64,000 bases of DNA from Natronospirales bacterium (lineage in GTDB: Bacteria; Pseudomonadota; Gammaproteobacteria; Natronospirales; REEB76), in NCBI GenBank assembly GCA_021792635.1, contig JAJYUH010000001.1, positions 10,515-74,514 of the forward strand, in the 5' to 3' direction. How positions within the stretch are numbered: position 1 is the first letter of the stretch; the number at the start of each line of letters is the position of its first letter. Under the pieces are notes generated by a model. That model was given only the letters and a program-made list of their open reading frames with translations. It had not been told where the DNA came from and did not search any database. The translations under genes and the position numbers were made by a program. This document shows, in pieces, positions 1-64,000 of the stretch.

Positions 1-543
1 CGGCACGATGCGTGTCTTACTGCCCTTGCCGGTGATGCGCACGGTGGCATCGTGCAGGTCCACGTCGTGCAGCTCGAGCGAAATCAGTTCCGCAAGCCGC
101 AAGCCGGAGGAGTAGAGCAGTTCCATGATCGCGCGATCGCGCACGGCTGCGGGTGCATCGCCGCGGATTTCCAGCAACTGCGCCATCTGATCGGCATCCA
201 GGGTTACCGGCAAGTGCCGCGGTGCTTTGGGGGCATGCACGCCGTTGGCGGGATTATTGCGCGCCGCACCCTCGCGCAGCAGGTAATTGTAGAAAGTGCG
301 CACGGCGGCGAGCAGGCGTTGCAGGCTGTGCGGTGAAAGTCCCTGGCGGTGACGCGCGCTCACAAAGGCGCGTACATGATGAATGTCTATGGCATTCCAG
401 TCGGCGACATTCTGCTGTTCGCAGTATTGCCGGAAGGTATCGAGATCGTGGCGGTAGCTCGCCGCCGTGAGGGGTGAGAGGCGGCGCTCGTGGGCAAGAT
501 GTCCGATGAAACGGTCAATCCAGTCAGCGAGCGCCGCGGTCAT
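1..543 (-). CDS. xerC: Tyrosine recombinase XerC, N-terminal part (runs off the left edge)
   Basis: My translation from the ATG at 543 gives MTAALADWIDRFIGHLAHERRLSPLTAASYRHDL, and the window edge reads VRITGKGSKTRIVP. It has an ATGA overlap with the DUF484 stop and the classic dapF-DUF484-xerC order. Confidence 0.92.
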   Translation of the reverse strand, partial: MTAALADWIDRFIGHLAHERRLSPLTAASYRHDLDTFRQYCEQQNVADWNAIDIHHVRAFVSARHRQGLSPHSLQRLLAAVRTFYNYLLREGAARNNPANGVHAPKAPRHLPVTLDADQMAQLLEIRGDAPAAVRDRAIMELLYSSGLRLAELISLELHDVDLHDATVRITGKGSKTRIVP

Positions 544-1244
544 CCCGGCAACAGCGGCTGGATGGCCGCCGCCACAAGTTCACCGATGCGCATGAGAAAG
601 GCGGTACCGAGCGTCGGACCGAAACGGTCCGCCTCATGGCTGCCCACGGCGAGGATGCCGAGCCGGCCGTGATCGCCCAGCGGCATCAGCGCGATGGACG
701 CGATGCGCTCCGCCTGTTCGCCGAACAGGAATTCCAGTTGCGGCGCGCGCAACCGGCCCACATAAGGCTTGCCGGCCTTCATGAATTCGCGGAACTGCTC
801 GAAACCCGCATCCTCGCGTTTGATCCAGCGTGCCGGGCCGGCGTCGAGGTTCGCGGACCGGTCAGTGATGAGGAACAGGCTCACCTCATCGGCACCGAAG
901 CGGTTGCGCAGCTCCTCCTGCACCGAATACAGGCGCTCCGCCAGCGCTTGCCCTTCCAGCAGCGCCACGGCAAGGCGGTGAATGCGTTCGATGAGCGCAT
1001 CGTTGGCACGCGCCACCTCGATCATGTCCACCAGCTTGCGCTCCATCTGGCGGTACTGCTGACGCAGCACCTCCACCTGACGCTCGATGAGCGATATTGC
1101 CTGGCCGCTGGGATGCGGCACCTTGAGTTTGGTGAGGATGTCGGTGCGGGCTTCGAAGAAATCAGGATGGGTGATGAGGTAATCCGTGACCGTCCGCTCG
1201 ATATCCGCGGTATCGCGGACGCCGGTTTTGCGCTCAATGCTCAT
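540..1244 (-). CDS. DUF484 (YigA-like) protein
   Basis: YLITHPDFF...VPHP.G.AISLIERQVEVLR signature; lies between dapF and xerC. Confidence 0.9.
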   Translation of the reverse strand: MSIERKTGVRDTADIERTVTDYLITHPDFFEARTDILTKLKVPHPSGQAISLIERQVEVLRQQYRQMERKLVDMIEVARANDALIERIHRLAVALLEGQALAERLYSVQEELRNRFGADEVSLFLITDRSANLDAGPARWIKREDAGFEQFREFMKAGKPYVGRLRAPQLEFLFGEQAERIASIALMPLGDHGRLGILAVGSHEADRFGPTLGTAFLMRIGELVAAAIQPLLPG

Positions 1245-2080
1245 AGGTTGATGGTTCCGTCATACACCCGGTTCGCCGGGCCGCTCATCCACACAGGTTG
1301 CCCCTCGCCCTGCCAGCTTATCATGAGATGGCCGCCGCGCAGGACCACGTCCACCGTCTCATCCAGCCAGCCGGCAAGCCGTCCCCAGGTCACCGCCGCG
1401 CAGGCACCGGTGCCGCAGGCGAGCGTTTCGCCGGTGCCGCGCTCGAATACACGCAGACGCATATGCGTGCGATCCAGCCACTGGGCGAAACCCACGTTGG
1501 TACGTCTGGGGAAACGCGGGTGGCGCTCGATCTTGGGTCCGAGTTCGGCCAGCGGAGCGATATCCACGTCCGGCACATCCAGAATGGCATGGGGGTTACC
1601 CATGGAAACGGCGCCGATCTCGTAATTGCGGCCGTCCACTTCCAACTCATAGGTCAAGGCACGCTCGCGCGCCGTGAAAGGGATACGCGCGGGTTCGAGG
1701 ATGGGTACGCCCATATCCACGCGTACGTTGTCCACATCCTTCACATCCGCGCGCAGCTCGCCGCCCACGGTTTCCAGCGTGAAGGCCGGCCCTTTCACCC
1801 GGCCGTTTTCCACCAGAAAGCGGCTCACGCAACGGGCGCCGTTGCCGCACTGCTCCACTTCGCCGCCGTCGGCATTGTAGATGCGGAAGCGCGCGGCATT
1901 GACCCCGTCTTTGGGCCTGTCAATGACCAGCAGTTGGTCGAAGCCCACACCCACGCGCCGATCGGCCAGTTTTTGGATGAGACCGGCATCCAGCGCCAGC
2001 GGTTGCTCCCTGGCGTCAATCACCATGAAGTCGTTACCGAGGCCCTGCATTTTTGTGAATGCGACTTTCACAGTTCGCAC
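1241..2080 (-). CDS. dapF: Diaminopimelate epimerase
   Basis: FTKMQGLGNDF, EQCGNGARC and ERGTGETLACGTG motifs. Confidence 0.97.
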   Translation of the reverse strand: MRTVKVAFTKMQGLGNDFMVIDAREQPLALDAGLIQKLADRRVGVGFDQLLVIDRPKDGVNAARFRIYNADGGEVEQCGNGARCVSRFLVENGRVKGPAFTLETVGGELRADVKDVDNVRVDMGVPILEPARIPFTARERALTYELEVDGRNYEIGAVSMGNPHAILDVPDVDIAPLAELGPKIERHPRFPRRTNVGFAQWLDRTHMRLRVFERGTGETLACGTGACAAVTWGRLAGWLDETVDVVLRGGHLMISWQGEGQPVWMSGPANRVYDGTINL

Positions 2081-2084
2081 CCTG

Positions 2085-2531
2085 TCAGGGTTGCACGGCC
2101 AGCAGCCGGTTCTTGAGTTCGACGATTTTCACCCAATAGATGATCCACAGTACCAGGGTGGCGATCGAGGCAAGCCACCAGCCCAGTACCGGAACCAGTA
2201 TCAGAACCGCAAGAATGCTCATGGCGATGCCGATGCCCTGACCACAGTCGCCCACATCCTGAATGCCGCGTTCGGTAAATTCGCGTTTCAGCGAGCCGGA
2301 TACGTGGGTGACGATGAAGAAATTCCAGATAAGGCCGAACAACGGGATCAGGTTCAGCCATACCAGCCCGGGTGCAAGCGTGCGGTTTTTTGGCGAAACA
2401 CTTTGCAGGGCGCTCTGCATGCTGATCAGGTAAAAAATCGTGGGGATGAGCCAGAGTGAGAAAATGGTCAGCATTGCATAAGTGAACAGTGCTCCCACCA
2501 TGGCTCCCGCCATCATGTCATGCATGTACAT
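2085..2531 (-). CDS. Hypothetical integral membrane protein
   Basis: 148 aa with about 4 hydrophobic segments and a VWLNLIPLF motif. The start codon is uncertain because there are several Met codons. Confidence 0.7.
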   Translation of the reverse strand: MYMHDMMAGAMVGALFTYAMLTIFSLWLIPTIFYLISMQSALQSVSPKNRTLAPGLVWLNLIPLFGLIWNFFIVTHVSGSLKREFTERGIQDVGDCGQGIGIAMSILAVLILVPVLGWWLASIATLVLWIIYWVKIVELKNRLLAVQP

Positions 2532-2561
2532 GGATACCTCCCCGGCTTGCCGGGCATGTGC

Positions 2562-2993
2562 TCATGTCAATGCCGGTCCTGGTATCAGGCGCCGGTATTC
2601 CTTATAGATGCAGCGGTCCATGACTGCGAAAATCCCCGCCTGGCGGGCGCGATTCGCCGCCGCTTCGTTCACCACCCCTTCCTGCAGCCACAGGGCGGAC
2701 AGTTTGAGCGCGATGCAGTCATCCACAATCGCTTGCACGAATTCCGGTGCACGGAACACATCCACCAGATCCACCGGCCCCGGCAGATGTCTCAGATCCG
2801 GATAGGCTTTTTCGCCCAGTATTTCATCCACTGCCGGTCGCACCGGAATGATCTTGTAGCCGAAGCCTTGCAAGGCTTGCGCCACGCCATGGCTCGGCCG
2901 ATCAGGGTTGGGCGAGAGGCCCACCACCGCGATACGGCGGGTTTTCTCGAGCAGTGCACGAATGGCGCCGGGTGAGGGATTGGCAAAGCTCAT
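2562..2993 (-). CDS. CoA-binding protein (YccU-like)
   Basis: IAVVGLSPNPDRPS, VDLVDVFR and LWLQEGV..MDRC motifs. Confidence 0.92.
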   Translation of the reverse strand: MSFANPSPGAIRALLEKTRRIAVVGLSPNPDRPSHGVAQALQGFGYKIIPVRPAVDEILGEKAYPDLRHLPGPVDLVDVFRAPEFVQAIVDDCIALKLSALWLQEGVVNEAAANRARQAGIFAVMDRCIYKEYRRLIPGPALT

Positions 2994-3148
2994 GTTTTCA
3001 GGCCGTTGGGCTGGTGGCGATCATTATATATATAGACAAGCAGGTTTCCGCGGGCAGCCTGCATGGCCAATTGCACCGTATCGAGCCCTGAGGCGGAGCC
3101 GCATATCGTATATATTGACGGGCCAGCCAATACCGGGCCGTTGCCGCC

Positions 3149-4615
3149 ATGAAATATAAAGACCTGCGCGATTTTCTCTCCCAGCTTGAAGCCCGGGGCG
3201 AGCTGAAACGCATAGGCGTCGCCGTGGACCCACGTCTGGAGATGACTGAGATTTGCGACCGCACCCTCAAGCAGGGCGGACCGGCGCTGCTGTTTGAGAA
3301 CCCCAAAGGCCATGCGATCCCGGTGCTGGGCAACCTGTTCGGCACGCCGCGGCGCGTAGCACTGGGCATGGGCCGGGAATCGGTGGAAGCATTGCGCGAA
3401 GTGGGGCAACTGCTCGCCACGTTGCGGGAGCCGGAGCCGCCGCAAGGCCTGAAGGATGCCTGGGAAAAACTGGGTGTATTCAGGCAGGTGTTCAGGATGC
3501 CGCCGAATAAGGTCGGCACGGCGGCTTGTCAGCAGAACCGTCTTGAAGGCGAAGAGGTGGATTTGAAAAAATTCCCCATCCAGACCTGCTGGCCCGGCGA
3601 TGCGGGGCCGCTCATCACCTGGGGACTCACGGTCACCAGAGGAACACGCAAACCGCGGCAGAATCTCGGCATCTACCGCCAGCAGCTGATCGGCAGGAAC
3701 AAACTCATCATGCGCTGGCTGGCGCACCGCGGCGGTGCCCTGGATTTCAGGGATTGGCAGGAAGCGCATCCCGGTGAACCGTTTCCCGTGGCGGTGGCGC
3801 TGGGTGCCGATCCCGCCACCATCCTGGGCGCGGTCACACCGGTGCCGGATAATCTTTCCGAATATTCCTTCGCGGGATTGCTGCGCGGTGCACGCACCGA
3901 AGTGGTGAAATGCATATCCAATGACCTGATGGTGCCCGCCAGCGCCGAGATCGTGCTGGAAGGCCACATCCTGCCCGGTGAGACGGCAGCGGAAGGTCCG
4001 TTCGGCGACCACACCGGCTATTACAACGAAGTGGAAAGCTTCCCGGTGTTCACCGTCACCCGCATCACCCACCGGGACGATCCGATCTATCACTCCACCT
4101 ACACCGGCCGGCCGCCGGACGAACCCGCGGTGCTGGGCGTGGCGCTCAACGAAGTGTTCGTGCCCATCCTGCAGAAACAGTTTCCGGAGATCACGGATTT
4201 CTACCTGCCGCCGGAGGGCTGCTCCTACCGCATCGCCTGCGTGAGCATGAAGAAACAGTATCCGGGTCACGCCAAGCGCGTGATGTTCGGCATCTGGAGT
4301 TTTCTGCGCCAGTTCATGTACACCAAGTTCATCATCGTCACCGACGACGACGTGAACGTGCGTGACTGGAAGGACGTGATCTGGGCGGTGACCACGCGCA
4401 TGGATGCGGCGCGCGACTGCACCATCGTCGAGAACACGCCCATTGATTATCTGGACTTCGCCTCGCCGGTTTCGGGTCTGGGCTCCAAGATCGGCTTCGA
4501 TGCCACCAATAAATGGCCGGGTGAAACCCGGCGCCAATGGGGCCGGCCCATTGCCATGAGCGATGAGGTGAAGCGGCGCGTGGATGCACTGTGGGGATCA
4601 CTGGGGTTAAGGTAG
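3149..4615 (+). CDS. ubiD: 4-hydroxy-3-polyprenylbenzoate decarboxylase
   Basis: [10 protein letters not shown] start, [11 protein letters not shown] and [14 protein letters not shown] motifs. Ends in TAG. Confidence 0.97.
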
Positions 4616-5479
4616 CGCTGCCTGCAACTCCCAACCGAGGAGGCGTGTACCCTCCGGCGCGCGCAACTCGCCGGTGCGCACTCCGTTGAATCCTGTTTCA
4701 CGGAAGAGCGTGGCAAGCGCGGCAAGCCCTTCGCGGCTGAGCGCCGCGCGGCGCATGTCCTCAAGACGCGCCTGGTGTGCACGAATTTCCTCTTCGATCC
4801 GGTCGAGTCCCGTGAGGATATAGTCGAGCGTAAATTTGCGGCGCTGATCCCAGGCCGCCCGTACGCCGCCCAGGATTTCGGAGAACAGAGTCTTGGATCC
4901 GGCACCGGGATGGCAGGCATCCACCGCGTGTGCCGCCGCAAGGTAATCCTCGCGCGCCTTGCGTACTGCGTCTTCAAGCCGCGGATCAAAGGTGTTCGCC
5001 CGCTCGAAAGCGAAGGCCGCACGCATCAGCGCGCGCGCCTTGTCCAGAATCCGCAGTTCCCCGGTCAGGAAGGCGATGTCGGCAAGATTCCGGGCCGCAC
5101 CCGCGACCGGGGTTGCGTCCTCGGCGTGCAGCACGAAACGCAGCCGCGCGCCGTGCCTGGCCACCCGCGCGAGCTCGCGCACGGAGGAGGCCGGATCGGT
5201 GTATTCCAGCGCGTATTGGCCGGTGAGGCCGTCAAAATGCCGATCCCGGAAAGGCAGGGATTCGGCGGATGTGCGGCCGTGAAAGTGGATGTCCGCCAGC
5301 GCCCCGGAGGTGGCATGCACGAAACGCGCGGGGTCAATATCCGCCCGGTCCACGCCGTGAATTTCAAAGCGGCGGCCGGCCTGCGCCGCGATTTCCCGGG
5401 CGATCAGGGGCACGGCGCCGTTGCCGGTGCCGATGTCCAGCAGCCGCGCGCCATCGGGGAACAGCTCAAAAAAAGCCAC
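4607..5479 (-). CDS. Class I SAM-dependent methyltransferase (true 5' end uncertain)
   Basis: LLDIGTGNG motif I, AESLPF and GQYALEY. The frame stays open and protein-like (YWQADRLSAC) upstream of the called GTG. Confidence 0.8.
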
Positions 5480-5685
5480 CCAGCCGGTGCGGATGACCCG
5501 GGCGTAATTGCCGGTGGCCGCGTCCGTCAGGCAGGCCGACAGCCGGTCCGCCTGCCAATACCGGAGGAGGAAGTCAAAAACCTGTTGTCCGCTGTTGGCG
5601 CCCGGGCGCCGGCGTCTATACTCATGACATGCTTAAAGGGGCTTGAATACCCACCACGGGGAATGATCTGTTTCGAGGAGGCTGC

Positions 5686-6327
5686 ATGCGCACGATCATG
5701 GTGATAAATGCCAAGGGTGGCTGCGGCAAATCCACGCTGGCCACCAACATTGCGGGCTATTTCGCCAGCAACTGGGACGCGGTGGTGAGTCTCGCGGACT
5801 TTGATCCGCAGGGCTCCAGCCTGGACTGGCTCGCGAAGCGGCCGCCCGAGCGCGACAAGATCCACGCTGTGGATGCGCACAATGAGGGTCTGCGGCATCT
5901 GGATCGCAACAGCGATTTCCTCATCGTGGATTCGCCCGCCCGCTCCCATGGTTCCGAGCTCACGCAGATGGTGCGTCATGCCGAGACCGTCGTGGTGCCG
6001 GTGCTGCCGTCGCCCATTGATATCAACGCCGCCGGCAAATTCGTGCAGGAACTGCTGGACGTGGGCAAGGTGGAACGCAAGGAGGTGAAAGTGGCGGTGG
6101 TGGCCAACCGCGTGCGCGAGAACCTGCTGATTTACGCCGAGCTGGAAAAATTCCTCGACACTCTCAAGGTGCCGGTAATCGCACGGCTGCGCGACACCCA
6201 GAACTACATCCGTGCGTATTCACGCGGACTCGGCATCCACGAATTGCCGGAATACCTCTCTTGGCCGGATCAGGAGCAGTGGGAGCCGCTGGTGAAATGG
6301 CTGGAATCGAAACGCAGCCAGCCATGA
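5686..6327 (+). CDS. ParA/MinD-family ATPase (orphan, no ParB nearby)
   Basis: Deviant Walker A KGGCGKST, DFDPQGS, IVDSP and PVLPSPID motifs. Confidence 0.9.
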   Translation: MRTIMVINAKGGCGKSTLATNIAGYFASNWDAVVSLADFDPQGSSLDWLAKRPPERDKIHAVDAHNEGLRHLDRNSDFLIVDSPARSHGSELTQMVRHAETVVVPVLPSPIDINAAGKFVQELLDVGKVERKEVKVAVVANRVRENLLIYAELEKFLDTLKVPVIARLRDTQNYIRAYSRGLGIHELPEYLSWPDQEQWEPLVKWLESKRSQP

Positions 6328-6420
6328 AATCTGCAGCCTTTGGTAGTGCAACGATTCTTGCGCGAGCTGTTTCAGCGGGTATCCGCTCACCGCTTGGGTA
6401 GCAGGCAGTTGCCGCCTGCC

Positions 6421-6921
6421 TCAGGTCTCGTTGTCTTTCGTCACTTGCATTTGTGCGCCGGCAGTCGCGCTGAGGTGGAAATGCCGCGCACAGAAGGCCA
6501 CGATCACACCGAAAATAATCATGGCCGCCAGATTTTCAAGGATTTTCAGGATATGGAAGTGCGGTGAAAACGGCGCCGCGGAGAGCGGCACCACCACGTA
6601 ATTCATGACCAGGAAGATTACGCACCCATAAACCACCCCACCTGCCATCCAGTGCTGCGTAAGCGCGGACAGACGCAGCGCCCCCAAGGCATAGACTGCC
6701 GCGATCACGAGTGACATGGTCCATTGCAGTCCCAATCCCAGCAGTGCGGCAGGCGCGCCGTCATGAAATGATGCTTTCCCCAGCAGCCCGCTGGCGATGG
6801 CGTGCAGGATTATGACGGGGCTGAGCCAGTTGATCAGGGAAGCGGCGCCGATGTCCAGGGTGCCGGCGATGAATCCACCGCAGAAGATGGCGGCAAGAAC
6901 GGCGACGCGCGTATCTTTCAT
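6421..6921 (-). CDS. Hypothetical membrane protein
   Basis: Four hydrophobic helices, GGFIAGTLDI and MNYVVVPLSA; high-GC codon usage. Confidence 0.75.
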   Translation of the reverse strand: MKDTRVAVLAAIFCGGFIAGTLDIGAASLINWLSPVIILHAIASGLLGKASFHDGAPAALLGLGLQWTMSLVIAAVYALGALRLSALTQHWMAGGVVYGCVIFLVMNYVVVPLSAAPFSPHFHILKILENLAAMIIFGVIVAFCARHFHLSATAGAQMQVTKDNET

Positions 6922-7387
6922 GGGCTCACTCCCGGAAATGTGCACGCCACGATTGGGTGTATGCGGTTACAAGTGTAGCCGGAAAGAAATGCCGTACAAG
7001 GCAGGTTTTCTGAAAAATAGTTGATTCATTTGTTATGCTGCGGGCCGGATCCGCGCAGTGACCCCGCGCCGGGATTGTCATGCGGTCCACCACCAGGAAG
7101 AAACAGTATCATTCTTCTGCTCTTGTCTTTGTCGGTGTATTCCTAGGGGAAGGTCCAGACGTTGCACGTGATGATGGACTTGCCGCCGGCGGGACAGTAT
7201 GTCCCATAATCCCGGAACGAGCCGTGATGGAAAGCCGCGCAGATTCGGGGCTGGAATCCGCATGGCAGTCGCCAGGGAGTGAACCGCGGATACTTTGAAA
7301 GAAACAATCGGAACCGAACTCAAACACTTGTGGAAGACAGCACATTGGCGCATATTTTCAGGAACATTGCTTTTCTGGGTACAGGCT

Positions 7388-7780
7388 GTGGACCAATGTA
7401 CGGAAAATAATGGAAAAGATTTGCTCGGTTCCCGCTGGGCATTTTTGCTTTTGTGGGCGGGTCCGTGGGTACTGATCTTCGCAAGCAGCAATACCGGTAA
7501 TCTTATCCACACGGTTGGATGGATCTTCAGCTTCACGGTGATGGGAGGCGCATGCCTGGGTAACGCCCGCCGTTGTGGACGCCGACATTGCTTCTATACC
7601 GGTCCGCTCTATCTTCTGGCCGCACTGGCTTCTCTGCTCTATGGACTGCATATCCTGCCGCTTGGCCGGAATGGCTGGAACTGGATTCTGGGTGTAGCGG
7701 TAGTCGGGAGTCTGTTGGCATGTTGCGGATTGGAGAAATTGTTCGGCAAATACACGACCAGCCGCTCGCCGACGACATAA
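7388..7780 (+). CDS. Small membrane protein with a Cys/His loop (ARRCGRRHC.YTGP)
   Basis: The coding part of ORF 7295-7780 probably starts at GTG 7388. Four TM segments surround CLGNARRCGRRHCFYTGPLY; AT-richer than its flanks. Confidence 0.6.
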   Translation: MDQCTENNGKDLLGSRWAFLLLWAGPWVLIFASSNTGNLIHTVGWIFSFTVMGGACLGNARRCGRRHCFYTGPLYLLAALASLLYGLHILPLGRNGWNWILGVAVVGSLLACCGLEKLFGKYTTSRSPTT

Positions 7781-7818
7781 TCGGGCTTCATCTCAATTGA
7801 GAGACGCCCCGCAACTTG

Positions 7819-8337
7819 TCATGGCAGCTTGTGTTCCGTACCTTTCGCCATCACCGTCCAGCGAACCTTGTCCGTTGAAAATTCCTGCCGGTATTCGATG
7901 CTGTCCGGTTTGCTGAACATATTCACCGTGCGGAAATAAACCGTCTTTCCGTGGTTCGTATATTCGTTGGGATAGGTCCAGCGGTTGCCTTTGATGATCA
8001 GTGTGCCGGCGAAGACCCGGCCGCTTCCGGCGGGAATGGCATAGCTGTGGTAGAGATCGTGTTTCGCGTCGTAAATAAATACGATCAGGGCCCTGGATGC
8101 GCCGTTTACGAATTGATCGCAGGCGTAGAAACCGGCGCTGCGCCAACAGTCGTTGCGCAGCGTCGCGTTTTCCCTGCCTGCTTTGCTGTAGGGAGTGGCA
8201 AAATGCTGCGTCGTGATTTTCCAGGTGCCGGCGTACACCGCAATCTTGTCGAGCCCCGCTGCGACAGGGGCGGCACCGGCCATGGCTATGGCAAGCGCGA
8301 GACAGGCGCATACGGCTATTGCGTAAATCCTGTTCAT
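7819..8337 (-). CDS. Hypothetical exported protein
   Basis: GGAG RBS before MNRIYAIAVCACLALAIAMAGAA (signal peptide-like); beta-rich mature part. Confidence 0.7.
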   Translation of the reverse strand: MNRIYAIAVCACLALAIAMAGAAPVAAGLDKIAVYAGTWKITTQHFATPYSKAGRENATLRNDCWRSAGFYACDQFVNGASRALIVFIYDAKHDLYHSYAIPAGSGRVFAGTLIIKGNRWTYPNEYTNHGKTVYFRTVNMFSKPDSIEYRQEFSTDKVRWTVMAKGTEHKLP

Positions 8338-8533
8338 GGGAATTGCTCCTGGGAAATGTCCGCTAAGGCATGAAACAAGGTTGCTGCAGAGATGTCCTCG
8401 CCCCACAGCCATGTCATGGCGGTCAGCCATTCAGGGAAGGCCATCTTCCGGGGTCTTCTGCGCGCAGGTATTTCAGTCCCGCACGCATATCCTATGATGA
8501 TGCACTTGGATTCCTGAACAATAAATCTCCCCC

Positions 8534-10253
8534 ATGCACTGGCTGCTGCGACTCGACAAGACGGCGCGTCTCGTACTCCTGAGCGTGGTGCTCGGTCTGG
8601 TGGGTGGATTCGGCGCCCAGTTGTTTCTCTGGCTGCTGCATCTGGGCGAGGTACTTAATATACGCCCCGATCACGGGCAGCCACTTTCTTACCGTCAAGG
8701 CGGCGGTGGGCCTGAAACGGATGCCGGCTTTCCACCTGAACTGGTGGATTCCGCTGGCCACCACGAGCGGCGGACTCCTGGCCGGGGTTTTGGTTTATAC
8801 CTTCGCGCCCGAGGCGGAGGGCCACGGTACCGATGCGGTGGTGAAGGCATTCCACCAGACCAAGGGCCTGATCCGGGCGCGGGTTCCGGTGGTAAAGACC
8901 CTGGCCAGCGCCATTACCATCGGTTCGGGCGGTTCCGCCGGCCGGGAAGGGCCGACCGCGCAGATCGCCGCCGGCGCAGGCTCGCTCCTGGGACGTCTGC
9001 TGCGCCTGCCGGAGGACGAACGCCGTTACCTGCTACTCATGGGCATGGTCGCGGGCTTGTCGGCGATTTTCAAAAGCCCGCTCGGTACGGCGATTTTTGC
9101 CGTCGAAATCCTGTATTCTGACATGGCCTTCGAGGGCGCGGCTCTGCTTTACTGCGTCATCGCCGCCGCCGTGGCGTACGCCGTCACCGGCACCATCGAA
9201 GGCTGGTCGCCGCTTTTTATTTTGCCATCGGAGAAATTCGGTTCGCCCGTTGACCTCGTCTGGTACGGCGCATTGGGGATCGTTTCCGGTGTGGTGGCGG
9301 CACTGCTGCCGGCGGTCTTTTACGGCGCGCGTGACGTGTTCCATCGCATGCATATTCCGAACCATTTCAAGCCCGCCATCGGCGGCCTGCTGGTCGGCGG
9401 CATCGGCCTATTCCTGCCCGGGATACTGGGCGGGGGTTATGGCTATATGCAGCTCGCACTGCAGGGTGGAGCCGGCATGGCGCTGTGGTTATTGCTGCTG
9501 CTGGCGCTGTTCAAGATCATAACGCTTTCCCTCACCATCGGTTCCGGTGGGTCGGGCGGCGTGTTTGCTCCGAGCCTGTACATCGGCGCCTTGCTGGGCG
9601 CCGCGCTGGCAGTGCTGCTGCATTTTCTGGGAGCGGGCAGCGTAAGTTCTACCGGCATGGCGGTGGTGGGCATGGCGGCGGTTTTTGCCGGTGCCGCGCG
9701 CGTACCCATTGCCACCCTGGTGATGGTTACCGAAATGACCGGAGGCTACCATCTGATCATGCCGACCATGCTGGCCGTGGCGTTGAGTTATCTGGTGCAG
9801 TTCAGTCTGACCCGGCGTGCAAAATATCCGACGTTGTATGAAGCCCAGGTGGTGGCTCCGACCGACAGCCCGGTACATCGTGAGCTGTATTACAAGGCGG
9901 CCGCCGACTTGCTGCGCCGGCGTGAAGTAAAGCTGGATGAAGATATTCTCGCTTCCCAGCTCGCGGACCAGGCCAGCGCGGAAAGTGGCATTCCGCTTGG
10001 CGGCACGCGGGAACGTCTTTTTCGCACACGCCTTGCAGCCGGTTCCCCGCTTGCCGGTGCGGAAATCCGCAGTCTCGGCATACAGGATTTCCTGATCATC
10101 ACCATTTTGCGCAGTGATCACCAGATTGTACCGGGCGGTGGCACGGTGCTGCAGGTGGGTGACGAGCTGGTGGTTGCGGCCGTGCCGGATGCCATGAGAG
10201 CATTTCGCGGACACGCGTCGCCGCTCGCGGCACCGAAGCCGGCCACTGCCTGA
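8534..10253 (+). pseudogene. ClC chloride channel/H+ antiporter with a C-terminal TrkA-C-like domain, frameshifted near 8660
   Basis: GSAGREGP and GGSGGVFAP ClC motifs. The N-terminus (8534 frame) joins the 8604 frame if one A is removed from GTACTTAATATAC, giving LHLGEVLIYAPITG. Confidence 0.8.
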
Positions 10254-10472
10254 CCGGATGAACTCGCGGCGATTCTCTTCGTTGACTCGCCGTCAACATG
10301 AATAGCGGCACACAGGCCAGGCTCTCGATTCCGGCCTGCCTCCGTATTGGCGGGAATGTGGAGTAATGTTCACCGGCAGCGGAATTTTCCGCGCGCCGGA
10401 TGGTCTTTCATTTGACGCTCCATTAACGTATCGTGCATCCCGTCCGGGTCCGGTACAACAGAAAGATCCGCG

Positions 10473-13313
10473 ATGCGGCCCATTTTTCACAGTCATCTTG
10501 TAACGCTTGCAGTTCAGATCGCCCTGGCCGCGACCCTGATGCCGGCAGCACGCGCGGATACTTCCGCCGCCGATCAGCCGATCGCGCTTGGCAGGATCAG
10601 CGTCTCCGGCAAGCCGCTGCCCCCCGTCAAACGCCATGAGCCACTGCCGGCGGTGCCCATCCAGGTAATCAGACGGCAGCAGCTTGAGGCGAGCGGCGCC
10701 ACCTCCCTCGGTGATTTTCTGCAGCAACTCACCAGTATGGGTTCGGCGGCCGGCACCGCACAGAATTTCGGTGCCAACGGCGAGACCAACATCAACCTGC
10801 GCAATCTGGGCGCCAAGCGCGTGCTGGTGCTGGTAAACGGCCGGCACTGGACGCCGACGCTGGGCGGCGACGTGGACCTCAACACCATTCCGCTTGCCAT
10901 CGTGGAGCGTATCGAAATTCTCGAGTCCGGCGACTCGGCGCAGTACGGTTCCGGGGCCATCGCCGGGGTGGTGAATGTCATTACCCGGCACGATTTCAAC
11001 GGCAGCGAGGCCAGCGCCTACTTCGGCGAATACGTGGAAGGCGGGGTGCGCGATGGCCAGACTTCCGCTTACAGCTACACCGACGGACATACCAATGACC
11101 GCGGCAGCCTTGTCTTCAACGCCTCTTACTATGACCAGCGTCCGGTACCGGGCGCCGACCGCGCCGTTTCCGCCGTGCCGCGCTACGGCACCGGCATCAC
11201 CCGCGGCAGTTCCGTGACCCCCCAGGGGCGTTTCGAGTTCATCAATCCCGATACCGGCCAGCTCGAAGACCTGACCGTGATCAACGGTACTGCGGGTACG
11301 AGTCCCGCGGATTTCCGCCCGTTCAATCCGGCCGCGGATCTGTTCAACTACGCGCCCTACAATTATCTTTTGACGCCCGCCAAACGCGCCGCGCTGTACA
11401 TGCAGGGCGAGCGGCTGCTCAATGACAACCTCAACCTGCATTACACCGCGTTCTATAACGACAGCCGCTCGGCACAGCAGGTGGGGCCGTCGGAGCTGAG
11501 TATCGGTGCGCAGACGCCCAACCCCATCAGCGTCTCGGCCGGCAATCCGTACAATCCCTTCGGTTTCGATCTTACCGCCACCGGCGCCAACCCCAACCTG
11601 CTGCTGCTGGCGCGTCAGCCGGTGGAGGCCGGCCCTAATGTCTTCACCGAAGACGAACAAACCGCTTATTTCAACACCGGCCTGAACGGCCGCTTCGCCT
11701 TTGTCCGGCGCATCTTTGATTGGTCAGTGGATGGCATCTACAGCCGCTTCGGCAAGACCAACCAGCAGGGGCCGGTCTTCAATCTCGACAACGTGGCGAA
11801 TGCTCTCGGTCCGGTGTCTCAGTGCGGCCCCGGCAGCGGGCATCCGGACTGCGTGCCGCTCAATCTCTTCGGCGGTCAGTTCAACGGCGGCACCATCACA
11901 CCGGCGATGTTGAGTTACATTACCTACACTTCGCAGAACACCTCCGCCAACAGTCTGCGCGATGTCGCCGCACACCTTGGCACCGACCTGCTGCAATTGC
12001 CGGCCGGGCCGCTGCACGCGCAGATATTTTATGAATACCTGTCCCAAGACGGCAGCAGCACGCCGGATCCGCTCGCCGCCGCCGGTGCCAGCAGTCTGGG
12101 CGCGAGTGCGCCCACCTCCGGCGCTTTGCGAGACAACGCGTTTGGACTGTACCTGAAAATCCCGGTGAGCGCCGGTCTCGGACTCGATGCCGCCGCGCGC
12201 CGCGACCGCTACAGCCACTTCGGCTCCGTGAGCAGCAACCTGGCGGCACTGCACTGGCAGATGAATCCGGCTGTGCGCCTGCGCGCGAGCTGGTCCCGGG
12301 ATTTCCGCGCACCTTCCATGAACGAACTTTTCAGTGGCAGTCTTACCGGCGCGGCGAGTCTCACGGACCCTTGCAGCAACTACCCGCAGACCGGCGGCAC
12401 GCTGGCGGCCAATTGCGCGAATGCGGGGGTACCCGCGAGCTACACCCAGGTGAGCCCGGATGTCACCACCGTAAGCGGCGGCAACCCGGCGCTCAGGCCG
12501 GAAACTTCCACTTCGCGTACCGTGGGCGGCGACTTCATGCCTTGGAGTGGATTGCCGCTTACCTTGTCTGCCGACTATTTCAAGATCGAGGTGAACAACG
12601 CCATCAGCCAGTTGAGCCCGCAGAACATTCTCAACGGCTGCTATCTGAGCGGGGTTCCCAATCTGTGCGGCTTCGTGCAGCGCGATGCCTCGGGGGCGAT
12701 CACCCGTCTCACCGACACCAAAGCCAACATCGGTACGCTGCGCACTGCCGGCGTGGACTTCGGCGCGCATTACATTCTGGACACCGCCGACCGTGGTCGC
12801 ATCGAATTCCAGTGGCTCACCACCTGGGTGAAATACTTCACCCAGATCCAGCCCAACCTCGCCAACCCGGCCGCGCCCATCGTGACCCAACTCGCGGGCA
12901 CCGAGACCGGCAACCCCATCGGCGGTTATCCCAGGTTCCGTTCCGAGTTTGATGCCGGTTGGCACTACGGCGCCTGGCAGGTGACCTGGCGCGTGCATTA
13001 TCTGAGCGACCTCACCGAACCCTGCAGCGACGGCCTGGACGGTACGCCCCAGAGCTTCACCAATCTCGGCCTGTGCAGCAACCCGGACTACCGGAACAAT
13101 GCGCTGTCCACCAACCAACTGGGGGCCACCACCTGGCAGGATGTGCAGGTGCAGTGGACGCTGCCGGACAGGCGCACCACGCTCCGCTTCGGCATACTCA
13201 ACATGTTCGACAAGCAGCCGCCCATCGGCCACTCCATGGCGGATAGTTTTGATACAACGTTGTATCCAATTCCGGGGCGTTTCCCATACGTGAGTTTCTC
13301 CCGCAGTTTCTGA
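10473..13313 (+). CDS. TonB-dependent receptor
   Basis: 946 aa with a signal peptide, plug motifs (INLRNLGAKRVLVLVNG; YGSGAIAGVVNVIT) and a terminal beta-strand ending in F. Confidence 0.95.
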   Translation: MRPIFHSHLVTLAVQIALAATLMPAARADTSAADQPIALGRISVSGKPLPPVKRHEPLPAVPIQVIRRQQLEASGATSLGDFLQQLTSMGSAAGTAQNFGANGETNINLRNLGAKRVLVLVNGRHWTPTLGGDVDLNTIPLAIVERIEILESGDSAQYGSGAIAGVVNVITRHDFNGSEASAYFGEYVEGGVRDGQTSAYSYTDGHTNDRGSLVFNASYYDQRPVPGADRAVSAVPRYGTGITRGSSVTPQGRFEFINPDTGQLEDLTVINGTAGTSPADFRPFNPAADLFNYAPYNYLLTPAKRAALYMQGERLLNDNLNLHYTAFYNDSRSAQQVGPSELSIGAQTPNPISVSAGNPYNPFGFDLTATGANPNLLLLARQPVEAGPNVFTEDEQTAYFNTGLNGRFAFVRRIFDWSVDGIYSRFGKTNQQGPVFNLDNVANALGPVSQCGPGSGHPDCVPLNLFGGQFNGGTITPAMLSYITYTSQNTSANSLRDVAAHLGTDLLQLPAGPLHAQIFYEYLSQDGSSTPDPLAAAGASSLGASAPTSGALRDNAFGLYLKIPVSAGLGLDAAARRDRYSHFGSVSSNLAALHWQMNPAVRLRASWSRDFRAPSMNELFSGSLTGAASLTDPCSNYPQTGGTLAANCANAGVPASYTQVSPDVTTVSGGNPALRPETSTSRTVGGDFMPWSGLPLTLSADYFKIEVNNAISQLSPQNILNGCYLSGVPNLCGFVQRDASGAITRLTDTKANIGTLRTAGVDFGAHYILDTADRGRIEFQWLTTWVKYFTQIQPNLANPAAPIVTQLAGTETGNPIGGYPRFRSEFDAGWHYGAWQVTWRVHYLSDLTEPCSDGLDGTPQSFTNLGLCSNPDYRNNALSTNQLGATTWQDVQVQWTLPDRRTTLRFGILNMFDKQPPIGHSMADSFDTTLYPIPGRFPYVSFSRSF

Positions 13314-13354
13314 TTATTTTCCGCTCGTCGTTTCCTGCGGCGCGGATGGCTCAG

Positions 13355-13410
13355 CCTGCGTAATACCCGCGCAGGCAGGGTAATCTGTGGGAGCGGCCGA
13401 CCCGGCCGCG
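13355..13410. repeat. REP-like palindromic elements
   Basis: ATACCC-GCGCAGGCA-GGGTAAT and TGTGGGAGCGGCC-GACCC-GGCCGC hairpins sit between convergent genes. A looser GTGGGAGA..TCTCCC hairpin occurs near 41873. Confidence 0.35.
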
Positions 13411-13484
13411 GGGATCCGTGGGAGAGAAATTGCGGCGAGTATCACCCGCCTGCATCCGTCCAGGAAGTAAAAGTTGTCCGGTCT

Positions 13485-14330
13485 TTACGGCAAGAGTCCC
13501 CGATTTCTCGCTGCAACGATCAATACTGCCGGAATATACAGTGCGAAAAGTAACACACACAATAAGACGAAATCGTGCTTGTGGAGACCCATCACTATGC
13601 CGGAAAGTATCCCCCAAACCAGCCACACGCCTGCGGCAACAAATGACTCTGTCCGAATGTATTTCGCGTGATTTATCCGATTTTCCAGCGCGGCATCTTT
13701 CTCATTCCCTGAAACAAAAAGAGAAAGAGCCTGCCGATTACCCAGGCCAACAAGCATACGCGCAAATCCTACCAGCATGTTCCATAGCAATCGGATGCTT
13801 CCTCCCGTAAACGAGTCTTTTTTTCCTATTAGCCCCACCCGGGTAATGATATGCAGCATGGTGCCCAATCCGGCCATAAGGCAGATGGCCCAAATGCTCC
13901 AAATCCCATAGACAACAATCACCGGAACAGGTATCCCGGCATGAGCGAGATAGATCCAAGAAAACACTGCAACAAGATAAGAAATACCCCCGATCAGCTG
14001 CCATTTCCGTGTGTTTTTTCTTCGCAGTAATTTTGGAGAGGCGTCCGGCTTTTGATGAGCTCCGGCAGGTGATGTCGTCCCTATCCGGACTGCGGTAACG
14101 ATTAGCACCAAGGCTGCGGCTAGATACAGGTCGGCGACAATTTCGTTATGGAGGTGATTGCCCCACGCAACCATAACCAACACCACCGCTAAAAGCAGGA
14201 TCGCAATCGCGCCCCTGCGCCCCATTGCCGGACCGCGAGTAAGGACACACAGCCTTATAAAGGCGATGCAAACAACCAGCAGAGTAAACATACCGGCAAG
14301 TAATCCGCGATTATCCGCAAAGATGGTCAT
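13485..14330 (-). CDS. Orphan polytopic membrane protein (about 7 TM)
   Basis: GAAGGA RBS before MTIFADNRG; many hydrophobic segments; visibly AT-richer than the flanks. Confidence 0.7.
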   Translation of the reverse strand: MTIFADNRGLLAGMFTLLVVCIAFIRLCVLTRGPAMGRRGAIAILLLAVVLVMVAWGNHLHNEIVADLYLAAALVLIVTAVRIGTTSPAGAHQKPDASPKLLRRKNTRKWQLIGGISYLVAVFSWIYLAHAGIPVPVIVVYGIWSIWAICLMAGLGTMLHIITRVGLIGKKDSFTGGSIRLLWNMLVGFARMLVGLGNRQALSLFVSGNEKDAALENRINHAKYIRTESFVAAGVWLVWGILSGIVMGLHKHDFVLLCVLLFALYIPAVLIVAARNRGLLP

Positions 14331-14490
14331 GGTTATCTTTCCTTCACGACAAATGCTTTTCAATGCGCACTAAAAACAATAGTGCCGCGTCACTCGTGAC
14401 CTGCCTGCGGCAGGCAGCCTTCGCACCACGCGGACGCGGTGCTACGGCCGCTAGGGCATCCCTTGGCTTTTCGCCTCGCGCTTCCCTGGC

Positions 14491-15243
14491 TCATTGACAC
14501 TGAGTCACTGTATTTATGAGCATGGCTGTTCCGTAAACGTTGGCAAAGTCGAGAGAAAATAAAGTGGTCGCGGGATCAAAGAAAGCAACAATAAGTGCTG
14601 CATCTCCGGCTGCAAAAGCCCCACACGTCAAGGCCCGATCGAATGAGATATTCGGACGGATGGTCGAGGAGGTGATGCTCGATGAACTGGTGGTCAGATA
14701 CTGTGACCAAAACGATGACGGGATTGCATCCATGGCAGAAAAGAAGTCTGGATCGGCATTGATGATCTCCTGGCGCAGGCGTGTCAATGCCGTGGCATCG
14801 CCCGCTAGCAGGGCACCACTCGCGGAGAATATAAAGGTGCCACTATCCGAAGTGGGCGAGTATTGAGCGTAAAGCTGAAAGGCAGCCGAACCATTGTAGG
14901 TAATCGGCGTTAATTCCAGCAGGGAATCCGTTAAATTGACTACCGTAGTCTTTATCCCGTTGGTAACGCTGAATGTTGCAGGTATCTACGGATAACCTTG
15001 GACAATCGTTTGATAATTGATTGTTTCGCTACTTGTATTGATTGCACCATTTACATTGCCCTAGTTGTAGGCTGCATTTAGCTGTACAGGTGGATTCGGA
15101 TTCGGCGGATTGCAGCTGCTGGGCGAAAGTGATCCCGGCTTGCCAACCACAAACGGCTGGCAGATGGCATACGCCTGACCGATGCCGCCGATCAGCAGAG
15201 AGACGAATACAAGCATTAGCGGTATAACGGGGTTGATCTTCAT
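14491..15243 (-). pseudogene. Secreted protein (250 codons) interrupted by two in-frame TAG codons: pseudogene or amber-readthrough gene
   Basis: AGGAGG RBS and a signal peptide ending AYA. One continuous frame runs to TGA at 14491-14493, with TAG at 15061-15063 and 14986-14988 and no frameshift. It joins track ORFs 15061-15243 and 14491-14787. Confidence 0.75.
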
Positions 15244-15615
15244 TGAGAAGCCCTCCTGGTAATAGCCGGCGCCTTGCGATGGCGTAGGTATCAGTTGGTG
15301 TAGACCTGCAATCGCGACTTGTCAAGGCGACCTTGAAGTAGACTGTGACATTGTCAGTGACGCGTGGTTGTCTCAATAGGAACTTGTGATGGATAGCAGG
15401 TGTGCTGGGATAAAAGCATGGTTAGACGTGATGAACTGCAGTCAATGACAAAGGCTTGCATCAGAGGTTCCAGTTCCTCATGACAGGCGATTTGCATTCG
15501 GCGCGACTTCCGCTTTAAGGTGTTGCTTGTGAACGAAGTCGCCGGTTACTTTCACCTCCGTATTGATCTGTCCCCACTGCGGCAGGGGCTGTTGCTGACG
15601 CAACTGAGAACCGGA

Positions 15616-16572
15616 TTAAAACCGGAACACCAAAAAATACATCAGCAGTGTATTCACCGCCAGCAGCACCAGGCCGGTGGGTACCTGAACCCGGACGACG
15701 CCGTTCTTGTCGGGCAGTTCCAAGAGCGCCACCGGCACGATGTTGAAGTTGGCGGCCATGGGCGTCATGAGCGTGCCGCAGTAGCCGGACAGCATCCCCA
15801 CCGCAGCCATGATAGCCGGATCTCCGCCGAGTTTGTGCACGATGAGCGGCAGACCGATGCCCGCGGTCATCACCGGGAAAGCGGCGAAAGCATTCCCCAT
15901 GATCATGGTGAACAGCGCCATGCCCAGCGTGTAGGCCGTGACCACCCAGAAGGCATCATTGACCGGGATAAAGCGGCCCACCAGAGCAGAGACCACCTGA
16001 CCCACACCCGCGGCGGCGAACAGTGCGCCCAGCGCCGCCAGCAGTTGCGGCAGCACCGCCACCGTGCCCACCGCCGTCAAAAGCCGGCGGCCTTCGTGCA
16101 AGGAGGTGACGAAGCGCTGGCGGAACAGCCACAGCGCCGCAACCAGCGCCACAATCACCGACAAACCCAGCGAGATCAGGGTGGCGTCTTTGGCCGCCGC
16201 CAATGCCTGGCCGTTTATCGCGATCTTTGGCAGCAGCAGGGTGCCGAGGAACGTCACCAACGGAATGCACAGCGCCGGGATGAAAAGTTTATCCCGCAGG
16301 CGCGCGGCGCTCTGGCGCCGCTCCGCTTCCGTCGTGGTTTTCACTTTGCTGGCACCCAGGTCTTTCCAGCCGGTCACCAACACCATCAGGATCACCAGAC
16401 AGCCGGTTGCAAAAGGTGGCAGCACCGATCCGAACAGGAAGGTGATGCCATAGATGCCCCAGAATGCGGTTTTGCGGTAGCGTTTGGGGTTGGCGCGGTC
16501 GAGAAACTCGAGCACGGCCACCGTTAAGAACAGCAGACCGCCGAGCGCGTAGATGAATTCCAGCCGGATCAT
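15616..16572 (-). CDS. DUF979 family membrane protein (putative 5-oxoproline transporter subunit)
   Basis: PQLLAALGALF, FTMIMGNAFAAFPVMTAGIG and GYCGTLMTPMAANFNIVP motifs; ATGA-coupled to DUF969. Confidence 0.92.
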   Translation of the reverse strand: MIRLEFIYALGGLLFLTVAVLEFLDRANPKRYRKTAFWGIYGITFLFGSVLPPFATGCLVILMVLVTGWKDLGASKVKTTTEAERRQSAARLRDKLFIPALCIPLVTFLGTLLLPKIAINGQALAAAKDATLISLGLSVIVALVAALWLFRQRFVTSLHEGRRLLTAVGTVAVLPQLLAALGALFAAAGVGQVVSALVGRFIPVNDAFWVVTAYTLGMALFTMIMGNAFAAFPVMTAGIGLPLIVHKLGGDPAIMAAVGMLSGYCGTLMTPMAANFNIVPVALLELPDKNGVVRVQVPTGLVLLAVNTLLMYFLVFRF

Positions 16573-17246
16573 GTTTTGCGATCCTTGAATTGTTTGTTCA
16601 AGCGGCGATCCAATAGCAACAGGCGCGCACCGTGGATGATGAATACCGCGATGGCGGTGGGGATGGCCCACAGGGCGATATGCAGCGGCGTGAGACGAAT
16701 GCCGTTTTCGTCCAGAAATCCCTTGATCAGCAGCACCGATCCCATGGCAAGGAAGATGTCCTCGCCGAAGAACACACCCACGTTATCCACAGCGGCGGCG
16801 TGGGCCAGGATCAGATAGCGGGTTTTATCCGGCAATTCGCCGAAGCGCGCTTCCGCCGCGGCTTCCGCCATGGGTGCGATCAGCGGCCGCACCATCTGCG
16901 CCTGACCGCCGAGAGACGTCAGTCCGATACTGGCGGTGAGCTGGCGGATGGCGAGATACAGCAGCAGCACGCGACCGGTGGTGGCGGATTGGATGCGACT
17001 AATAAGTTCCTGGGCGCGTTCCTTGAGGCCGCTGCGCTCCAGCAGACCGATCACCGGCAGCGTCAGCCACACCAGCCCCACGTAACGGTTCTCGGTGAAC
17101 GCACGGCCGAAGTCGCTGACGATCGCGACCGGACTCAGACCGCCCGCAACTCCGGTAGCGATGCCCGCCACCGTCACCACCAGCAGCGGATTCACCCGCA
17201 ATGCGAAGCCGATGATGACGATGAGGACGCCGATGAGTGTGAGCAT
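16569..17246 (-). CDS. DUF969 family membrane protein
   Basis: LPVIGLLERSGLKE, LGGQAQMVRPLIAPM and DNVGVFFGEDIF motifs. Confidence 0.92.
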   Translation of the reverse strand: MLTLIGVLIVIIGFALRVNPLLVVTVAGIATGVAGGLSPVAIVSDFGRAFTENRYVGLVWLTLPVIGLLERSGLKERAQELISRIQSATTGRVLLLYLAIRQLTASIGLTSLGGQAQMVRPLIAPMAEAAAEARFGELPDKTRYLILAHAAAVDNVGVFFGEDIFLAMGSVLLIKGFLDENGIRLTPLHIALWAIPTAIAVFIIHGARLLLLDRRLNKQFKDRKT

Positions 17247-17417
17247 GCTACTGCCTTGAACATGAATGACGCGGAAGCCCGGGCCGGCATTATGTGGAAC
17301 TGGATTCACGCTGGCAAACAGCTGGCGCAGAGCGCTTGTCGGCATGACGGCTCCGTGGGAGTATCCAGTGGGGTTTTGGACCGCCCGGCATGCCCGCAAT
17401 ACACCTGGGGAGGCGTT

Positions 17418-18224
17418 ATGGATACGGTTGATGACGAATCTGTGGTGGAGCAAGCGCATTTTTTCGCGGTGAATGAGCGCATTGGCAGGCTGCGTTATCT
17501 GGCCTATGAAATGGGACTGGGCCTGCTAATGATCTTGCCGCTGATTTTTGGGGTTGCGCTGACATTGAAGGGGATGCCATTGCTGGGAAAGGCGATCGCG
17601 TATGGCTGTTATGCGGCTGCGTGGGTAATGGGCACTCTCTTCACTGTTCGTCGCCTGCATGACATGGACGCCAGCGGCTGGTGGGCGCTTCTGATCCCTG
17701 TCCCCATCGCCGATCTGATTCTGGCGCTGGTCTTGATTTTCCGTCCGGGTACGGACTCCGTGAATCGCTTCGGCCAGCCACCGTCACCCAACACCGGCTG
17801 GGTGATTGCCGGAGCACTCGCCTATCCGGCACTCATCATCGTGGGTTGCACCACTGCCATTTTTACCCCTCTGTACCGGGATCATGTGGTGCGCGCACAG
17901 GTAGCCGCAAGCTTCCAAAGCATTTATATGCTGGAAAACGAAGTGATCGCGTACTACAAGGTCAACGGCAAATGGCCGACTAAAGACGAAGATATCCGGT
18001 TACCATTGCCGTCGCCTGGCGGCATTATCCAATCCATCGGCATCGAGCGGGATGGCGGCATCCATCTCATCTACGGTCGGCCATACCAGTTAAGCGGTAA
18101 GTCGGTTTATGTGATGCACTATGCAAACGCGGATGGCACTTTCATCTGGGGGTGCTCCACTAATGTGGATGATAAATACTTGAGCGGAAAAGCGCGGGCG
18201 AACTGCGCACCACTGATTAAATAG
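17418..18224 (+). CDS. DUF805 domain fused to a pilin-like C-terminal domain
   Basis: GGAGG RBS; RIGRLRY..VRRLHDMDASGWWALL..PGT..VNRFGQPP (DUF805), then Y.D...RAQV....YY..NGKWP (pilin-like). Confidence 0.8.
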   Translation: MDTVDDESVVEQAHFFAVNERIGRLRYLAYEMGLGLLMILPLIFGVALTLKGMPLLGKAIAYGCYAAAWVMGTLFTVRRLHDMDASGWWALLIPVPIADLILALVLIFRPGTDSVNRFGQPPSPNTGWVIAGALAYPALIIVGCTTAIFTPLYRDHVVRAQVAASFQSIYMLENEVIAYYKVNGKWPTKDEDIRLPLPSPGGIIQSIGIERDGGIHLIYGRPYQLSGKSVYVMHYANADGTFIWGCSTNVDDKYLSGKARANCAPLIK

Positions 18225-18243
18225 CATTGCTCGGAACAGATTC

Positions 18244-18839
18244 ATGCCGGTGACAGTGAGACTTGTGCCCGGCGGCACAACATCCAAAGTCGCAGAACAT
18301 GAAACCGTGCTCGCCGCGGCGCTGCGCCAGGGAATCCACCTGCCTTACGGCTGCCACGGCGGCAGTTGCGCCCAGTGCCGGGCGCGAATGGTGGCGGGCG
18401 AGGTCGCGTATCCCGACGGCCTGCCGCTCGCGCTCGCGGCACCGGACCTGAACCGCGGCGAGGCGCTGCTGTGCCGCGCAGTGATCTCATCATCGAGGCA
18501 CAGGAAATCACCGCCATCACCGGTCTCAGGGTCAGAACTCTGCCCTGCCGGGTGGTGTGACTCGAACGGCTGGCCCACGATGTGATGGCGCTTCATCTGC
18601 GGCTGCCTGCGGTGGAGTCACTGGAATTTCTTCCGGGCCAGTATCTCGACGTGCTGTTACCGGACGGACACTGCCGTAGCTTTTCCATCGCCGGTCCACC
18701 GCATGACAGCCACCTGCTGGAATTGCACGTGCGCCACCTGCCCGCCGGGGGTGCCGACGCGGAACGGCTGTACTACGGCCCCTGCGACTGCGCACCCGAG
18801 GTGTGCACCGCTCGCGGCGAGAGCGCCGCAGCGTCCTGA
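18244..18839 (+). pseudogene. Decayed 2Fe-2S ferredoxin/flavin reductase (CDP-6-deoxy-delta-3,4-glucoseen reductase-like)
   Basis: LPYGCHGGSCAQC...LLC 2Fe-2S motif and FLPGQY..RSFSIA. It has a frameshift near 18480, a TGA at about 18557 and lacks the NAD-binding domain. Confidence 0.8.
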
Positions 18840-18957
18840 AGCAGCCCGCGCCTTCGGGTATCATAAACGCCCTTGAAATAGCCCCGGCCGGAAAATCTGT
18901 GCAAATCAAGAATGTTTTGCCCGCGCCCGTGTTGACCCGCGCGGCGCGGAGAATCCC

Positions 18958-20121
18958 GTGAAATCCCTCAATTCCCTCGACCTCTACGACGTTCGCGGCC
19001 TGCTGAGCGAGGACGAGCAGATGGTGCAGGACAGCGTCGCGCGCTTCGTGGATGACAAGGTGCTGCCCATCATCGGCGAATGCTTCGAGCAGGCGCGCTT
19101 CCCCAAGGACCTGATTCCCGAGATTGCGTCTCTTGGCCTGCTGGGCAGTTCCATCCAGGGCTACGGCTGCGCCGGACTGAGCGGCGTCGCCTACGGGCTC
19201 ATCTGCCAGGAACTGGAGCGCGGCGATTCCGGTCTGCGCAGCTTCGTCTCCGTGCAATCGTCCCTGGTGATGTATCCGATCTACAGCTACGGCTCCGCGG
19301 AGCAGAAACAGCGCTGGCTGCCGGCCATGGCGAAGGGCGAGGCCATCGGCTGCTTCGGCCTGACCGAACCTCACGGCGGTTCCGATCCGTCCAACATGAA
19401 GACGGTGGCGAAGAAGAAAGGCGGTGACTGGGTATTGAACGGCGCCAAGATGTGGATCACCAACGGCAGCATCGCCGATGTGGCGGTGGTGTGGGCCAAG
19501 ACCGAGGACGGCATCCGCGGTTTCCTGGTGGAGAAGGGCATGCAGGGTTTCGACGCGCCGGAAGTGCACCACAAGATGTCACTGCGCGCATCCGTCACCT
19601 CGGCGCTGTATTTCGACAACGTGCGCGTGCCGGAAGCTAATGTGCTGCCCAAGGTCAAAGGGCTGAAGGGACCGCTGTCCTGTCTGACGCAGGCGCGCTA
19701 CGGCATCAGCTGGGGCGTCATCGGTGCGGCGCAAGCGTGCCTGAAGGAAGTGTTGGGCTACACTCAGACCCGCGAGCTCTTTGGCCGGCCGCTGAACCAC
19801 AACCAGGCGGTGCAACTGCGTCTGGCGGAAATGGCGCGCCAGATTACGCTGGCGCAACTGCTGTCACTGCAACTCGGCCGCTTGAAGGACAAGGGCGAGA
19901 TGCAGCCCGGACAGGTATCGCTGGCCAAATGGAACAACGTGCGCATGGCACTCAATATCGCCCGGGACGCGCGCGACCTTTTGGGCGGTGCCGGCATCAC
20001 CACCGAGTTCTGTCCGATCCGCCACGCGCTCAACCTCGAGAGCGTCATTACCTATGAGGGCACCGAGACGGTGCATCAACTGGTGATCGGCAAGGAAATT
20101 ACCGGCGTGGATGCGTTTTAA
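18958..20121 (+). CDS. Acyl-CoA dehydrogenase (glutaryl-CoA dehydrogenase-like)
   Basis: ELERGDSGLRSFVSVQSSL, GCFGLTEP.GSDP, KMWITNG and TYEGT motifs. Confidence 0.92.
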   Translation: MKSLNSLDLYDVRGLLSEDEQMVQDSVARFVDDKVLPIIGECFEQARFPKDLIPEIASLGLLGSSIQGYGCAGLSGVAYGLICQELERGDSGLRSFVSVQSSLVMYPIYSYGSAEQKQRWLPAMAKGEAIGCFGLTEPHGGSDPSNMKTVAKKKGGDWVLNGAKMWITNGSIADVAVVWAKTEDGIRGFLVEKGMQGFDAPEVHHKMSLRASVTSALYFDNVRVPEANVLPKVKGLKGPLSCLTQARYGISWGVIGAAQACLKEVLGYTQTRELFGRPLNHNQAVQLRLAEMARQITLAQLLSLQLGRLKDKGEMQPGQVSLAKWNNVRMALNIARDARDLLGGAGITTEFCPIRHALNLESVITYEGTETVHQLVIGKEITGVDAF

Positions 20122-20126
20122 ATGAG

Positions 20127-20736
20127 CCGCCCGGGACATCCCCGGCATCGTGGTGGCTTGTCCTTCCAGCGGCGATGACGCCGCCATGGTGCTGCGCACC
20201 TGCGCGGCACTTGCGAAAGTGGACGGGCGTGTGGTGGTGTTTCTGGAACCCATCGCCCTCTATATGACCAAGGATTTGTACGAGCCCAAGGACAACCAAT
20301 GGCTGTTCGACTATCCGGCGTCGGAGCGTGCCGTTCCCCTGGGTGAAGGCCGCATCTATAACCCGAATGCCAAAGATCTGCTCATCATCACCTTCGGCAA
20401 TGGCGTGCCCATGTCATTGCGCGTGGCGAAGAAACTCGAAGCGGAAACCGGCAAGAAATCCGCGTGCTGGACCTGCGTTGGCTCAAACCGTTGAATGCCG
20501 AACTCATCACCAAACATGCGAAAGAATGCGGCAAGGTGCTGGTGGTGGACGAGGGCCGGCAAACCGGCGGTATTTCAGAAGAGATATTCACGGCCATTGA
20601 CGAGCACGCCGGGTCTAGCATTGTCAAAAAGCGGGTAACAGGCAAGGACTCTTATATTCCGCTGGCGGCTGCGGCCAATCTGGTGCTGGTGAGTGAGCAG
20701 GATATATATAAAGCCACAGAAGACCAGTTACTGTGA
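20127..20736 (+). pseudogene. C-terminal remnant of a 2-oxoacid dehydrogenase E1 beta (transketolase-C) domain
   Basis: RDIPGIVVACPS..VFLEPIALY and VLDLRWLKPL..VDEGR. There is no start or N-terminal domain, and a one-base frameshift sits in the A-run near 20457. Confidence 0.75.
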
Positions 20737-20784
20737 AATTGGCAATGCCATAAACGGCTACGGCTATGGACTGCGCCATCTCCA

Positions 20785-20833
20785 TTTACAAGTTTTTTAT
20801 ATTTACCCGGCATAATTTTTCACGGTCTTTACA
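20785..20833 (+). promoter_or_regulatory. Putative KdpE-binding boxes upstream of the kdp operon
   Basis: TTTACA-N5-TTTATA (20785-20801) and TTTTCA-N5-TTTACA (20817-20833) resemble the T-rich TTTATA-N5-TTTACA site of the E. coli kdp promoter. Confidence 0.55.
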
Positions 20834-20883
20834 CTGCAACGGCTAAAGTATTCAGCCGATCGTCCGTATTATGGGGCTGAACT

Positions 20884-20976
20884 TTGGATCTGTTGTGCAT
20901 TGCCCTGGTGTGCCTGCTGTTTTCCGCCACAGCCGCGCTGATTCCCGGTCTTGAAAAGCTGGGAGCCGCATCGTGA
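20884..20976 (+). CDS. 30-aa hydrophobic peptide upstream of kdpF (missed by the ORF track)
   Basis: TTG start, [30 protein letters not shown]. Its TGA overlaps the kdpF GTG. Confidence 0.5.
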
Positions 20977-21065
20977 ACTGGCTGTATCTTTTCGCCCTGC
21001 TGCTGGCGGTTGGACTGTTCGTGTATCTGTGCATCGCATTGCTGTGGCCGGAGCGCTTCACATGA
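20973..21065 (+). CDS. kdpF: K+-transporting ATPase subunit F (missed by the ORF track)
   Basis: [30 protein letters not shown] has the YL..AL..PERF signature. Its stop overlaps the kdpA ATG. Confidence 0.88.
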
Positions 21066-22870
21066 CCGCGAACGGCTATCTGCAGGTCGGCGTCTTTCTG
21101 CTGCTGGTGCTGGCCCTGGCCAAACCCGTTGGCTGGTATATGGCGCGCATATATGAAGGCAAAAATGCGTGGCTGAACCGGCTGGGCGCACCGCTCGAAC
21201 GGTTTATTTATCGACTGGGCGGTGTCAACTCGGAGCGCGAAATGCGCTGGACCGAGTACGCCATGGACATGCTGGTATTCAATTTCCTGGGTGTGCTGCT
21301 GTTGTATGCCATACAACGTCTGCAGGGATATCTGCCGCTCAATCCTCAGCAGTTCGGCGCCGTGGGCGCGGACTCGGCGTTTAACACCGCCGTCAGCTTC
21401 GTTACCAACACCAACTGGCAAGGCTATTCCGGTGAGACCACCATGAGCTACCTCACGCAGATGATGGGGCTCACGGTGCAGAATTTCCTGTCCGCCGCCA
21501 CCGGACTGTGTGTTGCGGTGGCGCTCATCCGCGGCTTTGCGCGGCACACGGCTGCAACCCTGGGCAATTTCTGGGCGGACCTCACCCGCAGCACGCTCTA
21601 TATCCTGCTGCCGTTGTCTTTGCTCCTGGCCGTGGTGCTGGTGGGCCAGGGCGTCATCCAGAACTTCAAGCCCTATCAGTCCGTGCCGCTGCACGATCCC
21701 GTGAGCTATCAGCAACCGCTGATGAATGCACAGGGTAATCCGTTGATGAATGCCGCCGGTAACCCTGCAACCCGGACGGTGCTGCAGAAGAATCAACTCC
21801 TGCCCATGGGTCCGGTGGCCTCGCAGGAGGCCATCAAGGAGCTTGGCACGAACGGCGGCGGATTTTTCAATGCCAATTCCGCCCATCCGTTCGAGAACCC
21901 CACGCCGCTGTCGAACTTTCTGGAGATGCTCGCGGTGCTGCTGCTGCCCGCGGCGCTGTGTTTCACGTTTGGTGAAATGGTGGGTGACCGCCGCCAGGGA
22001 TGGGCCATTTTCATCGCCATGACGGTACTGTTTGTGGCATTCCTCGGCACGGCATTGTACGCGGAGCAGCATGGCAATCCGGCGTTTGGGAAGCTGGGTA
22101 TTGACCAGACCGCTTCCGTCCTGCAGGCGGGCGGTAACATGGAAGGCAAGGAAACGCGTTTCGGTATCGTGGATTCCACTCTGTTCGACACGGTCACGAC
22201 TGCCACTTCCTGCGGTGCGGTGAATTCCATGCTGGATTCCTATACGCCGCTCGGCGGTCTCATGCCGTTGTGGCTTATCCAGCTCGGCGAGATGGTGTTC
22301 GGCGGCGTGGGCTCCGGCCTGTACACCATGCTGGCATTCGCCATGCTGGCGGTGTTCATTGCCGGTCTCATGGTGGGGCGCACGCCGGAATATCTCGGCA
22401 AGAAAATTGAATCCTATGAGATGAAGACGGTGTCGCTCATCATTCTCATCACACCGCTCCTGGTGCTGGTGGGCACGGCCGTGGCGGTGATGACCGCCGC
22501 CGGCAGGGCGGGGGCTCTCAATCCGGGCGCCCACGGATTCAGCGAGATCCTGTATGCCTTTTCCTCCGCGGCCAACAATAACGGCAGCGCCTTTGCGGGG
22601 CTTGGCGCCGGCTCGCCGTTCTACAACATCGCCCTCGGCATCGTCATGCAGATCGGCCGCTTCTGGCCGGCGGTGGCTACGCTGGCGCTCGCGGGGTCGC
22701 TGGCCGCCAAAAAGCGCGTAGCGGCGGGACTCGGCACCTTGCCCACGCACACGCCGCTGTTTATCGCACTGCTGGTGGGTACGGTGTTGCTGGTGAGCGC
22801 TTTGACCTACATTCCGGCACTCGCACTCGGCCCCATCGCCGAACAGCTTGCCATGTCGGGCATCCATTGA
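21062..22870 (+). CDS. kdpA: K+-transporting ATPase subunit A
   Basis: [39 protein letters not shown] and NNGSAFAGL motifs. Confidence 0.97.
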
Positions 22871-22883
22871 CCGTGGAGCAATC

Positions 22884-24965
22884 ATGAGCACGCGAGCCGT
22901 TACAGGGTTCCTGTTCGAACGCAGGATGGTACTGGAGGCTGCGGTGGCATCGTTCAGGAAACTCAATCCCCTGGAGCAGATGCGTAATCCGGTGATGTTT
23001 GTTGTCTATGTCGGCAGCATCCTTACCAGTGTGCTGTTCGTGCATGCGCTGACCGGTCATGAAACAGCACAGGCGCCATTTATTCTCGGCGTCACGCTGT
23101 GGCTGTGGTTCACGGTGCTGTTCGCCAACTTTGCCGAGGCCCTGAGCGAGAGCCGCAACCGCGCCCAGGCGGCGGCGCTGCGCCGCAGCCGGCGCGATAT
23201 CACCGCAAAGAAACTGGAATCGGAAACCTTTACGCCGGCGAATCCCGCGTTCCAGCCGGTATCGGCCGCATCGTTGCGCAAGGGCGATGCGGTGCTGGTA
23301 GAGGCCGGAGACTTCGTTCCGGGTGATGGTGAAGTGGTTGAAGGCGTGGCCTCGGTGGACGAGAGCGCCATCACCGGCGAAAGCGCACCGGTAATCCGCG
23401 AGGCGGGCGGTGATTTCAGCTCGGTTACCGGTGGCACGCGGGTGTTGTCAGACTGGCTGGTGGTGCGTATTACCGCCAATCCGGGTGAAACCTTCCTGGA
23501 CCGCATGATCGGGATGGTGGAGGGCGCCACGCGCCAGAAAACTCCCAACGAGATCGCGCTCACCATCCTGCTGGTGGCCATGACCATCATTTTTCTGCTG
23601 GCCACCGCCACGCTGCTGCCTTACTCCTTATATAGCGTCGCGGTTGCGCATGCGGGCCGTCCGGTGAGCATCACCGTACTGGTGGCGCTGCTGGTGTGCC
23701 TCATCCCCACCACCATCGGCGCGTTACTCTCGGCCATCGGCATCGCCGGCATGGGCCGCATGCTCCAGGCCAACGTCATTGCCACCTCCGGCCGCGCGGT
23801 GGAAGCTGCCGGCGATGTGGATGTGCTGTTGCTGGACAAGACGGGCACCATCACCCTCGGCAACCGGCAGGCGGCTGCGTTTGTACCGGCGCCGGGCGTC
23901 ACGGAACGGGAGCTGGCGGATGCCGCGCAACTCGCCTCGCTGGCGGATGAGACACCCGAGGGCCGCAGCATCGTGGTGCTGGCCAAGCAGCATTTCGGCC
24001 TGCGCGAGCGGGATATCCACGCGCTCGGTGCGAGCTTCGTGCATTTCAGCGCCAGAACGCGCATGAGCGGCGTGGACATGGCGACGCGCAGGATCCGCAA
24101 GGGCGCTGCGGACGCTATCCGCCGCCACGTGGAGACACCGGGCGGCCGCTTCCCGCCGGCCGTGGCCACGCAGGTGGACGGTATCGCGCGCCGCGGAAGC
24201 ACGCCACTGGTGGTCGCCGAAGGTACCAGGGTCCTGGGCGTCATCGAGTTGAAGGATATCGTCAAGGGCGGCATCAAGGAGCGGTTTGCGCAACTGCGCC
24301 GCATGGGCATCAAGACCGTAATGATTACCGGCGATAATCGCCTCACGGCTGCCGCCATCGCCGCTGAGGCTGGCGTGGATGATTTCCTCGCCGAAGCCAC
24401 GCCGGAAGCGAAGCTCAAACTTATCCGCGAGCATCAGGCGGAAGGCAAACTGGTTGCCATGACCGGCGACGGCACCAATGACGCGCCGGCGCTCGCCCAG
24501 GCGGACGTGGCGGTGGCCATGAACACCGGCACCCAGGCGGCCAAGGAAGCCGGCAATATGGTGGATCTGGATTCCAATCCCACCAAACTCATCGAGATAG
24601 TGGAGACCGGCAAACAGCTGCTTATGACCCGCGGCGCGCTTACCACTTTCAGCATCGCCAACGATGTGGCCAAGTATTTCGCTATCATCCCGGCGGCATT
24701 CGTCAGCACCTACCCGTCTCTGGGCGCGCTCAATATCATGCACCTCGCCACGCCGCAGAGTGCCATTCTGTCGGCGGTGATCTTCAACGCGCTCATTATC
24801 GTGGCGCTCATACCACTGGCGCTCAGGGGAGTGCGCTATCGGCCCATCGGCGCTGCCGCGGTGTTGCGCAGAAACCTGTGGATTTACGGTGTCGGCGGCA
24901 TCATTGTACCTTTCATCGGCATCAAACTCATAGACCTGCTGCTGGTTGCGCTGCATCTTGCCTGA
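22884..24965 (+). CDS. kdpB: K+-transporting ATPase subunit B
   Basis: DKTGTIT phosphorylation site, [12 protein letters not shown] and [10 protein letters not shown] motifs. Confidence 0.98.
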
Positions 24966-24975
24966 GGTGTCCATC

Positions 24976-25554
24976 ATGTTCGCTCATCTGCGTATCTCGC
25001 TACTCATGCTGCTGGTGTTCACCGTCATCACCGGCGTTCTGTATCCGTTGGCCGTGACGGGGATCGCCCAGGCAGTGTTCCCCAGGCAGGCGAATGGCAG
25101 TCTGATCCGGCAGCACGGCCAGGTGATCGGCTCGGCACTGATCGGCCAGCCGTTTCGCAGTCCACGGTATTTCTGGAGTCGGCCCTCGGCCACCGCGCCA
25201 TTCCCGGATAATTCCCTGGCCTCCGGCGGCTCCAACCTGGGCCCCACGAATCCGGTGCTTCTGCAGCAGGTGAAAGCACGCATCGCGGCATTGCACGCGG
25301 CGGATCCCTCACAACATGCGCCCATACCGGTGGACCTGGTGACGGCTTCCGGGAGCGGGCTCGATCCGGATATCAGCCCGGCGGCGGCCCTTTACCAGGT
25401 TCCGCGCATCGCGCGCCTGCGGCATCTGAGCGAACAGCGGGTACGTGCACTGGTGACGCGTTACACCACGCCGCGGCAGCTTGGATTTCTCGGTGAGCCC
25501 CGGGTGAACGTACTCGAACTCAATCTGGCATTGGACGCTCCCGGGCGACAGTAA
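24976..25554 (+). CDS. kdpC: K+-transporting ATPase subunit C
   Basis: [32 protein letters not shown] and [11 protein letters not shown] motifs. Confidence 0.97.
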
Positions 25555-26711
25555 TGCGCTTATCTCCCGACAGAGCGCGGGCACCCCGGCTGGTGTTCCT
25601 GCTGGCGGCGGCAATCCTGGCGCCGGTGCTCCCGGGCACCAGGAACGCCGCAGCGGATCCCCTGACGCTGCCCCCGCCGCTGCTATTCGACGCCGGTCCG
25701 CTGGGATCGTTGCAGGCGCAGGGGATCTTCAGCGGCCTGGGCACCTGGCAGTACAATCCCACGGCTCTCGATGCAAGTAACCGCTTCGACATCACCAATG
25801 CTCAACTCATCCTGCAAAAGAACACCGGCCCGGTTCAGTTTTTTCTGCAAGCCGGGGCCTACAATTTCCCGACCTTGGGAGTTCCTGCCTCACCCACATC
25901 GGACATCGGGAAAAATTTCTACGGCCCCGTGCCGGAAGCTTACGTAAAATTTGCACCGGCAGGTGATTTCTCCATCGAGATTGGCAAACTTCCCACTCTG
26001 ATGGGGGCCGAAACCACCTGGACATGGATGAATTACAATATCGAACGCGGCCTGCTCTGGAATCTCGAAAACGCCGTTACGCGCGGCGCGCAGTTAAATT
26101 ACGGAGCGGGTTCCTTCCATGCTTCTCTGGCATGGACCGATGGATATTATTCCAACCGTTACAATACGGTAAGCGGATCCCTGGCTTATGCCCCGGACAC
26201 CGAAAATACGCTTAGTGTATTTTTTTATGACAACTTGGGACATACGCCTTATGGTTCAACCGCCAATCCGGAAGCCTTGAATAACAGCCGGACCTATAAT
26301 CTGATTTACACCTACAGTTCTGCGTCCTGGATAGTTTCGCCCTATCTGCAATACATTGTTTCCCCTGCATCCACGCAACTGGGGTACGCCCATGCGAATG
26401 ATTCGTTCGGTGCGGCCGTGCTGGCTGATTACAGCTTCACCAGGACTTTCAGCCTGGGAGCACGCTTCGAATACATCACCAGCTCCGGCGCGGACAACGT
26501 CAGCGCCAACAACAACCTGTTTGGCTACGGCCCCGGCAGCCGCGCCTGGACATTTACGCTGACGCCCACGTGGCAGGCAGGCGGGCTGTTTGCGCGTGCC
26601 GAGATCTCGTATGTGCGGGTCACTCACTATGCGTCGGGGATGGTATTCGGCCCCGCCGGCAACAACCGCGATCAGATACGCGCACTGGTTGAAACCGGAG
26701 TTATGTTCTAA
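25554..26711 (+). CDS. Outer-membrane beta-barrel (porin-like) protein inside the kdp operon
   Basis: Signal peptide, amphipathic beta-strands, IGKLPTLMGAE and terminal ETGVMF. The start overlaps the kdpC stop. Confidence 0.8.
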   Translation: MRLSPDRARAPRLVFLLAAAILAPVLPGTRNAAADPLTLPPPLLFDAGPLGSLQAQGIFSGLGTWQYNPTALDASNRFDITNAQLILQKNTGPVQFFLQAGAYNFPTLGVPASPTSDIGKNFYGPVPEAYVKFAPAGDFSIEIGKLPTLMGAETTWTWMNYNIERGLLWNLENAVTRGAQLNYGAGSFHASLAWTDGYYSNRYNTVSGSLAYAPDTENTLSVFFYDNLGHTPYGSTANPEALNNSRTYNLIYTYSSASWIVSPYLQYIVSPASTQLGYAHANDSFGAAVLADYSFTRTFSLGARFEYITSSGADNVSANNNLFGYGPGSRAWTFTLTPTWQAGGLFARAEISYVRVTHYASGMVFGPAGNNRDQIRALVETGVMF

Positions 26712-26738
26712 TACCCGCATCACATACGGGTACTCGCC

Positions 26739-29459
26739 ATGAACGAATCCCGGCCCAATCCGGATGCGCTGCTCGCCCGCGTTGAACAACGCGAGGCGAA
26801 GGCCCACCGTGGCCGCTTCAAGATATTCTTTGGTGCAGCGGCAGGCGTCGGCAAGACTTACGCCATGCTGCAGGCAGGACGTGCGCTGCAAAAGCAGGGC
26901 TGCGACGTGCAGGTAGGCGTGGTGGAAACCCACGGTCGCGCCGAGACGGCGAGTCTGCTTGAGGGTCTGGAAGTGTTGCCGCAGCGCATCGTCGAATACC
27001 GCGGGGCGAAGCTCGGGGAGTTCGATCTGGACACGGCGCTGGCGCGCCGCCCGCAACTGATCCTGGTGGACGAGCTGGCGCACACCAACGCGCCGGGTTC
27101 ACGGCACGCAAAGCGCTGGCAGGATGTGCAGGAGCTGCTGGTCGCGGGCATTGACGTTTACTCCACGCTCAACATCCAGCATATCGAGAGCCTCAACGAC
27201 GTGGTCACACAGATCACCGGCATCCGCGTATGGGAAACCGTGCCCGATACGTTCTTTGAGCGGTCCGATGAAGTGGAGCTGGTGGATCTGCCCCCCGATG
27301 AACTGTTGCAGCGGCTGAAGGAGGGCAAGATCTATCTGCCGCATCAGGCCGAGCGCGCCATCCACAACTTCTTCCGCAAAGGCAACCTCATCGCACTGCG
27401 CGAATTGGCTCTGCGGCGCACCGCTGACCGGGTGGACGTGCAGATGCGGGATTACCGGCAGGATCACGCCATAGAAGCGGTGTGGCCGGTGCGGGAGCGT
27501 GTCATGGTGTGCATATCCTCCGGCGCGGAGAGCGAGAAGCTCATCCGCATCGGCAAGCGCATGGCCGACTCGCTGCGCGCCGAATGGGTGGCGGTGTATA
27601 TCGAGACACCGGACATGCTGCGCCTGCCGGAAAGCCGGCGCGAGGCGGTGGCGCGCACGCTGCGGCTTGCGGAAACACTCGGTGCCGAGACCGTGACCCT
27701 GGCCGGCGAGAAGCATTTCAGCGCCGACGTGTTGAGCTACGCCCATGCGCGTAACGTCACCAAGATCGTCATGGGCAAACCGCGCCGCCGCGGCTGGCAG
27801 CGCTGGCTGTTCGGTTCGGTGGTGGACGCCATCGTTGCCGGCAGCGGTGCCATAGACGTGAACATCGTCAGCACGGATGCCGGTACGTCGCAGCCAGGCC
27901 GGTATCCGGGCCTTGAACGGGATATCGGCAGGTTGCCCAGCAATAAACGCCGCGCGCGCGGTTACCTCTCCGGTCTTGCAGTCGTCACGCTCTGCACCGT
28001 GGTCGCAGCCTTCATGGCGCGGCATTTCGCACTTTCCAACCTGATCATGGTGTACCTGCTGGGCGTGGTGGTGGTGGCGGTGCGCTACGGGCGCGGCCCC
28101 TCGGTGCTGGCCGCGGTGCTGGGGGTGCTGGCCTTCGATTTTTTCTTCGTTCCGCCGGTATTTACCTTTGCCGTGTCGGACACCCAGTATGTGGTGACCT
28201 TTTTCGTGATGCTGATCGTGGGCTTGGTAATCAGCAGCCTCACGGTGAGCGTGCGCCTGCAGGCGCGCGTGGCCGCGCACCGTGAACGGCGTACCGCGGC
28301 ACTCTATGCCATGAGCCGGGAACTCGCCAGCACGCGCGGTGAGGACAACCTGTTGCAGGTCGCCATACGGCATATCGCCGAGGTATTCGACGCCCATGCG
28401 GTGGTGTTGCAGGCTGGTGAGGACGGGCGCGTCCGTTATCCCAAAGGCATACCCGCGGCACACTCCCTGCAGCACGCGGACTTGGGCGTGGCGCAGTGGG
28501 TACACGACCATGCGCAGCTGGCGGGTCGTGGCACCGACACCCTGCCGGGCAGCGATGCCGTGTATCTGCCGTTGCAAGGCACCGCGGGGGTACTCGGCGT
28601 GCTCGCCGTGTCGCCGCGGGAGTTGCGCCGCGTACTCTTGCCGGAGCAACGGCGCCTGCTGGAAACCTTTGCCAGCCAGGTGGCGCTGGCACTGGAGCGC
28701 GCGGAACTCTCGCGGCGCGCGGCTGCGGCGCAGGTGGAGATGGAGACCGAGCGGCTGCGCAATTCGTTGTTGAGCGCCATCTCCCATGATCTGCGCACGC
28801 CGCTCGCCGCCATCATCGGCGCCGGCAGCAGCCTGTTGGAGGAGGGCGTGCATCTCGATGCCGCCGCACGCCGCGAGCTGAGCCGGGACATACTGGAGGG
28901 CGCGCAGCGCATGAACGAGCTCGTCAACAACGTGCTGGACATGGCGCGACTGGAATCGGGTACGGTCAGGCTCAACCGGCAGTGGTATCCGCTGGAGGAG
29001 GTAGTGGGCGGCGTGCTGACGCGGTTGCGCGAACGGCTTCGACAGCACCCGGTGGCGGTACGGCTGCCCGCCGAGTTGCCGTGGCTTTCCATGGATGGCG
29101 GACTGATCGAACAGGTGTTGGCGAATCTGCTGGAAAACGCCGTGAAATACACCCCGCCCGGCACATCCATCGAGATCGGCGCGGCCATCGTGGATACCTC
29201 GGTGGCAGTGGAGGTGGCGGACCGTGGTCCGGGACTGCCGGCGGGCGCCGAGGGACGCGTGTTCCAGAAGTTCTACCGCGCACAGGCGGAGGGTGGGCAG
29301 GGCGGCGTGGGCCTGGGGCTGACCATCTGCCGCGCCATCATCGAGGCCCACGGCGGCAGAATATGGGCGGAGAATCGCCCCGGCGGTGGGGCGAGCTTCA
29401 AGTTCACCCTGCCGGCCGCCGAGGCGCCGCCCGCCATCGAGCGCGAACGCGATGAATGA
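26739..29459 (+). CDS. kdpD: Sensor histidine kinase KdpD
   Basis: GAAAGVGKTYAML, VDELAHTNAPG, a Usp-like domain, 4 TM segments, GAF and the SHDLRTPL H-box. Confidence 0.97.
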   Translation: MNESRPNPDALLARVEQREAKAHRGRFKIFFGAAAGVGKTYAMLQAGRALQKQGCDVQVGVVETHGRAETASLLEGLEVLPQRIVEYRGAKLGEFDLDTALARRPQLILVDELAHTNAPGSRHAKRWQDVQELLVAGIDVYSTLNIQHIESLNDVVTQITGIRVWETVPDTFFERSDEVELVDLPPDELLQRLKEGKIYLPHQAERAIHNFFRKGNLIALRELALRRTADRVDVQMRDYRQDHAIEAVWPVRERVMVCISSGAESEKLIRIGKRMADSLRAEWVAVYIETPDMLRLPESRREAVARTLRLAETLGAETVTLAGEKHFSADVLSYAHARNVTKIVMGKPRRRGWQRWLFGSVVDAIVAGSGAIDVNIVSTDAGTSQPGRYPGLERDIGRLPSNKRRARGYLSGLAVVTLCTVVAAFMARHFALSNLIMVYLLGVVVVAVRYGRGPSVLAAVLGVLAFDFFFVPPVFTFAVSDTQYVVTFFVMLIVGLVISSLTVSVRLQARVAAHRERRTAALYAMSRELASTRGEDNLLQVAIRHIAEVFDAHAVVLQAGEDGRVRYPKGIPAAHSLQHADLGVAQWVHDHAQLAGRGTDTLPGSDAVYLPLQGTAGVLGVLAVSPRELRRVLLPEQRRLLETFASQVALALERAELSRRAAAAQVEMETERLRNSLLSAISHDLRTPLAAIIGAGSSLLEEGVHLDAAARRELSRDILEGAQRMNELVNNVLDMARLESGTVRLNRQWYPLEEVVGGVLTRLRERLRQHPVAVRLPAELPWLSMDGGLIEQVLANLLENAVKYTPPGTSIEIGAAIVDTSVAVEVADRGPGLPAGAEGRVFQKFYRAQAEGGQGGVGLGLTICRAIIEAHGGRIWAENRPGGGASFKFTLPAAEAPPAIERERDE

Positions 29460-30147
29460 CACGCCCGTCCGTATCCTGATTATTGAAGATGATATGCAAA
29501 TCCGGCGGTTTGTGCGCACGGCACTCGTATCCCGGGGTTTCGGGGTGTTCGAGGCGGCGAACGGCGCGCAGGGTCTGATCGAGGCGGCCACGCGCAAACC
29601 CGACCTGGTGGTTCTCGATCTCGGGCTGCCGGACATGGATGGCGTCGCCGTGGTGCAGCGGCTGCGCGAGTGGAGTCCGATCCCAGTAATCGCGCTCTCG
29701 GCGCGCAGTCTGGAGTCGTCCAAGATCGCCACACTGGACGCCGGAGCGGACGACTACCTCACCAAGCCCTTCGGTGTGGGCGAACTGCTGGCGCGCATCC
29801 GTGTCGCCCTGCGGCATGCGAGCATCGGCGCGAACGGCAACAGCGGGGAGTTTGCGCTTGATGAACTCAAGGTTGATTTGCAGCGCCGCCGGGTAGTGGT
29901 TGACGGGCGGGAAGTACACCTGACGCCTATCGAATACCGGTTGCTCACCGTGCTGATCCGTTATGTGGGCAAGGTCGTGACCCACCGGCAACTGTTGAAG
30001 GAAGTCTGGGGACCGTCCCATGGTGAAGACAGCCATTACGTCCGCATCTACATGGCACAACTGCGTCACAAGCTGGAAAAGGACCCGGCCCGGCCGCGCT
30101 ATCTGCTCACTGAGACCGGGGTAGGCTACCGCCTGTCGGAGGTATAG
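29452..30147 (+). CDS. kdpE: Response regulator KdpE
   Basis: LDLGLPDMDG receiver domain, OmpR-type wHTH and ETGVGYRL; overlaps the kdpD stop. Confidence 0.96.
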   Translation: MNDTPVRILIIEDDMQIRRFVRTALVSRGFGVFEAANGAQGLIEAATRKPDLVVLDLGLPDMDGVAVVQRLREWSPIPVIALSARSLESSKIATLDAGADDYLTKPFGVGELLARIRVALRHASIGANGNSGEFALDELKVDLQRRRVVVDGREVHLTPIEYRLLTVLIRYVGKVVTHRQLLKEVWGPSHGEDSHYVRIYMAQLRHKLEKDPARPRYLLTETGVGYRLSEV

Positions 30148-30252
30148 ATGCGAGACCGGGCGATACAGCGGATGAATTCCGTCTGCGGCGCCGGCAGTGC
30201 TTCAGTCGTGCTGCATCCCCTTTCCTGGAATGCAGATGCGAGCCCGGACTTT

Positions 30253-31590
30253 TCACAGAAACAGATATTCCAGGGAAAACATCACGCGGTTGCTGTTGAA
30301 GGAGTAGAACGGGATATTCGAGGTATTGCGTGTATAGCGGTAATCCGCACGCGCGTTCCACACATTCGAGAGTGCATAAGTGGCACCCAATTCCAGCGTG
30401 CGCCAGCTATCCACCCGGGTCAAGCGGGTCGTCGTGCCCCCCTGCACCAGCACATTCGGCTGGTCATAACGGCTGTGCTGGTAGGTGCCTTCCACAAAGA
30501 AGGCGATGGCATCGCTGTAATGCCATTTCATCCTGCCGAACACACCGTTGCGCGTAGGCGAGACGCTGAAAAACTGCGTCGGCGTGGAAAGATTGTTGCG
30601 CTGGTTGAGATCCAGGCTGTAGCCGAGCGTCAGCTCCAGCGGCGCCCAGTGAGTGGTGTCCTCGATGTCGAATGCCTGCTGCCATCCGGAAAGGTAGCCG
30701 TAAATGCTACCGCCCATCACCCGCGTGTAGCTGTAACTTCCGCGTATCTCATTGCTGGGGGAAAAGGCATACCGGCTTTCCGCCTTCACGGTGCCGAGCG
30801 TCTCGAAACTCGATCCGCCCAGGTTGATATGACCGCCATAGACCCCGAAGGCGTTGGCCCAGTTGTCCCCACCGAATTTGTATTTGCCTCCCACGCGTAA
30901 ATAAGTCTGGCTGAACTGGCTCACACTCGGGTAATCCACGCGGTAGAAGCTGCCGATGATCTGCAGACCCTGCCGGTACGTGCCGGTCACCTGGCCCACG
31001 CCGCCCGCCAGGAGGGAGAGCACCGCGGAGCCCTTCTGCGCCGGTGCCAGCAGGCTATTCTGGGAAGTGAACGTGACGTTGCTGTCATATCCCGCTGCCG
31101 CGTTCGCGAATCCCACCCAGGTCGAGCGGCGATGGGTCCGGGCACCGAGCCGGGCGAGCTGTGTCGATGCGAGCTGCGCGAGCGCCGGACTCCTGGTTTC
31201 CGCATGCGCATGCTGAAAATCACGCCGGGCCTCGGAACGGTTTCCCTGTTTGAGAGCGATCAAGCCCAGGTTGTAGTGACTGAGCGCCGCAAGATCGGGG
31301 TGTTTTGCCAGCGAGAGAAATTCACGGCGTGCGGCCGCATATTCACCGAGATGATAGTAGGTTGCACCCAGGTTGTAGGTAAGATGCACATCGCTCATGC
31401 CGTTACGGCGCGCCAGCCGGAAATCACGCAGCGCCTCTGCGTAACGGCCGGTGCCGAATGCGACAATACCCCGTTGAAAGGCCACAGTCGCAGCGGATGA
31501 ATGCGGGGCGGCGGCGAAGCCGGGGTTGGTGAGCAGGATTCCCATGGCCAGGCTGATGGCTGGCATTAGCCAGCTCCGATGGCGCATCAT
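30253..31590 (-). CDS. TPR-containing outer-membrane beta-barrel protein
   Basis: AAGGAG RBS and signal peptide; about 3-4 TPRs (YNLGATYYHLG; YNLGLIALKQG); a beta-strand-rich C-terminus ending MFSLEYLFL. Confidence 0.8.
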   Translation of the reverse strand: MMRHRSWLMPAISLAMGILLTNPGFAAAPHSSAATVAFQRGIVAFGTGRYAEALRDFRLARRNGMSDVHLTYNLGATYYHLGEYAAARREFLSLAKHPDLAALSHYNLGLIALKQGNRSEARRDFQHAHAETRSPALAQLASTQLARLGARTHRRSTWVGFANAAAGYDSNVTFTSQNSLLAPAQKGSAVLSLLAGGVGQVTGTYRQGLQIIGSFYRVDYPSVSQFSQTYLRVGGKYKFGGDNWANAFGVYGGHINLGGSSFETLGTVKAESRYAFSPSNEIRGSYSYTRVMGGSIYGYLSGWQQAFDIEDTTHWAPLELTLGYSLDLNQRNNLSTPTQFFSVSPTRNGVFGRMKWHYSDAIAFFVEGTYQHSRYDQPNVLVQGGTTTRLTRVDSWRTLELGATYALSNVWNARADYRYTRNTSNIPFYSFNSNRVMFSLEYLFL

Positions 31591-31660
31591 GTTGTTCTCC
31601 TTTGCTGATGACATTTTAATTCCGCTTCGGGATTAAGTCCCGCAGCAGATAAGCAACAAA

Positions 31661-31697
31661 ACGATGGACAGGCTGAGTTGATCAGCCTGTCCATCGT
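31661..31697 (-). terminator. Intrinsic terminator-like hairpin
   Basis: A perfect 16-bp stem (ACGATGGACAGGCTGA / TCAGCCTGTCCATCGT) with a 5-nt loop, followed on the minus strand by TTTGTT. Confidence 0.7.
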
Positions 31698-31742
31698 GGG
31701 GATTAACGTGACAGCCGGCGCTACCGGCGTATCTAAATTTCT

Positions 31743-32207
31743 TCAGCCACCGCCACCGCCATTATCCGGGGCATCGGAGTTCTGGGTATCCTGTTTGGCC
31801 TCGGTTTCTGCCGAGGCGGCTTCCTGCTCGGCCTGCTGAGCCTCGTGTTCCGCCTCCTTGGCTTCGGCGGCGGATTCTTTCGCATCTTTGGCCGCCTCAT
31901 TGGCATCCTTGCTGGAATCCTTGGCTTCCTGTTTGTCCTTCTCCGTTTTTTCCTTTGCTTCGTTCTTTTCCCGGGGCCCCTGTTTTTCCGACGGCTCGTT
32001 TGCTTCCTTGGGTACCGTGATGGTTTGTACCGCGGACTGGTTTATGTCCTCCCCGGTCTGCACGACATTCATGGTGACGTTCAGATCCTGGTCCTTGTTC
32101 GCATTCTTTGTGTCCGTTGAGCCGGAGCCGGCATGGGCAAGACTGCCCATGGCCATCAATAAAGTTCCCGCCAGGGAAACGACTGTGATACGGAGTTTTG
32201 CGTTCAT
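31743..32207 (-). CDS. Secreted low-complexity charged (E/K/A/D-rich) protein
   Basis: GGAG RBS and signal peptide ending LAHA; a short folded stretch (DLNVTMNVV..ITVP), then KEA/EAE repeats and a GGGG tail. Confidence 0.8.
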   Translation of the reverse strand: MNAKLRITVVSLAGTLLMAMGSLAHAGSGSTDTKNANKDQDLNVTMNVVQTGEDINQSAVQTITVPKEANEPSEKQGPREKNEAKEKTEKDKQEAKDSSKDANEAAKDAKESAAEAKEAEHEAQQAEQEAASAETEAKQDTQNSDAPDNGGGGG

Positions 32208-32255
32208 AAACTGTCTCCCGTTGAAATTTTCAATCATCCGGTTCTGCATCTCATG

Positions 32256-32927
32256 TCACGTCAGTGTGCGTCGCAACCTGTGCCACAGGGATTCGGGTTG
32301 CGTGGACCGCAGTGGCACCCGGAAGGTCTTTTCGCTGTCACCATGACGCAGATCGGCTGTCAGGACGCCGTGGGCTCCGGCATGGGCCATTACGTGCAAG
32401 TCGAGCAGATTGCGGCCTTTCTTGAGTTCACCCAGCCAACTGATGCGATGTTCACCGGGGTGGCCCTCTATCTCGACGCCCTGTGGCAGGGAAACCGTGA
32501 AGCGCACATTGCGGATGGCATTGCCCGCATTGAAGGCCAATTGCACGGTGGTATCCGCGTCACCCCGCAGGATAACCTCACCGTGATTCACCACGTAGCC
32601 CGTATTTCCCGGCGCCAGCCGCTGGAGGCCGATGCCGATGCCGATTCCCAGCACCAAGGTCGCAGCGAGGGCCCAGGTGGTGACGATTTGCCAATGCCTG
32701 CGCCGCTCCGCCGCATACACATGGGCGAATGTCCGCTGCGGGAATCCCGCCGGTACGGCCGGCGGGGGATTATCGTACAGCGTCCGGTACACACGCAGAT
32801 CCAGTTGCCAGCCACGCCGGCAACCGGAACAGTTATCCACATGCGCCTGCACGGCCGCCGGGGTTGGCTTATCCAGGCCCTCCGCCAGACGGGTTTCCAG
32901 TAATGCTTGGCAGGTGTCGCAGTTCAT
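32256..32927 (-). CDS. Zinc-finger anti-sigma factor with a TM helix and periplasmic Ig-like domain
   Basis: MNC...HVDNCSGC (HxxxCxxC ZAS motif) and one TM helix; overlaps the sigma stop. Confidence 0.88.
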   Translation of the reverse strand: MNCDTCQALLETRLAEGLDKPTPAAVQAHVDNCSGCRRGWQLDLRVYRTLYDNPPPAVPAGFPQRTFAHVYAAERRRHWQIVTTWALAATLVLGIGIGIGLQRLAPGNTGYVVNHGEVILRGDADTTVQLAFNAGNAIRNVRFTVSLPQGVEIEGHPGEHRISWLGELKKGRNLLDLHVMAHAGAHGVLTADLRHGDSEKTFRVPLRSTQPESLWHRLRRTLT

Positions 32928-33529
32928 GTTTCCGATGCCTCGTGCAGTAACACGCCGATTCCCTGAGAAAGGTTCCCTTCTTCCAGCAGCGTTCTGAGCC
33001 TGCGCCGGGCGCGGAACAGCCTGGATTTGACGGTGCCGAGGGGCAGATCCAGGAGCCCGCACAACTCATTCATGGTATGTCCTTCCATGTCGTGCAGCAC
33101 CAGGATCGCGCGTTGCTCCCTGCCCAGGGCATAGAGCGCCGCCAAGATCCGGTCCCGGACCGCCTCGGTATGGGCGAGCCGTTCCGGGTCGTCCTCCTGG
33201 GAATCTTGGTCCTGCAACAACTCGTCCCAGGGAACCTGGTACAGGTTGCGCAGGGGCGTGTGCCGACCGCGGCGCCACTGGTCCACGAAAAGATTATGCA
33301 GGGCGCGGTTGAGCCAGGAATGCAGATTGTCCAGTTGTCCAAGCTGCTCCGGTTTGCGGTAGAGCCTGAGGAGCAGTTCCTGCACCAGATCTTCTGCGTC
33401 CTGGGGGTGTCCGCTTAAGCGATAAGCGGTGCGGTAGAGGGAACCCAGATGAGGACCCACCCGGGCTTCAAATCGTGCCTGGCGGTCGGTGCGGGCTCCC
33501 GGCCTGGGCCGGAAAGGGACGAGCTTCAT
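32924..33529 (-). CDS. ECF (sigma-70 group 4) sigma factor
   Basis: DAEDLVQE region 2 and GTVKSRLFRARRRLR region 4. The likely start is ATG 33529, just after a promoter-like motif. Confidence 0.93.
   Translation of the reverse strand: MKLVPFRPRPGARTDRQARFEARVGPHLGSLYRTAYRLSGHPQDAEDLVQELLLRLYRKPEQLGQLDNLHSWLNRALHNLFVDQWRRGRHTPLRNLYQVPWDELLQDQDSQEDDPERLAHTEAVRDRILAALYALGREQRAILVLHDMEGHTMNELCGLLDLPLGTVKSRLFRARRRLRTLLEEGNLSQGIGVLLHEASET
32949..32976 (-). promoter_or_regulatory. ECF-type promoter motif, copy inside the 3' end of the sigma gene
   Basis: GGAACCTTT-N13-CGTGTT, upstream of the anti-sigma start. Confidence 0.6.
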
Positions 33530-33536
33530 CCGGTTA

Positions 33537-33564
33537 GACACGCTGTTCAGGGCAAAAAGGTTTC
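33537..33564 (-). promoter_or_regulatory. ECF-type promoter motif upstream of the sigma gene
   Basis: GAAACCTTT-N13-CGTGTC(TAA), with the same spacing as the 32949-32976 copy. Confidence 0.6.
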
Positions 33565-33629
33565 ATCGGGAACGGTGCGGCGTGACTGAGCGGCATTTCT
33601 TGATTGGCAGCGAGGTGCGACAGCCTTTT

Positions 33630-34115
33630 TCAGAGCCACCGACGCATACGCTGTCTGTAGCCCAGGTAATCGGCGCCGAATTTTCTCTCCAGATAGCGTT
33701 CTTCCCTGGTTATGACGTTGCGATCCACAAGCAGGACGACGACAGGCACCGCCAGCAGGGGCCAGAGGGCATTGCCCAATAGACTGATGCCGAGACTCAC
33801 CAGAGTCAGCCCGAGATACATGGGATTGCGCGTGAAACGGTAAGGACCGGCGGTGGTGAACGCGGTGGTGGGCTTGTGGGGATTGGGGCTGGTGCCGGCG
33901 TGACGGAATGTAATCACTGCCCAGGCACCCAATGAGAGTCCCAGAAAAATCGCCGCCGCTCCGGCTATGGAGAGCAGTGACCGGTGCGCCGTTATCACGA
34001 GTTGCACGGGCAGAAGCCACTGGATCCAGAATCCGAGCATGAGCCCGATGAGATAGTAGAAGGGTGGAGGAAATCTGATACCCGAGGTGGCGTGGGTCTG
34101 TTCATCTGTTTCCAT
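33630..34115 (-). CDS. Isoprenylcysteine carboxyl methyltransferase / PEMT family protein
   Basis: GPYRFTRNPMYLG and REERYLERKFGADY motifs. Confidence 0.9.
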   Translation of the reverse strand: METDEQTHATSGIRFPPPFYYLIGLMLGFWIQWLLPVQLVITAHRSLLSIAGAAAIFLGLSLGAWAVITFRHAGTSPNPHKPTTAFTTAGPYRFTRNPMYLGLTLVSLGISLLGNALWPLLAVPVVVLLVDRNVITREERYLERKFGADYLGYRQRMRRWL

Positions 34116-34184
34116 GGGCTTTCTCCCAAGCAACGCAATCACTGCGTGCAATAGTAAACCCGCTTCCACGCAGAAAGCACCGGC

Positions 34185-36065
34185 TCAGTACAGTATGCGG
34201 AAACGCAAGGTGTGCGGTATCTGCCGGATAGATGCGATCACCGTATCGGAATAGTTCTTGTTCACGTCGGTGATGACATAGCCGATGCGCTCAGTGGTCT
34301 TGAGGTACTGGCCGAGGATATTGGCGCCGTGAGCGGCCAGTGCCTGGTTGATGTGCGCCAGAATGCCGGGCACGTTCTCGTGCACGTGCATCAAGCGATG
34401 GGCGTCCGCCTGCGGTGGCAGGCGCAGCGCCGGGAAATTGACGCTGTTCTCGGTGCTGCCGGTATTGATGTAATCCATGATGCGGCCGCTGACGAAACGG
34501 CCGATGTCCTGTTGGGCTTCCAGCGTGCTGCCGCCGATATGCGGTGTGAGCAGGGCATGCGGCAGCTTGCGCAGCGGGTGATCGAATGGTTCGCCGTTGG
34601 CGTGGGGTTCCTCGGGAAACACATCCACCACCGCCCCGCGCAGCCGGCCGGATGCGAGCTGCTCATACAGCGCTTCCAGGTCCACCACATGGCCGCGGCT
34701 CAGGTTCAGGAACACGGCACCCGGCCGCATGCGCGCGAATTCGGGTGGGCCGATAAGATTGGTGTTTTCCTTGCGGCCGTCCACATGCACCGTAACCGCG
34801 TCCGAGATGTCCAGCAGTGCATTCAGCGAAGCGCATTTCTGCGCCCTGCCCAGCGCGAGTTTTTCCGCCACGTCGTAGAAACACACCTCCATGCCCAGCG
34901 ATTCCGCCAGCACCGAGAGCTGCATGCCGATGTTGCCGTAGCCGATGATGCCTAGGCGCTTGCCGCGCACCTCGTGGCTGTTGTTTGCTGATTTATCCCA
35001 CACGCCCCGGTCCATGAGCCGCATCTTCTCGGGGATGCTGCGCATCAGCAGGATGATCTCGGCGAGGGCCAGTTCGACCACCGAACGGGTGTTGCTGAAG
35101 GGCGCGTTGAACACGGCGATGCCGCGGGATTCGCAGGCACGCAGATCAATCTGGTTGGTGCCGATACAAAAGGCGCCCACGGTGAGGAGCCGCTTTGCGG
35201 AGGCCAGCACCTTTTGCGTGAGCCGGGTCTTGGAGCGGATACCGAGAATGGCCGTGTCGGCGATGCGTTCCGCCAGCGCGCTTTCCTCCAGGCTGCCGGC
35301 CAGCGTTTCCACCGCGTAACCTTCCTTCTCGAAAGCCGCGGCGGCGCCCGCATGGATGTTCTCCAGCAGCAGCACCTTGAGACGGTTTTTGGGATAGGAC
35401 ACCGCGGCGTGAAAACCGCAGTCGTACAGCACCTCGTCGAAACTGGGCGCCACGCGCCGCGCCTGCCTGACTACCTCTTCGCGACACACGTTTTCCGTGA
35501 AGGCATAGAAGCGCTGGGCGGCGCCGGCCTGGAAAATCCGGTAATCGCTCCAGCCGTCACCCACCACCACGACTTCGCCGGGCAGCTTGAGCGCGGCAAC
35601 CGTTTTTGCCTTGCCGCCGTCAGCGGACAGAGGGTTGCTCCAATCGCAGCCGCTCACGTAACCGTGCGCATCGAAACTGAGTGTGTTGGCGTGCACATGC
35701 CCGGCTCTGAGGCCCAGCATTTGTACCACGGGGGTCACCACTTCACGGAAACCGCTGGTCACCACGTAAACCCGGTCGGCATGCGCAGTCAGGAAGCCGC
35801 GGTTGCGCAGGAAAGAGGGGGTGATCTCGTGCTGCAGACGCTCGATGAGCGGTGGCAGCAAATCGCGGTGTATGTGCAGTATTTTCAGACGTTCCGCCAG
35901 GGCGGTGCGGAAATCCATGTGGCCGGCCATGGCGGCATCCGTGAGAGTTTTAATGCGCCCGTGCATGCTCGCACCCTCCGGTACGAGTTCGGCGAGGATC
36001 TCAAAAGTCTCCACGCGTACCAAGGTGCTGTCAAAATCTAGAATGAAGCGGATAGTTGCAGACAT
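34185..36065 (-). CDS. serA: D-3-phosphoglycerate dehydrogenase with an N-terminal HAD (phosphoserine phosphatase-like) domain and a C-terminal ACT domain
   Basis: HAD motifs DFDST and VGDGWSD; SerA motifs FCIGTNQ, GYGNIG and TPHIGGST; ACT-type HENVPGILA. Confidence 0.92.
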   Translation of the reverse strand: MSATIRFILDFDSTLVRVETFEILAELVPEGASMHGRIKTLTDAAMAGHMDFRTALAERLKILHIHRDLLPPLIERLQHEITPSFLRNRGFLTAHADRVYVVTSGFREVVTPVVQMLGLRAGHVHANTLSFDAHGYVSGCDWSNPLSADGGKAKTVAALKLPGEVVVVGDGWSDYRIFQAGAAQRFYAFTENVCREEVVRQARRVAPSFDEVLYDCGFHAAVSYPKNRLKVLLLENIHAGAAAAFEKEGYAVETLAGSLEESALAERIADTAILGIRSKTRLTQKVLASAKRLLTVGAFCIGTNQIDLRACESRGIAVFNAPFSNTRSVVELALAEIILLMRSIPEKMRLMDRGVWDKSANNSHEVRGKRLGIIGYGNIGMQLSVLAESLGMEVCFYDVAEKLALGRAQKCASLNALLDISDAVTVHVDGRKENTNLIGPPEFARMRPGAVFLNLSRGHVVDLEALYEQLASGRLRGAVVDVFPEEPHANGEPFDHPLRKLPHALLTPHIGGSTLEAQQDIGRFVSGRIMDYINTGSTENSVNFPALRLPPQADAHRLMHVHENVPGILAHINQALAAHGANILGQYLKTTERIGYVITDVNKNYSDTVIASIRQIPHTLRFRILY

Positions 36066-36149
36066 GCATGGCAGTGTAAGTGTGTTCGCAGTCACATGGT
36101 ACACTGATTCCGTCTCACGCCGATTAAGTCCGGCTTGGTGTGGTTGCTT

Positions 36150-37364
36150 ATGCAGACATCGTCCTGCCTGATCCATCTTGAATGCAGCGCCTGTGGCAAA
36201 CGCCATGCATCCGAGCAATTGATTGGTTTGTGCCCCGCCTGCGGCAAGCCGCTGCTGGCGCGTTATGACACGGCGCAAGCGGCGCACACGTTTACCCGCG
36301 AGTCGCTCAAAGCACGGCGTGCGGATCTGTGGCGTTACGCGGAAATGCTGCCGCTGCGGGATGACCGCTTTCAACTGGCCCTGGGTGAAGGCTGGACGCC
36401 GCTGCTAAAGGCGCGTTTTGGCGCGCGTCTGGGCTGTGCCGAAACCTGGATAAAGGATGAATCCTGCAATCCCACTGGCAGTTTCAAGGCGCGCGGCTTG
36501 TGCATGGCGGTGAGCCGTGCCTTTGAGTTGGGTGCGCAGAGTATCGCCATCCCCAGCGCCGGCAATGCCGGCAGCGCCATGGCCGCCTACTGCGCCGCCG
36601 CCGGGCTTCAGGCCCAGGTGTTCATTCCGCAGGATGCGCCGCCGGCCTTTGCGGCCGAGGCATGCGCCTATGCCGCACGGGTGGAGCTGGTGGACGGACT
36701 CATCACCGATTGTGCAAGAAAAGTGCGTGAGGGCGTGCAGCGTTACGGCTGGTTCGACGTGAGCACCCTCAGGGAACCGTACCGCATCGAAGGCAAGAAG
36801 ACCATGGGTTATGAGCTTACCGAGCAACTGCACTGGAAACTGCCGGATGTCATTATCTATCCCACCGGCGGCGGCACGGGGCTCATCGGCATGTGGAAGG
36901 CCTTCGAGGAAATGCAGCAGCTTGGGCTGATTGATGACAAACGGCCGCGCATGGTGAGTGTGCAGGCGGAAGGCTGCGCACCCGTCGTCAGGGCTTTCCA
37001 TGACGGCGCCGATCATGCGGAAGCGTGGCAAGGCGCAAAAACCATCGCCGATGGTCTGCGCGTACCTTCCGCCATAGGCGATTTCCTCATGCTCCGGGTG
37101 CTGCGGGAAAGTCACGGTACCGCCGTGGCGGTGAGCGACAGCGAGATGATCGAGTATGCCCGCATCATGGCCGCCGGCAGCGGCGTGTTCCCCGGACCGG
37201 AAGGCGCCGCCTGCCTCGCTGCGCAGGTCAAACTGCTGGATGCCGGCTGGATCGGGGGTGGTGAGATGGTGGTGTTGTTCAACACCGGCACACCCCTCAA
37301 GCACATCCATCTCTGGGCAAAAAATACCCAGCGATTTCTCACTCCCGGCCGTGGGCGCGGATGA
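36150..37364 (+). CDS. thrC: Threonine synthase
   Basis: LGEGWTPL, NPTGSFKARG, PSAGNAG, EGKKTMGYE and YPTGGGTG motifs, plus an N-terminal CxxC..CxxC. Confidence 0.85.
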   Translation: MQTSSCLIHLECSACGKRHASEQLIGLCPACGKPLLARYDTAQAAHTFTRESLKARRADLWRYAEMLPLRDDRFQLALGEGWTPLLKARFGARLGCAETWIKDESCNPTGSFKARGLCMAVSRAFELGAQSIAIPSAGNAGSAMAAYCAAAGLQAQVFIPQDAPPAFAAEACAYAARVELVDGLITDCARKVREGVQRYGWFDVSTLREPYRIEGKKTMGYELTEQLHWKLPDVIIYPTGGGTGLIGMWKAFEEMQQLGLIDDKRPRMVSVQAEGCAPVVRAFHDGADHAEAWQGAKTIADGLRVPSAIGDFLMLRVLRESHGTAVAVSDSEMIEYARIMAAGSGVFPGPEGAACLAAQVKLLDAGWIGGGEMVVLFNTGTPLKHIHLWAKNTQRFLTPGRGRG

Positions 37365-37379
37365 TGGGAGAAGGCTGCA

Positions 37380-39584
37380 TTAATACATTCCCCACACCAG
37401 TTTCACCACCACGGTGTTGCCGGTAATGGTCTGGGTGCCCTGCAGCAGGTTGGGGTTGAGCGTCAGACCATGACTCCACACCAGATAGAAGATGCGGTCC
37501 GGCTGGATGTTCCACTGCAAAATCGCGTTCTCCGAGGTGTTGTGGCTGATGTTGTTGTACTGCGTGAGCGTCGAGAGCGTGAGGTTCGGCGTGAAGGAAT
37601 AGCCCAGGCTCATCTGTGCGAAGCGCAGGACGCCGTTGCCGCCGGGCGTGTAGAGCCAGATCGCGCCTGCGGCGACACTGCTGTTGAAGTGCCCACCGGG
37701 CGTGGCCCAGGACAGCTGCGGTACGACGTCATGGTAGTGTCCGTTGTATAGGCCGCCGAATTCACCGGAGGTGGAAAACACCAGCGGATTGGAGGGCGGC
37801 GTCGAAAACTGCACGTGATTAGTAGTGAAATGATAGGCGCCGGCCGGAAAGGTTACGCTCGGCAAAATGGGATAAGGCGAGGCCAGTACCTCGTAGCTCG
37901 GCTGCACGCGGTACTGGACGGTCCAACCTGTCTGGCTGGTGAACTGAATCGGGGTGAAGGACCAGTCGTTGCTTTGCACGCGGTTGTCGAGACCGGTAAC
38001 GTAATACCAGTTGGCATTGAAGAAGAATTGCCGCACCCAGGAAAGATCACTGTTCGCGCCGGGACGCGGCTGATAGGTGATATCCGCAGAAGTCTGCTTG
38101 GTGCCGGGGCGCTGAATGAAGCCCAGGGCCGGATTCAGGGCATTGCCGTAGAAGTTGTAATTGAAGTCCGCGTACCAGAGGTTATTGGGGTATTCCGCGT
38201 CGAAGCCGTAACCGTTGGGTGTGCCGGTGGGCAGATCGCTGCCGGAGGAGCGCGCCGCCCAGGCGGAAAGGTTCAGGTTCTTGTCACCCCCGAGCGTGGA
38301 GGTGCTCCAGGTACTGTCGAAAGCGGTAAGCGTGTTGCTGCCCCGGCCCGTGGGATCGCCGTGGGTCACCAACGTGCCCACGCGCCACTGGCTGTTGAGG
38401 TTATAGGATGCCCGGCCGGCGAATAGATTGGTGGCATTCGACACGCTGGTTCCCGCCATTTGTGTATCCAGCAGGCCCAACGTCCAGCCGTCGGTATGGC
38501 CGAGCAGCTTTACGCCTTCGTTAAGCGGCACCGTTTGACCGTTGATAATGCCGATACTGCGGGAGTAGAACGGGATGAAGTTCTGCCTCAGGTTGTGACT
38601 GAAGGTGAAGATGTTGGCCCCGTCCAGAAAGAAAGCGCGGGTTTCGGGAATGGTCTGAGGATAGGGCGAACCGTTGATCTGCTGTGAGTTGGCTTGGGCC
38701 TCGGAAAAGTCCGTGTGGTAGGTGAACAGGCCCGCCAATTCGGGCGTGATGTTGTACTTGAGATCGAAGCCGGTCCAGCCCGCGGTATCGTGTTTGGTGT
38801 CGCTGTATTCGGTGACCGCGTAGGGATCAAATTCGAGGCCATTGCCCTGGCTCAGGCCCTGGATGCCGGTGAGGGCGCCTTCCCATTGCAGGTTGGTTAC
38901 GGAGGCGTTCAAGTTGATGCCGGACCAGACAAGCGTGAGCTGTTTGCGCGGCACGTAGCGGCTGATATTGAATCCCCACACGGCGTGCCGGTTGTTGAAT
39001 TGCAGGCTCTGGGTGTCAATGCGGATTTCCGCGGTCCAGCCAGTGCGGGTGCGTCTTACCGCCGCAGTCCAGTAACCATTCCAGCTGTAGTCCACAGTGG
39101 GAGTGTTGCTGTTGCCGTTGAAATAGCCCGGCGAAATCAGGCCGTCGGCCATGGCACCGCCGGCGTTGACTTGGAACACGTACGCAAGCTTGTGCTGATC
39201 GAAGGTGTCGAGCACGATCATGACGTTATCGTCATTGGACTGGTCACCGTCGCGCTGCAGGGTGTGCACTGCGATTTTCGCGGGGTCCGGGTCGGTGCAG
39301 ATGATGCCGAAGTAGAGGTGCCGCCGGCCGCGCAGAATGCGCACCGTGGTGGTGAAGGGCGTGGGCGCACCGGGATGCGGGTTCTGCTGTGTCAGCATAA
39401 TCACCGGCGCGCTCCGCCAGACGGGTTCGTTGAGATCACCGTCCAGAACGATATCGCCGGTTTTGACGCCGGCGGCGATCACCGGCGTCTGGGCCGGTTC
39501 CTTGAGCGACGCGGCCCGGGCGGCGCCCGCCAGGAACATGGCGATCAGAATCAGGGACAAAACGGGTCTGTTGAGGTTGACCAT
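37380..39584 (-). CDS. Outer-membrane protein with an N-terminal carbohydrate-binding family 9-like domain and a beta-barrel (DUF5916-like)
   Basis: LDGDLNEPVW..GWTAEIRI CBM9-like region; NTDF/ETRAFFL..FYSR barrel motifs; signal peptide. Confidence 0.8.
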   Translation of the reverse strand: MVNLNRPVLSLILIAMFLAGAARAASLKEPAQTPVIAAGVKTGDIVLDGDLNEPVWRSAPVIMLTQQNPHPGAPTPFTTTVRILRGRRHLYFGIICTDPDPAKIAVHTLQRDGDQSNDDNVMIVLDTFDQHKLAYVFQVNAGGAMADGLISPGYFNGNSNTPTVDYSWNGYWTAAVRRTRTGWTAEIRIDTQSLQFNNRHAVWGFNISRYVPRKQLTLVWSGINLNASVTNLQWEGALTGIQGLSQGNGLEFDPYAVTEYSDTKHDTAGWTGFDLKYNITPELAGLFTYHTDFSEAQANSQQINGSPYPQTIPETRAFFLDGANIFTFSHNLRQNFIPFYSRSIGIINGQTVPLNEGVKLLGHTDGWTLGLLDTQMAGTSVSNATNLFAGRASYNLNSQWRVGTLVTHGDPTGRGSNTLTAFDSTWSTSTLGGDKNLNLSAWAARSSGSDLPTGTPNGYGFDAEYPNNLWYADFNYNFYGNALNPALGFIQRPGTKQTSADITYQPRPGANSDLSWVRQFFFNANWYYVTGLDNRVQSNDWSFTPIQFTSQTGWTVQYRVQPSYEVLASPYPILPSVTFPAGAYHFTTNHVQFSTPPSNPLVFSTSGEFGGLYNGHYHDVVPQLSWATPGGHFNSSVAAGAIWLYTPGGNGVLRFAQMSLGYSFTPNLTLSTLTQYNNISHNTSENAILQWNIQPDRIFYLVWSHGLTLNPNLLQGTQTITGNTVVVKLVWGMY

Positions 39585-39718
39585 GGGGGTCCTCGGTATG
39601 GAGCATTGCGTATCTGGATCAGGGAAACCAGCCGCCGGTTGGGATGCGGCGCGCGGGTGTGTTTACGGCGGCGAAGTGCAGTGCGGCGGGCTCGGCAGCA
39701 TGGCGGACTCCCGGTAGT

Positions 39719-40441
39719 TCAGTTGGGCGGGCACATGGGGATGCGCACACCGGCAGGCGCCACACCGGAAAATTTCACGGCCGTCGCACCGGTGACACCA
39801 TGGATCACGGCACGGTCGCTGACGTACAGTTTGCCGGGGCGTTCGAAAGCAATGGTGCCGGTTACCGTGGTGTATGGGCCCACGATCAGGCGAGGCTCAT
39901 GGTTGCTCGGTTCGGTACCGTTGGTTTTTTTGACGGTCACGTTTCCCTGCATCACGGTACCGTCCGCGAGCAGCGCCGTGCCATTGTAGAAACTCAGACC
40001 ACCGTCCACCTGTGCACCGCAGAGCGCGATATTGCCGTTCACGTCACGCACGGTGCCGCCGATGTGTACGCCGCTGGCGGCGTGGATATCGCCGTTCACC
40101 GTGGCCACGTCGCCAGTGACGTCCGCATTTTTGCCTAGGGAGATGCCACCATTGATGGCCGCCAGTTCACCGCTATGCACGGCGTCGGCCTGTGTGATAC
40201 CGCCATTGATGGTGGCCAGTTTGCCGGTCTGCGCACCCGCCGCCACGCTGATCTTGCCATTGATGGTGCGCAATTCCCCGTTCACCACGGCGCCGGGACC
40301 GACGGTGATTTCACCGTTGATGGTGCTGCTGCCACTCGACCAGTGCGCATGGGCCGGGACCGTGATGTTCTTGTTGATATTGCAGCCGGCCAGCAGCAGG
40401 ACGAGAGCGGGAAGTGCAAGCGACAGACGGAGGATTTTCAT
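39719..40441 (-). CDS. Lipoprotein with beta-helix (T[IV]NG[EKG]I) repeats
   Basis: Lipobox LLAGC and repeated TINGxI units. Confidence 0.8.
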   Translation of the reverse strand: MKILRLSLALPALVLLLAGCNINKNITVPAHAHWSSGSSTINGEITVGPGAVVNGELRTINGKISVAAGAQTGKLATINGGITQADAVHSGELAAINGGISLGKNADVTGDVATVNGDIHAASGVHIGGTVRDVNGNIALCGAQVDGGLSFYNGTALLADGTVMQGNVTVKKTNGTEPSNHEPRLIVGPYTTVTGTIAFERPGKLYVSDRAVIHGVTGATAVKFSGVAPAGVRIPMCPPN

Positions 40442-40458
40442 GGCAAGGTCCCCTGCGG

Positions 40459-41763
40459 TTATTCCTGTGACACGGTGATGTCGCCGCTGCCGGTCTCAAG
40501 ATTCGCGCTGCCTTTGGCACCGTTCACGTCCGCGCGCAGATAACCCCGTTTGACGGTGATGTTCTGCATGCCGGGCAGGTTCACGTGCACCTCGCCTGAA
40601 TCGGAATCGGCGACGATATGCAGTGAAGGTATGGTCGTGGTATGGATCACGATGTCACCACTGCCGGTTTTAGCCACCAGGCGCGTGACGCCGCTCAGGT
40701 CACCCCGCACGCTGACCTCGCCACTGCCGGTGCCGAGATCCACGGTGCCGGTGGCAGTCAGCGCATGGATGGTGATGTCGCCGCTGCCGGTGCCGGCTTT
40801 AAGCTGGAAAGTCGCCGCCCTTTTGATGCTGATGTCACCCGAGCCGGTGGAAAAATCGCCGCTGCCAGTGAGGTCACTCACCACCACGTCACCGGAGCCG
40901 GTGGAGGCCTCGAGTGCCAGCGCCACATCGGTGGCATTGACATCGCCTGAGCCGGTCTCGATCTTTGCCCTGCCGTGTTGGGCCTGATTGAGTATCACGT
41001 CACCCGAGCCGGTGGACACCTTGAGGTCGCCGCTGCTCTTTTCGATACGCACATCCCCGGAGCCGGTGCTGGCAAAAAGCGAACCCGTGTGGCTGCTGAT
41101 GCGCACATCGCCGCTGCCGGTTTTGGCGCTCACCACGCCCTGAATCTGTCCGGCGTGCAAATCGCCGCTGGCACTCGCGAGTTTTACATCGCTGCGCAGA
41201 TCCGCGGCACTCACCAAGCCCACATAGTTGCTGAATTCCCCGGCAGTGCCGGCCGGCAGGGTTACAGCCACGTTCACGTGCAGCGGCACGCCGCGGTTCC
41301 CGCTGTACACCCGTACCCGCTCGCCTTGGTAGCGCAGGCCGGTTTCACCGCCGCTGAAGCAGAAGAACAGGATGCAGTGGTTATCACCGCTGTGCTCCCT
41401 GTTTTCAGCGTTGTGCGGGACGTAGCTGTAGGTGTCGTACCGGTCCACGGGGTAGTTCACGTGCACACTCACCTGACCGTTTTCATTGGACACGGAAAGT
41501 TTCACGCGTTTGGCGAGCGCCTCTGCGGCGGCCTGATCTTTGCCGCCCGCCACCACCGTGGCGATGACCTGGAACTGGTTCCCCGGGGTGACAGTCATAT
41601 GACCAGCGAGATTTTCCACGCGCACCCGGCTGCCGGCAGGTACGGCGGGGCTCTTTGTGAGGGTGGTCCGGACGACCGGACCGGCGGCGGCCCAGGCGGG
41701 CTGGAGCAGGGCCCCGAGGACCAGCAGGGGCAGGCTGAGTAGGACAAGGTGGCGGGGGCGCAT
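40459..41763 (-). CDS. DUF4097-like beta-strand repeat protein
   Basis: Signal peptide, AGGAG RBS and about 11 TGSG[DE] repeats. Confidence 0.85.
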   Translation of the reverse strand: MRPRHLVLLSLPLLVLGALLQPAWAAAGPVVRTTLTKSPAVPAGSRVRVENLAGHMTVTPGNQFQVIATVVAGGKDQAAAEALAKRVKLSVSNENGQVSVHVNYPVDRYDTYSYVPHNAENREHSGDNHCILFFCFSGGETGLRYQGERVRVYSGNRGVPLHVNVAVTLPAGTAGEFSNYVGLVSAADLRSDVKLASASGDLHAGQIQGVVSAKTGSGDVRISSHTGSLFASTGSGDVRIEKSSGDLKVSTGSGDVILNQAQHGRAKIETGSGDVNATDVALALEASTGSGDVVVSDLTGSGDFSTGSGDISIKRAATFQLKAGTGSGDITIHALTATGTVDLGTGSGEVSVRGDLSGVTRLVAKTGSGDIVIHTTTIPSLHIVADSDSGEVHVNLPGMQNITVKRGYLRADVNGAKGSANLETGSGDITVSQE

Positions 41764-41779
41764 GAGGGTATCTCCTAGT

Positions 41780-41797
41780 TAGTGATATATCTCACTA
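41780..41797. promoter_or_regulatory. Palindromic operator-like site upstream of the DUF4097 operon
   Basis: TAGTGA-N6-TCACTA in an AT-rich stretch directly upstream of the RBS. Confidence 0.45.
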
Positions 41798-42012
41798 TAA
41801 CACCTAGAGGCCGTTTGTCAAGGGTATGGCAGCTAAGGTATGCGGCAACTTGCGCTAGTACCATTCCCGGCAGTGGGAGAGAGTCCCGTCTCCCGGCGAA
41901 TCCCTATACCGTAAAGTGGCGTGGTTTCCAGGATCAAGAAGCTCCTGCTCCCGCTGGGGCCAGACCCGTGCGGTTTGATCCACCCGTCTCACACTGAACT
42001 TTGGAGGTTGCC

Positions 42013-43359
42013 ATGAAACGCTGTCTTTGCCTGTTTTTCGCCTTGTTACCGGCCACCGTCTGGGCACAGTTTGCCGCGGTTCCGCCCCAGGAGCATCCGC
42101 TGCTGCGGGAGATCGCCAGCGCAATCCATGCCGATGAACTGCGTGCCATTGACACGCGTCTGGTGGGTTTCGGAACGCGCCACACGTTGTCCATCACCAC
42201 TTCGCCGACCCGTGGCATCGGTGCCGCGCGCCGCTGGGTGAAAGCGCAGTTTCAGGAGATCTCCCGCGGCTGCGGCGGTTGTCTCGAGGTGATTACGCCG
42301 TCCCAAGTGGTCACCGGCCCGGGAATCCCCAAACCCACGGAAGTCATGGATGTGGTGGCTATCCAGAAGGGTGCGACCGATCCCAGTCGTTATATCGTCA
42401 TGACCGCGCACCTGGATTCGCGGGTGGCGAACATCATGGATTCCACTTCCAATGCCCCCGGCGCCGATGACGACGGTTCCGGAGTTACCGCCATCCTTGA
42501 GACCGCGCGGGTGCTGTCCAAGTACAAATTCAATGCCACCATCGTGTACTCCGCCGATTCCGGCGAGGAGCAGGGGCTGTACGGCGGCAAGATTATCGCC
42601 CGGTACGCGAAAGCCCACGGCTGGAATGTGGAAGCCGACATCAACAACGACATGATCGGCAACAGCCAGGGTTCCGACGGCGTGGTGGACAATATCCGGG
42701 TACGGGTGTTTTCCGAAGGTATCAGCCCCAACGTCACGCCCGCGGAAATCAAGTATCTGTACTACCACGGCGGCGAGGTGGACTCGCCCGCGCGCCAGGT
42801 GGCGCGTTACATGGCAGTGTTGTGCCAGCAGTACGTGCCGAATCTGAAGGTCATGCTCATGTACCGCGACGACCGCTTCGGTCGCGGCGGCGACCAGATG
42901 GAGTTCGATGCGCTGGGGTATCCGGCAGTGCGTGTTACCGAGGCCCACGAGAACTTCACCCGCCAGCACAACGATGTGAAGATGATTGACGGCGTGCAGC
43001 ACGGCGACCTGCTCGCAGGCGTGGATTTCACCTACGCGCGCAAGATCACCGCGTTGGACGCCATCACACTCGCCTCCCTCGCCTGGGCACCGGCGCCGCC
43101 CTCGGGGGTGGGGATCGCGGGCGCAGTCACGCCCGATACCACGGTAAGCTGGAAACCAGTCGCGGGTGCGACCGGCTACCGCGTGTACTGGCGCGACACC
43201 ACTGCGCCGCTCTGGACCCATTCCGAATACGTAGGCGATGTCACCCGGCATGAGCTTCGGGACACCAGCATAGACAATTATTTCTTCGGCGTGGCGAGTG
43301 TCTCGAAGGACGGTTTTGAGTCACCGGTGGTATTTCCGGGTCCGACGGGCGCATTCTGA
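42013..43359 (+). CDS. Exported M28-family metallopeptidase
   Basis: AHLDS, GADDDGSG, GEEQGLYG and NNDMIG motifs; C-terminal FnIII-like domain. Confidence 0.92.
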   Translation: MKRCLCLFFALLPATVWAQFAAVPPQEHPLLREIASAIHADELRAIDTRLVGFGTRHTLSITTSPTRGIGAARRWVKAQFQEISRGCGGCLEVITPSQVVTGPGIPKPTEVMDVVAIQKGATDPSRYIVMTAHLDSRVANIMDSTSNAPGADDDGSGVTAILETARVLSKYKFNATIVYSADSGEEQGLYGGKIIARYAKAHGWNVEADINNDMIGNSQGSDGVVDNIRVRVFSEGISPNVTPAEIKYLYYHGGEVDSPARQVARYMAVLCQQYVPNLKVMLMYRDDRFGRGGDQMEFDALGYPAVRVTEAHENFTRQHNDVKMIDGVQHGDLLAGVDFTYARKITALDAITLASLAWAPAPPSGVGIAGAVTPDTTVSWKPVAGATGYRVYWRDTTAPLWTHSEYVGDVTRHELRDTSIDNYFFGVASVSKDGFESPVVFPGPTGAF

Positions 43360-43409
43360 GGAGCGAACACACCCTCGACGGCGCAGTAGCGCCCGCCGAG
43401 GAGACTGGG

Positions 43410-43808
43410 TTACATGGCCTGCAACAGGGCGATGGCGATGAGCAGTTCCCCCACCACGCCAACGGTGAAGGCGAGGGTGCGCAGTCCGGGAATGCCGAGG
43501 GTGTAGATGATGTAATGGGCAAGCCGCGCCCAGAAGTACAGTGCACAGCCCAGTACCGTGAGGTGATTGTTCACGCCGGCAAACTGCGCGGCGGCCACCA
43601 GCGCGGCGAATACCACCAGGTTTTCCACCGCATTGGCGTGCGCTCGTTGTGCGCGTTGTGCCCACTCATGTTGCGGTTTGTCGGCAGGGTTCGGGTTCGC
43701 CAGGGTGCCCATAAGGCCGCGCACCGTCATGCGATCGAGCACGTACGGGACAAAGAACAATCCCGTCATCATGGCGGTGATCGCGAGCCAGAAGACTTCA
43801 GGTTTCAT
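43410..43808 (-). CDS. MAPEG family protein
   Basis: RAQRAHANAVENL..F and RLAHYIIY motifs. Confidence 0.9.
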   Translation of the reverse strand: MKPEVFWLAITAMMTGLFFVPYVLDRMTVRGLMGTLANPNPADKPQHEWAQRAQRAHANAVENLVVFAALVAAAQFAGVNNHLTVLGCALYFWARLAHYIIYTLGIPGLRTLAFTVGVVGELLIAIALLQAM

Positions 43809-44038
43809 TTGATTTCTCCCTCAATGTGGGTGAGCCGGGGTGTCAAAGCCCCGGACAGGGCAGATTATCCGCCAGTCCATCCACAGTTGGAGTGATTTCA
43901 GTACAAAATGAAAGAACAAACCGGGTTGCAGCCCTAGGCGTTCCGTTAAAGTGTTGATAGTGTAAATATCCTGCACACAAGTGAAACGCCCGATACACTT
44001 TCGGTTACCGGGCGTTGTGTTGCTGTAAAACGGGCTGT

Positions 44039-44809
44039 CTATGAGGTAGGGTTGTGTTGTATGGCAGCTGAGGTCCTCGGAGCGCGCCGTTTCTCAACCT
44101 GCTCACGGATCTGGGGAAGCCTGGTTTTGGTGAATTCCTCCGGCCAGGCCGCGTGTTTTGGGATAGAGGCAAGTAGATCGAGCTTGTCACGACGCCAAGC
44201 TGCCACTCCGGCAGTGCAGGTGGCGAGGGCGGCTATGAACTCGGCGGCATTCAGCGCGGCACGAGTTTTACCCGAATTGAGCAGCTCCATGACCATGGCC
44301 GCGGCCACTTTCGACGCGACGGCCACCCGGTCCCGGTAGTATTCGCCGCCAGCTCCATCCCGACGGCACAGGGTCTCCCCATAGGTGTTTTCGAGTGCAG
44401 AGACGAGAACGTGCAGCGGGTGCATGACTCTGAAACTGTGCTCGCCGACGTCGATTTTGACCGCCCATTTATCGAGCTTTTCACTCTCGATGCCCAAGAC
44501 ACTAGTGAGGAAATCAATTGTGTGGGATTCTCCCTCGATCTGGACGACGACGGTGGCGGCGTTTGGAGTGTGGTCATCAAGCCCTGCGACACGGGTTTGG
44601 CCATGCCACGCGAGGCCAGCGGCAATGGCATCGGCCTTGTTGCCAATGAAATCGATGTCGACGCTGACCGCGGCGGTGACCTTCTTCAGGCGGTAGTGGA
44701 CCGCCCAGGCGTTCAAGGCTTGCCCCCCGACAAGGATTGCATCTTTGGTTCGAGGTGATGCCGCGAGGAGGTCCACCACCTCTGCGAGCGACAAAGACTT
44801 TGGGCTCAT
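44039..44809 (-). CDS. Putative nucleotidyltransferase-fold protein (toxin candidate)
   Basis: LVGGQAL...SVDIDF resembles the hG[GS]...DxD Pol-beta motif, with a third Asp in IDFL. ATGA-coupled to the upstream HTH gene. Confidence 0.6.
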   Translation of the reverse strand: MSPKSLSLAEVVDLLAASPRTKDAILVGGQALNAWAVHYRLKKVTAAVSVDIDFIGNKADAIAAGLAWHGQTRVAGLDDHTPNAATVVVQIEGESHTIDFLTSVLGIESEKLDKWAVKIDVGEHSFRVMHPLHVLVSALENTYGETLCRRDGAGGEYYRDRVAVASKVAAAMVMELLNSGKTRAALNAAEFIAALATCTAGVAAWRRDKLDLLASIPKHAAWPEEFTKTRLPQIREQVEKRRAPRTSAAIQHNPTS

Positions 44810-45246
44810 GCCGGGACATCGACCTGATTAAAGTGGGCACCCTCAATTCGCAAGGCGTTCTCCACGTCATGGCGTTCCAAGGACTTCCGGCCGCGAACGA
44901 CCTCGCCAAGTGCGCGCCGGCGCCGGCGACCTTCCTCGCGAGCCAACGATTGGCTGGATACCAGGGCAACGCTCGGCGCGTCCGCGGAGACAAGGGCAAC
45001 ACGCAGACCTGCAGCGGCGGCGAGCTTTTCGATGGACTGCAGGGACGGGTTGCCCCGGCCGGATTCGATGTCCTTGATGACGTTTAACGCGACGTTCAGC
45101 GAGTCGGCGAATTCCGACTGCGACAGCCCGTTTTCGGCCCGAACCAGGCGAGAGACATCACCGATGGCCAGGGCGCCTTGCTGCATAGCGCGACGCAGCT
45201 CGGCGAGCAAATCTTGGTCGTAGATACGTTGTAGGCGACGCGGCAT
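44806..45246 (-). CDS. XRE-family HTH regulator (antitoxin candidate)
   Basis: GLSQSEFADSL..IKDIESGRGNPSLQSIEKL HTH_3 pattern; GGAG RBS. Confidence 0.85.
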   Translation of the reverse strand: MPRRLQRIYDQDLLAELRRAMQQGALAIGDVSRLVRAENGLSQSEFADSLNVALNVIKDIESGRGNPSLQSIEKLAAAAGLRVALVSADAPSVALVSSQSLAREEGRRRRRALGEVVRGRKSLERHDVENALRIEGAHFNQVDVPA

Positions 45247-45274
45247 ACGGGGCTCCAAGAGTTGCTTACGCTTT

Positions 45275-45302
45275 ATTATAGTCCTTATAAGGGCTTTAAC
45301 AA
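45275..45302 (-). promoter_or_regulatory. Sigma70 promoter with an internal palindromic operator
   Basis: TTGTTA-N16-TATAAT, with the perfect palindrome CCTTATAAGG (45283-45292) in the spacer. Confidence 0.65.
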
Positions 45303-45380
45303 GGCAAGACACGCTTGTCCACTGCGGGCGCTATATTTTTAACACTTTTTAACGGAACGGCTGGGGTTGCAGCCGGGCCG

Positions 45381-46932
45381 CTAGTGCAACAGGCCGAACA
45401 CCGCCACGCCATCCGTTGTTCCCACGAAGACTTTGCCGTTGGCGACGTTGGGGGTGATGAATTTGTTGCCCGGGCCGAACCGGTTGCGGCTGCCGGCCTG
45501 GTTGCTGTCGTAGAGTTCGTGGGCGAGATTGCCGGCGTCATAGGCATACAGCACCGCCGGGTTGCTGTTGTCCACGGCCCAGAGGATGGCGTTGCGGCTG
45601 CCGTCGGCAGAGATGCTGGGTGTGGCACCCGGATAGGGGAATCGGTTGGTGGTTTCCGACACCGGTGTGGCTGAGAGTTTCGCCTGGCGGATGCTGAAAG
45701 CGCGGATCACGTCGCCTGCGGCGCCGTAGTACAGCGTGCCGCTGAAGTAGGCCGGCATACCGAATTCCGGACCACCGAAGCCTTGGGGCAGTTCCTGCCA
45801 GATGTGGTTGGCAGTGGGGCTGAGTTTTCCCATGTTGTCCCGGTTCACCACATAGATATTCCGGTCCTTGCCGGAACCGAAATCCTCGTCGGCACTGGAT
45901 TCCGCCACGGTGAGCCTATGGTTGGCGGTCGAAATTTTGAGGAACACATTGCCGTAGTCATGGTGGATGGGGAAGCCGTTGGCATCGAGCGTGGTAGCAA
46001 AAATGCCGTTACCGGCGAGAAAATAAATGTTGCCGCCGCTGTCGGCTGCCGGGCCGGCGCCCGAGGCCCAGATGGAACCTTCGCTGCCGTTGGGCGTGAT
46101 GTCGAGCACCCGGCTGCGGGTGAGCGTGGATTCGTTGTAGCCGATGATCCAGCCGGTGTAAGGCCGGTAGTCGCAGTGCGAGGACCAGAAGGTATAGACC
46201 ACGCCGTTGAGCAGCAGCAGTCCGGGCCGTTCCTTAGTACTGCGCCGGGGCGAAGGTCACCCGGCCCTTGACGCTGTTGTCGCCCGTGTCGGGATAGCTC
46301 GCCCGTACCGTCACCGGACTGCCCGGCCGCTCGGCACCGGTGGCGAGATCGAGCGCGTGCAGGCGCTGGTAATAACCGCCGGTGCCGTCTTTGGACATGG
46401 CCACTACGAAGAGCGTGCCGTGAGGGCCGGCGGCGGGATCAATCACCGGCGTGGCGGTGACGCCGATTTCCGGCGTCACCTGGCCGCAGCCGCGATCGTC
46501 GCTCGGGGTTTCGCCCGCGCCGAGCGGCGACACCCGCCACAGCACCGCGCCCGAGTCTGCGTTGAAGGCGTACACGCTGTCGTGTTCGGTGGCAACATAC
46601 AGCATGTTGCGGGTTGTGCCGTTGATGCCGAGCGCCGAAACGTACAGCGGCTGGGCGTCCACCTTGCCGTCCACTGGAAAAAAATTGATCCGGCCGAAAT
46701 CAGCGGAGTTGACGTTGGCAGGCGTGAGCACCGTCTCCCTCAAGTTGGCGCCAGTGCGGGCATTGTCGTTGTGGTAAGTGAGTACGTTGACGTTGCCCAG
46801 ACCCGGCGGCGGGGTGCTGCCGCCGGGAGGGCCGGGGGTGATGCTGTCGCCGCCTCCGCCGCAACCCGCGAGCAACAATGTGATACCTGCGACGAGCCCG
46901 CGCAGCGTTCTCTGGTACCTGTTTCCACCCAT
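45381..46932 (-). pseudogene. Decayed PQQ-like beta-propeller lipoprotein
   Basis: Lipobox LLAGC and TYHNDNARTGAN..VDGKVDAQPLY. One extra T near 46236 (CAGTACTAAGGAA, restorable to QYKERPGLLLLNG) splits the gene into ORFs 46234-46932 and 45381-46202. There are apparent internal deletions near ESSADEDFGSGKD. Confidence 0.8.
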
Positions 46933-47292
46933 ATCCGTCTCTTTTGTTGCAGCCGGCTATTCCAGTATAAACGCCCGGTTATGGCCGGTTGAGTCCGCCC
47001 GAATACCCATCAGTTCTACCGGCGTCTTGTCTTGGACAGATGCACGCAGTTACCGCGCGCGGCCGCGCGGCGCTCACCGGCGTGGCACCACGACCGGGGT
47101 GGACAGGAAATACGGCAGGCCGCCAGTGCCTCGAAGACCGCTGCGTCCGCGGCATCTGCACTACCACCGGACGCCGGCGCTGCGTACTCGCCACTGCGAT
47201 AGATATGTGTGCACAGCTCCGCTACTGGAACGCGGGCTCGGGCGCAGTCACCAGAGTGCATGAGCGCCAGGGAAGGCGGCGATCGCCATGGT

Positions 47293-48603
47293 TCAGAGCG
47301 GATCCGCTGCGGCCACTGCCGGCTTCGCGCGAGTGGGAATGGCCACCGAAGTGACCCAGCGACCGTGTGCGCCGGGTCCGAATTCCAGGCGATAGTGGCC
47401 GCCGTAGATGGCGAACAGCCGGCGGCGGGTGTTTCTCAGGCCCAGGCCGACGCCCGGCTCTGCGATATCGGTGCGTGTGGCAGGCGCGGTGTTCTTGACC
47501 GTGAAGGTGATGAATTCCCCGGCACGATGCCCCGAGATTTCCACCGTGTCCCGGCCCGGCACCTTGTCCACGCCGTGCTTGATGGCGTTTTCCACCAGCG
47601 GTACCAGCAGGAACGTCGGGATGCTGCAATCGAGCGCCTGCGCGTCCAGTTCCAGGTTGACGCTCAACCGGTCTTCGTAACGAGCTTTCATCACCGCCAG
47701 GTAGCGTTCCACGAACCGCACCTCCTCGCGCACGGTGGTGAATTCATGGCGGCCGTCGGCGAGGCTGCGGCGCAGCAGCGTGCCGAGCTCGATGAGCAGC
47801 TTCTCCGCGCGGTCCGGATCCTCGTGGATCAGCGCCACCACGGTGTTGAGCGCATTGAAGAAGAAATGCGGATTGAGCTGGCCGCGCAGCGTGCCGAGCC
47901 GCGCTTCCAGCCACTTGGAGCGCAGTTGCACCGCCTTGAGCTGTTCCGACTTGAAGCGCAGGAAGGCGTGGATGGCAAAAATCAGCACCAGTCCCAGCAG
48001 GTACACAATGGAATACTGAATGGTGGTGGCGAGCCAGATCCGCCAGGGACCGATGTAGCCGATCACCTGGTTGAGAGTATGTGCTGCGGCGAAAGTGCGG
48101 TTTGTCAGGTAGTAAGAGACGAGCAGTGCGGGACGCGCCAGCGATGAGAACACCAGCGCCAGAGCCATCTGTTTGAGGATGAACCGGCCGGTGCGGCGCC
48201 GCTGCAAGGGGAGGCTGACGGCGATGAAGTACACGCCTACGAGCAAGGGAAACAGCAGGCCGCGCGTCAGAATCCGCTGCCCGATATCGTCGAAGCTGAT
48301 ACCTTTTTCCGCGGTGGCGTTGCCGAGCAGCATCACCAGGATGTCCCAGGTGGTGGCGTAAATCCACAGCGGAATGCTCACCACCAACACGATAAGCAGC
48401 CGCCGCCACATGCGGGATGCGGGCTTTTGCAGCAGCGCGATCCATGCCGAACCGGCGGCTGGCGGAACCGCCGGCGAGGCCGGCTGTCTGCCGGCACCGG
48501 TATGATCCGTGGATAGAGTGTTCACAGTTTCTGGCAGTCGTTCAACCGCGGTTTCGGGTACGGCGCTGGGTGGATGGCCACGACCGCGGGATGATAGCGC
48601 CAA
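47293..48603 (-). CDS. LytS-type membrane sensor histidine kinase
   Basis: LRGQLNPHFFFNALN and PLVENAIKHG..GVGLGL motifs; several TM segments. The start is uncertain. Confidence 0.92.
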   Translation of the reverse strand: MALSSRGRGHPPSAVPETAVERLPETVNTLSTDHTGAGRQPASPAVPPAAGSAWIALLQKPASRMWRRLLIVLVVSIPLWIYATTWDILVMLLGNATAEKGISFDDIGQRILTRGLLFPLLVGVYFIAVSLPLQRRRTGRFILKQMALALVFSSLARPALLVSYYLTNRTFAAAHTLNQVIGYIGPWRIWLATTIQYSIVYLLGLVLIFAIHAFLRFKSEQLKAVQLRSKWLEARLGTLRGQLNPHFFFNALNTVVALIHEDPDRAEKLLIELGTLLRRSLADGRHEFTTVREEVRFVERYLAVMKARYEDRLSVNLELDAQALDCSIPTFLLVPLVENAIKHGVDKVPGRDTVEISGHRAGEFITFTVKNTAPATRTDIAEPGVGLGLRNTRRRLFAIYGGHYRLEFGPGAHGRWVTSVAIPTRAKPAVAAADPL

Positions 48604-48645
48604 TCCGGCCGCATCGCTCTTAGGATGGCAGCGCTGCGGAACTGC

Positions 48646-49272
48646 TCAGGGTGCGGAATCAGGCGCGGCAAGTCTGCGCTCCCGCACCCGGTGTTCAATG
48701 CCCGCCAGGGTATTCTGGCATTGCCGGCGCAGCTCGTCCTGGATTATCCGCGGGCCGATCAACGGCGGGATCCAGAAACGGGGCGTGATGGTTGCGTCCC
48801 AGATCAGGCGGGTGCCCGCGTCTTGAGGCTCGAGATGCCAGAAACTCGATCCCTGTTTGACGTTGCTCTGTCCGGGCAAAGTCACCGCCACGATATCCCG
48901 CGGGCCCAACTCGGTGATTTCCTGCACCTGACGCAGGGTGTGGCAGAAAAATACCGCGCACATGCGAGTTTGCGTGTAAACCAGCGTGGTGCCGAAGCCC
49001 AGTGTTTTCAGCACGCGGCTCTTGCGCACACTCGGATTGATCTTGGTCCAGTGCTTGAAGTCCACCAGAACGGCATATACCTCCGCCGGTGTCGCATCCA
49101 GATGCACATCGGCGCGCATGCTGTAGCTGTCACCCCGCTGACTGATATGCAGCCTGTAGAGCTTGTAAAGGCTAGCTCCGTATCCCGGTGGCGCCATCAG
49201 CAGTTGTAAGACGGCCGCCAGCGCCAACAGGCCGCGTAGCGATGCGCCGCGCACCGGTGGCGGAGCTTGCAT
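48646..49272 (-). CDS. Exported SRPBCC/polyketide cyclase-like protein
   Basis: Signal peptide, VYAVLVDF..W..I.P.VRKSRVL and P.FWIPPLIG motifs. Confidence 0.75.
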   Translation of the reverse strand: MQAPPPVRGASLRGLLALAAVLQLLMAPPGYGASLYKLYRLHISQRGDSYSMRADVHLDATPAEVYAVLVDFKHWTKINPSVRKSRVLKTLGFGTTLVYTQTRMCAVFFCHTLRQVQEITELGPRDIVAVTLPGQSNVKQGSSFWHLEPQDAGTRLIWDATITPRFWIPPLIGPRIIQDELRRQCQNTLAGIEHRVRERRLAAPDSAP

Positions 49273-49314
49273 ATTCTGGTTAGCCGTCGTGGGGACGGAT
49301 CGGTGCCACGGCGT

Positions 49315-50328
49315 TTAGCGTGCGGCAGGCAGCATCAGCGTCGTGCTCTTGAGTTCAGGTTCGGTACCCAGGTGATTCACGGTGTTGAAAATGATTGTGC
49401 CTTTTGATCCCGCAAAGCGGATTTCCGTTTCGCTGTCCGAGAGCGCCTCGTGCAGCAGCACGCCGTTTTCGGAAAAAGTCATGCTGCTGTTGTCGAGAAT
49501 CCGGTCGAATCCGGTGTGGTCGGCGGTAAAGGGTGTGGAGATCAGGCTGAATTTCACCGGATTAAGCCCCTGGCTGGCGAGAGAGTCGGTCAGGAAACCC
49601 ACCAGTGAACGGTTCAGCACGGCGATTGCCGCGGCCGCGGGTGCCGGATGTGCGGCCGGGTTGGCGAACGCAGCCTCCGGCGTTGTACCCTGGGCTTGGT
49701 ACCAGATCCTCGCCATGACATCGGTGTAGGGGTCTATGTTAATCACCCCGGCACCGGTACCGAAGCTGAGCAGCGTACGGCCCTGATTGTCCACTGCTTT
49801 CAACAGGAAAGGCGGTGTCAGCCCGTCGGCCTGGATCAGATAACGGCCGTTGCGATCGGTCATCGCGGTCGCGAGGTGACCCTGTGTGTCTTTCAGGCTC
49901 ACCAAGGCATTATTCAAGGCCCTGCCGACCGCCGCCGTGCCCATGACTGCGCCCGCCGCCGAGACTGTCAGAGTTGCCTTGTTGCTGGTGACGGTGGTCG
50001 GCATGCTATAGATGCCGCCGCTGAGGGTTACCGAGGCCGTGATCAGAGTGGTACCGGCCATCACGCCGGTGGCGAGCCCCGCGCTGTTGATGGTCGCCAC
50101 ACTGGGGTTCGATGAGGCCCAAGTGTAGGTGTAGGTCGTGCCATTATTGGCGACCGCGGTGTATTGCTGGGTGCCGTTGACCACAATGGTGGCGGTTGCG
50201 GGAGAGATGGTGATGGCCAGACCTCCCGTACTGGTCATGCTGCTGCCGTACCCGCCGCAGCCGGACAGCAAAAGCATCAATGCGGATGCGAGCACCGCGC
50301 CGGTGCGATGTGTGATGTGTTGAATCAT
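49315..50328 (-). CDS. Lipoprotein with an Ig-like (Big_2) domain
   Basis: GAGG RBS, lipobox LLSGC, and ISPATATI..TQQYTA..WASSNPSVATIN..GLATGV..GTTLITAS. Confidence 0.85.
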   Translation of the reverse strand: MIQHITHRTGAVLASALMLLLSGCGGYGSSMTSTGGLAITISPATATIVVNGTQQYTAVANNGTTYTYTWASSNPSVATINSAGLATGVMAGTTLITASVTLSGGIYSMPTTVTSNKATLTVSAAGAVMGTAAVGRALNNALVSLKDTQGHLATAMTDRNGRYLIQADGLTPPFLLKAVDNQGRTLLSFGTGAGVINIDPYTDVMARIWYQAQGTTPEAAFANPAAHPAPAAAAIAVLNRSLVGFLTDSLASQGLNPVKFSLISTPFTADHTGFDRILDNSSMTFSENGVLLHEALSDSETEIRFAGSKGTIIFNTVNHLGTEPELKSTTLMLPAAR

Positions 50329-50461
50329 GACGGCTACCTCGAGTGCGATCCCACGGGTTATCCGCTTTGGAAGCGGATGCCCTAAACTATGCCTGTGCCG
50401 GGCCGCCTTGAGTCCGTTATCAGGACAGCCGTGCTCGCTCAACGGATCCCTAGGAGCGATT

Positions 50462-50639
50462 GCTGTAATTAAAGCATCTATTACTTCAGATCAACGTGCG
50501 CTTGCGGAGAATGCGATCAACGGTGCGATGAACAGCGCGGGAAAGCCGCCCGGATGTACCGCCTGGCAAGGTATTGGATGGCAGAGCGGCACGCGATCAG
50601 GCGTTCGGCCGGACACAGGACGGCCGGGGCGCGGCGGGA
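50462..50639. repeat. ~175-bp imperfect direct repeat, copy A (putative LytTR-regulated promoter)
   Basis: Shares a perfect 22-mer (GCTTGCGGAGAATGCGATCAAC) and several shorter blocks with 53509-53680. Confidence 0.8.
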
Positions 50640-50675
50640 CGGGCCCGCCGCGTTCACCGGAAAGCCGGCGATGTC

Positions 50676-51218
50676 CTAACGTTTGTGTTGCGACTCCCAG
50701 CGCCTCAGTGCGGCAAGAGTGTTGGCCACGTGCCGGTCAGGGTTGAGGTTGGTATAGGTATAAATAATGGTGCGGTCGGGGACAATCACATAGGAGGTGC
50801 GGTTGGCATATTGGGTGTTCATGGGCAGGACCGCGTCATAGGCCTTCATGATTTTCTGATTCGTGTCGGCGGCCACCGGGAACTTGCTGCGGCACTCGCT
50901 TACCGAGAATTTCTTCAAGGTGGCGATGTTGTCGTGGGACACGCCTATGACCGTAGCGCCCAAGGCATGGTACTTGTCCATGGCCTCAGCAAAATCATGC
51001 GCCTCGATGGTACAGCCCTTGGTGAACGCTGCCGGATAGAAGTACAGCACTACCGGGCCTTTCCTGAGCGCCTCGGCCAGTGAGAAGCGGTACACCTTGC
51101 CGCCCAGAGACGCTTCGGCGGTGAACAGCGGCGCTTTGGCGCCGACAACCAGGCTGGCAAAGGCGGGCAGCGCGCAGGTCGCACAGATCAATGTCACAAC
51201 AAGCAAAAACCGTTTCAT
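50676..51218 (-). CDS. Exported peroxiredoxin (BCP/PrxQ-like)
   Basis: YFYPAAFTKGCTIEA (PxxxTxxC) motif and a signal peptide. Confidence 0.92.
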   Translation of the reverse strand: MKRFLLVVTLICATCALPAFASLVVGAKAPLFTAEASLGGKVYRFSLAEALRKGPVVLYFYPAAFTKGCTIEAHDFAEAMDKYHALGATVIGVSHDNIATLKKFSVSECRSKFPVAADTNQKIMKAYDAVLPMNTQYANRTSYVIVPDRTIIYTYTNLNPDRHVANTLAALRRWESQHKR

Positions 51219-51329
51219 GATGAATCTCCTCGATTTGGATAGCCACACAATGTGAAACGTCGTAAATGCGGCAGGATTGCCGCGTTCGCCTCGAACGGAT
51301 GAATAACGGCCGCAATCGTCCCGGGTTGG

Positions 51330-51905
51330 TCATTTTCCCGCCACTGGCTTGAGTGTCACGGAAAACAGGATTTCCACCCGGTTGCCCACCCACTCGGTGT
51401 CGGCCCATTGACCGAGTCCAATATGGTAATCAAGGCGTTGCAAACTCCACTGGCCTGAAAGTCGCGCGTCGCCGCCGCCAGCAGGCGTGAGCCTGATCGG
51501 CACGCTGATTTCGCGGGTCACGTCGCGCAGCGTCAGTTTGCCGGTTACCTGATAACGCCCCGGCCCCAGGGGTTTGACCGATTCGCTGTCGAACATTGCC
51601 TGCGGCCAGCGTGCGCTGTTGAAAAAATCCGGGCCGCGCAGGGCTTTATCCAGCTCGGGTAATTGCGTGTCCACCGAGGCGGTGCGCACGCTCACGCGGA
51701 AGCGGCTGCCGGTGGCGTGGCCGGTATCAATGCACACCCGACCGGCATAATCACTGAAAGTACCGTGTACTGGCGCCCCCGCCTGCGTGCCGGTGAACAC
51801 GATCTTGCCCGCCTGCGGCACCAGTACCCAGCACTCTGCCAGCACGTGCGGCGCACCTGCCGCCCAAAGCAAGGCCCCTGCAATTATCCGTGCCACACGG
51901 TTCAC
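51330..51905 (-). CDS. YceI family protein
   Basis: SVDTQ..LDKALRGPDFF..WPQAMF..GKLTLRDVTR. The GTG start overlaps the cytochrome b561 stop. Confidence 0.9.
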   Translation of the reverse strand: MNRVARIIAGALLWAAGAPHVLAECWVLVPQAGKIVFTGTQAGAPVHGTFSDYAGRVCIDTGHATGSRFRVSVRTASVDTQLPELDKALRGPDFFNSARWPQAMFDSESVKPLGPGRYQVTGKLTLRDVTREISVPIRLTPAGGGDARLSGQWSLQRLDYHIGLGQWADTEWVGNRVEILFSVTLKPVAGK

Positions 51906-52495
51906 GGCGGACGCCCGCTGCGCCGGCCGCGGCGCGTGAATGGCAGCATGCGCGTCAGCACATTGTCCTTGAGGATGAAGTGATGCCAGAATGCCGCGCC
52001 GATGTGAATGACAACCACCGTGAGCAGCAGCCAGGCCATGGTCTGGTGAGTCAACAGCATCCAATGCGCCAGCCGCCGGTCCGGTGTCACCAAATTCGGC
52101 AGGGAAAACAGTCCGAACCAGCTCACCGTCAGGCTGGAAGCGGAGGACAGCAGCCATCCGACAATCGGCATGGCCAGCAGCAACGCGTATAGCAGGCCGT
52201 GGGACAGACGTGCCGCCGTCCGCAGCGGCGCCTGCGATGGCTGCGGCGGAGGTGACGAGTACATCCGCCACGCCAACCGCAGGATGACCAGGGCGAAGAG
52301 GGTCAGCCCGAGGGATTTGTGGCGGGCCAACAGGATCAGCCGTTCCAGGCTGAGCGGCAGACTGGCCGCTTTCACACCGAACACGAACTGCACGGTCACC
52401 AGCGCTGCAATCAGCCAGTGCAGCGTCTGTGCCACAATCCCGTAGCGTTCGGGTGTGTTCCTGAGCGGAATAGCATGCCCGGTCGAACGGTCCAT
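51902..52495 (-). CDS. Cytochrome b561 (YceJ-like)
   Basis: RYGIVAQTLHW, HKSLG, HGLLY and HIGAAFWHH heme-ligand motifs. Confidence 0.92.
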   Translation of the reverse strand: MDRSTGHAIPLRNTPERYGIVAQTLHWLIAALVTVQFVFGVKAASLPLSLERLILLARHKSLGLTLFALVILRLAWRMYSSPPPQPSQAPLRTAARLSHGLLYALLLAMPIVGWLLSSASSLTVSWFGLFSLPNLVTPDRRLAHWMLLTHQTMAWLLLTVVVIHIGAAFWHHFILKDNVLTRMLPFTRRGRRSGRPP

Positions 52496-52579
52496 GGGAG
52501 TCAGCTCTTCCGCCATTGAGCCGCATACTGCATGCACCTGAAACCCCGCTGCCCGCTGCTACTTCTGGAGATTAATAAC

Positions 52580-53311
52580 ATGAAGCTACCAAAAATTATG
52601 GCTCTGTGCGAAAGCGTGCTCCGCCAGATAACGCTTGGGGCATTGCTCGCGGGTCTGGCGGGCTGCGCAGGTGTGGCGGCCCCGCCACGCAGCAGTGTTC
52701 CGGCCCTGCCTGCGCTTGCGCCCCTCGTAACGACGGGCGCCACCCACTATGTCATCCTCTCCGATCTGTCGGACGTGCGCTTTCTGGTGTATCGCAGAGG
52801 GCCGCTGGCGGCCTTCGGCCACAACCATGTGATACGCGCCGGCAGCGTCCGGGGTGATATCTACCTCAACCATAATTTCGAATTATCCGGTTTTGCCCTG
52901 ACCCTGCCGGTAGCCGGTTTCCGCGTGGATGAGCCGGCGGACCGGGCGGTGGAAGGTGCTGCATTTGCCACGCAACCTCCGGCCGCGGCGATTGCCGGAA
53001 CCGTAAAACACATGCTCGGACCGGCAGTGCTCGACGCGGCGCGTTACCCGGACATCCGCGTGCGCTCGGTAGGGCTCGTTGGACCCGAGTGGGGGCCTGA
53101 GGTCACAATACGCATCGAGTTGCGTGGTACGCACCGTGAGCTGACCGTGCCCATAGCACTCAACAAATGCGGCGAACGCTTGACTGCCACCGGCACGTTT
53201 CAATTCCGTCAAGCCGATTTTGGCATCAAGCCGTTCAGCATCCTGGGCGGCGGTTTGCGGGTGGCCGATACGGTTACAGTCCGTTTCCATATCATCGCCC
53301 AACGCAGCTGA
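52580..53311 (+). CDS. YceI-like lipoprotein
   Basis: GGAG RBS, lipobox LAGC, GHNHVI and QADFGIKPFS..GG.L.VAD motifs. Confidence 0.85.
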   Translation: MKLPKIMALCESVLRQITLGALLAGLAGCAGVAAPPRSSVPALPALAPLVTTGATHYVILSDLSDVRFLVYRRGPLAAFGHNHVIRAGSVRGDIYLNHNFELSGFALTLPVAGFRVDEPADRAVEGAAFATQPPAAAIAGTVKHMLGPAVLDAARYPDIRVRSVGLVGPEWGPEVTIRIELRGTHRELTVPIALNKCGERLTATGTFQFRQADFGIKPFSILGGGLRVADTVTVRFHIIAQRS

Positions 53312-53508
53312 CCAGCCCCGGCCACCCGTGAGCATCTGGCGGCGGTCTCCACCCTGATCCGCGCCAGAAACTTTGACCGCTCCGGGCTTGATGGAGTTCA
53401 CCACCGGCGGCACGCGTAGAAATATGGGGATGCCGGACTCAAGCGTGGTTCAGATCCATTTACCCACACCAGCCGCAGCCATCCTCGCGGCCCGCGCAGG
53501 CAGCGACC

Positions 53509-53680
53509 GCTGTAATTGAACCATCTGTATTGCAGACAAGCGCGTGCTTGCGGAGAATGCGATCAACTGCGCGATGAACAGAGCAGAAAAATCGTCCGGA
53601 TGTGTCGCTGGGTAAGGTATTGAATAGCCGGGTGGCACGGGACCCGGTGCTCAGGCATACGCGGGAAGCGGACGGCGGGA
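53509..53680. repeat. ~175-bp imperfect direct repeat, copy B
   Basis: Homologous to 50462-50639; abuts the stop codon of the LytTR gene. Confidence 0.8.
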
Positions 53681-53681
53681 G

Positions 53682-54479
53682 CTAGCCGGGTTCGGTGACG
53701 TCAGCGAGCAGCCGGCGCACCGCGCTGCGATAGGTTATGCCGGAGGCAAAGCGCTCGCCGGTGCGCAACAGGAATTCATAGTCACCGCGCTGTCTGGGCT
53801 TCATTTCCTTCACATAGTCCAGATTGAGAATCACCGAGCGGTTGATGCGCACAAATGTCCAGCCCTCCAGCCGCTGCGCCATGTGACGAACCCGTTCGCG
53901 GATCATCGCGCGCTGCCCACTGGCGGTGTAGATGTGCAGATAATCGCCCTCCGACTCCATGTAGGTGATGTCCTCCAGATTGAGGAATTTGAGCCGGCTG
54001 CCGTCCTTGACGGTGATTCGTCCGCTGGCACGGGGTGCAAGAGAGGGTATGGGCGCGGGTGGCGTGAAAGGCATAGCCTGGTGGAGGCTACCGGACGCAG
54101 TGGTCACAGGAGCATTGTGCGCGAGCCGGGTTCTAATCTTGTCGAGCGCCTGTCGGAAACGCTCTTTGTCGAAAGGTTTTAAAAGATAGTCCACCGCATC
54201 CACCGCAAAAGCTTCCAGCGCGTGCTCGCCATACGCCGTGGTGAAGATGATGTACGGCGGTTGATCTGCCTGCAGCAAGCGGCTGAGCTGGAGCCCGGAT
54301 AATCCCGGCATTTTGATGTCCAGGAAGACCAGGTCCGGGGACAGTTGTTTCACCTTGGCAAGCGCATCCATGCCGTCACCGCTTTCTCCGGCGAGCAGCA
54401 AATCCTGCTCGTGCCTCATCAGGTCCCGTATGCGCTTGCGGGCGAGCGGTTCATCATCAGCTATGAGTACCTTGATCAT
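53682..54479 (-). CDS. LytTR-family response regulator
   Basis: DDEPLAR, FLDIKMP and AVDYLLKP receiver motifs; C-terminal LytTR domain (FVRINRSVILN). Confidence 0.95.
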   Translation of the reverse strand: MIKVLIADDEPLARKRIRDLMRHEQDLLLAGESGDGMDALAKVKQLSPDLVFLDIKMPGLSGLQLSRLLQADQPPYIIFTTAYGEHALEAFAVDAVDYLLKPFDKERFRQALDKIRTRLAHNAPVTTASGSLHQAMPFTPPAPIPSLAPRASGRITVKDGSRLKFLNLEDITYMESEGDYLHIYTASGQRAMIRERVRHMAQRLEGWTFVRINRSVILNLDYVKEMKPRQRGDYEFLLRTGERFASGITYRSAVRRLLADVTEPG

Positions 54480-54594
54480 TTCAGTTGCCTAAGATGCACG
54501 CACAGCGCCAGGACTATAGGCACGACCGTCACCCGAGCCCCGCTCAGTATAGTCAGACGGCGGCAGTTCGCGTCTGCGGGGCCCGCATCAGGTG

Positions 54595-54645
54595 TTGACT
54601 GTGCCCCAGATTTTGCTATAGTTAATTAGCAAGATATTACTTGCT
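54595..54645 (+). promoter_or_regulatory. Sigma70 promoter followed by a palindromic operator
   Basis: TTGACT-N16-TATAGT, then AGCAAG-N6-CTTGCT (54628-54645), then a GGAG RBS. Confidence 0.65.
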
Positions 54646-54665
54646 TTAATATCGGGAGATCAAGC

Positions 54666-55022
54666 ATGCTGCTTATTATTGCTGCAATTCTGTTCGCCTT
54701 GGGGGCTCTTGGGGGCTTGGTCATGGCCGTAAAGAGCTTCACAGGCGCCGTAATCCCGGTACCCCTCGCGGCCCTGCATGGCCTGCTGGGGGCCACCGGG
54801 CTGGTGCTGTTGATCGTCGCCGCGCTTCTGGGAGTGGGGGGCAATACCGGGAGGATCGCCCTCGCCGTGCTCCTGGTGGCCGCGTTGGGCGGGTTTTATC
54901 TGCTCAGCTTCCATGTCCGCAAGCAGCGGCATCCGCGGGCGGTGATTGTGATTCATGCACTGGTGGCGGTCATCGGCTTCCTCACGCTGTTGACCGCCAT
55001 CTATCAAACGGTCTTGGCTTGA
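54666..55022 (+). CDS. Small 4-TM membrane protein with an internal repeat and two His
   Basis: Two halves: LGALGG..ALHGLLGATG and LVAALGG..VIHALVAVIG. Confidence 0.8.
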   Translation: MLLIIAAILFALGALGGLVMAVKSFTGAVIPVPLAALHGLLGATGLVLLIVAALLGVGGNTGRIALAVLLVAALGGFYLLSFHVRKQRHPRAVIVIHALVAVIGFLTLLTAIYQTVLA

Positions 55023-55047
55023 GTGGAGTGGCCATGGGTATCGCCGC

Positions 55048-55503
55048 ATGAAGGGCTTGCGTATCGGCGGGCATCCGCTGCATCCGGCGCTGGTACATTT
55101 CCCGATTGCCGCCTGGACGGCGGTGCCGCTGCTGGACGTGTTGTATCTCACGCTGCGGAATCCGTTCTGGTGGCAATGCGCCTTCTGGCTGCTTGTGGTC
55201 GGTACGGGCATGGCGCTACTCACCATGGGTGCGGGTCTGTTTGATCTGCTGGCGCTACCCGTCACGCACCCGGCACAAGGTACCGCACAACGACACCTGC
55301 TGCTTATGGGCAGCGCCTGGTGTGTGTTCATCGGCGATTTGCTGCTGCACGCTCCGGGGGTGGCTCCATCGGTCCCACGCATCGTCTCGGGCTTGACACT
55401 GTCACTGGCCGGACTGGCGCTGACGCTTGCGGGAGCTTACGCCGGGGGCAAGCTGGTGTACGATTTTGGCGTGGGACAACGTGATACTCATGCTGGCAGA
55501 TAA
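55048..55503 (+). CDS. DUF2231 family membrane protein
   Basis: GHPLHPALVHFPIA start and GGKLVYDFGVG end. Confidence 0.88.
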   Translation: MKGLRIGGHPLHPALVHFPIAAWTAVPLLDVLYLTLRNPFWWQCAFWLLVVGTGMALLTMGAGLFDLLALPVTHPAQGTAQRHLLLMGSAWCVFIGDLLLHAPGVAPSVPRIVSGLTLSLAGLALTLAGAYAGGKLVYDFGVGQRDTHAGR

Positions 55504-56230
55504 AACATCTCTTCCCGCGGGCAGCATCGGGGCGCTGCCCGACACCCGCCGTGCGATTCTGCATTTGCTCAAGCAGAACGGCGCCCTGACCGCGGGCGAA
55601 GTGGCGAAACGTCTTGACGGTACGCGCGAGGCCGCGCGTCAGCAATTGCAACTGCTGGAAGAGGAGGGTTGGGTGGCACGCGCCTCCCGGACTGGAATCC
55701 CCCGCACCGGCCGGCCGGCGGTGGCCTTTTCTCTGACTCCGGCTGCCGATCATCTTTTTCCGAAGCATTACGACACGCTGTCTCTGATCCTGGTGGACAC
55801 GGTAGCCGAGCAATTCGGCGAAGAAGCGCTGGTTAAGCTGCTTACCGCGCTTACCGACCAGCAAGTCGCTCGCTGGGAGCCCAAGCTCGCCGGCAAGCCG
55901 CTTGCGGAACGCATCCGCTTATTGAAGGGGATCTACTTCGATGGTGATCCGTTTACTTCCGTGAAGCGGGATCGGTGCGGTTACATGCTGGTGGAACGCA
56001 ATTGCCCGTACCTTAGCCTGGCGATGCGCCGCCCGCGGTTGTGCAGCGTTACGGTTTCCACCCTGATACGACTGTTGGGCGTGCGTGTGGTGCGCGAAAA
56101 ACGTTTCCAGGACGGGGCCGGCCGTTGCGTGTTCCGGGTGCTGGCTGACCAGCCCGTTGATCCCGGCAGTTTCCGCTTTGCACTCGAGGAAACCAGGGAG
56201 CAACGACCGGTTGCCGCAACGATCCGGTAA
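55490..56230 (+). CDS. SufR-like winged-helix regulator with a C-terminal Cys motif
   Basis: TRRAILHLLK..AARQQLQLLEEEG..GRPA wHTH; ERNCPY...LC...GRCVF. Confidence 0.85.
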   Translation: MLADKTSLPAGSIGALPDTRRAILHLLKQNGALTAGEVAKRLDGTREAARQQLQLLEEEGWVARASRTGIPRTGRPAVAFSLTPAADHLFPKHYDTLSLILVDTVAEQFGEEALVKLLTALTDQQVARWEPKLAGKPLAERIRLLKGIYFDGDPFTSVKRDRCGYMLVERNCPYLSLAMRRPRLCSVTVSTLIRLLGVRVVREKRFQDGAGRCVFRVLADQPVDPGSFRFALEETREQRPVAATIR

Positions 56231-56285
56231 ACAATGTAGCGACGGATTGTACGCGGCGCAAATCAGGGCCGCGACCACATCGGCA

Positions 56286-57650
56286 TCAGTCCGGATTTCC
56301 GGCCTGGCGGACGCGATCCGCGGAACGCCGCCGGTAGAACAGCCAGATGAAGTACAGCGGCACACCCAGCAGCGTGATGAGAATGCTGGCGCCGGTGGAG
56401 ACCGGCTGGTGGTAAAGGGAATTGCCTACCACTGCGAAGGTGGCCAGCACAAACAGCGCGGGGATGAACGGATAACCCCATGCGCGGTAAGGCCGGGGGA
56501 AATCCGGCCGGCGTTTTCTCAGGATGAACAAGCCGATCACCGCCAATGCCAGGAACGGCCAGATACCCAGTACATAGGCCTCCGCCAACTGCATGAAATC
56601 CCGCAACAGCACATAGATGACGGCGATCACCACGATGAAGGCGATGGCGACATAGGGCGTTTCGTAACGCGGGTGCACTCGGCCGACGGTGCGGAAAAAC
56701 AGGCCATCCTCCGCCATGGCGTAGAACACCCGCGGACTCGAGAGGATGCTGCCGTTCAGGGTGCCGAACACCGAGAGCATCACCAGCGCGGCCACCAGCG
56801 AGGCGCCCGCGTGCCCCAGCACCACCGTGGCGGAATCCGCGGCCACGGATGTGGACGAGGCCAGCGCCGGCAGGGGTAACGCACGCAGATAGGCGGCGTT
56901 GATCAGGACATATACCACCAGCACCACGAGAGTGCCGCCGATGAGGGCCAGGGGCAGATTGCGCTGCGGGTTGCGTACCTCACCGGAGAGGGCAGTGAGA
57001 TTCTCCCAGCCGTCATAAGCCCAAAGGGCCGCCACCAGACCGATGCCGATACCCGGCCAGTTGGCTGCGCCCAGGGATTCCGTGTGTAACGGGTTGTGAG
57101 CACCGCCCGGCGCCAGGATAAAAATCGCCACGCTCAATCCCATGATGGCCAGCACCTTGGCGCCGGTGGAAAGGTTCTGGATCACGGCGCCGAGTTTCAC
57201 CGAGCGATAATTAGCGGCGCTTACCAGCACGATCAGAGCGGCAGCGATGAGATGGATCACGCCGACCGACAGGGGCACAAAAAAGCCCAGGTACTCGGCG
57301 AAGATCAGGCTTTGGGCCGCCCAGGAAATGGGCGTGGTCAGCAACCACATCCAGCCGAACAGGAAGGCCAACGGTTTGCCGTAGGCTTCCCGCAAGTAAA
57401 CATAGGGCCCGCCTGCTTCGGGGTACATGGCCGCCAGCTCCGCCACCGACAGGGCGCCGAACAGGGCCACCAGCCCACCCAGCACCCACACCAGGGCGAT
57501 ACCGGTGATGTTGCCGGTGACCGCGGCGATGGGCGAAGGCACGCGGAAAATGCCGCTGCCGATGATGATGCCCACCACCACCGCCATGCCGGTCCACAGG
57601 CCGAGTTTGCGAGGCAAGCTGCGTGGCGGAACTGAAGGGCTGTCCTGCAT
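56286..57650 (-). CDS. APC-family amino acid permease
   Basis: GIIIGSGIF, AGGPYVYLREAYG and LWAYDGWE motifs. Confidence 0.93.
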   Translation of the reverse strand: MQDSPSVPPRSLPRKLGLWTGMAVVVGIIIGSGIFRVPSPIAAVTGNITGIALVWVLGGLVALFGALSVAELAAMYPEAGGPYVYLREAYGKPLAFLFGWMWLLTTPISWAAQSLIFAEYLGFFVPLSVGVIHLIAAALIVLVSAANYRSVKLGAVIQNLSTGAKVLAIMGLSVAIFILAPGGAHNPLHTESLGAANWPGIGIGLVAALWAYDGWENLTALSGEVRNPQRNLPLALIGGTLVVLVVYVLINAAYLRALPLPALASSTSVAADSATVVLGHAGASLVAALVMLSVFGTLNGSILSSPRVFYAMAEDGLFFRTVGRVHPRYETPYVAIAFIVVIAVIYVLLRDFMQLAEAYVLGIWPFLALAVIGLFILRKRRPDFPRPYRAWGYPFIPALFVLATFAVVGNSLYHQPVSTGASILITLLGVPLYFIWLFYRRRSADRVRQAGNPD

Positions 57651-57778
57651 GGGTGTGCAGCCTGCCACAGACAGGTTTTGACGTCACCTATCCGATGTGG
57701 CTGTCGTGAGCCGGGCAAACCGGTATATTGAATCATTCGCCGGGCGTGCCGGTATTCCGAATGCTTTGGGAGAATCGT

Positions 57779-58177
57779 ATGGGTCTGCAGATCACTGGCA
57801 TCATGGTCGCCGCCGTGCTCATGTTCATCCTCGGCGGTATCTGGTATTCACCCGGGCTGTTCGCACATGCCTGGTCGCGGGAAACCGGCATCACCGAACA
57901 CAAGCCCACTCCCAAGAGCATGCTGCGTTTCTCCGCCGTGCTGCTGGTACTTTTGCTGCTGAGCGCGGCGATCCTAGCCTGCATCCTGGCGAATTGGCTT
58001 CCGGGCCACAATTGGCGCCACGGTTTGGCGGTGGGATTTCTGGGCGGCGTGCTGGCGACAGCGGTTGCGGGCATGAATACGCTGTTCGAGCGCAAGAGCG
58101 TGAAACTTTTTCTCATCAACGCCGGTTACTACCTCATCGGTTTCTGCATCATGGGCCTGATTCTCCCGCTGTTTTGA
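57779..58177 (+). CDS. DUF1761 family membrane protein
   Basis: LGGIWYSP.LF..W and FERKS.KLFLINAGY motifs. Confidence 0.88.
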   Translation: MGLQITGIMVAAVLMFILGGIWYSPGLFAHAWSRETGITEHKPTPKSMLRFSAVLLVLLLLSAAILACILANWLPGHNWRHGLAVGFLGGVLATAVAGMNTLFERKSVKLFLINAGYYLIGFCIMGLILPLF

Positions 58178-58333
58178 GGTATGCATGCCGCTGGATGCAT
58201 ATGACACGCCGTATTTTTACGCGACTCCCTGGCCGTATCCGGGCGCTACATTATTGCCGGTCCTGCAACCACCGGCGGCGTGCTGCGTACTGCTGAACTC
58301 GTCCCTGAGCCTGATGCCGGTGAGGAATTGAGC

Positions 58334-58774
58334 GTGATTCTCAAGGGCCAGTGTCATTGCGGCAATATTCAAATCACCTTTGAAACGGCGCAGCTGCCCG
58401 GACAGTTGCCGCTGCGCGCCTGCCAGTGCGCCTTTTGCCGTGCACACGGGGCGGTGACCGCCGCCGATCCCTCGGGAAAGCTCGCTGTCCATGTCCTGGA
58501 TCCGCGGATGCTGACGCGTTACCGTTTCGGTTCCGGCATCACGGACTTTCTGATCTGTACCCGCTGCGGCGTGTATGTGGCGGCGACCCTGGAAGTAGAT
58601 GGTGTGCTTTACGGGACACTGAACGTCAACGTGCTTGCGGAACGCGCGCGACTGACGGCCGCGCCCCGGCCGATGGACTATGGCGCTGAAACTGCGGTCA
58701 CGCGTACCCGCCGCCGCCGGCAGCACTGGACGCCCGTGGTGTGGCAGCGATCACGTACACCAGAAGCTTTCTGA
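58334..58774 (+). CDS. GFA (Zn-binding, aldehyde-activating) family protein
   Basis: GQCHCG, CQCAFC and CTRCG motifs. Confidence 0.88.
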   Translation: MILKGQCHCGNIQITFETAQLPGQLPLRACQCAFCRAHGAVTAADPSGKLAVHVLDPRMLTRYRFGSGITDFLICTRCGVYVAATLEVDGVLYGTLNVNVLAERARLTAAPRPMDYGAETAVTRTRRRRQHWTPVVWQRSRTPEAF

Positions 58775-58779
58775 ATGAA

Positions 58780-59721
58780 TCAGAACAGAAATCCCGCTCC
58801 CACGCCAAAGTAGTGTGACCAGCCGCCCAAGTTACCCGAGATCCGTTGGCCGATCTCCGCATCCACCTCAAAGCGAGGGGTGATGAGGTATTGGATGCCG
58901 CCATCCGCATCATAACCCGCACCCTGGCCCGGGCTCGTGTGATTCTGTCCATAGGCCTCCAGATAGAACTGGAAGTTCTGGGTGGTTTCCCAAGTAAGCA
59001 CCAGGTCCGGATTCACGCTCCAGTAGTACGCGCCTCCTTGAACGTCAGCGGCTTGGGCCAAATGTGTCACCCCGAGCATCAGGGTCAAGGCGACCGAGGA
59101 AGTGAGGCTGTAGCCGACGATGCCATTGACCGCATAACCCGTGGCGGCCGAACCATAGGTGGGGCTGCCGGAGGGGAGTGTAAAGAGAGTCTCACCCGCC
59201 CAGATCCAGCGGGCGTTGTAGCCGAATTCGTGCTTGATCCCCACCACCGAAGCACCTCCCCCGGTGAGGGTCTGACTGCCTCCGCCGGGCATGGGTGTCA
59301 CCTGACGGCTGATGTTGGGAGGAAGAAAGACGAATTCATTCTGGTCAGGCAGGCCGAACCGCAGTTCCCCTTGCGGGTATCCCAATGCATGTCCGCTCTG
59401 GCCCAAGAGCGTGTACCGGGCCCATCCGGTCTCCAGGACCGCATAACCGGGTTTCACCGCGCAGGCACTGTCTCCCACCGTGGGGCGATCCAGCAGAGCG
59501 AGGAGCGCACTGGGCCCCGCGCACGGATCGGAGATGCCCGACAGCGAGCCCTTGGCCCAGACGGGGCCCATCATGCCCATACCCAGGACCAGAAACAGCA
59601 GCGGCGATAACGCAGGCCGATTACCCCGACCAGCGCTGTTCAACGGCATGGGGTTGTCGTCCGGTGCGTGAATGGCAACCGGCAGCGGATACAACGGAAA
59701 GGCAGCAGGGATTTTTTTCAT
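58780..59721 (-). CDS. Outer-membrane beta-barrel transporter (MetA-pathway/transporter-like)
   Basis: DRPTVGDSAC N-terminal motif, amphipathic strands and terminal GAGFLF. ATG 59721 overlaps the cytochrome b stop; ATG 59649 is an alternative start. Confidence 0.8.
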   Translation of the reverse strand: MKKIPAAFPLYPLPVAIHAPDDNPMPLNSAGRGNRPALSPLLFLVLGMGMMGPVWAKGSLSGISDPCAGPSALLALLDRPTVGDSACAVKPGYAVLETGWARYTLLGQSGHALGYPQGELRFGLPDQNEFVFLPPNISRQVTPMPGGGSQTLTGGGASVVGIKHEFGYNARWIWAGETLFTLPSGSPTYGSAATGYAVNGIVGYSLTSSVALTLMLGVTHLAQAADVQGGAYYWSVNPDLVLTWETTQNFQFYLEAYGQNHTSPGQGAGYDADGGIQYLITPRFEVDAEIGQRISGNLGGWSHYFGVGAGFLF

Positions 59722-61157
59722 TTGAACGTCACTCGGGTGGGGACCGGCTTGGGCTCATTCAGCACGGGAAAAGCTGCCGGCAATAATAGAAAAATGATGC
59801 AGTAGGTCCCCGGTATGAGCCAGCTCACCGACTTGAGTGCGGCTTCACTCGAAGTCCACGTGAGTTTATCCAGGAGACTGATGATACCCATGATTACGCC
59901 GAAGGCAATTACAAAATATTTACGCGAACGCGGCTGGGTATAGATCCAGGACAGCACGAAGAACAGAAAGTACAATTCCGCGATGCGCTGTCCGATCTCC
60001 GCCCAAAACGGACTGGCCGGTTGCATGCCGATGTAACCCAAAGCAATGAAGCTCAGGCCGAAGGCTATCGCCAGGCCGCGGTAGGCGAGACCGCGGTAAC
60101 GCAACGATTTAATAGGGTTGCGATCGATCCAAGGCAACAAAAACGGCAAGAGGATGGACAGCGCCAACAAGGTCACTCCCAAGCTTTTGTTGGGGATGGA
60201 GCGCAGAATCGCGAAGAACGGGCCGAAATACCACAGTGGGCGGATATCTGACGGCGTGTGCATCCCATTTGCCGGCACGGAGTTTGCTGGCTCCAAGAAC
60301 AAGCCGTGCAGACCGGGCGAGAAAAAGATGATGGCCGCAAAGATCGCCAGGAATACCGTCACCCCGACGATGTCCTTGATGGTGTAGTACGGATGGAACG
60401 GGATGCCGTCCAGCGGAAGGCCGTTGGCGTCCTTGTGTTCCTTGATCTCGATACCGTCCGGATTATTGGAACCCACTTCATGCAGCGCCACCAGGTGGAA
60501 CACCACCAGCCCGACCAGCACCAGCGGCACCGCCACGATATGCAGTGCGAAAAAACGGTTGAGGGTGATACCGGAAACCGCATAGTCGCCGCGCAGCCAC
60601 TGCTCCAATCCGTGACCGATACCGGGAATGACGCCGAACAGCGAAATAATCACTTGCGCACCCCAGTAGGACATCTGTCCCCAGGGCAGCAGGTAGCCGG
60701 TGAAGGCTTCGGCCATCAGCGCCACATAAATCAGCATGCCGAAGATCCACAAAAGCTCGCGCGGCTTTTTGTAGGAACCGTAGATCACGCCGCGGAACAT
60801 GTGCAGGTACACCACCACGAAGAACAGGGAGGCGCCCACCGAGTGCAGGTAGCGGATCAGCCAGCCCCAGTTCACATCGCGCATGATGTACTGCACCGAG
60901 GCAAACGCCTCCGTGGCCGAGGGCTGGTAGTTCATGGCGAGGAAGATGCCGGTGACAATCTGATTCACCAGGATCAGCAGCGCGATGGAGCCGAAGAAAT
61001 ACCAGAAGTTGAAGTTCTTGGGGGCGTAGTACTGGGCCACCTGCTCGTTCCAGAGCTTGCTCATGGGGAAGCGCGCATCAATCCAGTCAAGCAGTTTGCG
61101 TAACCATGCATCCATGGCGTCGATAAGATCACGCATTTCCGTTTCGTTCTGCTTCAT
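59718..61157 (-). CDS. petB: Cytochrome b of the bc1-complex type, stand-alone, with a C-terminal membrane extension
   Basis: YYAPKNFNFWYFFG, GWLIRYLH..GAS...YLHM.RG, LPWGQMSYWGAQVI, RFFALH and FHLVALH motifs; all four heme His present. Confidence 0.95.
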   Translation of the reverse strand: MKQNETEMRDLIDAMDAWLRKLLDWIDARFPMSKLWNEQVAQYYAPKNFNFWYFFGSIALLILVNQIVTGIFLAMNYQPSATEAFASVQYIMRDVNWGWLIRYLHSVGASLFFVVVYLHMFRGVIYGSYKKPRELLWIFGMLIYVALMAEAFTGYLLPWGQMSYWGAQVIISLFGVIPGIGHGLEQWLRGDYAVSGITLNRFFALHIVAVPLVLVGLVVFHLVALHEVGSNNPDGIEIKEHKDANGLPLDGIPFHPYYTIKDIVGVTVFLAIFAAIIFFSPGLHGLFLEPANSVPANGMHTPSDIRPLWYFGPFFAILRSIPNKSLGVTLLALSILLPFLLPWIDRNPIKSLRYRGLAYRGLAIAFGLSFIALGYIGMQPASPFWAEIGQRIAELYFLFFVLSWIYTQPRSRKYFVIAFGVIMGIISLLDKLTWTSSEAALKSVSWLIPGTYCIIFLLLPAAFPVLNEPKPVPTRVTFK

Positions 61158-61198
61158 GTAGTGCTCTTTTCATCGGTACTCGCGGCAACTTCAATCAT

Positions 61199-62398
61199 TC
61201 AGACCCATGCCGGGTGCAGCCAGTAATATCCGGCCAATCCCAGCAGGGCTCCCACGGACACGATGCTGACTTCAGGCAGCTTGGGCCATTTGAGAATCAC
61301 CGCCAGGCTGGTCATGGCGATAACGCTTGTCAGTACATCCCCGATGGCGGCGGTGGCGATCAGGATGCCGGTACCGAACAAGGCGCCCACCACGGCGGAA
61401 ATAATCCCTTGCAGAAATCCCTGCAGATAGCGATTGGCGCGGTAGCGTTTCAGCAGCGGTGCGGCCACGATCGTCAACAGCACCGAGGGGGCGAACATCC
61501 CCACCGTTGCGACCAAGCCGCCTTTGAAACCATTGAGCACATAGCCGACGAACGTCGCGGTAATCACCACGGGGCCGGGGGTGATCATGCCGATGGCGAC
61601 GGCGTCAATGAATTGACGGTCTGTCAGCCAGTGATATTGATCCACGACGTAGACCTTGAGAAATGGGGCGATAACCAGGCCGCTGCCGAATACCAAAAAA
61701 CCGGTCTTGAAGAAAAACACGAATAATTTGCCGGAGGTACCGCTCAGCCAGGCACTTGGCAGAGCCAGCCAACCGGCGCCGGCTGACGACATCGTCGCGG
61801 ACGATGTGCTTGGGGGCGGAGGGCCGGGACCGGCGAATACCAGACAGCCCAGCAGGCCCGCAATCAGGAACAGGCTGATGAGCTCCTGTTTGAAGGCGAG
61901 GGTGATGACCGCCGCGACCACGGCGAACAGCCAGGCGAGCCGCCGGGTCTTCAGGGTTTTGCGGCCCAGTTGCCAGCAGGCCTTCAGGATGAGTGCGACG
62001 ATGACTGGCGCCACCCCGTAAAAGATCGCCTTGACCTCCCAGGCGCCGGTGAAGTGCACATAGAGAGCGGCGGCGGCCGTCACGATGAGGAAAGGCGCGA
62101 GAGCAAACGCCGCAGCAACCGCCAGCGCGCCGCGGATCCGGAAGCGGACGTAGCCGCAATAAACCCCCAGCTGGTAAGCCAGGGGTCCGGGACAGGCGGT
62201 CGCGAGTGCCAGACCGTCTTCATATTCGGCCTCCGTGAGCCAGCCGCGTTCCTCCACCAGATCCCCCCGCATGTGCTGGGCCAAGACCACGGGGCCGCCA
62301 AATCCCAGTGCCCCCAGTCGCAGGAAATAGCGGGACATTTGCCACAGGGTTACCCTGCCCTGGAGTCCGTCGAGGCCGGGATCAGTATGGGTAGGCAT
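61199..62398 (-). CDS. chrA: Chromate efflux transporter
   Basis: FLRLGALGFGGP and PGP motifs in both halves (TACPGP, MITPGP). Confidence 0.93.
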   Translation of the reverse strand: MPTHTDPGLDGLQGRVTLWQMSRYFLRLGALGFGGPVVLAQHMRGDLVEERGWLTEAEYEDGLALATACPGPLAYQLGVYCGYVRFRIRGALAVAAAFALAPFLIVTAAAALYVHFTGAWEVKAIFYGVAPVIVALILKACWQLGRKTLKTRRLAWLFAVVAAVITLAFKQELISLFLIAGLLGCLVFAGPGPPPPSTSSATMSSAGAGWLALPSAWLSGTSGKLFVFFFKTGFLVFGSGLVIAPFLKVYVVDQYHWLTDRQFIDAVAIGMITPGPVVITATFVGYVLNGFKGGLVATVGMFAPSVLLTIVAAPLLKRYRANRYLQGFLQGIISAVVGALFGTGILIATAAIGDVLTSVIAMTSLAVILKWPKLPEVSIVSVGALLGLAGYYWLHPAWV

Positions 62399-62438
62399 GG
62401 GCGTCTGCCTTGGGGTTCCAAGGAATTGAATTAATCGT

Positions 62439-62450
62439 TACATATATGTA
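62439..62450. promoter_or_regulatory. Palindrome in the chrA/chrB divergent intergenic region
   Basis: Perfect 12-bp TACATATATGTA, next to a CCTTGG-GGTT-CCAAGG hairpin at 62408-62423. Confidence 0.5.
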
Positions 62451-62461
62451 TCATCAGTTAC

Positions 62462-63433
62462 ATGACTGATGCAAGCACTTGGCTGACCCTGATTACCAGC
62501 CTGCCCGGCCAAAACACGGCCGCCCGCGTGCGGGTATGGCGTGCACTCAAGGCTTCCGGCGCGGCTGCGTTGCGCGATGGGGTATACCTTCTGCCCCGGA
62601 CGCTGCAGAACGAGACCGTTTTCCGAGAGCAGGTACAGGAGATTGAGGCCGCCGGGGGAACCGCCTATGTCGCCGAATACCATCCCCTGGATGGTAGGGA
62701 GCAGGGCGGGGATCTGAAGCGTTTCTTTGACCGCACGTCGGAGTATGCCGACCTTCTCCACCGGCTGGATGCCTTCAAACGCGAATTGGTCTCGGCATCG
62801 GAAGTGGAGGCACGCCGTGCCATCGCCGTGCTGCGCCGCGAGTTTGCCGCGGTGATGGAGACGGATTTTTTCCCCGGTCCTTCCCGGGCACAGGTCGAGC
62901 AGGCCTTGGCGGATGCCGAGGCCGCTCTCAATGCGCGTTTCTCACCGGACGAACCGCATGCCGCAGTGGGAGCGTTGCGCCGGCACGCGCCAACGGATTA
63001 CCAGGGCAAGACTTGGGCGACGAGGGCTCATCTCTGGATTGATCGCGTCGCGTCCGCCTGGCTGATCCGCCGTTTTATTGATCCGCAGGGACGTTTCCTC
63101 TGGCTCAAGGATGTCACCCGGCGGCCAGAGAATGTAATCGGGTTCGACTTCGATGGGGCCGAATTCAGCCACGTGGGCACGCGTGTCACCTTCGAAGTCC
63201 TGGCGTTCAGTTTCGGGCTGGAAAACGATCCGGCGATCGCGCGGCTCGGTGGCATGGCGCATTACCTGGATGTGGGGGGCGTGCCCGTCCCAGAGGCTGC
63301 GGGCTTCGCGGCCATCATGGCCGGGGCGCGGGCCCAAGCCGTAGATGACGATGAGCTACTCGCGGAGATCAGCAAGACACTGGATTACCTGTATACCGCG
63401 TACTCCGAAGACCAGCCCGCCCCTCATGCATGA
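62462..63433 (+). CDS. chrB: Chromate resistance/sensing regulator ChrB
   Basis: SLPGQNTAARVRVWRALK..GVYLLP, DFFPG, W.TR..LWIDRVASAWLIRRFID and FDFDGAEFSH motifs. Confidence 0.92.
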   Translation: MTDASTWLTLITSLPGQNTAARVRVWRALKASGAAALRDGVYLLPRTLQNETVFREQVQEIEAAGGTAYVAEYHPLDGREQGGDLKRFFDRTSEYADLLHRLDAFKRELVSASEVEARRAIAVLRREFAAVMETDFFPGPSRAQVEQALADAEAALNARFSPDEPHAAVGALRRHAPTDYQGKTWATRAHLWIDRVASAWLIRRFIDPQGRFLWLKDVTRRPENVIGFDFDGAEFSHVGTRVTFEVLAFSFGLENDPAIARLGGMAHYLDVGGVPVPEAAGFAAIMAGARAQAVDDDELLAEISKTLDYLYTAYSEDQPAPHA

Positions 63434-63579
63434 GGAGGACATCGCGGTAATGAGATCCCACCATGGGAACGAGCGGGTACCCATCGGGTTTGAGAATGGA
63501 CATGCCGCTCCGCTGCAGATGAGAGGATAAGGACGCCGGAATATTTTGCCTGACTAACTGAAACTGAGGAGATAGTGTT

Positions 63580-64000
63580 ATGTATCACAATACGCAGATC
63601 AAAAAACTCTCAATGCACATGCTGTGGGAGCATTCCAGAATATTTTTGCATCCCCGTCGCCTGATTGCCAGCGGAGTTCTTGGCGCCGCAGTCGCGGGTT
63701 TGGCATTTTCCGGTTCTTTGCCGGCCTACGCGGGAACGGTGATGACCCACGCGTCCGCCCCACGGGTGCATATCTACGTCCAGACCGTAGTATGGGCCTC
63801 AAAAAAGAATGGCGCCGTGCCGGCCTGGAAAAAGTTCGGTGATGCCTACGGTTTCGCCCCCGCCACCATTGTCGTGCGTCAGGGCGATGAAGTCACATTG
63901 ACCTTCCGGAACCTGCAGGCGGGTGCCCATGATTTACACACCTTTACCTTGCCGGCCTACGGCATCAGCCGCACGCTGCCGCGCCTGAGCACGGTGAACG
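63580..64000 (+). CDS. Exported cupredoxin-domain protein, partial (runs off the right edge; not in the ORF track)
   Basis: GAGGAG RBS; signal peptide containing PRRL..AYA; FAPATIVVRQGDEVTLTFRN...HTFT cupredoxin pattern. The Cys/His/Met ligands would lie beyond the window. Confidence 0.75.
   Translation, partial: MYHNTQIKKLSMHMLWEHSRIFLHPRRLIASGVLGAAVAGLAFSGSLPAYAGTVMTHASAPRVHIYVQTVVWASKKNGAVPAWKKFGDAYGFAPATIVVRQGDEVTLTFRNLQAGAHDLHTFTLPAYGISRTLPRLSTVN

Follow-up and report, generated by a model that had tools for sequence, protein, structure and literature searches.

In-frame TAG codons in genes that look functional and end in a different stop are known from amber-recoded phages, which decode TAG as Gln, and from pyrrolysine decoding. 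Reassignment of TAG is recognized by a single amino acid at the TAG sites, by recurrent in-frame TAGs combined with avoidance of TAG as a terminator, and by phage or mobile content that includes a suppressor tRNA; pyrrolysine decoding is recognized by a TAG conserved in homologues together with pylTSBCD. Nonsense pseudogenes in clonal, IS-rich lineages carry single transitions in otherwise intact genes, accumulate later lesions downstream of the first, and have relatives with independent indels, IS insertions and start-codon losses. Examples of membrane-active polymorphic toxins with membrane immunity proteins are CdzC/CdzD, which are bacteriocins of the glycine-zipper type (PMC5380434), and ionophores of the CdiA-CT class (PMC11630599).

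Here we compare these systems with a gene in a 64-kb window, the whole stretch of DNA that was analysed, for which an earlier note had described two in-frame TAG codons and had proposed double nonsense inactivation, acquisition from a TAG-recoded donor, or conditional readthrough. We are confident that the gene is an ordinary pseudogene that arose by two sequential nonsense transitions and that both TAGs terminate translation. Its resemblance to amber-recoded phages and pyrrolysine decoding lies on the surface only, in the in-frame TAGs of a functional-looking gene that ends otherwise. From nonsense pseudogenes of clonal, IS-rich lineages it differs in nothing essential, the lone oddity being that two alleles were struck at the same Trp codon.

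The target lies on the minus strand at 15243..14491 and spans 250 codons, from ATG (15243-15241) to TGA (14493-14491). A plus-strand reading of the same interval was rejected, having stops throughout its translation. An AGGAGG ribosome-binding site (RBS; 15257-15252, minus strand) lies 8 nt upstream of the start codon, and codons 1-26 (15166..15243, minus strand) encode a typical Sec-type signal peptide, MKINPVIPLMLVFVSLLIGGIGQAYA, which ends in AYA and leaves a Cys at mature position 2. The four Cys residues are at positions 28, 44, 207 and 249. Translation of the minus strand gave only two stops ahead of the terminal TGA, both TAG: codon 61 (15063-15061), between AAYN and GNVNG, and codon 86 (14988-14986), between QGYP and IPATF. 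The description on which the earlier note had built, namely a strong RBS, a signal peptide and four Cys in one 250-codon frame free of indels and broken by two TAGs alone, was thus borne out, with every feature on the minus strand. The gene sits in a low-GC island (13300..15600, no strand assigned; ~50-55% GC vs ~63% in the flanks) together with an intact gene for a 281-aa membrane protein, and a promoter scan of the island found no sigma-70 consensus.

To establish what the two codons had been, we turned to relatives of the protein and the gene. A search of 5.8 billion proteins returned four relatives of the target. In the closest, P0001 (95% identity, E 4.6e-144), residue 61 is Trp and residue 86 is Gln, whereas P0002 pairs Trp61 with Gly86. 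P0036, which comes from an NCBI assembly, is an intact 250-aa allele with W61 and Q86. DNA alignments gave TGG at codon 61 in all three alleles compared (L001, L105 and L005), and CAG (L001, L105) or GGG (L005) at codon 86. Among these, L001 (GCA_027440575.1) occupies the syntenic position beside the DUF979 and DUF969 genes, and L105 is the allele nearest to the window in the variable patch and has sense codons at both sites. The target's dN/dS against three alleles was 0.26, which shows constraint on a coding gene before the lesions arose. The frame is genuine coding sequence rather than a chance opening, as a 95% identical homologue, an intact 250-aa allele and this dN/dS attest.

Both stops are single transitions from two different sense codons, since relatives carry TGG at the first site and CAG at the second. 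The CAG-to-TAG route that had been suggested for the stops accordingly holds at codon 86 but not at codon 61, where the change was TGG to TAG. The sense codons in relatives that the earlier note had named as a mark of an ordinary pseudogene were found at the two sites, as TGG, and CAG or GGG, rather than as CAG at both. In a family alignment of 23 diverse members, 21 of which align at residue 61, that residue is the Trp of the motif SYSWG and is Trp in about half of the aligned members; residue 86 falls within a variable stretch. No member of the alignment has a stop at either residue, and among homologues TAG at codon 61 or 86 occurred only within the window's own clone.

The same locus in other assemblies preserved the order of events. 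The exact 281-aa downstream protein was present on 16 contigs, 10 of which were examined together with one locus from a DUF979 look-up. TAG61 was present in all 11 of these other assemblies, and in nine the target gene was 100% identical to that of the window, with both TAGs. The remaining two, L095 (ERZ27237313) and L097 (GCA_021842125.1), combine TAG at codon 61 with CAG at codon 86, and a SNP at 14988 is their sole difference from the window gene. TAG61 evidently came first and TAG86 later, inside an already truncated gene, because these two strains carry the one without the other. The lone SNP within the gene in this population is thus a nonsense change, for which the prior is ~3% per substitution, a figure without weight here, given that two stops were the reason for choosing the locus. 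The strains form a nearly clonal set, with 0-5 SNPs over ~7 kb outside one recombinant patch. That the dead gene has no further damage yet fits its setting, because the population is nearly clonal and the inactivation recent.

The exceptional patch, at 16000-17250, covers the DUF979 and DUF969 genes and diverges strongly among otherwise near-identical strains: it is 67-87% identical to L001, has ~50 SNPs in L089 and L091 and shows ~220 differences in L095, between flanks of 99-100% identity. The patch resembles a tract left by recombination. Beside it on the plus strand, 17418-18224 encodes a 268-aa protein with a DUF805 domain and a pilin domain; the 530-aa ORF at 16632-18224 is an artefactual upstream extension of this frame, antisense to the DUF969 gene.

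The lesions followed one another in this way. A G-to-A transition turned Trp codon 61 from TGG into TAG, truncating the product to a 60-residue fragment made of the signal peptide and 34 residues. In the dead gene, a later C-to-T transition turned Gln codon 86 from CAG into TAG, and TAG86 then spread through most, but not all, of the nearly clonal population. With both TAGs read as stops, the full-length protein would not be made. We infer that the rest of the genome contains no suppressor and that the protein is absent.

TAG serves as a stop in this host, as had been noted for ubiD and kdpE: it terminates both of these, an AhpC-family gene and a LytTR regulator gene at full profile coverage or expected lengths, and ~5 of the 51 genes predicted from GC3 end in it. 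It was also the target's own terminator, for the ancestral end of the gene is TGT TTT TAG (L005, L007 and L105), of which a relic remains in the window at ~14378-14370. The occurrence of two TAGs rather than other stops is unremarkable, since 44-52% of the nonsense substitutions possible in the target yield TAG (10 of 16 if only transitions are counted). No convincing TAG-interrupted gene emerged from a crude scan of the window, which in this GC-rich DNA returned chiefly frames that oppose real genes on the other strand or continue beyond their ends. Sense codons in alleles, TAG as a functional stop and stops recurring in 9-11 independent assemblies together match what distinguishes nonsense pseudogenes. 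In view of the relatives' codons, the strains with TAG61 and CAG86, and the use of TAG as a stop, double nonsense inactivation, which had been put forward as the simplest option, is the one we retain.

The present 3' end of the gene has a separate history. A GC-rich element of ~118 nt (14379..14496, no strand assigned), which contains the palindrome CCTGCCTGCGGCAGGCAGG and was delimited by comparison with L007, L105 and L001, is inserted precisely where the penultimate Cys codon once adjoined the original TTT-TAG. Both the last codon of today's gene, CAA, and its TGA stop derive from the element, so that the family's C-terminal -CF has become -CQ. Neither L007 nor L105 has the element, and both end in -CF TAG; L001 has a shorter version of it with an IS110-family insertion at its start. 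The element is bordered by imperfect direct repeats, ACTCAGTGT and ACTATTGT, and a repeat search found it as a single copy in the window.

Inactivation was not confined to the window's clone. In a different allele, ~85% identical to the window gene (L108 635-817 and L109 887-1069), codon 61 has changed from TGG to TGA. A 1-bp deletion in codon 9 is present in L001, P0038 and P0040. L105 has +2, +1 and +1 indels and a degraded RBS, the RBS being present in L001 and L005. In L005 itself the ATG has become TTG and 1 bp is deleted close to the 3' end, and in P0035 the start is replaced by an Ile codon. L006 and L007 are truncated by an IS, with a transposase gene in place of the first ~130 codons. 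In four assemblies (L110-L113), the gene passes after codon 77 into unrelated GC-rich DNA, which starts at ~3229; the contigs end 140-340 nt past the junction. This DNA, which is probably a repeated mobile element, had no Rfam match in L110 and no match from L110-L113 in the other loci or the window. By contrast with the target, the DUF979, DUF969, TonB-dependent receptor and 281-aa membrane-protein genes are called as complete in almost all of these contigs. From codon counts, the chance that the same Trp codon would be hit twice (TAG in one allele, TGA in another) is estimated at ~5-8% among transition nonsense sites.

The family to which the target belongs is rare. When 1.84 billion representatives were searched exhaustively with a profile, only 27 clusters reached E <= 0.001, with no Pfam domain or name among them, and neither the target nor the 281-aa neighbour had a match in Pfam, NCBIfam, PADLOC or PHROGs; the window had no match in Rfam. 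GTDB species representatives scanned with P0001 contained no relative. A scan of GTDB with the DUF979 neighbour found 80 loci, the nearest in Gammaproteobacteria MAGs at 71-83% aa identity, none of them with the target family. In the nearest of these MAGs (L009 9227-10944), the DUF969 and DUF979 matches each fall in two pieces, which may be due to frameshifts or assembly errors.

Family members share a common architecture. The N-terminal part consists of a Sec signal peptide, which ends in an A-x-A then Cys pattern across the alignment, two Cys near the mature N-terminus, and the SYSWG motif. It is followed by a beta-rich core, in which the motifs LPHS and YAPNGDSGTF occur, and then by a helix ending in ADP. 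The C-terminus is a Gly/Ala-rich hydrophobic stretch of 40-45 residues between two conserved Cys, usually with a -CF end. AlphaFold2 run with 23 sequences gave a model with pLDDT 80.8 and pTM 0.73 (a 3-sequence run gave pLDDT 39), in which a predicted beta domain (P0001 residues 44-138) precedes helices and the C-terminal stretch is modelled as helical. Foldseek found no significant match for this model in PDB (best E 0.058) or BFVD. An avidin/FABP-like barrel (Foldseek probability 0.7-0.8, E > 0.1) was rejected as insignificant, and partial, weak PDB-sequence profile matches to designed beta-trefoils (best E 0.0017) were taken as spurious. The -CF end was also considered as a PEP-CTERM-type sorting signal or an OMP beta-signal, and both were set aside, there being no NCBIfam match and the model showing helices. 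DGR-type hypermutation of the variable patch at 15127-14928 was dropped, the differences not being confined to adenines.

Part of the gene recurs in a paralogous cassette (L002-L004). A conserved 5' module (15091..15351, minus strand), made of ~108 nt upstream and the first 51 codons (153 nt), is 87% nucleotide-identical between the window (15091-15351) and L002 (7890-8153), while the rest of the cassette protein is much more diverged, with 47% identity overall. This pattern suggests that modules may have been exchanged behind a conserved 5' part. The membrane protein downstream of the L002 cassette has no detectable similarity to that of the window, and both cassette types co-occur in samples ERZ27233557 and ERZ27237313. 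The intact L002 cassette adjoins a region (392-7775) with genes for a LytTR response regulator, a histidine kinase and a peptidase M50, as well as a radical SAM enzyme, an MFS transporter and a thioredoxin, a neighbourhood reminiscent of peptide-signal and bacteriocin loci. In the window, a LytTR response regulator gene lies at 53682-54479, ~39 kb from the target.

The gene that follows the target (13485..14330, minus strand) is intact and encodes the 281-aa polytopic membrane protein, with several TM segments predicted from hydropathy, as a candidate partner or immunity protein. Its 90% cluster contains 12 full-length variants, and its dN/dS against L105 was 0.39. Across four diverged members of the family, the gene that comes next in the same orientation encodes a polytopic membrane protein, of 281, 260, 108 or 88 aa, and BLASTP detected no similarity between the 281- and 260-aa proteins. 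An exported protein followed by a co-oriented, variable membrane gene, as found at these four diverged loci, is one mark of toxin/immunity pairs; homology to a known toxin or immunity domain, another such mark, was not detected. By analogy, this arrangement suggests that the target and the following membrane gene may form a toxin/immunity pair.

Such a pair would bear on why the gene was lost. Possibly, and we hold this only tentatively, the loss was adaptive: a costly secreted, membrane-active, bacteriocin-like toxin would have been shed repeatedly while the membrane protein, as its immunity factor, was kept, leaving the strains as cheaters with orphan immunity. This proposal refines the cause of the pseudogene and does not compete with reading the TAGs as stops. 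In its favour are at least seven independent lesions within the 753 nt of the gene, with one Trp codon struck twice, next to genes that are called as complete in almost all of these contigs. The 281-aa protein, with its 12 full-length variants and its dN/dS of 0.39, points the same way, as do the polytopic membrane protein gene that comes next in the four diverged members, the Gly/Ala-rich, hydrophobic C-terminal stretch, which lies between two conserved Cys and is helical in the model, and the 5' module conserved between otherwise diverged cassettes. Against it, no similarity to a known toxin or immunity protein was found in Pfam, NCBIfam, PADLOC, PHROGs, or PDB sequences and folds, and the membrane gene is frameshifted in L007 and absent in L001. 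Furthermore, the lineage is IS-rich, and general decay could account for many of the lesions; the comparison with neighbouring genes is also biased, the alleles having been collected by homology to the target.

The likeness to CdiA-CT (PMC11630599) and CdzC/CdzD (PMC5380434) extends to several features: a hydrophobic, Gly/Ala-rich, helical C-terminal module with a variable region before it, a gene for a variable integral membrane protein next to it, apparent exchange of modules behind a conserved 5' part, and loss of the candidate toxin gene with the partner gene kept. However, no sequence or fold similarity was detected, so that the relation is one of analogy and not of membership. The target would be exported by a predicted plain Sec signal peptide, in contrast to CDI or type I secretion, and its family differs further in the beta-rich core with YAPNGDSGTF and the -CF C-terminus. 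Taken to its full extent, the adaptive reading would place the target, as a dead copy, in a rare and so far undescribed family of toxins that are Sec-exported, disulfide-stapled and membrane-active, each paired with a hypervariable polytopic membrane immunity protein; the toxin gene would have been knocked out independently at least seven times with the partner kept, an identification that we regard as doubtful but possible.

Whatever drove the loss, the pseudogene reading must be weighed against continued expression. Conditional or programmed readthrough, in which a suppressor tRNA or leaky termination would yield some full-length protein, draws on the otherwise intact state of the target, with its strong RBS and zero indels, yet we judge it very improbable. 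The ancestral residues differ, being Trp at one site and Gln at the other, and one recoding rule is impossible because relatives hold two different residues. Strains with TAG61 alone exist, so that TAG86 arose in a gene already bearing a stop, and another allele has TGA at codon 61. Host genes and the ancestral target end in TAG. Two stops in series would multiply an already low readthrough rate. Of the suppressor check that had been proposed, the 64-kb window and 15 related loci were covered, and neither set contained a tRNA gene. The expectations for pyrrolysine were not borne out, with no TAG in homologues outside the window's own clone and no tRNA gene in the window. In sum, the Trp and Gln sites, the TAG61/CAG86 sister strains and the TGA allele contradict the readthrough option of the earlier note.

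Still less probable, to the point of being very nearly dismissed, is acquisition from a donor, such as a phage, in which TAG codes for an amino acid. The position of the target in a low-GC island and the mobile elements that flank its relatives would be compatible with such an origin. Against it, L001, at the syntenic position, L105 and P0036 have sense codons at both sites, and the family alignment is free of stops there; the syntenic allele and the native TAG stop of the target contradict the option outright. Instead of the one amino acid expected under reassignment, Trp stands at 61 and Gln or Gly at 86. In place of recurrent in-frame TAGs and avoidance of TAG as a terminator, we found TAG in terminal use and a co-resident 281-aa gene with zero in-frame TAGs. 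The target and its neighbour had no PHROG match, the model of the family had no viral fold match (BFVD), and the window contained no tRNA gene. Unlike those of amber-recoded phages and pyrrolysine genes, the TAGs of the target were derived within a clone and are unconserved, they stand at sites of two different residues with no suppressor tRNA or phage context nearby, and TAG is a stop both in host genes and in the target's own ancestors. Sequencing or assembly error can be dismissed, since the same stops recur in independent assemblies from NCBI and ENA, TAG61 in 11 others and TAG86 in nine.

Double-nonsense pseudogenes are a known phenomenon, and the present case is neither an altered code nor readthrough. 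The series from TGG/CAG through TAG/CAG to TAG/TAG makes it a clean worked example of the order in which stops arise, and an annotation pipeline should label the target locus a pseudogene. As a modest side result, the analysis brings out a small, unannotated protein family whose fold is predicted confidently and lacks a PDB match, with a conserved gene partner and repeated independent inactivation. If the adaptive reading is true, the locus would record the natural, repeated evolution of immune non-producers in an uncultured gammaproteobacterial population, and if the toxin/immunity reading is confirmed, the family would be a new family of interbacterial weapons.

Follow-up and report, generated by a model that had tools for sequence, protein, structure and literature searches.

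A 1.43-kb transposase-less element that very probably serves as a mobile insertion cassette for a toxin–antitoxin-like operon

The locus described here raises the question of whether two coupled genes lying between inverted repeats, with no recombinase gene in their company, are a resident chromosomal operon or the passengers of an element that moves. The window (the whole 64-kb stretch of DNA that was analysed) holds these genes between a MAPEG gene and a gene for a PQQ-like beta-propeller protein, and an initial annotation had taken the interval 43921–45377 to be a non-autonomous element, bounded by terminal inverted repeats (TIRs) and a 5-bp duplication of CCGGG, that spreads a toxin–antitoxin-like pair. 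Its account of the contents was borne out by ORF, profile and promoter analysis: there are two coupled genes with their promoter, the only passengers are a gene for an HTH protein and one for a nucleotidyltransferase-fold protein, and no transposase, integrase or resolvase match was found among the encoded proteins.

The inverted repeat at the ends was likewise confirmed, with 25/30 matches between the arms 43921–43950 and 45348–45377 and similarity resuming past a 2-nt indel (AAAGTGTT / AAAAAGTGTT). As 3/200 dinucleotide-preserving shuffles of 43500–45800 reached such a repeat somewhere, it is by itself only modestly above chance, and we accept it as real because of the comparative data given below and not because of repeat statistics. 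These data also place the tips further in, at 43933/43934 and 45364, so that an element does lie in the interval first proposed, but with TIRs of 26 nt that start C(T/C)AG, 8–13 nt inside the ends originally given (cassette-like TIR sequence, CTAGSCGTTCCGTTAAAGTGTTGA). The distal TIR, at the end remote from the HTH gene, is CTAGGCGTTCCGTTAAAGTGTTGATA at 43934–43959 on the plus strand, as defined by inverted-repeat search, copy comparison and PWM; its PWM score of 31 bits is the highest across the window, in which the same scan found no third TIR copy. The HTH-side TIR, defined by inverted-repeat search and TIR alignment, is CCAGCCGTTCCGTTAAAAAGTGTTAAAA at 45337–45364 on the minus strand and carries an insertion of 2 nt when set against the family consensus (its counterpart in L134 is CTAGCCGTTCCGTTAAAGTGTTGAAA). 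An Rfam search of 43300–46000 found nothing.

Immediately outside these tips lies a direct repeat of 9–10 bp, GGTTGCAGC(C), at 43924–43932(33) and 45365–45373(74). Its left copy, GGTTGCAGC at 43924–43932, is an exact repeat of 45365–45373(74), and its right copy is GGTTGCAGC at 45365–45373, where the C at 45374 is an ambiguous tenth base (neither copy is assigned a strand). Base 43933, a C, may belong either to the duplication or to the tip of the element, and hence the target-site duplication (TSD) is 9 or 10 bp; the longest exact direct repeat across the junctions is the 11-nt GGGTTGCAGCC. CCGGG is indeed present at 43921–43925 and 45373–45377, but it is not the insertion duplication, as the copy of the element at a second locus reads CCGGG and CCAAG at these positions while the 10-nt repeat GGGCATAGCC is perfect. 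The CCGGG pair is instead part of a short palindrome at the target site.

This second copy lies downstream of rplQ in another genome and has 87–90% nucleotide identity with the cassette in the window (its distal end was taken from L003, L148, L150 and L132, and its HTH-side end from L134). Homology between the two is limited to 43930–45366 and stops at the repeat ends, where the distal TIR matches its counterpart at 25 of 26 nt (the first 25). Within these limits the copies are collinear except for one indel of ~130 nt, and their flanks are unrelated, being rplQ-rpoA-rpsD at the one locus and MAPEG and PQQ genes at the other. The same junctions of the rplQ copy are marked by an equally exact direct repeat of another sequence, GGGCATAGC(C) in place of the GGTTGCAGC(C) found in the window. 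In addition, the site is empty in the close relative L151, where an intact terminator hairpin, GCCGGGTTACGCCCGGC-TTTTTTT, comes directly after rplQ and CitMHS lies next; when the rplQ site of the filled genome is reconstructed, it aligns with that of L151 as the hairpin GCCGGGC-ATA-GCCCGGC. The rplQ target also holds a 3.6-kb element (L134, 173–3780) encoding a 589-aa protein and an R-M pair, with a TIR that begins CAAGSCGTTCGA; three copies of GGGCATAGC occur at this target, as expected from two successive insertions into one site.

The window locus itself offered no such counterpart. The initial annotation had looked to an empty MAPEG–PQQ allele, and none was found: the close relatives (97%-identical loci) are all filled and the next relatives (84%) have other synteny; the empty junction, as reconstructed, would read ...AAACCGGGTTGCAGCCGGGCCGCTAG.... 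Two loci, each in a different genome, are the known insertion sites of the cassette. A blastn search of plasmids with the cassette gave no match, and a 16-base TIR pattern run over genome contigs returned 119 stretches, all of them chance matches to a pattern that was too short. We regard the interval from 43933/43934 to 45364 as a genuine 1.43-kb mobile cassette without a transposase of its own.

The ends of the cassette also led to a possible partner. In a TIR alignment they agree at 21–22/26 positions with the TIRs of L153, a 2010-bp IS on the Pseudomonas aeruginosa plasmid CP136985.1 with perfect TIRs and a 9-bp duplication (CCTGTATCG), and of L156, a 5.4-kb transposon with perfect TIRs on pIAE1 of T. 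lovleyi. Taken with the recurrence of 1.4 kb at rplQ, where the homology breaks off at the tips of the repeats and the exact duplication is a different one, and with the empty rplQ site, this likeness to the TIRs of transposase-bearing elements leaves a practically negligible probability that the repeat is a chance or regulatory feature and the pair a resident chromosomal toxin–antitoxin locus with nothing mobile about it, which is what the weakness of a 25/30 repeat alone and the same arrangement at the same place in every close relative might have suggested.

Further members of the family are L154, L155, L157 (a dfrG element of Staphylococcus aureus) and L158 (Pontibacillus). The TIRs take the form C(A/T)AGSCGTTC..AAGGTGTTGAAA, and the duplications are 9–10 bp, L155 having no clean one. 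Inside the homologous ends lies a candidate transposase gene alone (L153) or, in cargo-bearing transposons that include some on other plasmids, together with an R-M system, an N6 methylase or dfrG, and thus both expectations of the initial annotation, namely autonomous elements with the same ends and the same repeats around other cargo, were realized. The P. aeruginosa IS had no match in E. coli genomes and occurred in one record only of the plasmid collection, viral contigs scanned with the family TIR pattern yielded nothing, and neither this transposon family nor its terminator targeting was found described in our literature searches.

The autonomous members encode a single protein of 590–650 aa (589 aa in the L134 element), and this protein is the sole gene product of the simple IS L153. 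Against the IS1 profile NF033558 it scores 26–39 bits, where the cutoff is 100, and the first ~100 profile positions alone match; there are also sub-threshold matches to the IS1/IS1595 zinc-binding domain and to Zn_ribbon_InsA, and the invariant residues C112, C140 and C143 lie within the region of the sub-threshold zinc-binding-domain matches. D224, D380 and E522 are candidate residues for a putative RNase-H-like DDE core. Pfam and PDB sequence searches with this protein matched the zinc finger and nothing else, and NCBI labels it either 'hypothetical' or, in Gram-positive plasmids, 'insertion element protein'. From its context and its N-terminal motif we infer that it is the transposase of the family, which has been placed in none of the curated IS families. 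A Tn3- or Tn7-like partner family was set aside for this uncurated one, in which the N-terminus carries an IS1-like zinc ribbon; no Tn3 transposase match was obtained with the 590–650-aa protein.

The family also appears to favour a particular kind of target. Once reconstructed, the targets of L13x, L153, L156 and L158 fold as terminator hairpins with the duplication at the apex, and the target of L157, judged by eye, is likewise a terminator hairpin with an apex duplication. In the window, the insertion point lies 3 nt past the stop codon region of the PQQ-like beta-propeller gene, and the target consists of a short CCGG...CCGG palindrome with a T-rich stretch behind it. This is a weak 4-bp palindrome, and the reconstructed site folds no better than shuffles (z = −0.06), so a strong hairpin was dropped as a description of the window target. 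The pattern across the family suggests that targets are recognized as hairpins, and the apex of a terminator would offer a 'safe' landing place just after genes.

The likeness of the targets (GGG..N..AGCC), their partly palindromic nature and the direct repeats of 9–11 nt that flank the element would also be in keeping with site-specific recombination, of the integrase/att or integron-cassette-like kind, with the direct repeats as crossover core. We regard this as extremely improbable: neither copy has an integrase or an attC-like site within or beside it, the conserved ends of the element are inverted and not direct, and these ends also delimit elements that carry a single gene, that of the IS1-like zinc-ribbon protein. 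The 11-nt repeat was rejected as an att core, as its sequence is not shared by the two sites and is in each case that of the local target. Similarly, where an integron gene cassette would have a single attC, the element has two separated inverted ends and a TSD, and no integrase nearby.

It might also be argued that a full-length transposon inserted on each occasion and then lost its transposase in place, so that a transposase-less unit never moved. Autonomous members do carry cargo beside the transposase gene, and no homologue of the candidate transposase, and hence no partner, was found within the 64-kb window, both of which fit such a history. Nevertheless, the two copies are alike in architecture, with no gene remnant between the HTH-side TIR and the promoter, and two independent identical deletions are not readily envisaged; we therefore consider this course of events very unlikely. 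The alternative that we prefer, movement of the transposase-less cassette as a unit, is the one expected from the homology of its ends with those of autonomous elements, by which it would be mobilized in trans.

Turning to the cargo, both genes lie on the minus strand. The first (44806–45249) encodes a 147-aa XRE-type HTH protein (Pfam HTH_3, 2.9e-10), a candidate antitoxin and autorepressor that also matches the NCBIfam Y4mF/HipB-type antitoxin HTH below its cutoff. Its stop overlaps by 4 nt the start of the second gene (44039–44809), which encodes the candidate toxin, a 256-aa protein assigned to the nucleotidyltransferase fold from alignment motifs, AlphaFold2 modelling and a fold search. 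Upstream of the pair, at 45270–45305 on the minus strand, a promoter scan (10/12 match) and the I9 palindrome located a promoter that overlaps a palindrome, the candidate operator: the sigma-70-like promoter spans 45302–45275, with a −35 element TTGTTA, a 16-nt spacer and a −10 element TATAAT, and in L003 the candidate operator forms a perfect palindrome of 32 nt, GTTATTATAGCCCTTATAAGGGCTATAATAAC. Beyond the end of the 256-aa gene, at 43985–44016 on the minus strand, we read from the sequence, and folded, an internal terminator-like hairpin (AACGCCCG / 16-nt loop / CGGGCGTT / U-rich stretch), for which z = −1.7 and 15/200 shuffles were at least as stable; it is kept in L003 and L132 despite the adjoining ~130-nt indel.

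The family of the 256-aa protein comprises about 2300 clusters at 50% identity (2270 representative clusters, E ≤ 0.001), and an alignment of 45 sequences shows invariant G28-G29, D51-x-D53 and H130, with D99 nearly invariant. Its AlphaFold2 model (pLDDT 91.4) has as its top matches among solved structures the MenT1 toxin (8an4/8an5), the Mimivirus poly(A) polymerase and TM1012; for MenT1 the Foldseek similarity is weak (E ~1e-3, TM 0.4–0.5). No family for this protein was found in Pfam, NCBIfam or PADLOC, neither it nor any of the 45 relatives matched the Pfam AbiEii/DUF1814 or PADLOC models, and a PDB sequence-profile search gave spurious IgG-Fc matches and nothing else. A 256-aa ORF that lies beside MAPEG in L140 was considered as a relative and proved to be unrelated.

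With MenAT (MenT1/Rv0078A) and AbiE (AbiEii) the pair shares a two-gene operon, a toxin gene (here putative) in the downstream position and a GG...DxD...D nucleotidyltransferase fold. It differs from them in having no membership of either by sequence, an XRE HTH partner and an extra C-terminal helical domain in the 256-aa protein. All loci examined keep an HTH partner on the upstream side of the nucleotidyltransferase gene (42% identical in L125), and the pair is conserved across very different neighbourhoods, for instance beside a Fic/MazE pair and on a plasmid. More distant HTH–nucleotidyltransferase pairs (about 50% identity) have no such TIRs, and the cassette form is thus confined to one lineage.

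As regards the cargo alone, the enzyme could instead be no toxin at all but a modifying enzyme under XRE repression, for instance one that transfers nucleotides to antibiotics or other small molecules, or one that acts in signalling. That no toxin family claims it by sequence, that its partner is an XRE HTH and not a MenA- or AbiEi-type antitoxin, and that other nucleotidyltransferases score similarly to the weak MenT1 match all agree with this view. Against it stand the repressor gene upstream with its 4-nt overlap, the strict conservation of the pair in such different neighbourhoods and the absence of antibiotic nucleotidyltransferases among the fold matches listed; moreover, in part of the rplQ-locus population an IS110-family element interrupts the nucleotidyltransferase gene and not the HTH gene. 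On balance we judge a non-toxin enzyme to be rather unlikely. By fold and gene architecture, the XRE-HTH and nucleotidyltransferase genes are likely to form a toxin–antitoxin pair, one member being predicted to be toxic and the other to neutralize it, and the cargo is likely to serve in addiction or in an abortive-infection-type defence that travels with the cassette.

Elements of this general kind have been recognized before, MIC231 being a mobile insertion cassette (MIC) of the Bacillus cereus group. Like MICs, the cassette has IS-type TIRs around passenger genes, no transposase, a TSD, and ends homologous to those of autonomous elements; the TIRs are homologous, the duplication sequences are specific to each site, passengers alone are carried, and there are two loci with an empty site at rplQ. 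Two reports describe MICs in Xanthomonas and Tn3-derived TIMEs as non-autonomous, passenger-carrying IS derivatives (PMC4337579, PMC4133298). The present cassette is unlike the MICs and TIMEs in that its donor family is not IS231/IS4 or Tn3 and its passenger is a complete toxin–antitoxin-like operon. The 5-bp duplication first proposed would have pointed to the Tn3 family, but members of that family have a 5-bp duplication, TIRs of ~38 bp starting GGGG and a TnpA of about 1000 aa, whereas here we find a 9–10-bp duplication, a 26-nt TIR from C(T/A)AG and a partner protein of 590–650 aa. Toxin–antitoxin pairs inside Tn3-family transposons likewise form an integral passenger module (PMC7157771). 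Transposase and resolvase are present in those elements, unlike here.

The relationship of the donor family to IS1 is partial. IS1 typically makes a 9-bp duplication and has termini GG..TG; the candidate transposase may share with it an N-terminal zinc ribbon and HTH, to judge from sub-threshold matches, and the duplication of 9–10 bp is compatible, but the protein is ~3 times longer, is encoded by a single ORF and lies below the profile cutoff, and the family differs further in its C(A/T)AG termini, its cargo and its terminator-hairpin targets. Closer to hand is the dfrG-linked 'insertion element protein' (Q4H3Y2) of staphylococci and enterococci, for which the passages available describe the linkage with dfrG and give neither ends nor target (PMC8638950). 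Our comparison places its protein in one family with the candidate transposase (24% identity across 96% of the length) and finds homologous TIRs, dfrG as cargo and, in L157, a 10-bp duplication at a terminator-hairpin target; the element differs from the cassette in being autonomous (the protein plus an upstream ORF of 78 aa), in its Gram-positive hosts and in its 49-nt TIR.

We hold it to be highly probable that the locus is a non-autonomous, transposable, MIC-type cassette of 1.43 kb with a toxin–antitoxin-like operon aboard. What was observed are its ends, duplication and second site, the empty site, the homology of its TIRs with those of elements that bear a transposase, and the cargo's fold and motifs. 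The initial annotation is supported in this main respect by the second site, the empty site and the occurrence of the same ends around a transposase. In the mechanism that we propose, mobilization would occur in trans: a 590–650-aa protein supplied from elsewhere would bind the 26-nt TIRs, make staggered cuts of 9–10 bp centred on the apex of a GC-rich palindrome and insert the element there, this palindrome being, in members with a clear target, an intrinsic-terminator hairpin immediately behind a gene. Here the cassette would have landed after the PQQ-like beta-propeller gene and duplicated GGTTGCAGC(C). What it brought would be a self-contained operon, with a sigma-70 promoter under a palindromic operator and its own terminator hairpin at the end, in which the XRE-HTH protein is probably both autorepressor and antitoxin and the coupled nucleotidyltransferase-fold protein, with its catalytic carboxylates intact, is probably a MenT/AbiEii-like toxin.

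Gene-carrying cassettes that have no transposase are a known yet rarely documented route of gene spread, and the present one is well delimited, with its ends, duplication, second site and empty site all identified. It links a toxin–antitoxin-like operon of an unannotated nucleotidyltransferase family to a poorly described transposon family, one that includes the element that always accompanies the trimethoprim-resistance gene dfrG. Possibly, although we would put this at somewhat less than an even chance, it is the first case to be recognized of a non-autonomous element derived from a hitherto undescribed family, marked by a ~600-aa transposase with an IS1-like zinc ribbon, by 26-nt ends, by a 9–10-bp duplication and by insertion at terminator apices, whose members ferry defence, toxin–antitoxin, R-M and dfrG cargo across Gram-negative and Gram-positive bacteria. 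The choice of terminator hairpins, if confirmed, would provide a rule for finding insertions of this family and their cargo in genomes, as well as a case in which target choice directed by structure or by a palindrome could be tested, and the cargo, if confirmed, would be a new nucleotidyltransferase toxin candidate.

The sequence of 43700–45600, together with a repeat search, bears out the inverted repeat that the initial annotation had proposed: its arms, at 43921–43950 and 45348–45377, match at 25 of 30 positions, and beyond the arms similarity picks up again past a 2-nt indel. Taken alone, the repeat is only modestly unusual, since among 200 dinucleotide-preserving shuffles of this region three also gave 25/30. 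The only long coherent frames inside the arms are two minus-strand genes overlapping by 4 nt, consistent with the coupled pair and promoter, and the missing transposase, of the same annotation; the 64-kb window likewise holds no partner transposase. The 147-aa product of the upstream gene (44806–45249, minus strand) has a match to HTH_3/XRE (2.9e-10) and others, below their cutoffs, to HipB/Y4mF-type antitoxin HTH models. For the 256-aa product of the downstream gene (44039–44809, minus strand), Pfam, NCBIfam and PADLOC gave no match. A sigma-70-like promoter (TTGTTA, 16-nt spacer, TATAAT; 45302–45275, minus strand) lies on a palindrome, and a hairpin is found 3′ of the second gene (43985–44016). 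The palindrome is degenerate in the window (45270–45305) and a perfect 32-mer (GTTATTATAGCCCTTATAAGGGCTATAATAAC) at 23–54 of L003, an ENA contig with a second copy of the cassette; a similar core (ATAGCC-TTAT..GGCTAT) also occurs just inside the left TIR of a Pseudomonas aeruginosa plasmid IS (L153, ~5885–5910). The cassette is flanked by a MAPEG gene (43410–43808, minus strand) and a PQQ-like beta-propeller lipoprotein gene with its stop codon at 45381–45383. The latter is broken into two minus-strand frames (45381–46202 and 46234–46932) and its calls are also fragmentary in the near-identical contigs L001 (218 aa) and L002 (125 aa), reflecting either a frameshifted pseudogene or an assembly error common to the contigs.

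Used as a homology query, the 256-aa protein retrieved a 90%-identical homologue in L003, where the pair adjoins rplQ-rpoA-rpsD and not MAPEG and PQQ; the match to the window runs to ...AACGGAACGCCTAGGGCT and diverges thereafter. Scanning metagenomes with a 22-base TIR pattern gave three JGI contigs, two of which (L132 and L133) carry the same cassette end as L003 beside rplQ, and the third (L134) the opposite, HTH-side end. By blastn, homology between the window and the rplQ-locus contigs is confined to 43930–45366 (87–90% identity), and the exact direct repeats bracketing the cassette differ by copy: that of the window reads GGTTGCAGC(C), that of the rplQ locus GGGCATAGC(C). The cassette is a mobile element, whether or not it still moves in this genome. 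The CCGGG at each end (43921–43925 and 45373–45377) had been taken as a 5-bp target duplication; both 5-mers are present, but the equivalent positions of the rplQ copy read CCGGG and CCAAG, which rules this out, and the best reading of the window pair is that it combines the duplication's edges with both CCGG arms of a small target palindrome. We give the duplication as 9–10 bp because the base beside each tip could belong to the element or to the duplication, CAAG-tip elements fitting 9 bp and CTAG-tip elements 10 bp.

An empty site was found for the rplQ copy. Searching with the L17 protein of L003 identified a relative (L151; 93% L17 identity) in which rplQ is followed directly by an intact terminator, GCCGGGTTACGCCCGGC-TTTTTTT, and then by a convergent CitMHS transporter gene. 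The order in the filled genome is rplQ, ...AAAAGCC GGGCATAGC(C), the cassette, GGGCATAGC(C), a 3.6-kb element, GGGCATAGC CCGGCTTTTT and CitMHS, with GGGCATAGC present in three copies after the two insertions. When the two elements are taken out in silico, along with all but one of the repeat copies, what remains is the hairpin GCCGGGC-ATA-GCCCGGC, which aligns with the L151 terminator. By the repeat order and this reconstruction, both elements lie in exactly the same 9–10 bp of one terminator loop. The 3.6-kb element (L134 173–3780) is a transposon of the same family with its own 26-nt inverted repeats (CCAAGGCGTTCGACAAAGGGGTTGCA, 88% complementarity), and codes for a 589-aa candidate transposase, a 201-aa protein and an N6/N4 DNA methylase, the last two probably being type II R-M cargo. 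An empty MAPEG–PQQ allele, which the initial annotation had suggested looking for, was not found among the contigs recovered at this locus in the window species, all of which carry the insertion.

No Pfam domain is recognised in the 589-aa protein, whose match to the NCBIfam IS1 transposase model is sub-threshold and confined to the N-terminal part of that model; by tblastn it is matched by 134 plasmid records. The P. aeruginosa plasmid CP136985.1 (L153) carries a 2010-bp element that encodes a homologue and nothing else; its TIRs are perfect (CAAGCCGTTCGCTTAAGGTGTTGAAA) and it is flanked by a 9-bp duplication (CCTGTATCG). A 5.4-kb element of T. lovleyi pIAE1 (L156) adds a large N6 methylase, with TIRs CTAGCCATTTCGCAAAGGTGTTGAAA and direct repeat CGCCAATAGC, and the 3.3-kb dfrG element of the Staphylococcus aureus plasmid NZ_CP116910.1 (L157; 1832–5107) is bounded by 49-nt inverted repeats inside a 10-bp duplication (ACTTTGTCTG), and encloses the trimethoprim-resistance gene dfrG and a 78-aa ORF upstream of a 650-aa ‘insertion element protein’. 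PMC8638950 describes Q4H3Y2 (‘insertion element protein’) as apparently always linked to dfrG. A Pontibacillus element (L158) has the duplication AGGGGCCCT, and a further member (L154) is represented by its left end only. The 6.1-kb element of Acidovorax temperans pEP1 (L155; 5887–11968) lies between the terminator halves AAAAAAGGGA...TCCCTTTTTT and has no clean duplication (ATCTTCGGG versus GCCCATGGG), which could be due to decay or to recombination between two copies. The consensus of 14 aligned ends is CAAGCCGTTCnGTTAAGGTGTTGAAAAT. The cassette ends match the TIRs of L153 and L156, both candidate autonomous elements, at 21–22 of 26 positions, and a weight matrix built from the family ends recovers both cassette ends in the window. 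A third matrix site (26254–26279, minus strand; CAAGGCTTCCGGATTGGCGGTTGAAC) scores 14.7 bits, the HTH-side end 13.6; this site could be fortuitous or an isolated, degenerate end of the family. Sub-threshold matches of IS1/IS1595 type, to zinc-binding and HTH regions, are shared by all of the family proteins, which match nothing else, and their alignment contains invariant cysteines and invariant acidic residues. We infer that the 590–650-aa protein is the transposase, because the simple IS has no other gene, because no other gene is common to all TIR-bounded elements and because it is labelled ‘insertion element protein’ in Gram-positive plasmids.

Target sites were rebuilt by deleting each element and one repeat copy. 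The rebuilt family targets are strong hairpins followed by T-runs, and the duplication spans the hairpin apex in L153 (AAAAAAGGCCCTGTA-TCGC-TACAGGGCCTTT), L156 (ACCCCGC-CAATA-GCGGGGTTTTT), L158 (AAAAAAGCAAAGGG-GCC-CCTTTGCTTTTTT), L157 (AAAAAGCCAATCC...GGGTTGGCTTTT) and the rplQ site (GCCGGGC-ATA-GCCCGGC); L155 and the left flank of L154 likewise resemble terminator halves. The window target, just past the stop codon of the PQQ-like gene, is the weakest case among the targets: a CCGG/7-nt loop/CCGG palindrome with TTTGTTCTTTCATTTTG after it, whose fold is not distinguished from those of shuffled sequences. We therefore describe terminator-apex targeting as an apparent property of the transposon family, and as plausible for the window's own insertion.

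The family of the 256-aa protein comprised 97 clusters in a word-indexed search and 2270 representative clusters in a full profile search (E ≤ 0.001). None of 45 members convincingly matched a Pfam nucleotidyltransferase or toxin family. In their alignment L-V-G-G-Q, D51-x-D53-F and H130-P are invariant and D99 nearly so, a pattern of Pol-beta-type nucleotidyltransferases. A confident AlphaFold2 model (pLDDT 91.4, pTM 0.88) gave as its best solved-structure matches the Mycobacterium tuberculosis toxin MenT1 (8an4/8an5; E ~1e-3, probability 1.0, TM 0.4–0.5), the poly(A) polymerase of Mimivirus and the nucleotidyltransferase TM1012. Every locus examined has an HTH_3 gene 5′ of the nucleotidyltransferase gene, overlapping or closely adjacent, in mutually unrelated neighbourhoods (Lhr helicase and TonB receptor, ArsC, T6SS Hcp, a Fic/MazE pair). 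The HTH protein of L125, one such locus, is 42% identical with that of the window, and a Stenotrophomonas plasmid homologue (30% identity) also has a small overlapping ORF upstream. In the L159–L164 lineage a third overlapping gene (PRiA4_ORF3 domain; 3286–3849) lies 3′ of the nucleotidyltransferase gene and a Fic/MazE-like pair adjoins. In several JGI metagenomes the rplQ-locus cassettes carry an IS110-family element (~340-aa DEDD transposase, NCBIfam 366 bits) within the nucleotidyltransferase gene (L133 118–1137; L147 5109–6131; L149 1464–2486), the HTH side being intact; the L003 copy has no such insertion and is intact. The upstream HTH_3 gene kept across unrelated neighbourhoods, the L125 and Stenotrophomonas pairs, and an IS110-family element that hits the nucleotidyltransferase and not the HTH gene point towards a toxin–antitoxin or abortive-infection-like module, which they fit rather than prove.

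With its ends and duplication amended, the initial interpretation is supported overall. In having IS-type ends, a duplication and passenger genes but no transposase, the cassette is of the same kind as mobile insertion cassettes, and differs in donor family from the classic examples (IS231/IS4-derived MICs; Tn3-derived TIMEs and MICs). None of the more distant HTH–nucleotidyltransferase pairs examined has these ends, and the TIR-bounded form is therefore a recent capture in one lineage. The candidate transposase falls below the curated IS1 cutoff and other NCBIfam IS-family models match its zinc-binding region at most marginally; by this measure, the transposon family appears to be undescribed, or at least uncurated. 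What stands out most is this transposon family, which appears to favour terminator hairpins as targets.

Follow-up and report, generated by a model that had tools for sequence, protein, structure and literature searches.

A coupled HTH–nucleotidyltransferase gene pair as a probable MenT-like toxin–antitoxin module

Described systems and the layout of the locus

Nucleotidyltransferase (NTase) toxins of the MenT/AbiEii group, a class understood only recently, arrest translation by lengthening the 3′ end of tRNA. What is known of their diversity derives from the DUF1814 profile and from a small number of examples in mycobacteria and streptococci. MenT toxins, which block translation through this extension of tRNA 3′ ends, are controlled via a Ser/Thr that precedes the DxD motif (PMC7450476, PMC11375011). 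The MenT/DUF1814 toxin group was founded on AbiEii (PMC10435456, PMC7450476), and in AbiEi/AbiEii as in MenAT3/MenAT4 the NTase toxin (DUF1814/PF08843) is encoded 3′ of a DNA-binding, autoregulating antitoxin (COG5340). JHP933 of Helicobacter pylori (jhp0933; PDB 4OK0, 4O8S) is a functionally uncharacterised NTase with a small overlapping upstream gene, a toxin–antitoxin configuration (PMC7450476).

The window, a 64,000-nt stretch of a Natronospirales genome, contains a gene pair of comparable layout (Table 1). The initial annotation had described an XRE HTH gene with a basic C-terminal extension, ATGA-coupled to a gene for a 256-aa protein; both genes lie where it had placed them, on the minus strand, and the extension does carry a basic stretch, EEGRRRRRALGEVVRGRK, at residues 104–121. 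We read the pair as probably a translationally coupled, two-gene toxin–antitoxin module of type II architecture, composed of a MenT-like NTase toxin and an HTH antitoxin, and we use the terms toxin and antitoxin in this sense. Features typical of type II systems are present: bicistronic coupling, an HTH_3 domain, a promoter with a palindrome, movement of the cassette as a unit, and partner genes that are swapped for members of known antitoxin families. Within the window the toxin is present in a single copy.

Table 1. Coordinates of the gene pair and its features within the window.
Feature	Position	Strand	Basis
Probable antitoxin gene, 146-aa XRE-family HTH protein; ATG at 45246, stop at 44806–44808	44806..45246	-	ORF; Pfam HTH_3; 146-aa homologues; dN/dS
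HTH DNA-binding domain, antitoxin residues 34–82	45001..45147	-	Pfam HTH_3 (E 2.9e-10) / HTH_31
Antitoxin C-terminal extension, residues 97–146, proposed toxin-neutralising module; sequence begins SSQSLAREEGRRRRRALGEVVRGRKSLERHDVENALRIEGAHF	44809..44958	-	Aligns with free-standing partners
ATGA overlap of antitoxin stop (TGA) and toxin start (ATG), translational coupling	44806..44809	-	
Sigma-70-like operon promoter: -35 TTGTTA (45302–45297), 16-nt spacer, -10 TATAAT (45280–45275)	45275..45302	-	
Imperfect palindrome across the promoter, core AGCCCTTATAAGGACT at 45280–45295, candidate operator of the HTH antitoxin	45270..45305	.	
Shine–Dalgarno GGAG, 6 nt 5′ of ATG 45246	45253..45256	-	Kept in relatives L001 and L012
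Probable toxin gene, 256-aa Pol-beta-fold NTase, MenT-like, no named family; ATG at 44809, stop at 44039–44041	44039..44809	-	
NTase motif I, G28-G29-Q30 within LVGGQAL	44720..44728	-	Strand-to-helix turn of the model; 98–99% conserved in 140 representatives
NTase motif II, S49-V-D51-I-D53	44651..44665	-	[ST]-x-D-x-D pattern; D51 99%, D53 100% in 140 representatives
D99, third conserved carboxylate (IDF), model strand 94–101	44513..44515	-	97% conserved
Start of helical lobe: H130-P131, S137, A138, N141, R161	44327..44422	-	Conservation among representatives: H130 93%, P131 99%, S137 91%, N141 98%

The promoter matches 10 of 12 consensus positions, with one such site observed against 0.6 expected in shuffled sequence, and in the relative L012 the palindrome at this site is a perfect one of 28 bp, TATAATAGCCCTTATAAGGGCTATTATA. 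A longer HTH gene beginning at GTG 45312 was considered and is unlikely, because the promoter lies 3′ of this codon, GGAG precedes the ATG at 45246, and the homologues, like the gene calls, start at MPRR and have a length of 146 aa. A search of sequencing runs returned DNA metagenomes from mine drainage and tailings only.

The initial annotation also pointed out that HTH proteins of this shape usually precede HipA kinases. What remains of this resemblance is a sub-threshold match, since the best NCBIfam model is TIGR03070 couple_hipB at 38.5 bits against a cut-off of 71.65, and no HipA kinase is present. HipB-type and Y4mF XRE antitoxins (TIGR03070) are likewise small proteins encoded 5′ of a toxin; HipBA, however, has the HipA kinase downstream, whereas the downstream protein of the window has an NTase fold and no kinase family match, and the antitoxin tail is unrelated. 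Generic HTH models alone matched the HTH protein in PADLOC-DB v2.

Fold, motifs and conservation of the nucleotidyltransferase

The AF2 model of the 256-aa protein (pLDDT 91.7, pTM 0.88) shows seven beta-strands and a helical bundle, and on this model the protein is a bi-lobed Pol-beta nucleotidyltransferase, which confirms the NTase fold suggested in the initial annotation. In a Foldseek search against the PDB, the first seven ranks are five MenT1 entries and, at ranks 6 and 7, two JHP933 entries (probability 0.99–1.0, TM 0.32–0.51). The best structural match is thus MenT1 of the Mycobacterium tuberculosis MenAT1 system (Rv0078B-Rv0078A; PDB 8AN4, 8AN5, 8RR5), itself bi-lobed with a seven-strand NTase lobe and a helical bundle (PMC10435456). 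This match is only moderate, with a TM score of 0.41 (query-normalised) or 0.51 (target-normalised) and an E-value of ~1e-3, and the window toxin is longer (256 aa versus about 195). JHP933 shares 14% identity with the window toxin at a TM score of about 0.35. MenT3, MenT4 and AbiEii structures are absent from the top 50 fold matches.

The next PDB matches are TM1012, ANT(2'')-Ia and a tRNA-processing enzyme, and in BFVD the model matches poly(A) polymerase catalytic subunits with better E-values and a tRNA nucleotidyltransferase more weakly (E 0.5). The presence of TM1012 and ANT(2'')-Ia (probability likewise 0.99–1.0, E 7e-3 to 3e-2) raises the alternative of a non-toxic enzyme, either an NTase that acts on small molecules or antibiotics, as ANT(2'')-Ia does, or one that repairs or tails RNA, next to which the HTH protein would be a mere regulator. 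Many NTases are not toxins, and XRE regulators commonly adjoin unrelated enzymes. We nevertheless consider this reading unlikely: the MenT-family toxins rank above the ANT enzymes, and a plain regulator would not be expected to show the consistent 1- or 4-nt overlaps found across the family, nor to be swapped for ParD-like, Phd/YefM or domain-less 60-aa partners that keep a common tail.

The sequence of the toxin carries the motifs that had first drawn attention to it, LVGGQAL..DID..ID, at L26-V-G-G-Q-A-L32, S49-V-D51-I-D53 and I98-D99. Among 52 homologues, L26, V27, G28, G29, Q30, D51 and D53 are invariant and D99 is at least 90% conserved; among 140 representatives with 21–40% identity to the window toxin, G28, G29, Q30, D51, D53 and D99 are each 97–100% conserved. 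These motifs are far more than chance resemblance, given this conservation across both sets. All 192 aligned sequences carry S or T at position 49. D51 and D53 are the metal-binding carboxylates, and S49 is a hydroxyl residue at the MenT phospho-acceptor position. The family pattern [ST]49-x-D51-x-D53 is that of MenT1 T39-x-D41-x-D43 (PMC10435456), MenT3 shows the same arrangement as [ST]49-x-D51 with S78/D80, and motifs I and II are common to the AbiEii/MenT group and the window toxin. One decayed copy, at locus L031, has antitoxin and toxin fused, with D-V-G in place of D-x-D.

The second lobe differs from the described toxins. The aspartate of motif IV, essential D152 in MenT1 and D211 in MenT3, has no conserved counterpart in the family: among the 140 representatives no Asp after D99 reaches 60% conservation, and the only acidic residue that does, E190 (74%), lies well outside the expected position, where H130, S137 and N141 are the conserved polar residues instead. 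For motif III, whose essential Lys is K137 in MenT1 and K189 in MenT3, the putative counterpart in the family is an Arg at 138 or 161. Of the 140 representatives, 94% have R or K at position 138, and positions 138 and 161 covary (R/Q versus Q/R), such that a basic residue is always present at one or the other across the aligned members. The window toxin is A138/R161; its clade has Q or A at position 138 with R161 as the compensating residue, and A138 itself occurs only in the window toxin, its close relative P0002 and probably P0001 (98% identity).

Loss of the family-typical Arg138 could be taken to mean that the copy in the window has begun to decay or lost its activity, so that the repressor alone still functions. 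The confinement of A138 to these two or probably three sequences and the occurrence of decayed copies such as the L031 fusion would fit this reading, which we consider decidedly unlikely. The XRE1 clade as a whole lacks R138 and has R161, which the window keeps; the other catalytic residues, the full-length reading frame and the coupling are intact. Moreover, both genes are under purifying selection: measured against L012, whose toxin and antitoxin are 90% and 87% identical in protein sequence to those of the window, dN/dS is 0.18 for the toxin (75 nucleotide differences) and 0.17 for the antitoxin.

Partner genes and genomic context

A survey of gene neighbourhoods, the check suggested in the initial annotation, found a small same-strand gene directly upstream of the NTase gene in 38 other loci. 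The partner overlaps the start of the NTase gene in 31 of them, its stop codon sharing 1 or 4 nt with the assigned toxin start. The partners comprise nine ParD_like proteins, six XRE HTH proteins, which fall into two types, two PhdYeFM proteins, and domain-less proteins of 57–72 aa. Because the two-gene cassette recurs in unrelated genomic neighbourhoods, exchanges its partner for ParD_like and PhdYeFM proteins, is translationally coupled and is carried on plasmids, comparative genomics strongly supports the antitoxin–toxin pairing that had been proposed.

The domain-less partners resemble the 68-aa MenA1, which also lacks a DNA-binding domain (PMC10435456) and is, like the window antitoxin, a small protein encoded upstream of and coupled to its toxin. 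The window antitoxin differs from MenA1 by its XRE HTH domain, and neither MenT1 nor MenA1 has detectable sequence similarity to the window pair; a PDB search with a profile of the free-standing antitoxins, seeking MenA1, returned nothing. The antitoxins of AbiE, MenAT3 and MenAT4 are COG5340 proteins with a winged helix and a C-terminal domain, in contrast to the small XRE-, ParD- or Phd-type antitoxins of this family.

We then compared the C-terminal tails of the partners, aligned with MAFFT. When a plain HMM of the short antitoxins was run against 4,957 ORFs, its matches to the tails of other classes did not reach significance (E 0.07–9), so that profile–profile comparison was needed. Residues 97–146 of the window antitoxin align in register with the free-standing 57–72-aa partners (hhalign probability 82%, E 1e-5), and a shallower alignment of the same tail gave a probability of 32% (E 5e-4). 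Linked pairs of tail classes range from 32 to 95% in hhalign probability, while several other class pairs lack significant similarity, and the tails are compositionally biased, being rich in Arg, Ala and Glu. The partners thus appear to share a C-terminal module, which profile–profile comparison links in part, with Phd/YefM lying outside those comparisons.

The same survey bears on a reversed polarity of type VII kind, in which the NTase would neutralise, as MNT does for HEPN toxins, with the small partner or a third component as the substrate of its modification. NTase antitoxins exist, and MntA-HepT structures do occur far down the fold list, at non-significant E-values of 0.4–2. This arrangement is highly improbable here, as the partners are encoded upstream and carry classical antitoxin DNA-binding domains. 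MNT–HEPN systems pair the NTase with a HEPN toxin, whereas the window partner is an XRE HTH protein, and no HEPN domain was found by Pfam in 29 partner proteins (E<=0.01) or in either window protein.

Homologues occur on 18 plasmids, 10 of them conjugative and others mobilizable, and in all three plasmids examined a 65–71-aa upstream gene overlaps the NTase gene by 4 nt. One family member adjoins an integrase, a PLD-like nuclease and a transposase. Together with the place of AbiEii at the foundation of the MenT/DUF1814 group (PMC10435456, PMC7450476), this carriage leaves some room for an AbiE-type abortive-infection module that kills or arrests the cell upon phage infection, as opposed to one that stabilises DNA or responds to stress; such a role is compatible with the toxin–antitoxin reading. 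It is a possibility that we hold with some doubt. The NTase has no PADLOC or PHROGs match, the neighbours in the window and at most loci are housekeeping genes (MAPEG, M28 peptidase, histidine kinase) and not defence islands, and no phage-defence context is evident in the window.

Proposed mechanism and extent of the family

For the toxin–antitoxin module, what follows on toxicity and substrate, on how the toxin is neutralised and on binding of the operator is inference. The 256-aa protein would act as the toxin, with a metal-binding triad of D51, D53 and D99, a GGQ turn and the helical lobe. If the MenT toxins, its closest relatives in structure, are a guide, its activity is most likely nucleotide addition at RNA 3′ ends; the likeliest target would be the tRNA CCA end, so that aminoacylation and translation would be blocked. 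The 146-aa protein would be the antitoxin, its XRE HTH domain probably binding the promoter palindrome and repressing transcription. Binding of the toxin probably falls to the C-terminal ~50 residues, which are basic and helical and would cover the active site or alter its shape, although the helical picture of the tail is weak because the AF2 model of the antitoxin is poor (pLDDT 47). That model was built from six close sequences, the only close relatives in a word-indexed homologue search, and is too poor for a fold search. The antitoxin may also cause the toxin to auto-phosphorylate at the invariant S/T 49, in the way that MenA1 acts on T39 of MenT1.

More tentatively, and with less than even expectation, the window pair can be placed in a large unrecognised MenT-like branch of at least 2,300 clusters in Proteobacteria, Myxococcota and plasmids. 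In this branch a portable neutralising peptide of ~40 residues would occur alone or fused to two XRE types, a ParD-like RHH or Phd/YefM, the toxin would be silenced via auto-phosphorylation of Ser/Thr 49, and the canonical motif IV of DUF1814 would be missing from the catalytic lobe. If this is true, the MenA1/MenT1 auto-phosphorylation mechanism extends far beyond mycobacteria. With this family it can be tested directly whether antitoxins generally induce auto-phosphorylation of the active-site Ser/Thr. The family also offers a natural experiment in antitoxin modularity, in which one toxin-binding tail would occur without a DNA-binding head or joined to heads of at least four kinds.

In sequence databases the toxin stands apart from named families. 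The 256-aa protein has no significant match in Pfam, NCBIfam, PADLOC or PHROGs, and Pfam AbiEii/DUF1814 (PF08843) was not found in the window toxin (E<=1), in 52 members (E<=0.1) or in 140 members (E<=0.01). Searches of the PDB by phmmer and by profile returned spurious Ig-Fc or NuoG matches only, and no sequence-level link of the family to any characterised NTase was found. The sole Pfam families touched by any member are uncharacterised Pol-beta-type NTases, namely NTP_transf_8 (PF12281; four members), DUF6036 (PF19502; two) and DUF2204 (PF09970; one), all weak and sub-threshold with a best E-value of 2.6e-4; the window toxin matches none of the three. The NetFlax paper and its supplements have no NTase toxin entry, nor did searches of the literature turn up an XRE-paired NTase toxin. 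The novelty claimed for the combination holds for the NTase, which belongs to no family in these four resources and was not described in the literature searched; the XRE plus NTase pairing is just one antitoxin architecture among several that go with this toxin family, not a combination that stands alone.

The locus indicates the existence of a sizeable family missing from Pfam, NCBIfam, PADLOC and PHROGs, with the same fold and [ST]xDxD centre as the described toxins and a different second lobe. A profile search retrieved 2,312 cluster representatives (50% identity) at E <= 1e-3, and members carry only the annotation "hypothetical protein" in the database and its records. In practical terms, the family would yield a new Pfam/NCBIfam entry and models for toxin–antitoxin and defence finders, and would replace "hypothetical protein" on thousands of genes. 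Its hosts are environmental Proteobacteria and Myxococcota, with conjugative plasmids as further carriers, whereas MenAT1 belongs to Actinobacteria.

The coupled gene pair and its flanks

The initial annotation described an XRE HTH gene coupled through ATGA to a gene for a 256-aa protein with LVGGQAL, DID and ID motifs, and both genes, at the coordinates given there, and all three motifs (L26-V-G-G-Q-A-L32, S49-V-D51-I-D53 and I98-D99) are present in the window. At the ATGA junction the upstream stop overlaps the downstream ATG, and a basic tail, EEGRRRRRALGEVVRGRK, follows the HTH_3 domain of the 146-aa protein. A longer GTG start at 45312 is unlikely for the HTH gene, since a sigma-70-like promoter and a GGAG Shine-Dalgarno sequence lie ahead of ATG 45246 and every homologue starts with MPRR. 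An imperfect palindrome spans the operon promoter, and the same site is a perfect 28-bp palindrome in L012, a homologous locus from a relative; judged from its sequence, this palindrome is a plausible candidate operator for a dimeric XRE repressor.

Just 3′ of the toxin stop, an 8-bp inverted repeat (AACGCCCG ... CGGGCGTT) encloses an 18-nt loop and may be a terminator; a consensus scan for terminators did not call it. The gene directly upstream of the operon appears split into two ORFs in different frames, and is also called as two genes in the near-identical contigs L001 and L002. It has a lipoprotein-like beta-propeller look, with a PQQ_2/BamB-like match of 26.0 bits, below the cut-off of 27.6, and no Pfam match in the second ORF, and may be a frameshifted pseudogene.

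Features of the toxin-antitoxin candidate and its flanks (window positions)
Feature	Position	Strand	Details
Upstream split gene	45381-46932	minus	ORFs 46234-46932 and 45381-46202
-35 element	45302-45297	minus	TTGTTA, upstream of ATG 45246
-10 element	45280-45275	minus	TATAAT
Imperfect palindrome (core)	45280-45295		core AGCCCTTATAAGGACT
Shine-Dalgarno		minus	GGAG, before ATG 45246
HTH gene	ATG 45246 to stop 44806-44808	minus	146 aa; Pfam HTH_3 at residues 34-82, E 2.9e-10
NTase gene	44809-44039	minus	256 aa; start ATG overlaps HTH-gene stop
Toxin residue 138	44396-44398	minus	covaries with 161
Toxin residue 161	44327-44329	minus	covaries with 138
Inverted repeat	43984-44017	minus	possible terminator

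A large NTase family with a MenT-like fold

Pfam, NCBIfam, PADLOC and PHROGs contain no family that the 256-aa protein matches significantly, and neither sequence nor profile searches of the PDB gave a meaningful match. A word-indexed search recovered 97 clusters, none with a Pfam domain and the few with a source name all "hypothetical protein", while a profile run against 1.84 billion representatives matched 2,312 of them at E ≤ 1e-3, with 666 reaching E ≤ 1e-30. The protein is thus not an orphan, though it lies outside named families. Across 140 representatives 21-40% identical to the window protein, G28, G29, Q30, A31, W35, D51, D53, F54, D99, G106, H130, P131, S137, N141, F226 and P232 are 91-100% conserved. 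A handful of members graze NTP_transf_8, DUF6036 and DUF2204, all uncharacterised NTase families, below threshold, and a KfrB domain (PF18790, best E 2e-12) is present in nine of the 140.

The NTase fold proposed from the motifs is borne out by a confident AlphaFold2 model (pLDDT 91.7, pTM 0.88, from a 52-sequence alignment), in which seven beta-strands with flanking helices are followed by a helical bundle; this bi-lobed layout is also described for MenT1 (PMC10435456). MenT1 ranks first in Foldseek against the PDB (five chains, E 7e-4 to 1e-3, probability 1.0), followed by TM1012, a fungal NTase-like protein, ANT(2'')-Ia and a tRNA-processing enzyme. With TM scores of 0.32-0.51 for MenT1 and JHP933, a maximum of 0.58 for TM1012, and identities of 10-18%, the modelled likeness is at the level of fold only. 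Among viral structures, some of the best matches are catalytic subunits of poly(A) polymerase; a tRNA nucleotidyltransferase matches far more weakly (E 0.5).

In contrast to DUF1814/AbiEii, the family neither matches the Pfam model nor, among the 140 representatives, has a conserved counterpart of the essential motif IV Asp, and we therefore do not place it there. The best description is of a new and large sister family, made up of putative MenT-like NTase toxins whose antitoxins are modular; neither the profile libraries nor the literature searched yielded a description of it.

Exchangeable partners and their tails

The gene-neighbourhood survey proposed by the initial annotation shows the cassette recurring in unrelated contexts with its partners exchanged. 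A further 38 loci in Gamma- and Betaproteobacteria, Myxococcota and plasmids, with unrelated surroundings, came from looking up distant homologues (27-56% identity) and from scanning species-representative genomes. Almost all have a small same-strand gene directly upstream of the NTase, and in 31 of the 38 the stop of that gene and the assigned toxin start overlap, mostly by 4 or 1 nt. These partners comprise two kinds of XRE HTH protein, nine ParD_like proteins (best E 2e-16), two Phd/YefM proteins (E 6e-9) and domain-less proteins of 57-72 aa, and their type tracks toxin clade, with domain-less partners nested inside the ParD clades. Both the partner exchange and the gene coupling argue against a plain regulator and enzyme operon, which we disfavour, as we do a reversed polarity like that of MNT-HEPN, since the partners are antitoxin-type. 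From this gene organisation, the pair is probably a genuine toxin-antitoxin module. An Abi or defence role would be compatible with the pair, but the analysis gives it no support.

All partner tails can be aligned on one pattern, in which a basic helix leads to a nearly invariant Gly with a charged residue after it, and a second segment and then a conserved Phe come further on. In profile-profile comparisons, the window-type tail (residues 90-131) matches the free-standing proteins (probability 82%, E 1e-5; 32%, E 5e-4 in the same register with a shallower alignment), ParD-type tails match a second free-standing group (95%, E 6e-8), and the second XRE type matches the ParD type (73%, E 3e-5). 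The remaining class pairs, including every Phd/YefM comparison, were not significant (0.1-9%), nor was a plain HMM for tail likeness across classes, and the predicted antitoxin model was poor. We read the tails as a putative toxin-neutralising module that is portable and attached to DNA-binding heads that can be interchanged, an arrangement typical of type II antitoxins. The free-standing partners are reminiscent of MenA1, which has 68 aa and no DNA-binding domain (PMC10435456); no sequence similarity of partners to MenA1 was found.

Homologues occur on 18 plasmids, 10 of them conjugative, and are "hypothetical protein" in all annotated plasmid records. The exact module sequence occurs, as DNA only, in mine-drainage, mine-tailings and sediment metagenomes; the run search returned no RNA run. 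Among named genomes, a Gammaproteobacteria MAG comes closest. Elsewhere (L010/L011), a family member that is longer, at 378 aa, and has a 68-aa partner shares its island with genes for a phage-type integrase, a PLDc_2 nuclease-like protein and an ISL3 transposase.

Active site and proposed mode of action

By their motif positions, D51, D53 and D99 make up the usual triad of carboxylates. At position 49, all 192 aligned sequences have Ser or Thr, giving [ST]-x-D-x-D. MenT1 (T39/D41/D43) and MenT3 (S78/D80) show this pattern, and in both toxins the hydroxyl residue before DxD is the site of antitoxin-induced auto-phosphorylation (PMC11375011). The helical lobe conserves H130-P131, S137 and N141, and 94% of representatives have Arg or Lys at position 138. 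Positions 138 and 161 swap: most clades have R138/Q161, the window's clade Q138/R161 and the window itself A138/R161 (25 R/Q, 25 Q/R and 2 A/R in the 52-sequence alignment), so that one or other of the two always has a basic side chain. This covariation suggests that the positions, probably adjacent, touch and have one catalytic basic group in common, which may be the counterpart of MenT K137/K189. Retention of R161 and purifying selection on both genes relative to L012 (dN/dS 0.18 for the toxin and 0.17 for the antitoxin, at 90% and 87% protein identity) speak against a decayed window copy, which we disfavour.

Alike to MenT toxins in predicted fold and proposed mode of action, the NTase would transfer nucleotides to RNA 3′ ends and so stop translation, with tRNA CCA ends the likeliest target, as with MenT1/3/4; by analogy, such tRNA-extension chemistry is a tentative assignment, somewhat short of even odds. 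The antitoxin tail would bind the toxin and block or re-shape its active site, and may also drive S49 auto-phosphorylation, a step that we rate as rather less likely than not. The HTH domain would repress the operon.

Among the genome matches, Aquincola agrisoli MAHUQ-54 alone is a cultured isolate. At its locus L031 (2470-3780), a single unbroken reading frame of 436 aa covers both a ParD-like antitoxin and the NTase. Its catalytic motif reads S-R-D-V-G, with the second Asp lost, and by sequence it looks like a fused, inactivated copy.

Follow-up and report, generated by a model that had tools for sequence, protein, structure and literature searches.

The 64-kb window, the whole stretch of DNA analysed here from an uncultured gammaproteobacterium, carries a movable chromate-resistance module. 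One of its genes, designated petB′, is a copy, precise to the single gene, of the bc1 cytochrome b native to the host lineage. We propose, with a probability of about 0.4, that petB′ encodes a ChrB-controlled alternative cytochrome b that would assemble with the housekeeping Rieske and cytochrome c1 subunits.

The gene order of the module is beta-propeller, cupredoxin and chrB, followed on the opposite strand by chrA, petB′ and an outer-membrane barrel. The initial annotation had placed the barrel, the cytochrome b and chrA on the minus strand with chrB and the cupredoxin divergent, and this placement is correct for all five genes. ChrA (61199..62398, minus strand) is a 399-aa chromate efflux transporter with two CHR domains (PF02417, 264 bits; TIGR00937, 314 bits against a cut-off of 171.7), and ChrB (62462..63433, plus strand) belongs to the chromate-responsive regulator family, with ChrB_N and ChrB_C domains (PF09828, 134 bits; PF20229, 39 bits). 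The divergent control region between the two genes (62399..62461) has the 63 bp first given for it; its mean identity of 93% is above that of the flanking genes, its core is invariant across 5 loci, and it contains a perfect palindrome, TACATATATGTA, at 62439-62450 and a promoter-like TTGAAT-17-TATCAT for chrB. A gap between chrA and the cytochrome b was also annotated, at 42 bp; it exists but measures 41 nt (61158..61198, minus strand). This spacer lacks a terminator and any stable fold (its MFE of −6.4 kcal/mol is weaker than that of the shuffles), which together with the conserved control region provides operon signals supporting a joint chrA-petB′-barrel unit.

The linkage was first noted in this one sequence, and it holds beyond one genome. 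The chrB|chrA-cytochrome b-barrel block recurs in at least three differing genomic contexts, with about 90% of its nucleotides identical, indicating that the linkage is not due to chance and that the conserved module with its "orphan" cytochrome b is real. The chrA-petB′-barrel linkage is confined to one genus-level clade, within which the module has been kept through at least three relocations and petB′ accompanies chrB|chrA in all intact copies. Some loci have lost petB′: L092 retains the last 93 codons only and L093 only fragments.

Chromate-resistance determinants of the chrBA(C)(F) type are known from Cupriavidus metallidurans and from TnOtChr of Ochrobactrum tritici. Like these, the module has a ChrA efflux pump and a two-domain ChrB regulator, and past the window it continues with a ChrC-like Fe/Mn superoxide dismutase and a stand-alone ChrB_C protein. 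Unlike these, where chrB lies upstream of chrA and is co-directional, chrB here is divergent, and the module adds the cupredoxin and the YVTN beta-propeller, along with the outer-membrane barrel and the bc1 cytochrome b. No published paper connecting chr operons with a bc1 cytochrome b turned up in a full-text literature search.

The petB′ gene (59718..61157, minus strand) encodes a full-length bc1-type cytochrome b of 479 aa (PF00033, 223 bits; PF00032, 108 bits) with a 590-bit match to the Pseudomonas aeruginosa cytochrome b (8SMR). All four haem-ligand histidines (H105, H119, H206 and H221) are invariant, and the Qi residues H226/K261/D262 are retained together with Glu289, PLWY and the Qo pocket residues. 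Thus, like the cytochrome b of a canonical petABC (fbcFBC) operon, PetB′ has every haem, Qi and Qo residue, with the exception of the Y302 tyrosine, but unlike it the gene has no adjoining petA or petC. The open reading frame is intact in 16 distinct sequences, all of which share fixed substitutions at otherwise invariant sites, and dN/dS is 0.13-0.17 in both halves, similar to canonical genes. We conclude from the sequence comparisons that petB′ is intact and under purifying selection.

The nearest relatives outside the clade are 75-81% identical and all lie within petA-petB-petC-sspA-sspB operons; PetB′ is 81% identical overall to one such canonical protein (P0004). In a phylogeny the chr-linked genes form their own clade next to canonical genes of the same lineage. 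DNA homology to the canonical operon runs from the petB ribosome site or start to ~15 nt inside petC, and this end point bears on the barrel gene. The barrel ORF as called (58780-59721, minus strand; PF13557, 25 bits, cut-off 22) begins at an ATGA overlap with petB′, suggestive of translational coupling. The overlap is present in the window, but it is homologous to the canonical petB-petC junction, with the alignment continuing through TTCAAATGAAAAAA and then ending, so that it is a relic of that junction. With the overlap begins a leader (59650..59721, minus strand), upstream of the barrel gene, that is open and in frame here. A 1-nt deletion in two related loci (L003 and L089) throws the overlap ATG out of frame; because of this frame shift and the gene call in L089, the working start is probably the internal ATG at 59649 (MPLNS..., with a normal signal peptide). 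The probable true gene (58780..59649, minus strand) encodes a COG4313/Phenol_MetA_deg outer-membrane beta-barrel with a signal peptide and a C-terminal Phe. Its AlphaFold model (pLDDT 87.5) gave Foldseek matches to FapF, NanC and the COG4313 channel 4RL8 at TM 0.62-0.66.

PetB′ is a mosaic of two parts. The N-module (60285..61157, minus strand; codons 1-291) comprises helices A-E, both haems and the Qi site, and the C-module (59721..60284, minus strand; codons 292-479) comprises the ef loop, PLWY, helices F-H and a two-helix extension. The boundary of the mosaic matches the division of cytochrome b into two bundles. Over residues 30-289 the identity to canonical petB (cluster 4) is 93-96%, whereas residues 292-479 are 63-69% identical to any canonical petB and 86-100% identical inside the clade; the second helical bundle is 31-37% different from every canonical sequence. 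The dS between petB′ and canonical genes is 0.29 for the N-module and 1.5 for the C-module. C-module values against canonical genes are saturated (1.5-3.3), indicating that the copy is old. The trees of the two parts conflict: in the N-part tree petB′ nests with canonical clusters 4/5/10, and in the C-part tree it branches at the base.

Within the N-module, a 294-nt tract (60793..61086, minus strand) matches the canonical petB of GCA_027440675.1 (L088) at every position (100%) and carries canonical-type bases at diagnostic sites. In a shuffle test 0 of 20,000 shuffles reached 294 nt (maximum 123), and orthologues share identical runs of at most 86 nt. The petB′ of locus L001 has a 142-nt tract identical to canonical locus L083, and one contig (L155) fuses chrB|chrA-petB′(5′) to canonical petB(3′)-petC-sspAB. 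The 294-nt identity indicates that gene conversion is ongoing, and the N-module, with helices A-E, haems bL and bH and Qi, is repeatedly overwritten by conversion from the resident canonical petB. Artefacts of metagenome assembly could partly account for the 294-nt tract and contig L155, but even then one sample would have to contain both loci.

These tracts also bear on whether petB′ is the organism's sole petB, displaced from petA and petC. As first annotated, no Rieske or cytochrome c1 gene adjoins the cytochrome b, and tblastn found neither petA nor petC across the whole 64-kb window, nor is a dedicated copy of either present in the module; this would fit a displaced gene. We consider this very improbable, since the chr-linked clade is separate and stands beside canonical genes of the same lineage, the conversion tracts are identical to canonical petB, the hybrid contig needs both loci, and the homology to the canonical operon extends into the first bases of petC. 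A separate canonical petABC is thus strongly implied for the lineage by the conversion tracts and the hybrid contig; co-residence of petABC and petB′ is inferred from sequence comparison.

The contrast in divergence between the two parts could be partly passive, since recombination requires high identity, and selection is not necessary to produce it. It would thus suit a non-adaptive account in which petB′ is a hitch-hiking duplicate caught between chrA and the barrel that persists through conversion repair and the youth of the module, and the decayed versions in L092 and L093 and the restriction of the linkage to one genus-level clade are consistent with such an origin. We regard it as distinctly unlikely: the low dN/dS extends to the C-module, which is beyond the reach of conversion, the saturated C-module dS makes the copy old, all 16 of the 16 distinct sequences keep an intact frame and identical fixed substitutions, and the module was retained across its relocations.

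The ef loop and second bundle F-H form an old, clade-specific version of the part that builds the Qo pocket, the Rieske docking site and the gate surface; in cytochrome b the Qo pocket is formed by the second bundle and periplasmic loops (PMC7908018). Clade-fixed changes are F315 (60213-60215, minus strand), Tyr to Phe at Rhodobacter Y302, and M299 (60261-60263, minus strand), Leu to Met at Rhodobacter L286 of the ef loop, along with P338 and A358. The Y302 position is Tyr in 131/131 canonical sequences and Phe in 16/16 clade sequences. Y302 hydrogen-bonds the Rieske head backbone and L286 belongs to the ef-loop barrier (PMC7908018). Substitutions at Y302/Y279 in Rhodobacter and yeast lower the rate and raise ROS, so the Tyr to Phe change is not obviously protective. 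Subunit IV of b6f naturally has Phe here (PDB 1Q90, 6RQF; PEWYFYPVF, compared with PLWYFGPFF in PetB′), and b6f partners a Rieske protein. The mosaic boundary is also b6f-like: residue 292 is the helix E/ef-loop junction, about one helix downstream of the natural b6/subunit IV split. Unlike b6f, PetB′ is a single polypeptide and is otherwise of gammaproteobacterial bc1 type (TIGR01156, 34 bits, cut-off 127).

Qo-inhibitor resistance classically maps to the equivalent tyrosine (Plasmodium falciparum Y268, yeast Y279; PMC7908018), and the PetB′ changes are restricted to the Qo-forming module. PetB′ might accordingly be a resistant-target copy against some Qo poison that is not chromate, for instance a naturally occurring inhibitor resembling quinol, with its position in the chr island accidental. 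This is improbable, slightly more so than the hitch-hiking duplicate: 41 nt without a terminator separate petB′ from chrA upstream of it, petB′ accompanies chrB|chrA in every intact copy, and the module contains no inhibitor-related or biosynthetic genes.

The initial annotation favoured a stand-alone quinol-to-periplasm path coupled to efflux, with the cupredoxin as a possible acceptor. The exported, blue-copper type cupredoxin is represented by its 5′ part (63580..64000, plus strand; 140 codons, ended by the window edge). Its full-length orthologue in L001 (174 aa, 93% identical; PF13473, 49 bits) has the type-1 Cu ligands H...HCDYHRPWM, and the protein resembles nitrosocyanin and the NosZ CuA domain. 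On this reading PetB′, lacking Rieske and c1, would be a membrane haem wire passing quinol electrons to the cupredoxin and propeller or to chromate, as a quinol reductase of chromate or another oxidant. The lack of a Rieske or c1 gene in the module, the constant presence of the type-1 copper cupredoxin and YVTN beta-propeller, and a weak match of PetB′ to NCBIfam NF040969 are in its favour. So is the clustering of changes at the Rieske-head docking site, which a change of partner would also predict. There is a precedent of a sort in the Geobacter sulfurreducens ext cluster, where the porin-like ExtI and the b-type cytochrome ExtP serve selenite and tellurite reduction (PMC5877670). Both clusters are oxyanion-related, and each has an outer-membrane barrel alongside a b-type membrane cytochrome; however, multihaem c-type cytochromes are central to ext and no module protein has any c-type haem motif, the ExtP model reaches 175 where its cut-off is 290, and the barrel is of another family.

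Bifurcated quinol oxidation at Qo needs a 2Fe-2S head, and PetB′ keeps Glu289, PLWY and the pocket residues. Because these hallmarks of a Rieske-dependent Qo site are all retained, a bc1 replacement subunit is more economical than the stand-alone path. Phe at the Y302 position is normal in the Rieske-dependent b6f, and the cupredoxin has a cleavable Sec-type signal (its RR pair is unconserved), unlike a Rieske-like membrane-anchored partner. A sister module (L150) has propeller-cupredoxin-chrB|chrA with neither cytochrome b nor barrel, indicating that the role of the copper proteins is independent of petB′ and weakening the case for the cupredoxin as acceptor. We therefore consider the haem wire unlikely.

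For the bc1 replacement subunit we envisage the following. Upon chromate, ChrB would leave the conserved palindromic operator and chrA-petB′-barrel would be expressed as a single transcript. ChrA would pump chromate to the periplasm, and the barrel could be an outer-membrane route for the anion or its product. PetB′ would take the place of PetB in newly made bc1, with the Rieske protein and cytochrome c1 supplied by the housekeeping genes. The resulting isoform would have altered docking of the Rieske head at the quinol-oxidation site, which might sustain quinol oxidation, or reduce electron leak to chromate, as oxidant builds up in the periplasm. Several points speak against such an isoform: the C-module is one third different from the canonical one and would still have to fit the membrane anchors of the housekeeping Rieske protein and c1, the co-acquired barrel has no necessary role in this scheme, and petB′ is lost in some loci.

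In the cbb3 oxidases of P. aeruginosa, orphan CcoN4 isosubunits hybridise with full-operon subunits under cyanide control (PMC5697931, PMC10790758). By analogy with ccoN4Q4, petB′ may be viewed as a catalytic-subunit paralogue that is partnerless, away from the full operon and linked to a stress regulator. The enzyme is different, hybridisation of PetB′ is only inferred, and, unlike the cbb3 isosubunits, gene conversion keeps petB′ half-identical to the main copy. Organisms with alternative Rieske proteins or whole Rieske/cytochrome b complexes are mentioned by PMC4122944 with reference to ten Brink et al. 2013, and Mesorhizobium loti has multiple complexes or Rieske proteins of this kind (PMC6256036). 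These likewise provide alternative subunits or complexes for differing redox conditions, but in known cases the duplication concerns the Rieske protein or the entire operon, whereas here petB is duplicated alone; we found no described case in the literature of a lone cytochrome b paralogue sharing Rieske and c1. The combination of a conserved haem half and a diverged quinol-oxidising half suggests a stress-specific form of a core respiratory subunit.

Open reading frame (ORF) listing together with profile searches confirmed the gene map of the initial annotation. On the minus strand lie a beta-barrel ORF (58780-59721; PF13557), a cytochrome b gene, here called petB' (59718-61157; 479 aa; PF00033 and PF00032), and chrA (61199-62398), the product of which scores 314 bits against the curated TIGR00937 cut-off of 171.7 and belongs to the CHR family. 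Adjoining chrA on the plus strand is chrB (62462-63433), which encodes both the N- and C-terminal ChrB domains (PF20229 and PF09828), followed by a cupredoxin ORF that starts at 63580 in the ORF listing and runs off the window end. The 63-bp gap between chrA and chrB was as described; the chrA-cytochrome b spacer is 41 nt rather than 42, and it is unstructured. Compared with known chr determinants, the window has the ChrA and ChrB features but lacks the classical co-directional chrBA order with chrB upstream, since the two genes are divergently transcribed. No terminator-like sites were found between chrA, cytochrome b and the barrel or elsewhere across 58400-63700, and promoter-like matches in that interval occurred at chance level only. 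A search of the plasmid collection gave no match, nor did an Rfam search of the whole window.

The divergent 63-bp region is 93% conserved across five related loci, which is above the conservation of the genes themselves, and it contains a promoter-like site for chrB. Within the chrA-chrB intergenic region at 62439-62450 is a perfect 12-bp palindrome, TACATATATGTA, that is invariant in the five loci, a candidate operator for ChrB. An imperfect repeat (CCTTGG..CCAAGG) is also present in this region, at about 62409-62424.

The petB' product carries the Cytochrome_B N- and C-terminal domains in one polypeptide (PF00033, 223 bits; PF00032, 108 bits) and matches 8SMR chain I with 590 bits. Canonical PetB is encoded with petA (Rieske) and petC (cytochrome c1), whereas petB' is flanked by chrA and the barrel, and no Rieske or cytochrome c1 homologue was found anywhere in the 64-kb window. 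Among 5.8 billion proteins its closest relatives fall into two sets. The first comprises about 16 sequences that are 86-100% identical and form one clade, and each member assignable to a contig has chrA on one side and the barrel on the other; the second, 75-81% identical, is the sister group, and all members examined lie in ordinary petA-petB-petC-sspA-sspB operons. All related sequences are metagenome-derived, and the organism is an uncultured gammaproteobacterium. DNA homology between the petB' locus and the canonical operons extends from the petB ribosome-binding site or start codon to about 15 nt into petC, at ...TTCAAATGAAAAAA. From these alignments we conclude that petB' is a copy of the lineage's own petB. 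The ATGA overlap between petB' and the barrel reported in the initial annotation is present in the window, and because the homology runs into petC, this overlap is a remnant of the old petB-petC junction. In several genomes of one group of canonical petB sequences (cluster 4), a 116-aa fragment of an IS605-type OrfB (TnpB) lies between degP and petA, directly upstream of petABC (L083, 4604-4954; L086, 1604-1954; L154, 104-454), and it might be related to the copying of petB.

The copy is not uniformly related to its source. Residues 30-289 of PetB' are 93-96% identical to canonical cluster 4, an identity equal to or higher than that among the chr-linked copies themselves. Residues 290-479 are 63-69% identical to any canonical sequence versus 86-100% within the clade, and between the chr-linked copy in the related locus L001 and the canonical gene in L083, synonymous divergence rises from 0.29 in the first part to 1.5 in the second. 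The two parts give conflicting trees: by its first part petB' nests among canonical genes of the same genus-level group, and by its second it takes a basal position in the family-level group as a whole. A search of 1.84 billion representatives with the C-terminal module (codons 292-479; ef loop and helices F-H) returned fragments only, none closer than the family already seen. The mosaic boundary falls between gene nucleotides 552 and 873, at about codon 291, and matches the two-bundle architecture of cytochrome b, in which helices A-E hold both haems and helices F-H with the periplasmic loops build the Qo pocket, the site of quinol oxidation (PMC7908018). By this comparison, the divergent part of petB' is the Qo half. 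Toward the end of that half (window 59721-59970, residues ~412-466), some 65 inserted residues, which include two additional hydrophobic segments, precede the conserved C-terminal PVPxRVT motif. The insertion is common to canonical and chr-linked members of this gammaproteobacterial family, is lacking from Pseudomonas cytochrome b, and is the stretch most divergent between the paralogues (55% nucleotide identity).

Within the conserved half, gene positions 72-365 (window 60793-61086) match the canonical petB of GCA_027440675.1 at all 294 nt (100% identity), with bases of the canonical type at the diagnostic sites. The longest identical run shared by orthologues is at most 86 bases, and when mismatch positions were shuffled, 0 of 20,000 trials reached 294 (maximum 123). 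In L001 a separate run of 142 nt is identical to another canonical gene. Bubble-merging during assembly could in principle have produced the 294-nt tract; the N/C mosaic itself is reproduced in the independent assemblies L001, L089 and L090. The pattern indicates that petB' is a mosaic kept half-identical to canonical petB by gene conversion.

Look-ups for one assembly containing petB' together with canonical petABC found none directly; one of them gave L155 (GCA_027440995.1, DAIARD010000034.1; 1-4437), in which chrB|chrA is followed by a hybrid cytochrome b and then petC-sspA-sspB. The first ~400 nt of this cytochrome b are chr-type (L001-like) and the remainder is canonical (L083-like). L155 may be a true recombinant, for example by inversion between inverted paralogues, or it may reflect the assembler crossing a shared segment, and in either case both loci must have been present together. 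The separate, complete petABC that the initial annotation proposed to confirm is thus strongly implied for the same cells by the conversion tracts and L155. Beside this stands the less likely account that petB' is the sole petB, displaced from its operon.

The haem bL and bH ligands (H105, H119, H206 and H221, in helices B and D) are invariant in the alignment, and the Qi residues, Glu289 and PLWY (P307-L-W-Y310) are all intact. PetB' fits the beta/gamma-proteobacterial Qo pattern of a hydrophobic second residue together with Glu at yeast position 253 (E289), and PLWY is the normal form of the motif in these groups (PMC4122944). PLWY in place of PEWY was rejected as a special feature, as canonical relatives carry PLWY or PVWY too. 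When we asked which positions at least 89% conserved in 131 canonical sequences are replaced in the clade, four were found: L299M, L338P, L358A and Y315F. L299 corresponds to Rhodobacter L286, part of the ef-loop "barrier" to Rieske-head movement, and Y315 to Rhodobacter Y302 and yeast Y279, a contact with the Rieske head. The latter position is Tyr in 131 of 131 canonical sequences versus Phe in 16 of 16 clade members, so that PetB' lacks the canonical Qo tyrosine at the Rieske head; apart from this residue and its operon partners, it keeps the other sequence features checked for canonical PetB. Adjacent ef-loop positions differ too (NSVPANGMH versus NFEPANPLK), and the other pocket residues (I305, Y310, F314, L318, R319 and K324) are unaltered. 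The hydroxyl of Y302/Y279 bonds the Rieske-head backbone, and its mutation results in lower turnover and more ROS, or in atovaquone resistance (PMC7908018). That PetB' serves as a resistant target for some other Qo poison is among the less likely explanations. Phe is natural at this position in b6f subunit IV (PEWYFYPVF in 1Q90 and 6RQF), and Y315F can therefore be reconciled with a Rieske-dependent site. In both halves, pairwise dN/dS within the clade is 0.13-0.17, comparable with 0.06-0.16 among canonical genes, values that point to petB' being an intact copy under selection; a neutral hitch-hiker is correspondingly a less likely reading.

The chrB|chrA-petB'-barrel block (58711-63410) recurs at about 90% identity in three genomic settings, one comprising the window and L001, one shared by L003 and L089, and one in L090; the linkage pointed out in the initial annotation is therefore not unique to this genome. 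The barrel-side flank (53682-58774), which encodes a GFA-family protein, DUF1761, an amino-acid permease, a MarR/HTH regulator, DUF2231 and a LytTR response regulator, is found in L001 and not in L003, L089 or L090, placing these genes outside the module. A decayed module occurs in L092 (Ga0307372_10000002, a 350-kb contig; 7594-8870), downstream of a TonB-dependent receptor, where the last 93 codons of petB' precede an intact barrel gene; L093 has scattered petB' fragments around the barrel.

The ATG of the ATGA overlap is out of frame in L003 and L089 owing to a 1-nt deletion. The probable start of the barrel gene is an internal ATG at 59649, and translation from there yields a normal signal peptide. 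The barrel matches PF13557 with 25 bits (cut-off 22), as do many homologues, and a sequence-level PDB search gave no match. In its model (pLDDT 87.5) the fold is similar to that of small outer-membrane channels, among them the COG4313 channel 4RL8 with about 12 strands (TM 0.62-0.66); FapF and NanC score equally well. Compared with Ext-type porin/cytochrome clusters for oxyanion reduction, the ExtP model NF040969 reached 175 bits against a cut-off of 290, and no CxxCH motif, and hence no Ext-type multihaem c-type cytochrome feature, was found in any module protein. The closest barrel paralogue lies among housekeeping genes. In 55 metagenome loci with barrel homologues of at most 70% identity, neither chrA nor a cytochrome b lay beside them, and such homologues were never beside chr genes.

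An exact look-up of the window cytochrome b gave no entry. For DNA beyond the window we used L001 (GCA_021816765.1), which is collinear with 49737-64000 (91% nucleotide identity). The chrB operon of L001 goes on with a 174-aa cupredoxin bearing the type-1 copper ligands H...HCDYHRPWM, a stand-alone ChrB_C protein, a 345-aa YVTN-type beta-propeller and a ChrC-like Fe/Mn superoxide dismutase. Only the first His region of the window cupredoxin falls inside the window; the full-length L001 orthologue, 93% identical, has the features of a type-1 copper cupredoxin (PF13473, 49 bits; HCDYHRPWM) and shows the greatest similarity to the NosZ CuA domain and nitrosocyanin. The cupredoxin signal peptide (63580-63730 in the window) reads HPRRLIAS in the window and HPRHLIAS in L001 and has no RR in L089, making Tat export doubtful. 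A role as a Tat-anchored Rieske substitute was rejected, as the RR pair is not kept in orthologues and an AXA cleavage site follows. Cupredoxin and propeller are always in the module (L001, 5427-7578; L089, 6053-7647) but are more diverged; each weakly matches one of two nitrous-oxide reductase domains and is matched by NF052460 "L-NosZ".

The nearest outgroup chrA (77% identical) lies in L150 (ERZ27233556 k141_14385), where cupredoxin and propeller are kept beside chrB (4311-8206) in the order propeller-cupredoxin-chrB|chrA, cytochrome b and barrel both being absent; a further outgroup chrA lies in chrB-RND|chrA-MFS. The copper proteins thus belong to a wider type of chr module, and propeller-cupredoxin-chrB|chrA is a recurring and so far uncharacterised one, in which the two may constitute an uncharacterised periplasmic copper enzyme. 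Since L150 lacks both genes and distant barrels are never beside chr genes, petB' and the barrel are an addition specific to this clade, placed downstream of chrA. The initial annotation had proposed an electron path from quinol to the periplasm with the cupredoxin as a possible acceptor. As a stand-alone path, this idea is weakened by the cytochrome-free sister module and by the fully conserved Rieske-dependent Qo chemistry, and we regard it as unlikely. It is also rather improbable that PetB' acts as a Rieske-independent dimer, alone or with cupredoxin and propeller, that would move quinol electrons across the membrane to reduce chromate or another periplasmic oxidant; such an enzyme would represent a new type of respiratory or detoxifying complex, made from half of a bc1 subunit.

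We favor, at a probability of roughly 40%, a reading in which chromate exposure would cause the chrA operon to supply an alternative cytochrome b. PetB' would join the housekeeping Rieske protein and cytochrome c1 to form a bc1 isoform that copes better with high levels of a strong oxidant in the periplasm, and ChrA and the barrel would handle the anion itself. Consistent with such an isoform are an intact, selected, mosaic petB paralogue without dedicated partners directly behind chrA, a conserved ChrB-type control region, and changes at the Rieske docking and gate surface with the rest of the Qo site unchanged. The orphan CcoN4 isosubunits of the P. aeruginosa cbb3 oxidase provide a precedent for this logic (PMC5697931, PMC10790758). 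Organisms with more than one Rieske protein, or with more than one whole Rieske/cytochrome b complex, are already known (PMC4122944, PMC6256036). No paper reporting a bc1 cytochrome b within a chr operon was found in a full-text search, where only cytochrome bd was linked to chromate. Nor did we come across a description of a single cytochrome b paralogue that is kept half-identical to the main gene.

Cytochrome b is the catalytic core of complex III and is usually treated as single-copy and co-adapted with Rieske and cytochrome c1. A second copy maintained in nature amounts to a natural experiment, from which one could learn how different parts of cytochrome b affect Rieske docking, electron leak and oxidant tolerance: the half with the haems and the Qi site stays identical to the main copy, the Qo half has specialised independently, and the altered residues include the very tyrosine whose mutation gives drug resistance and disease in other systems. 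If PetB' is a stress isoform, "isosubunit swapping" would extend from terminal oxidases and Rieske proteins to cytochrome b, and a respiratory component would be added to chromate resistance.
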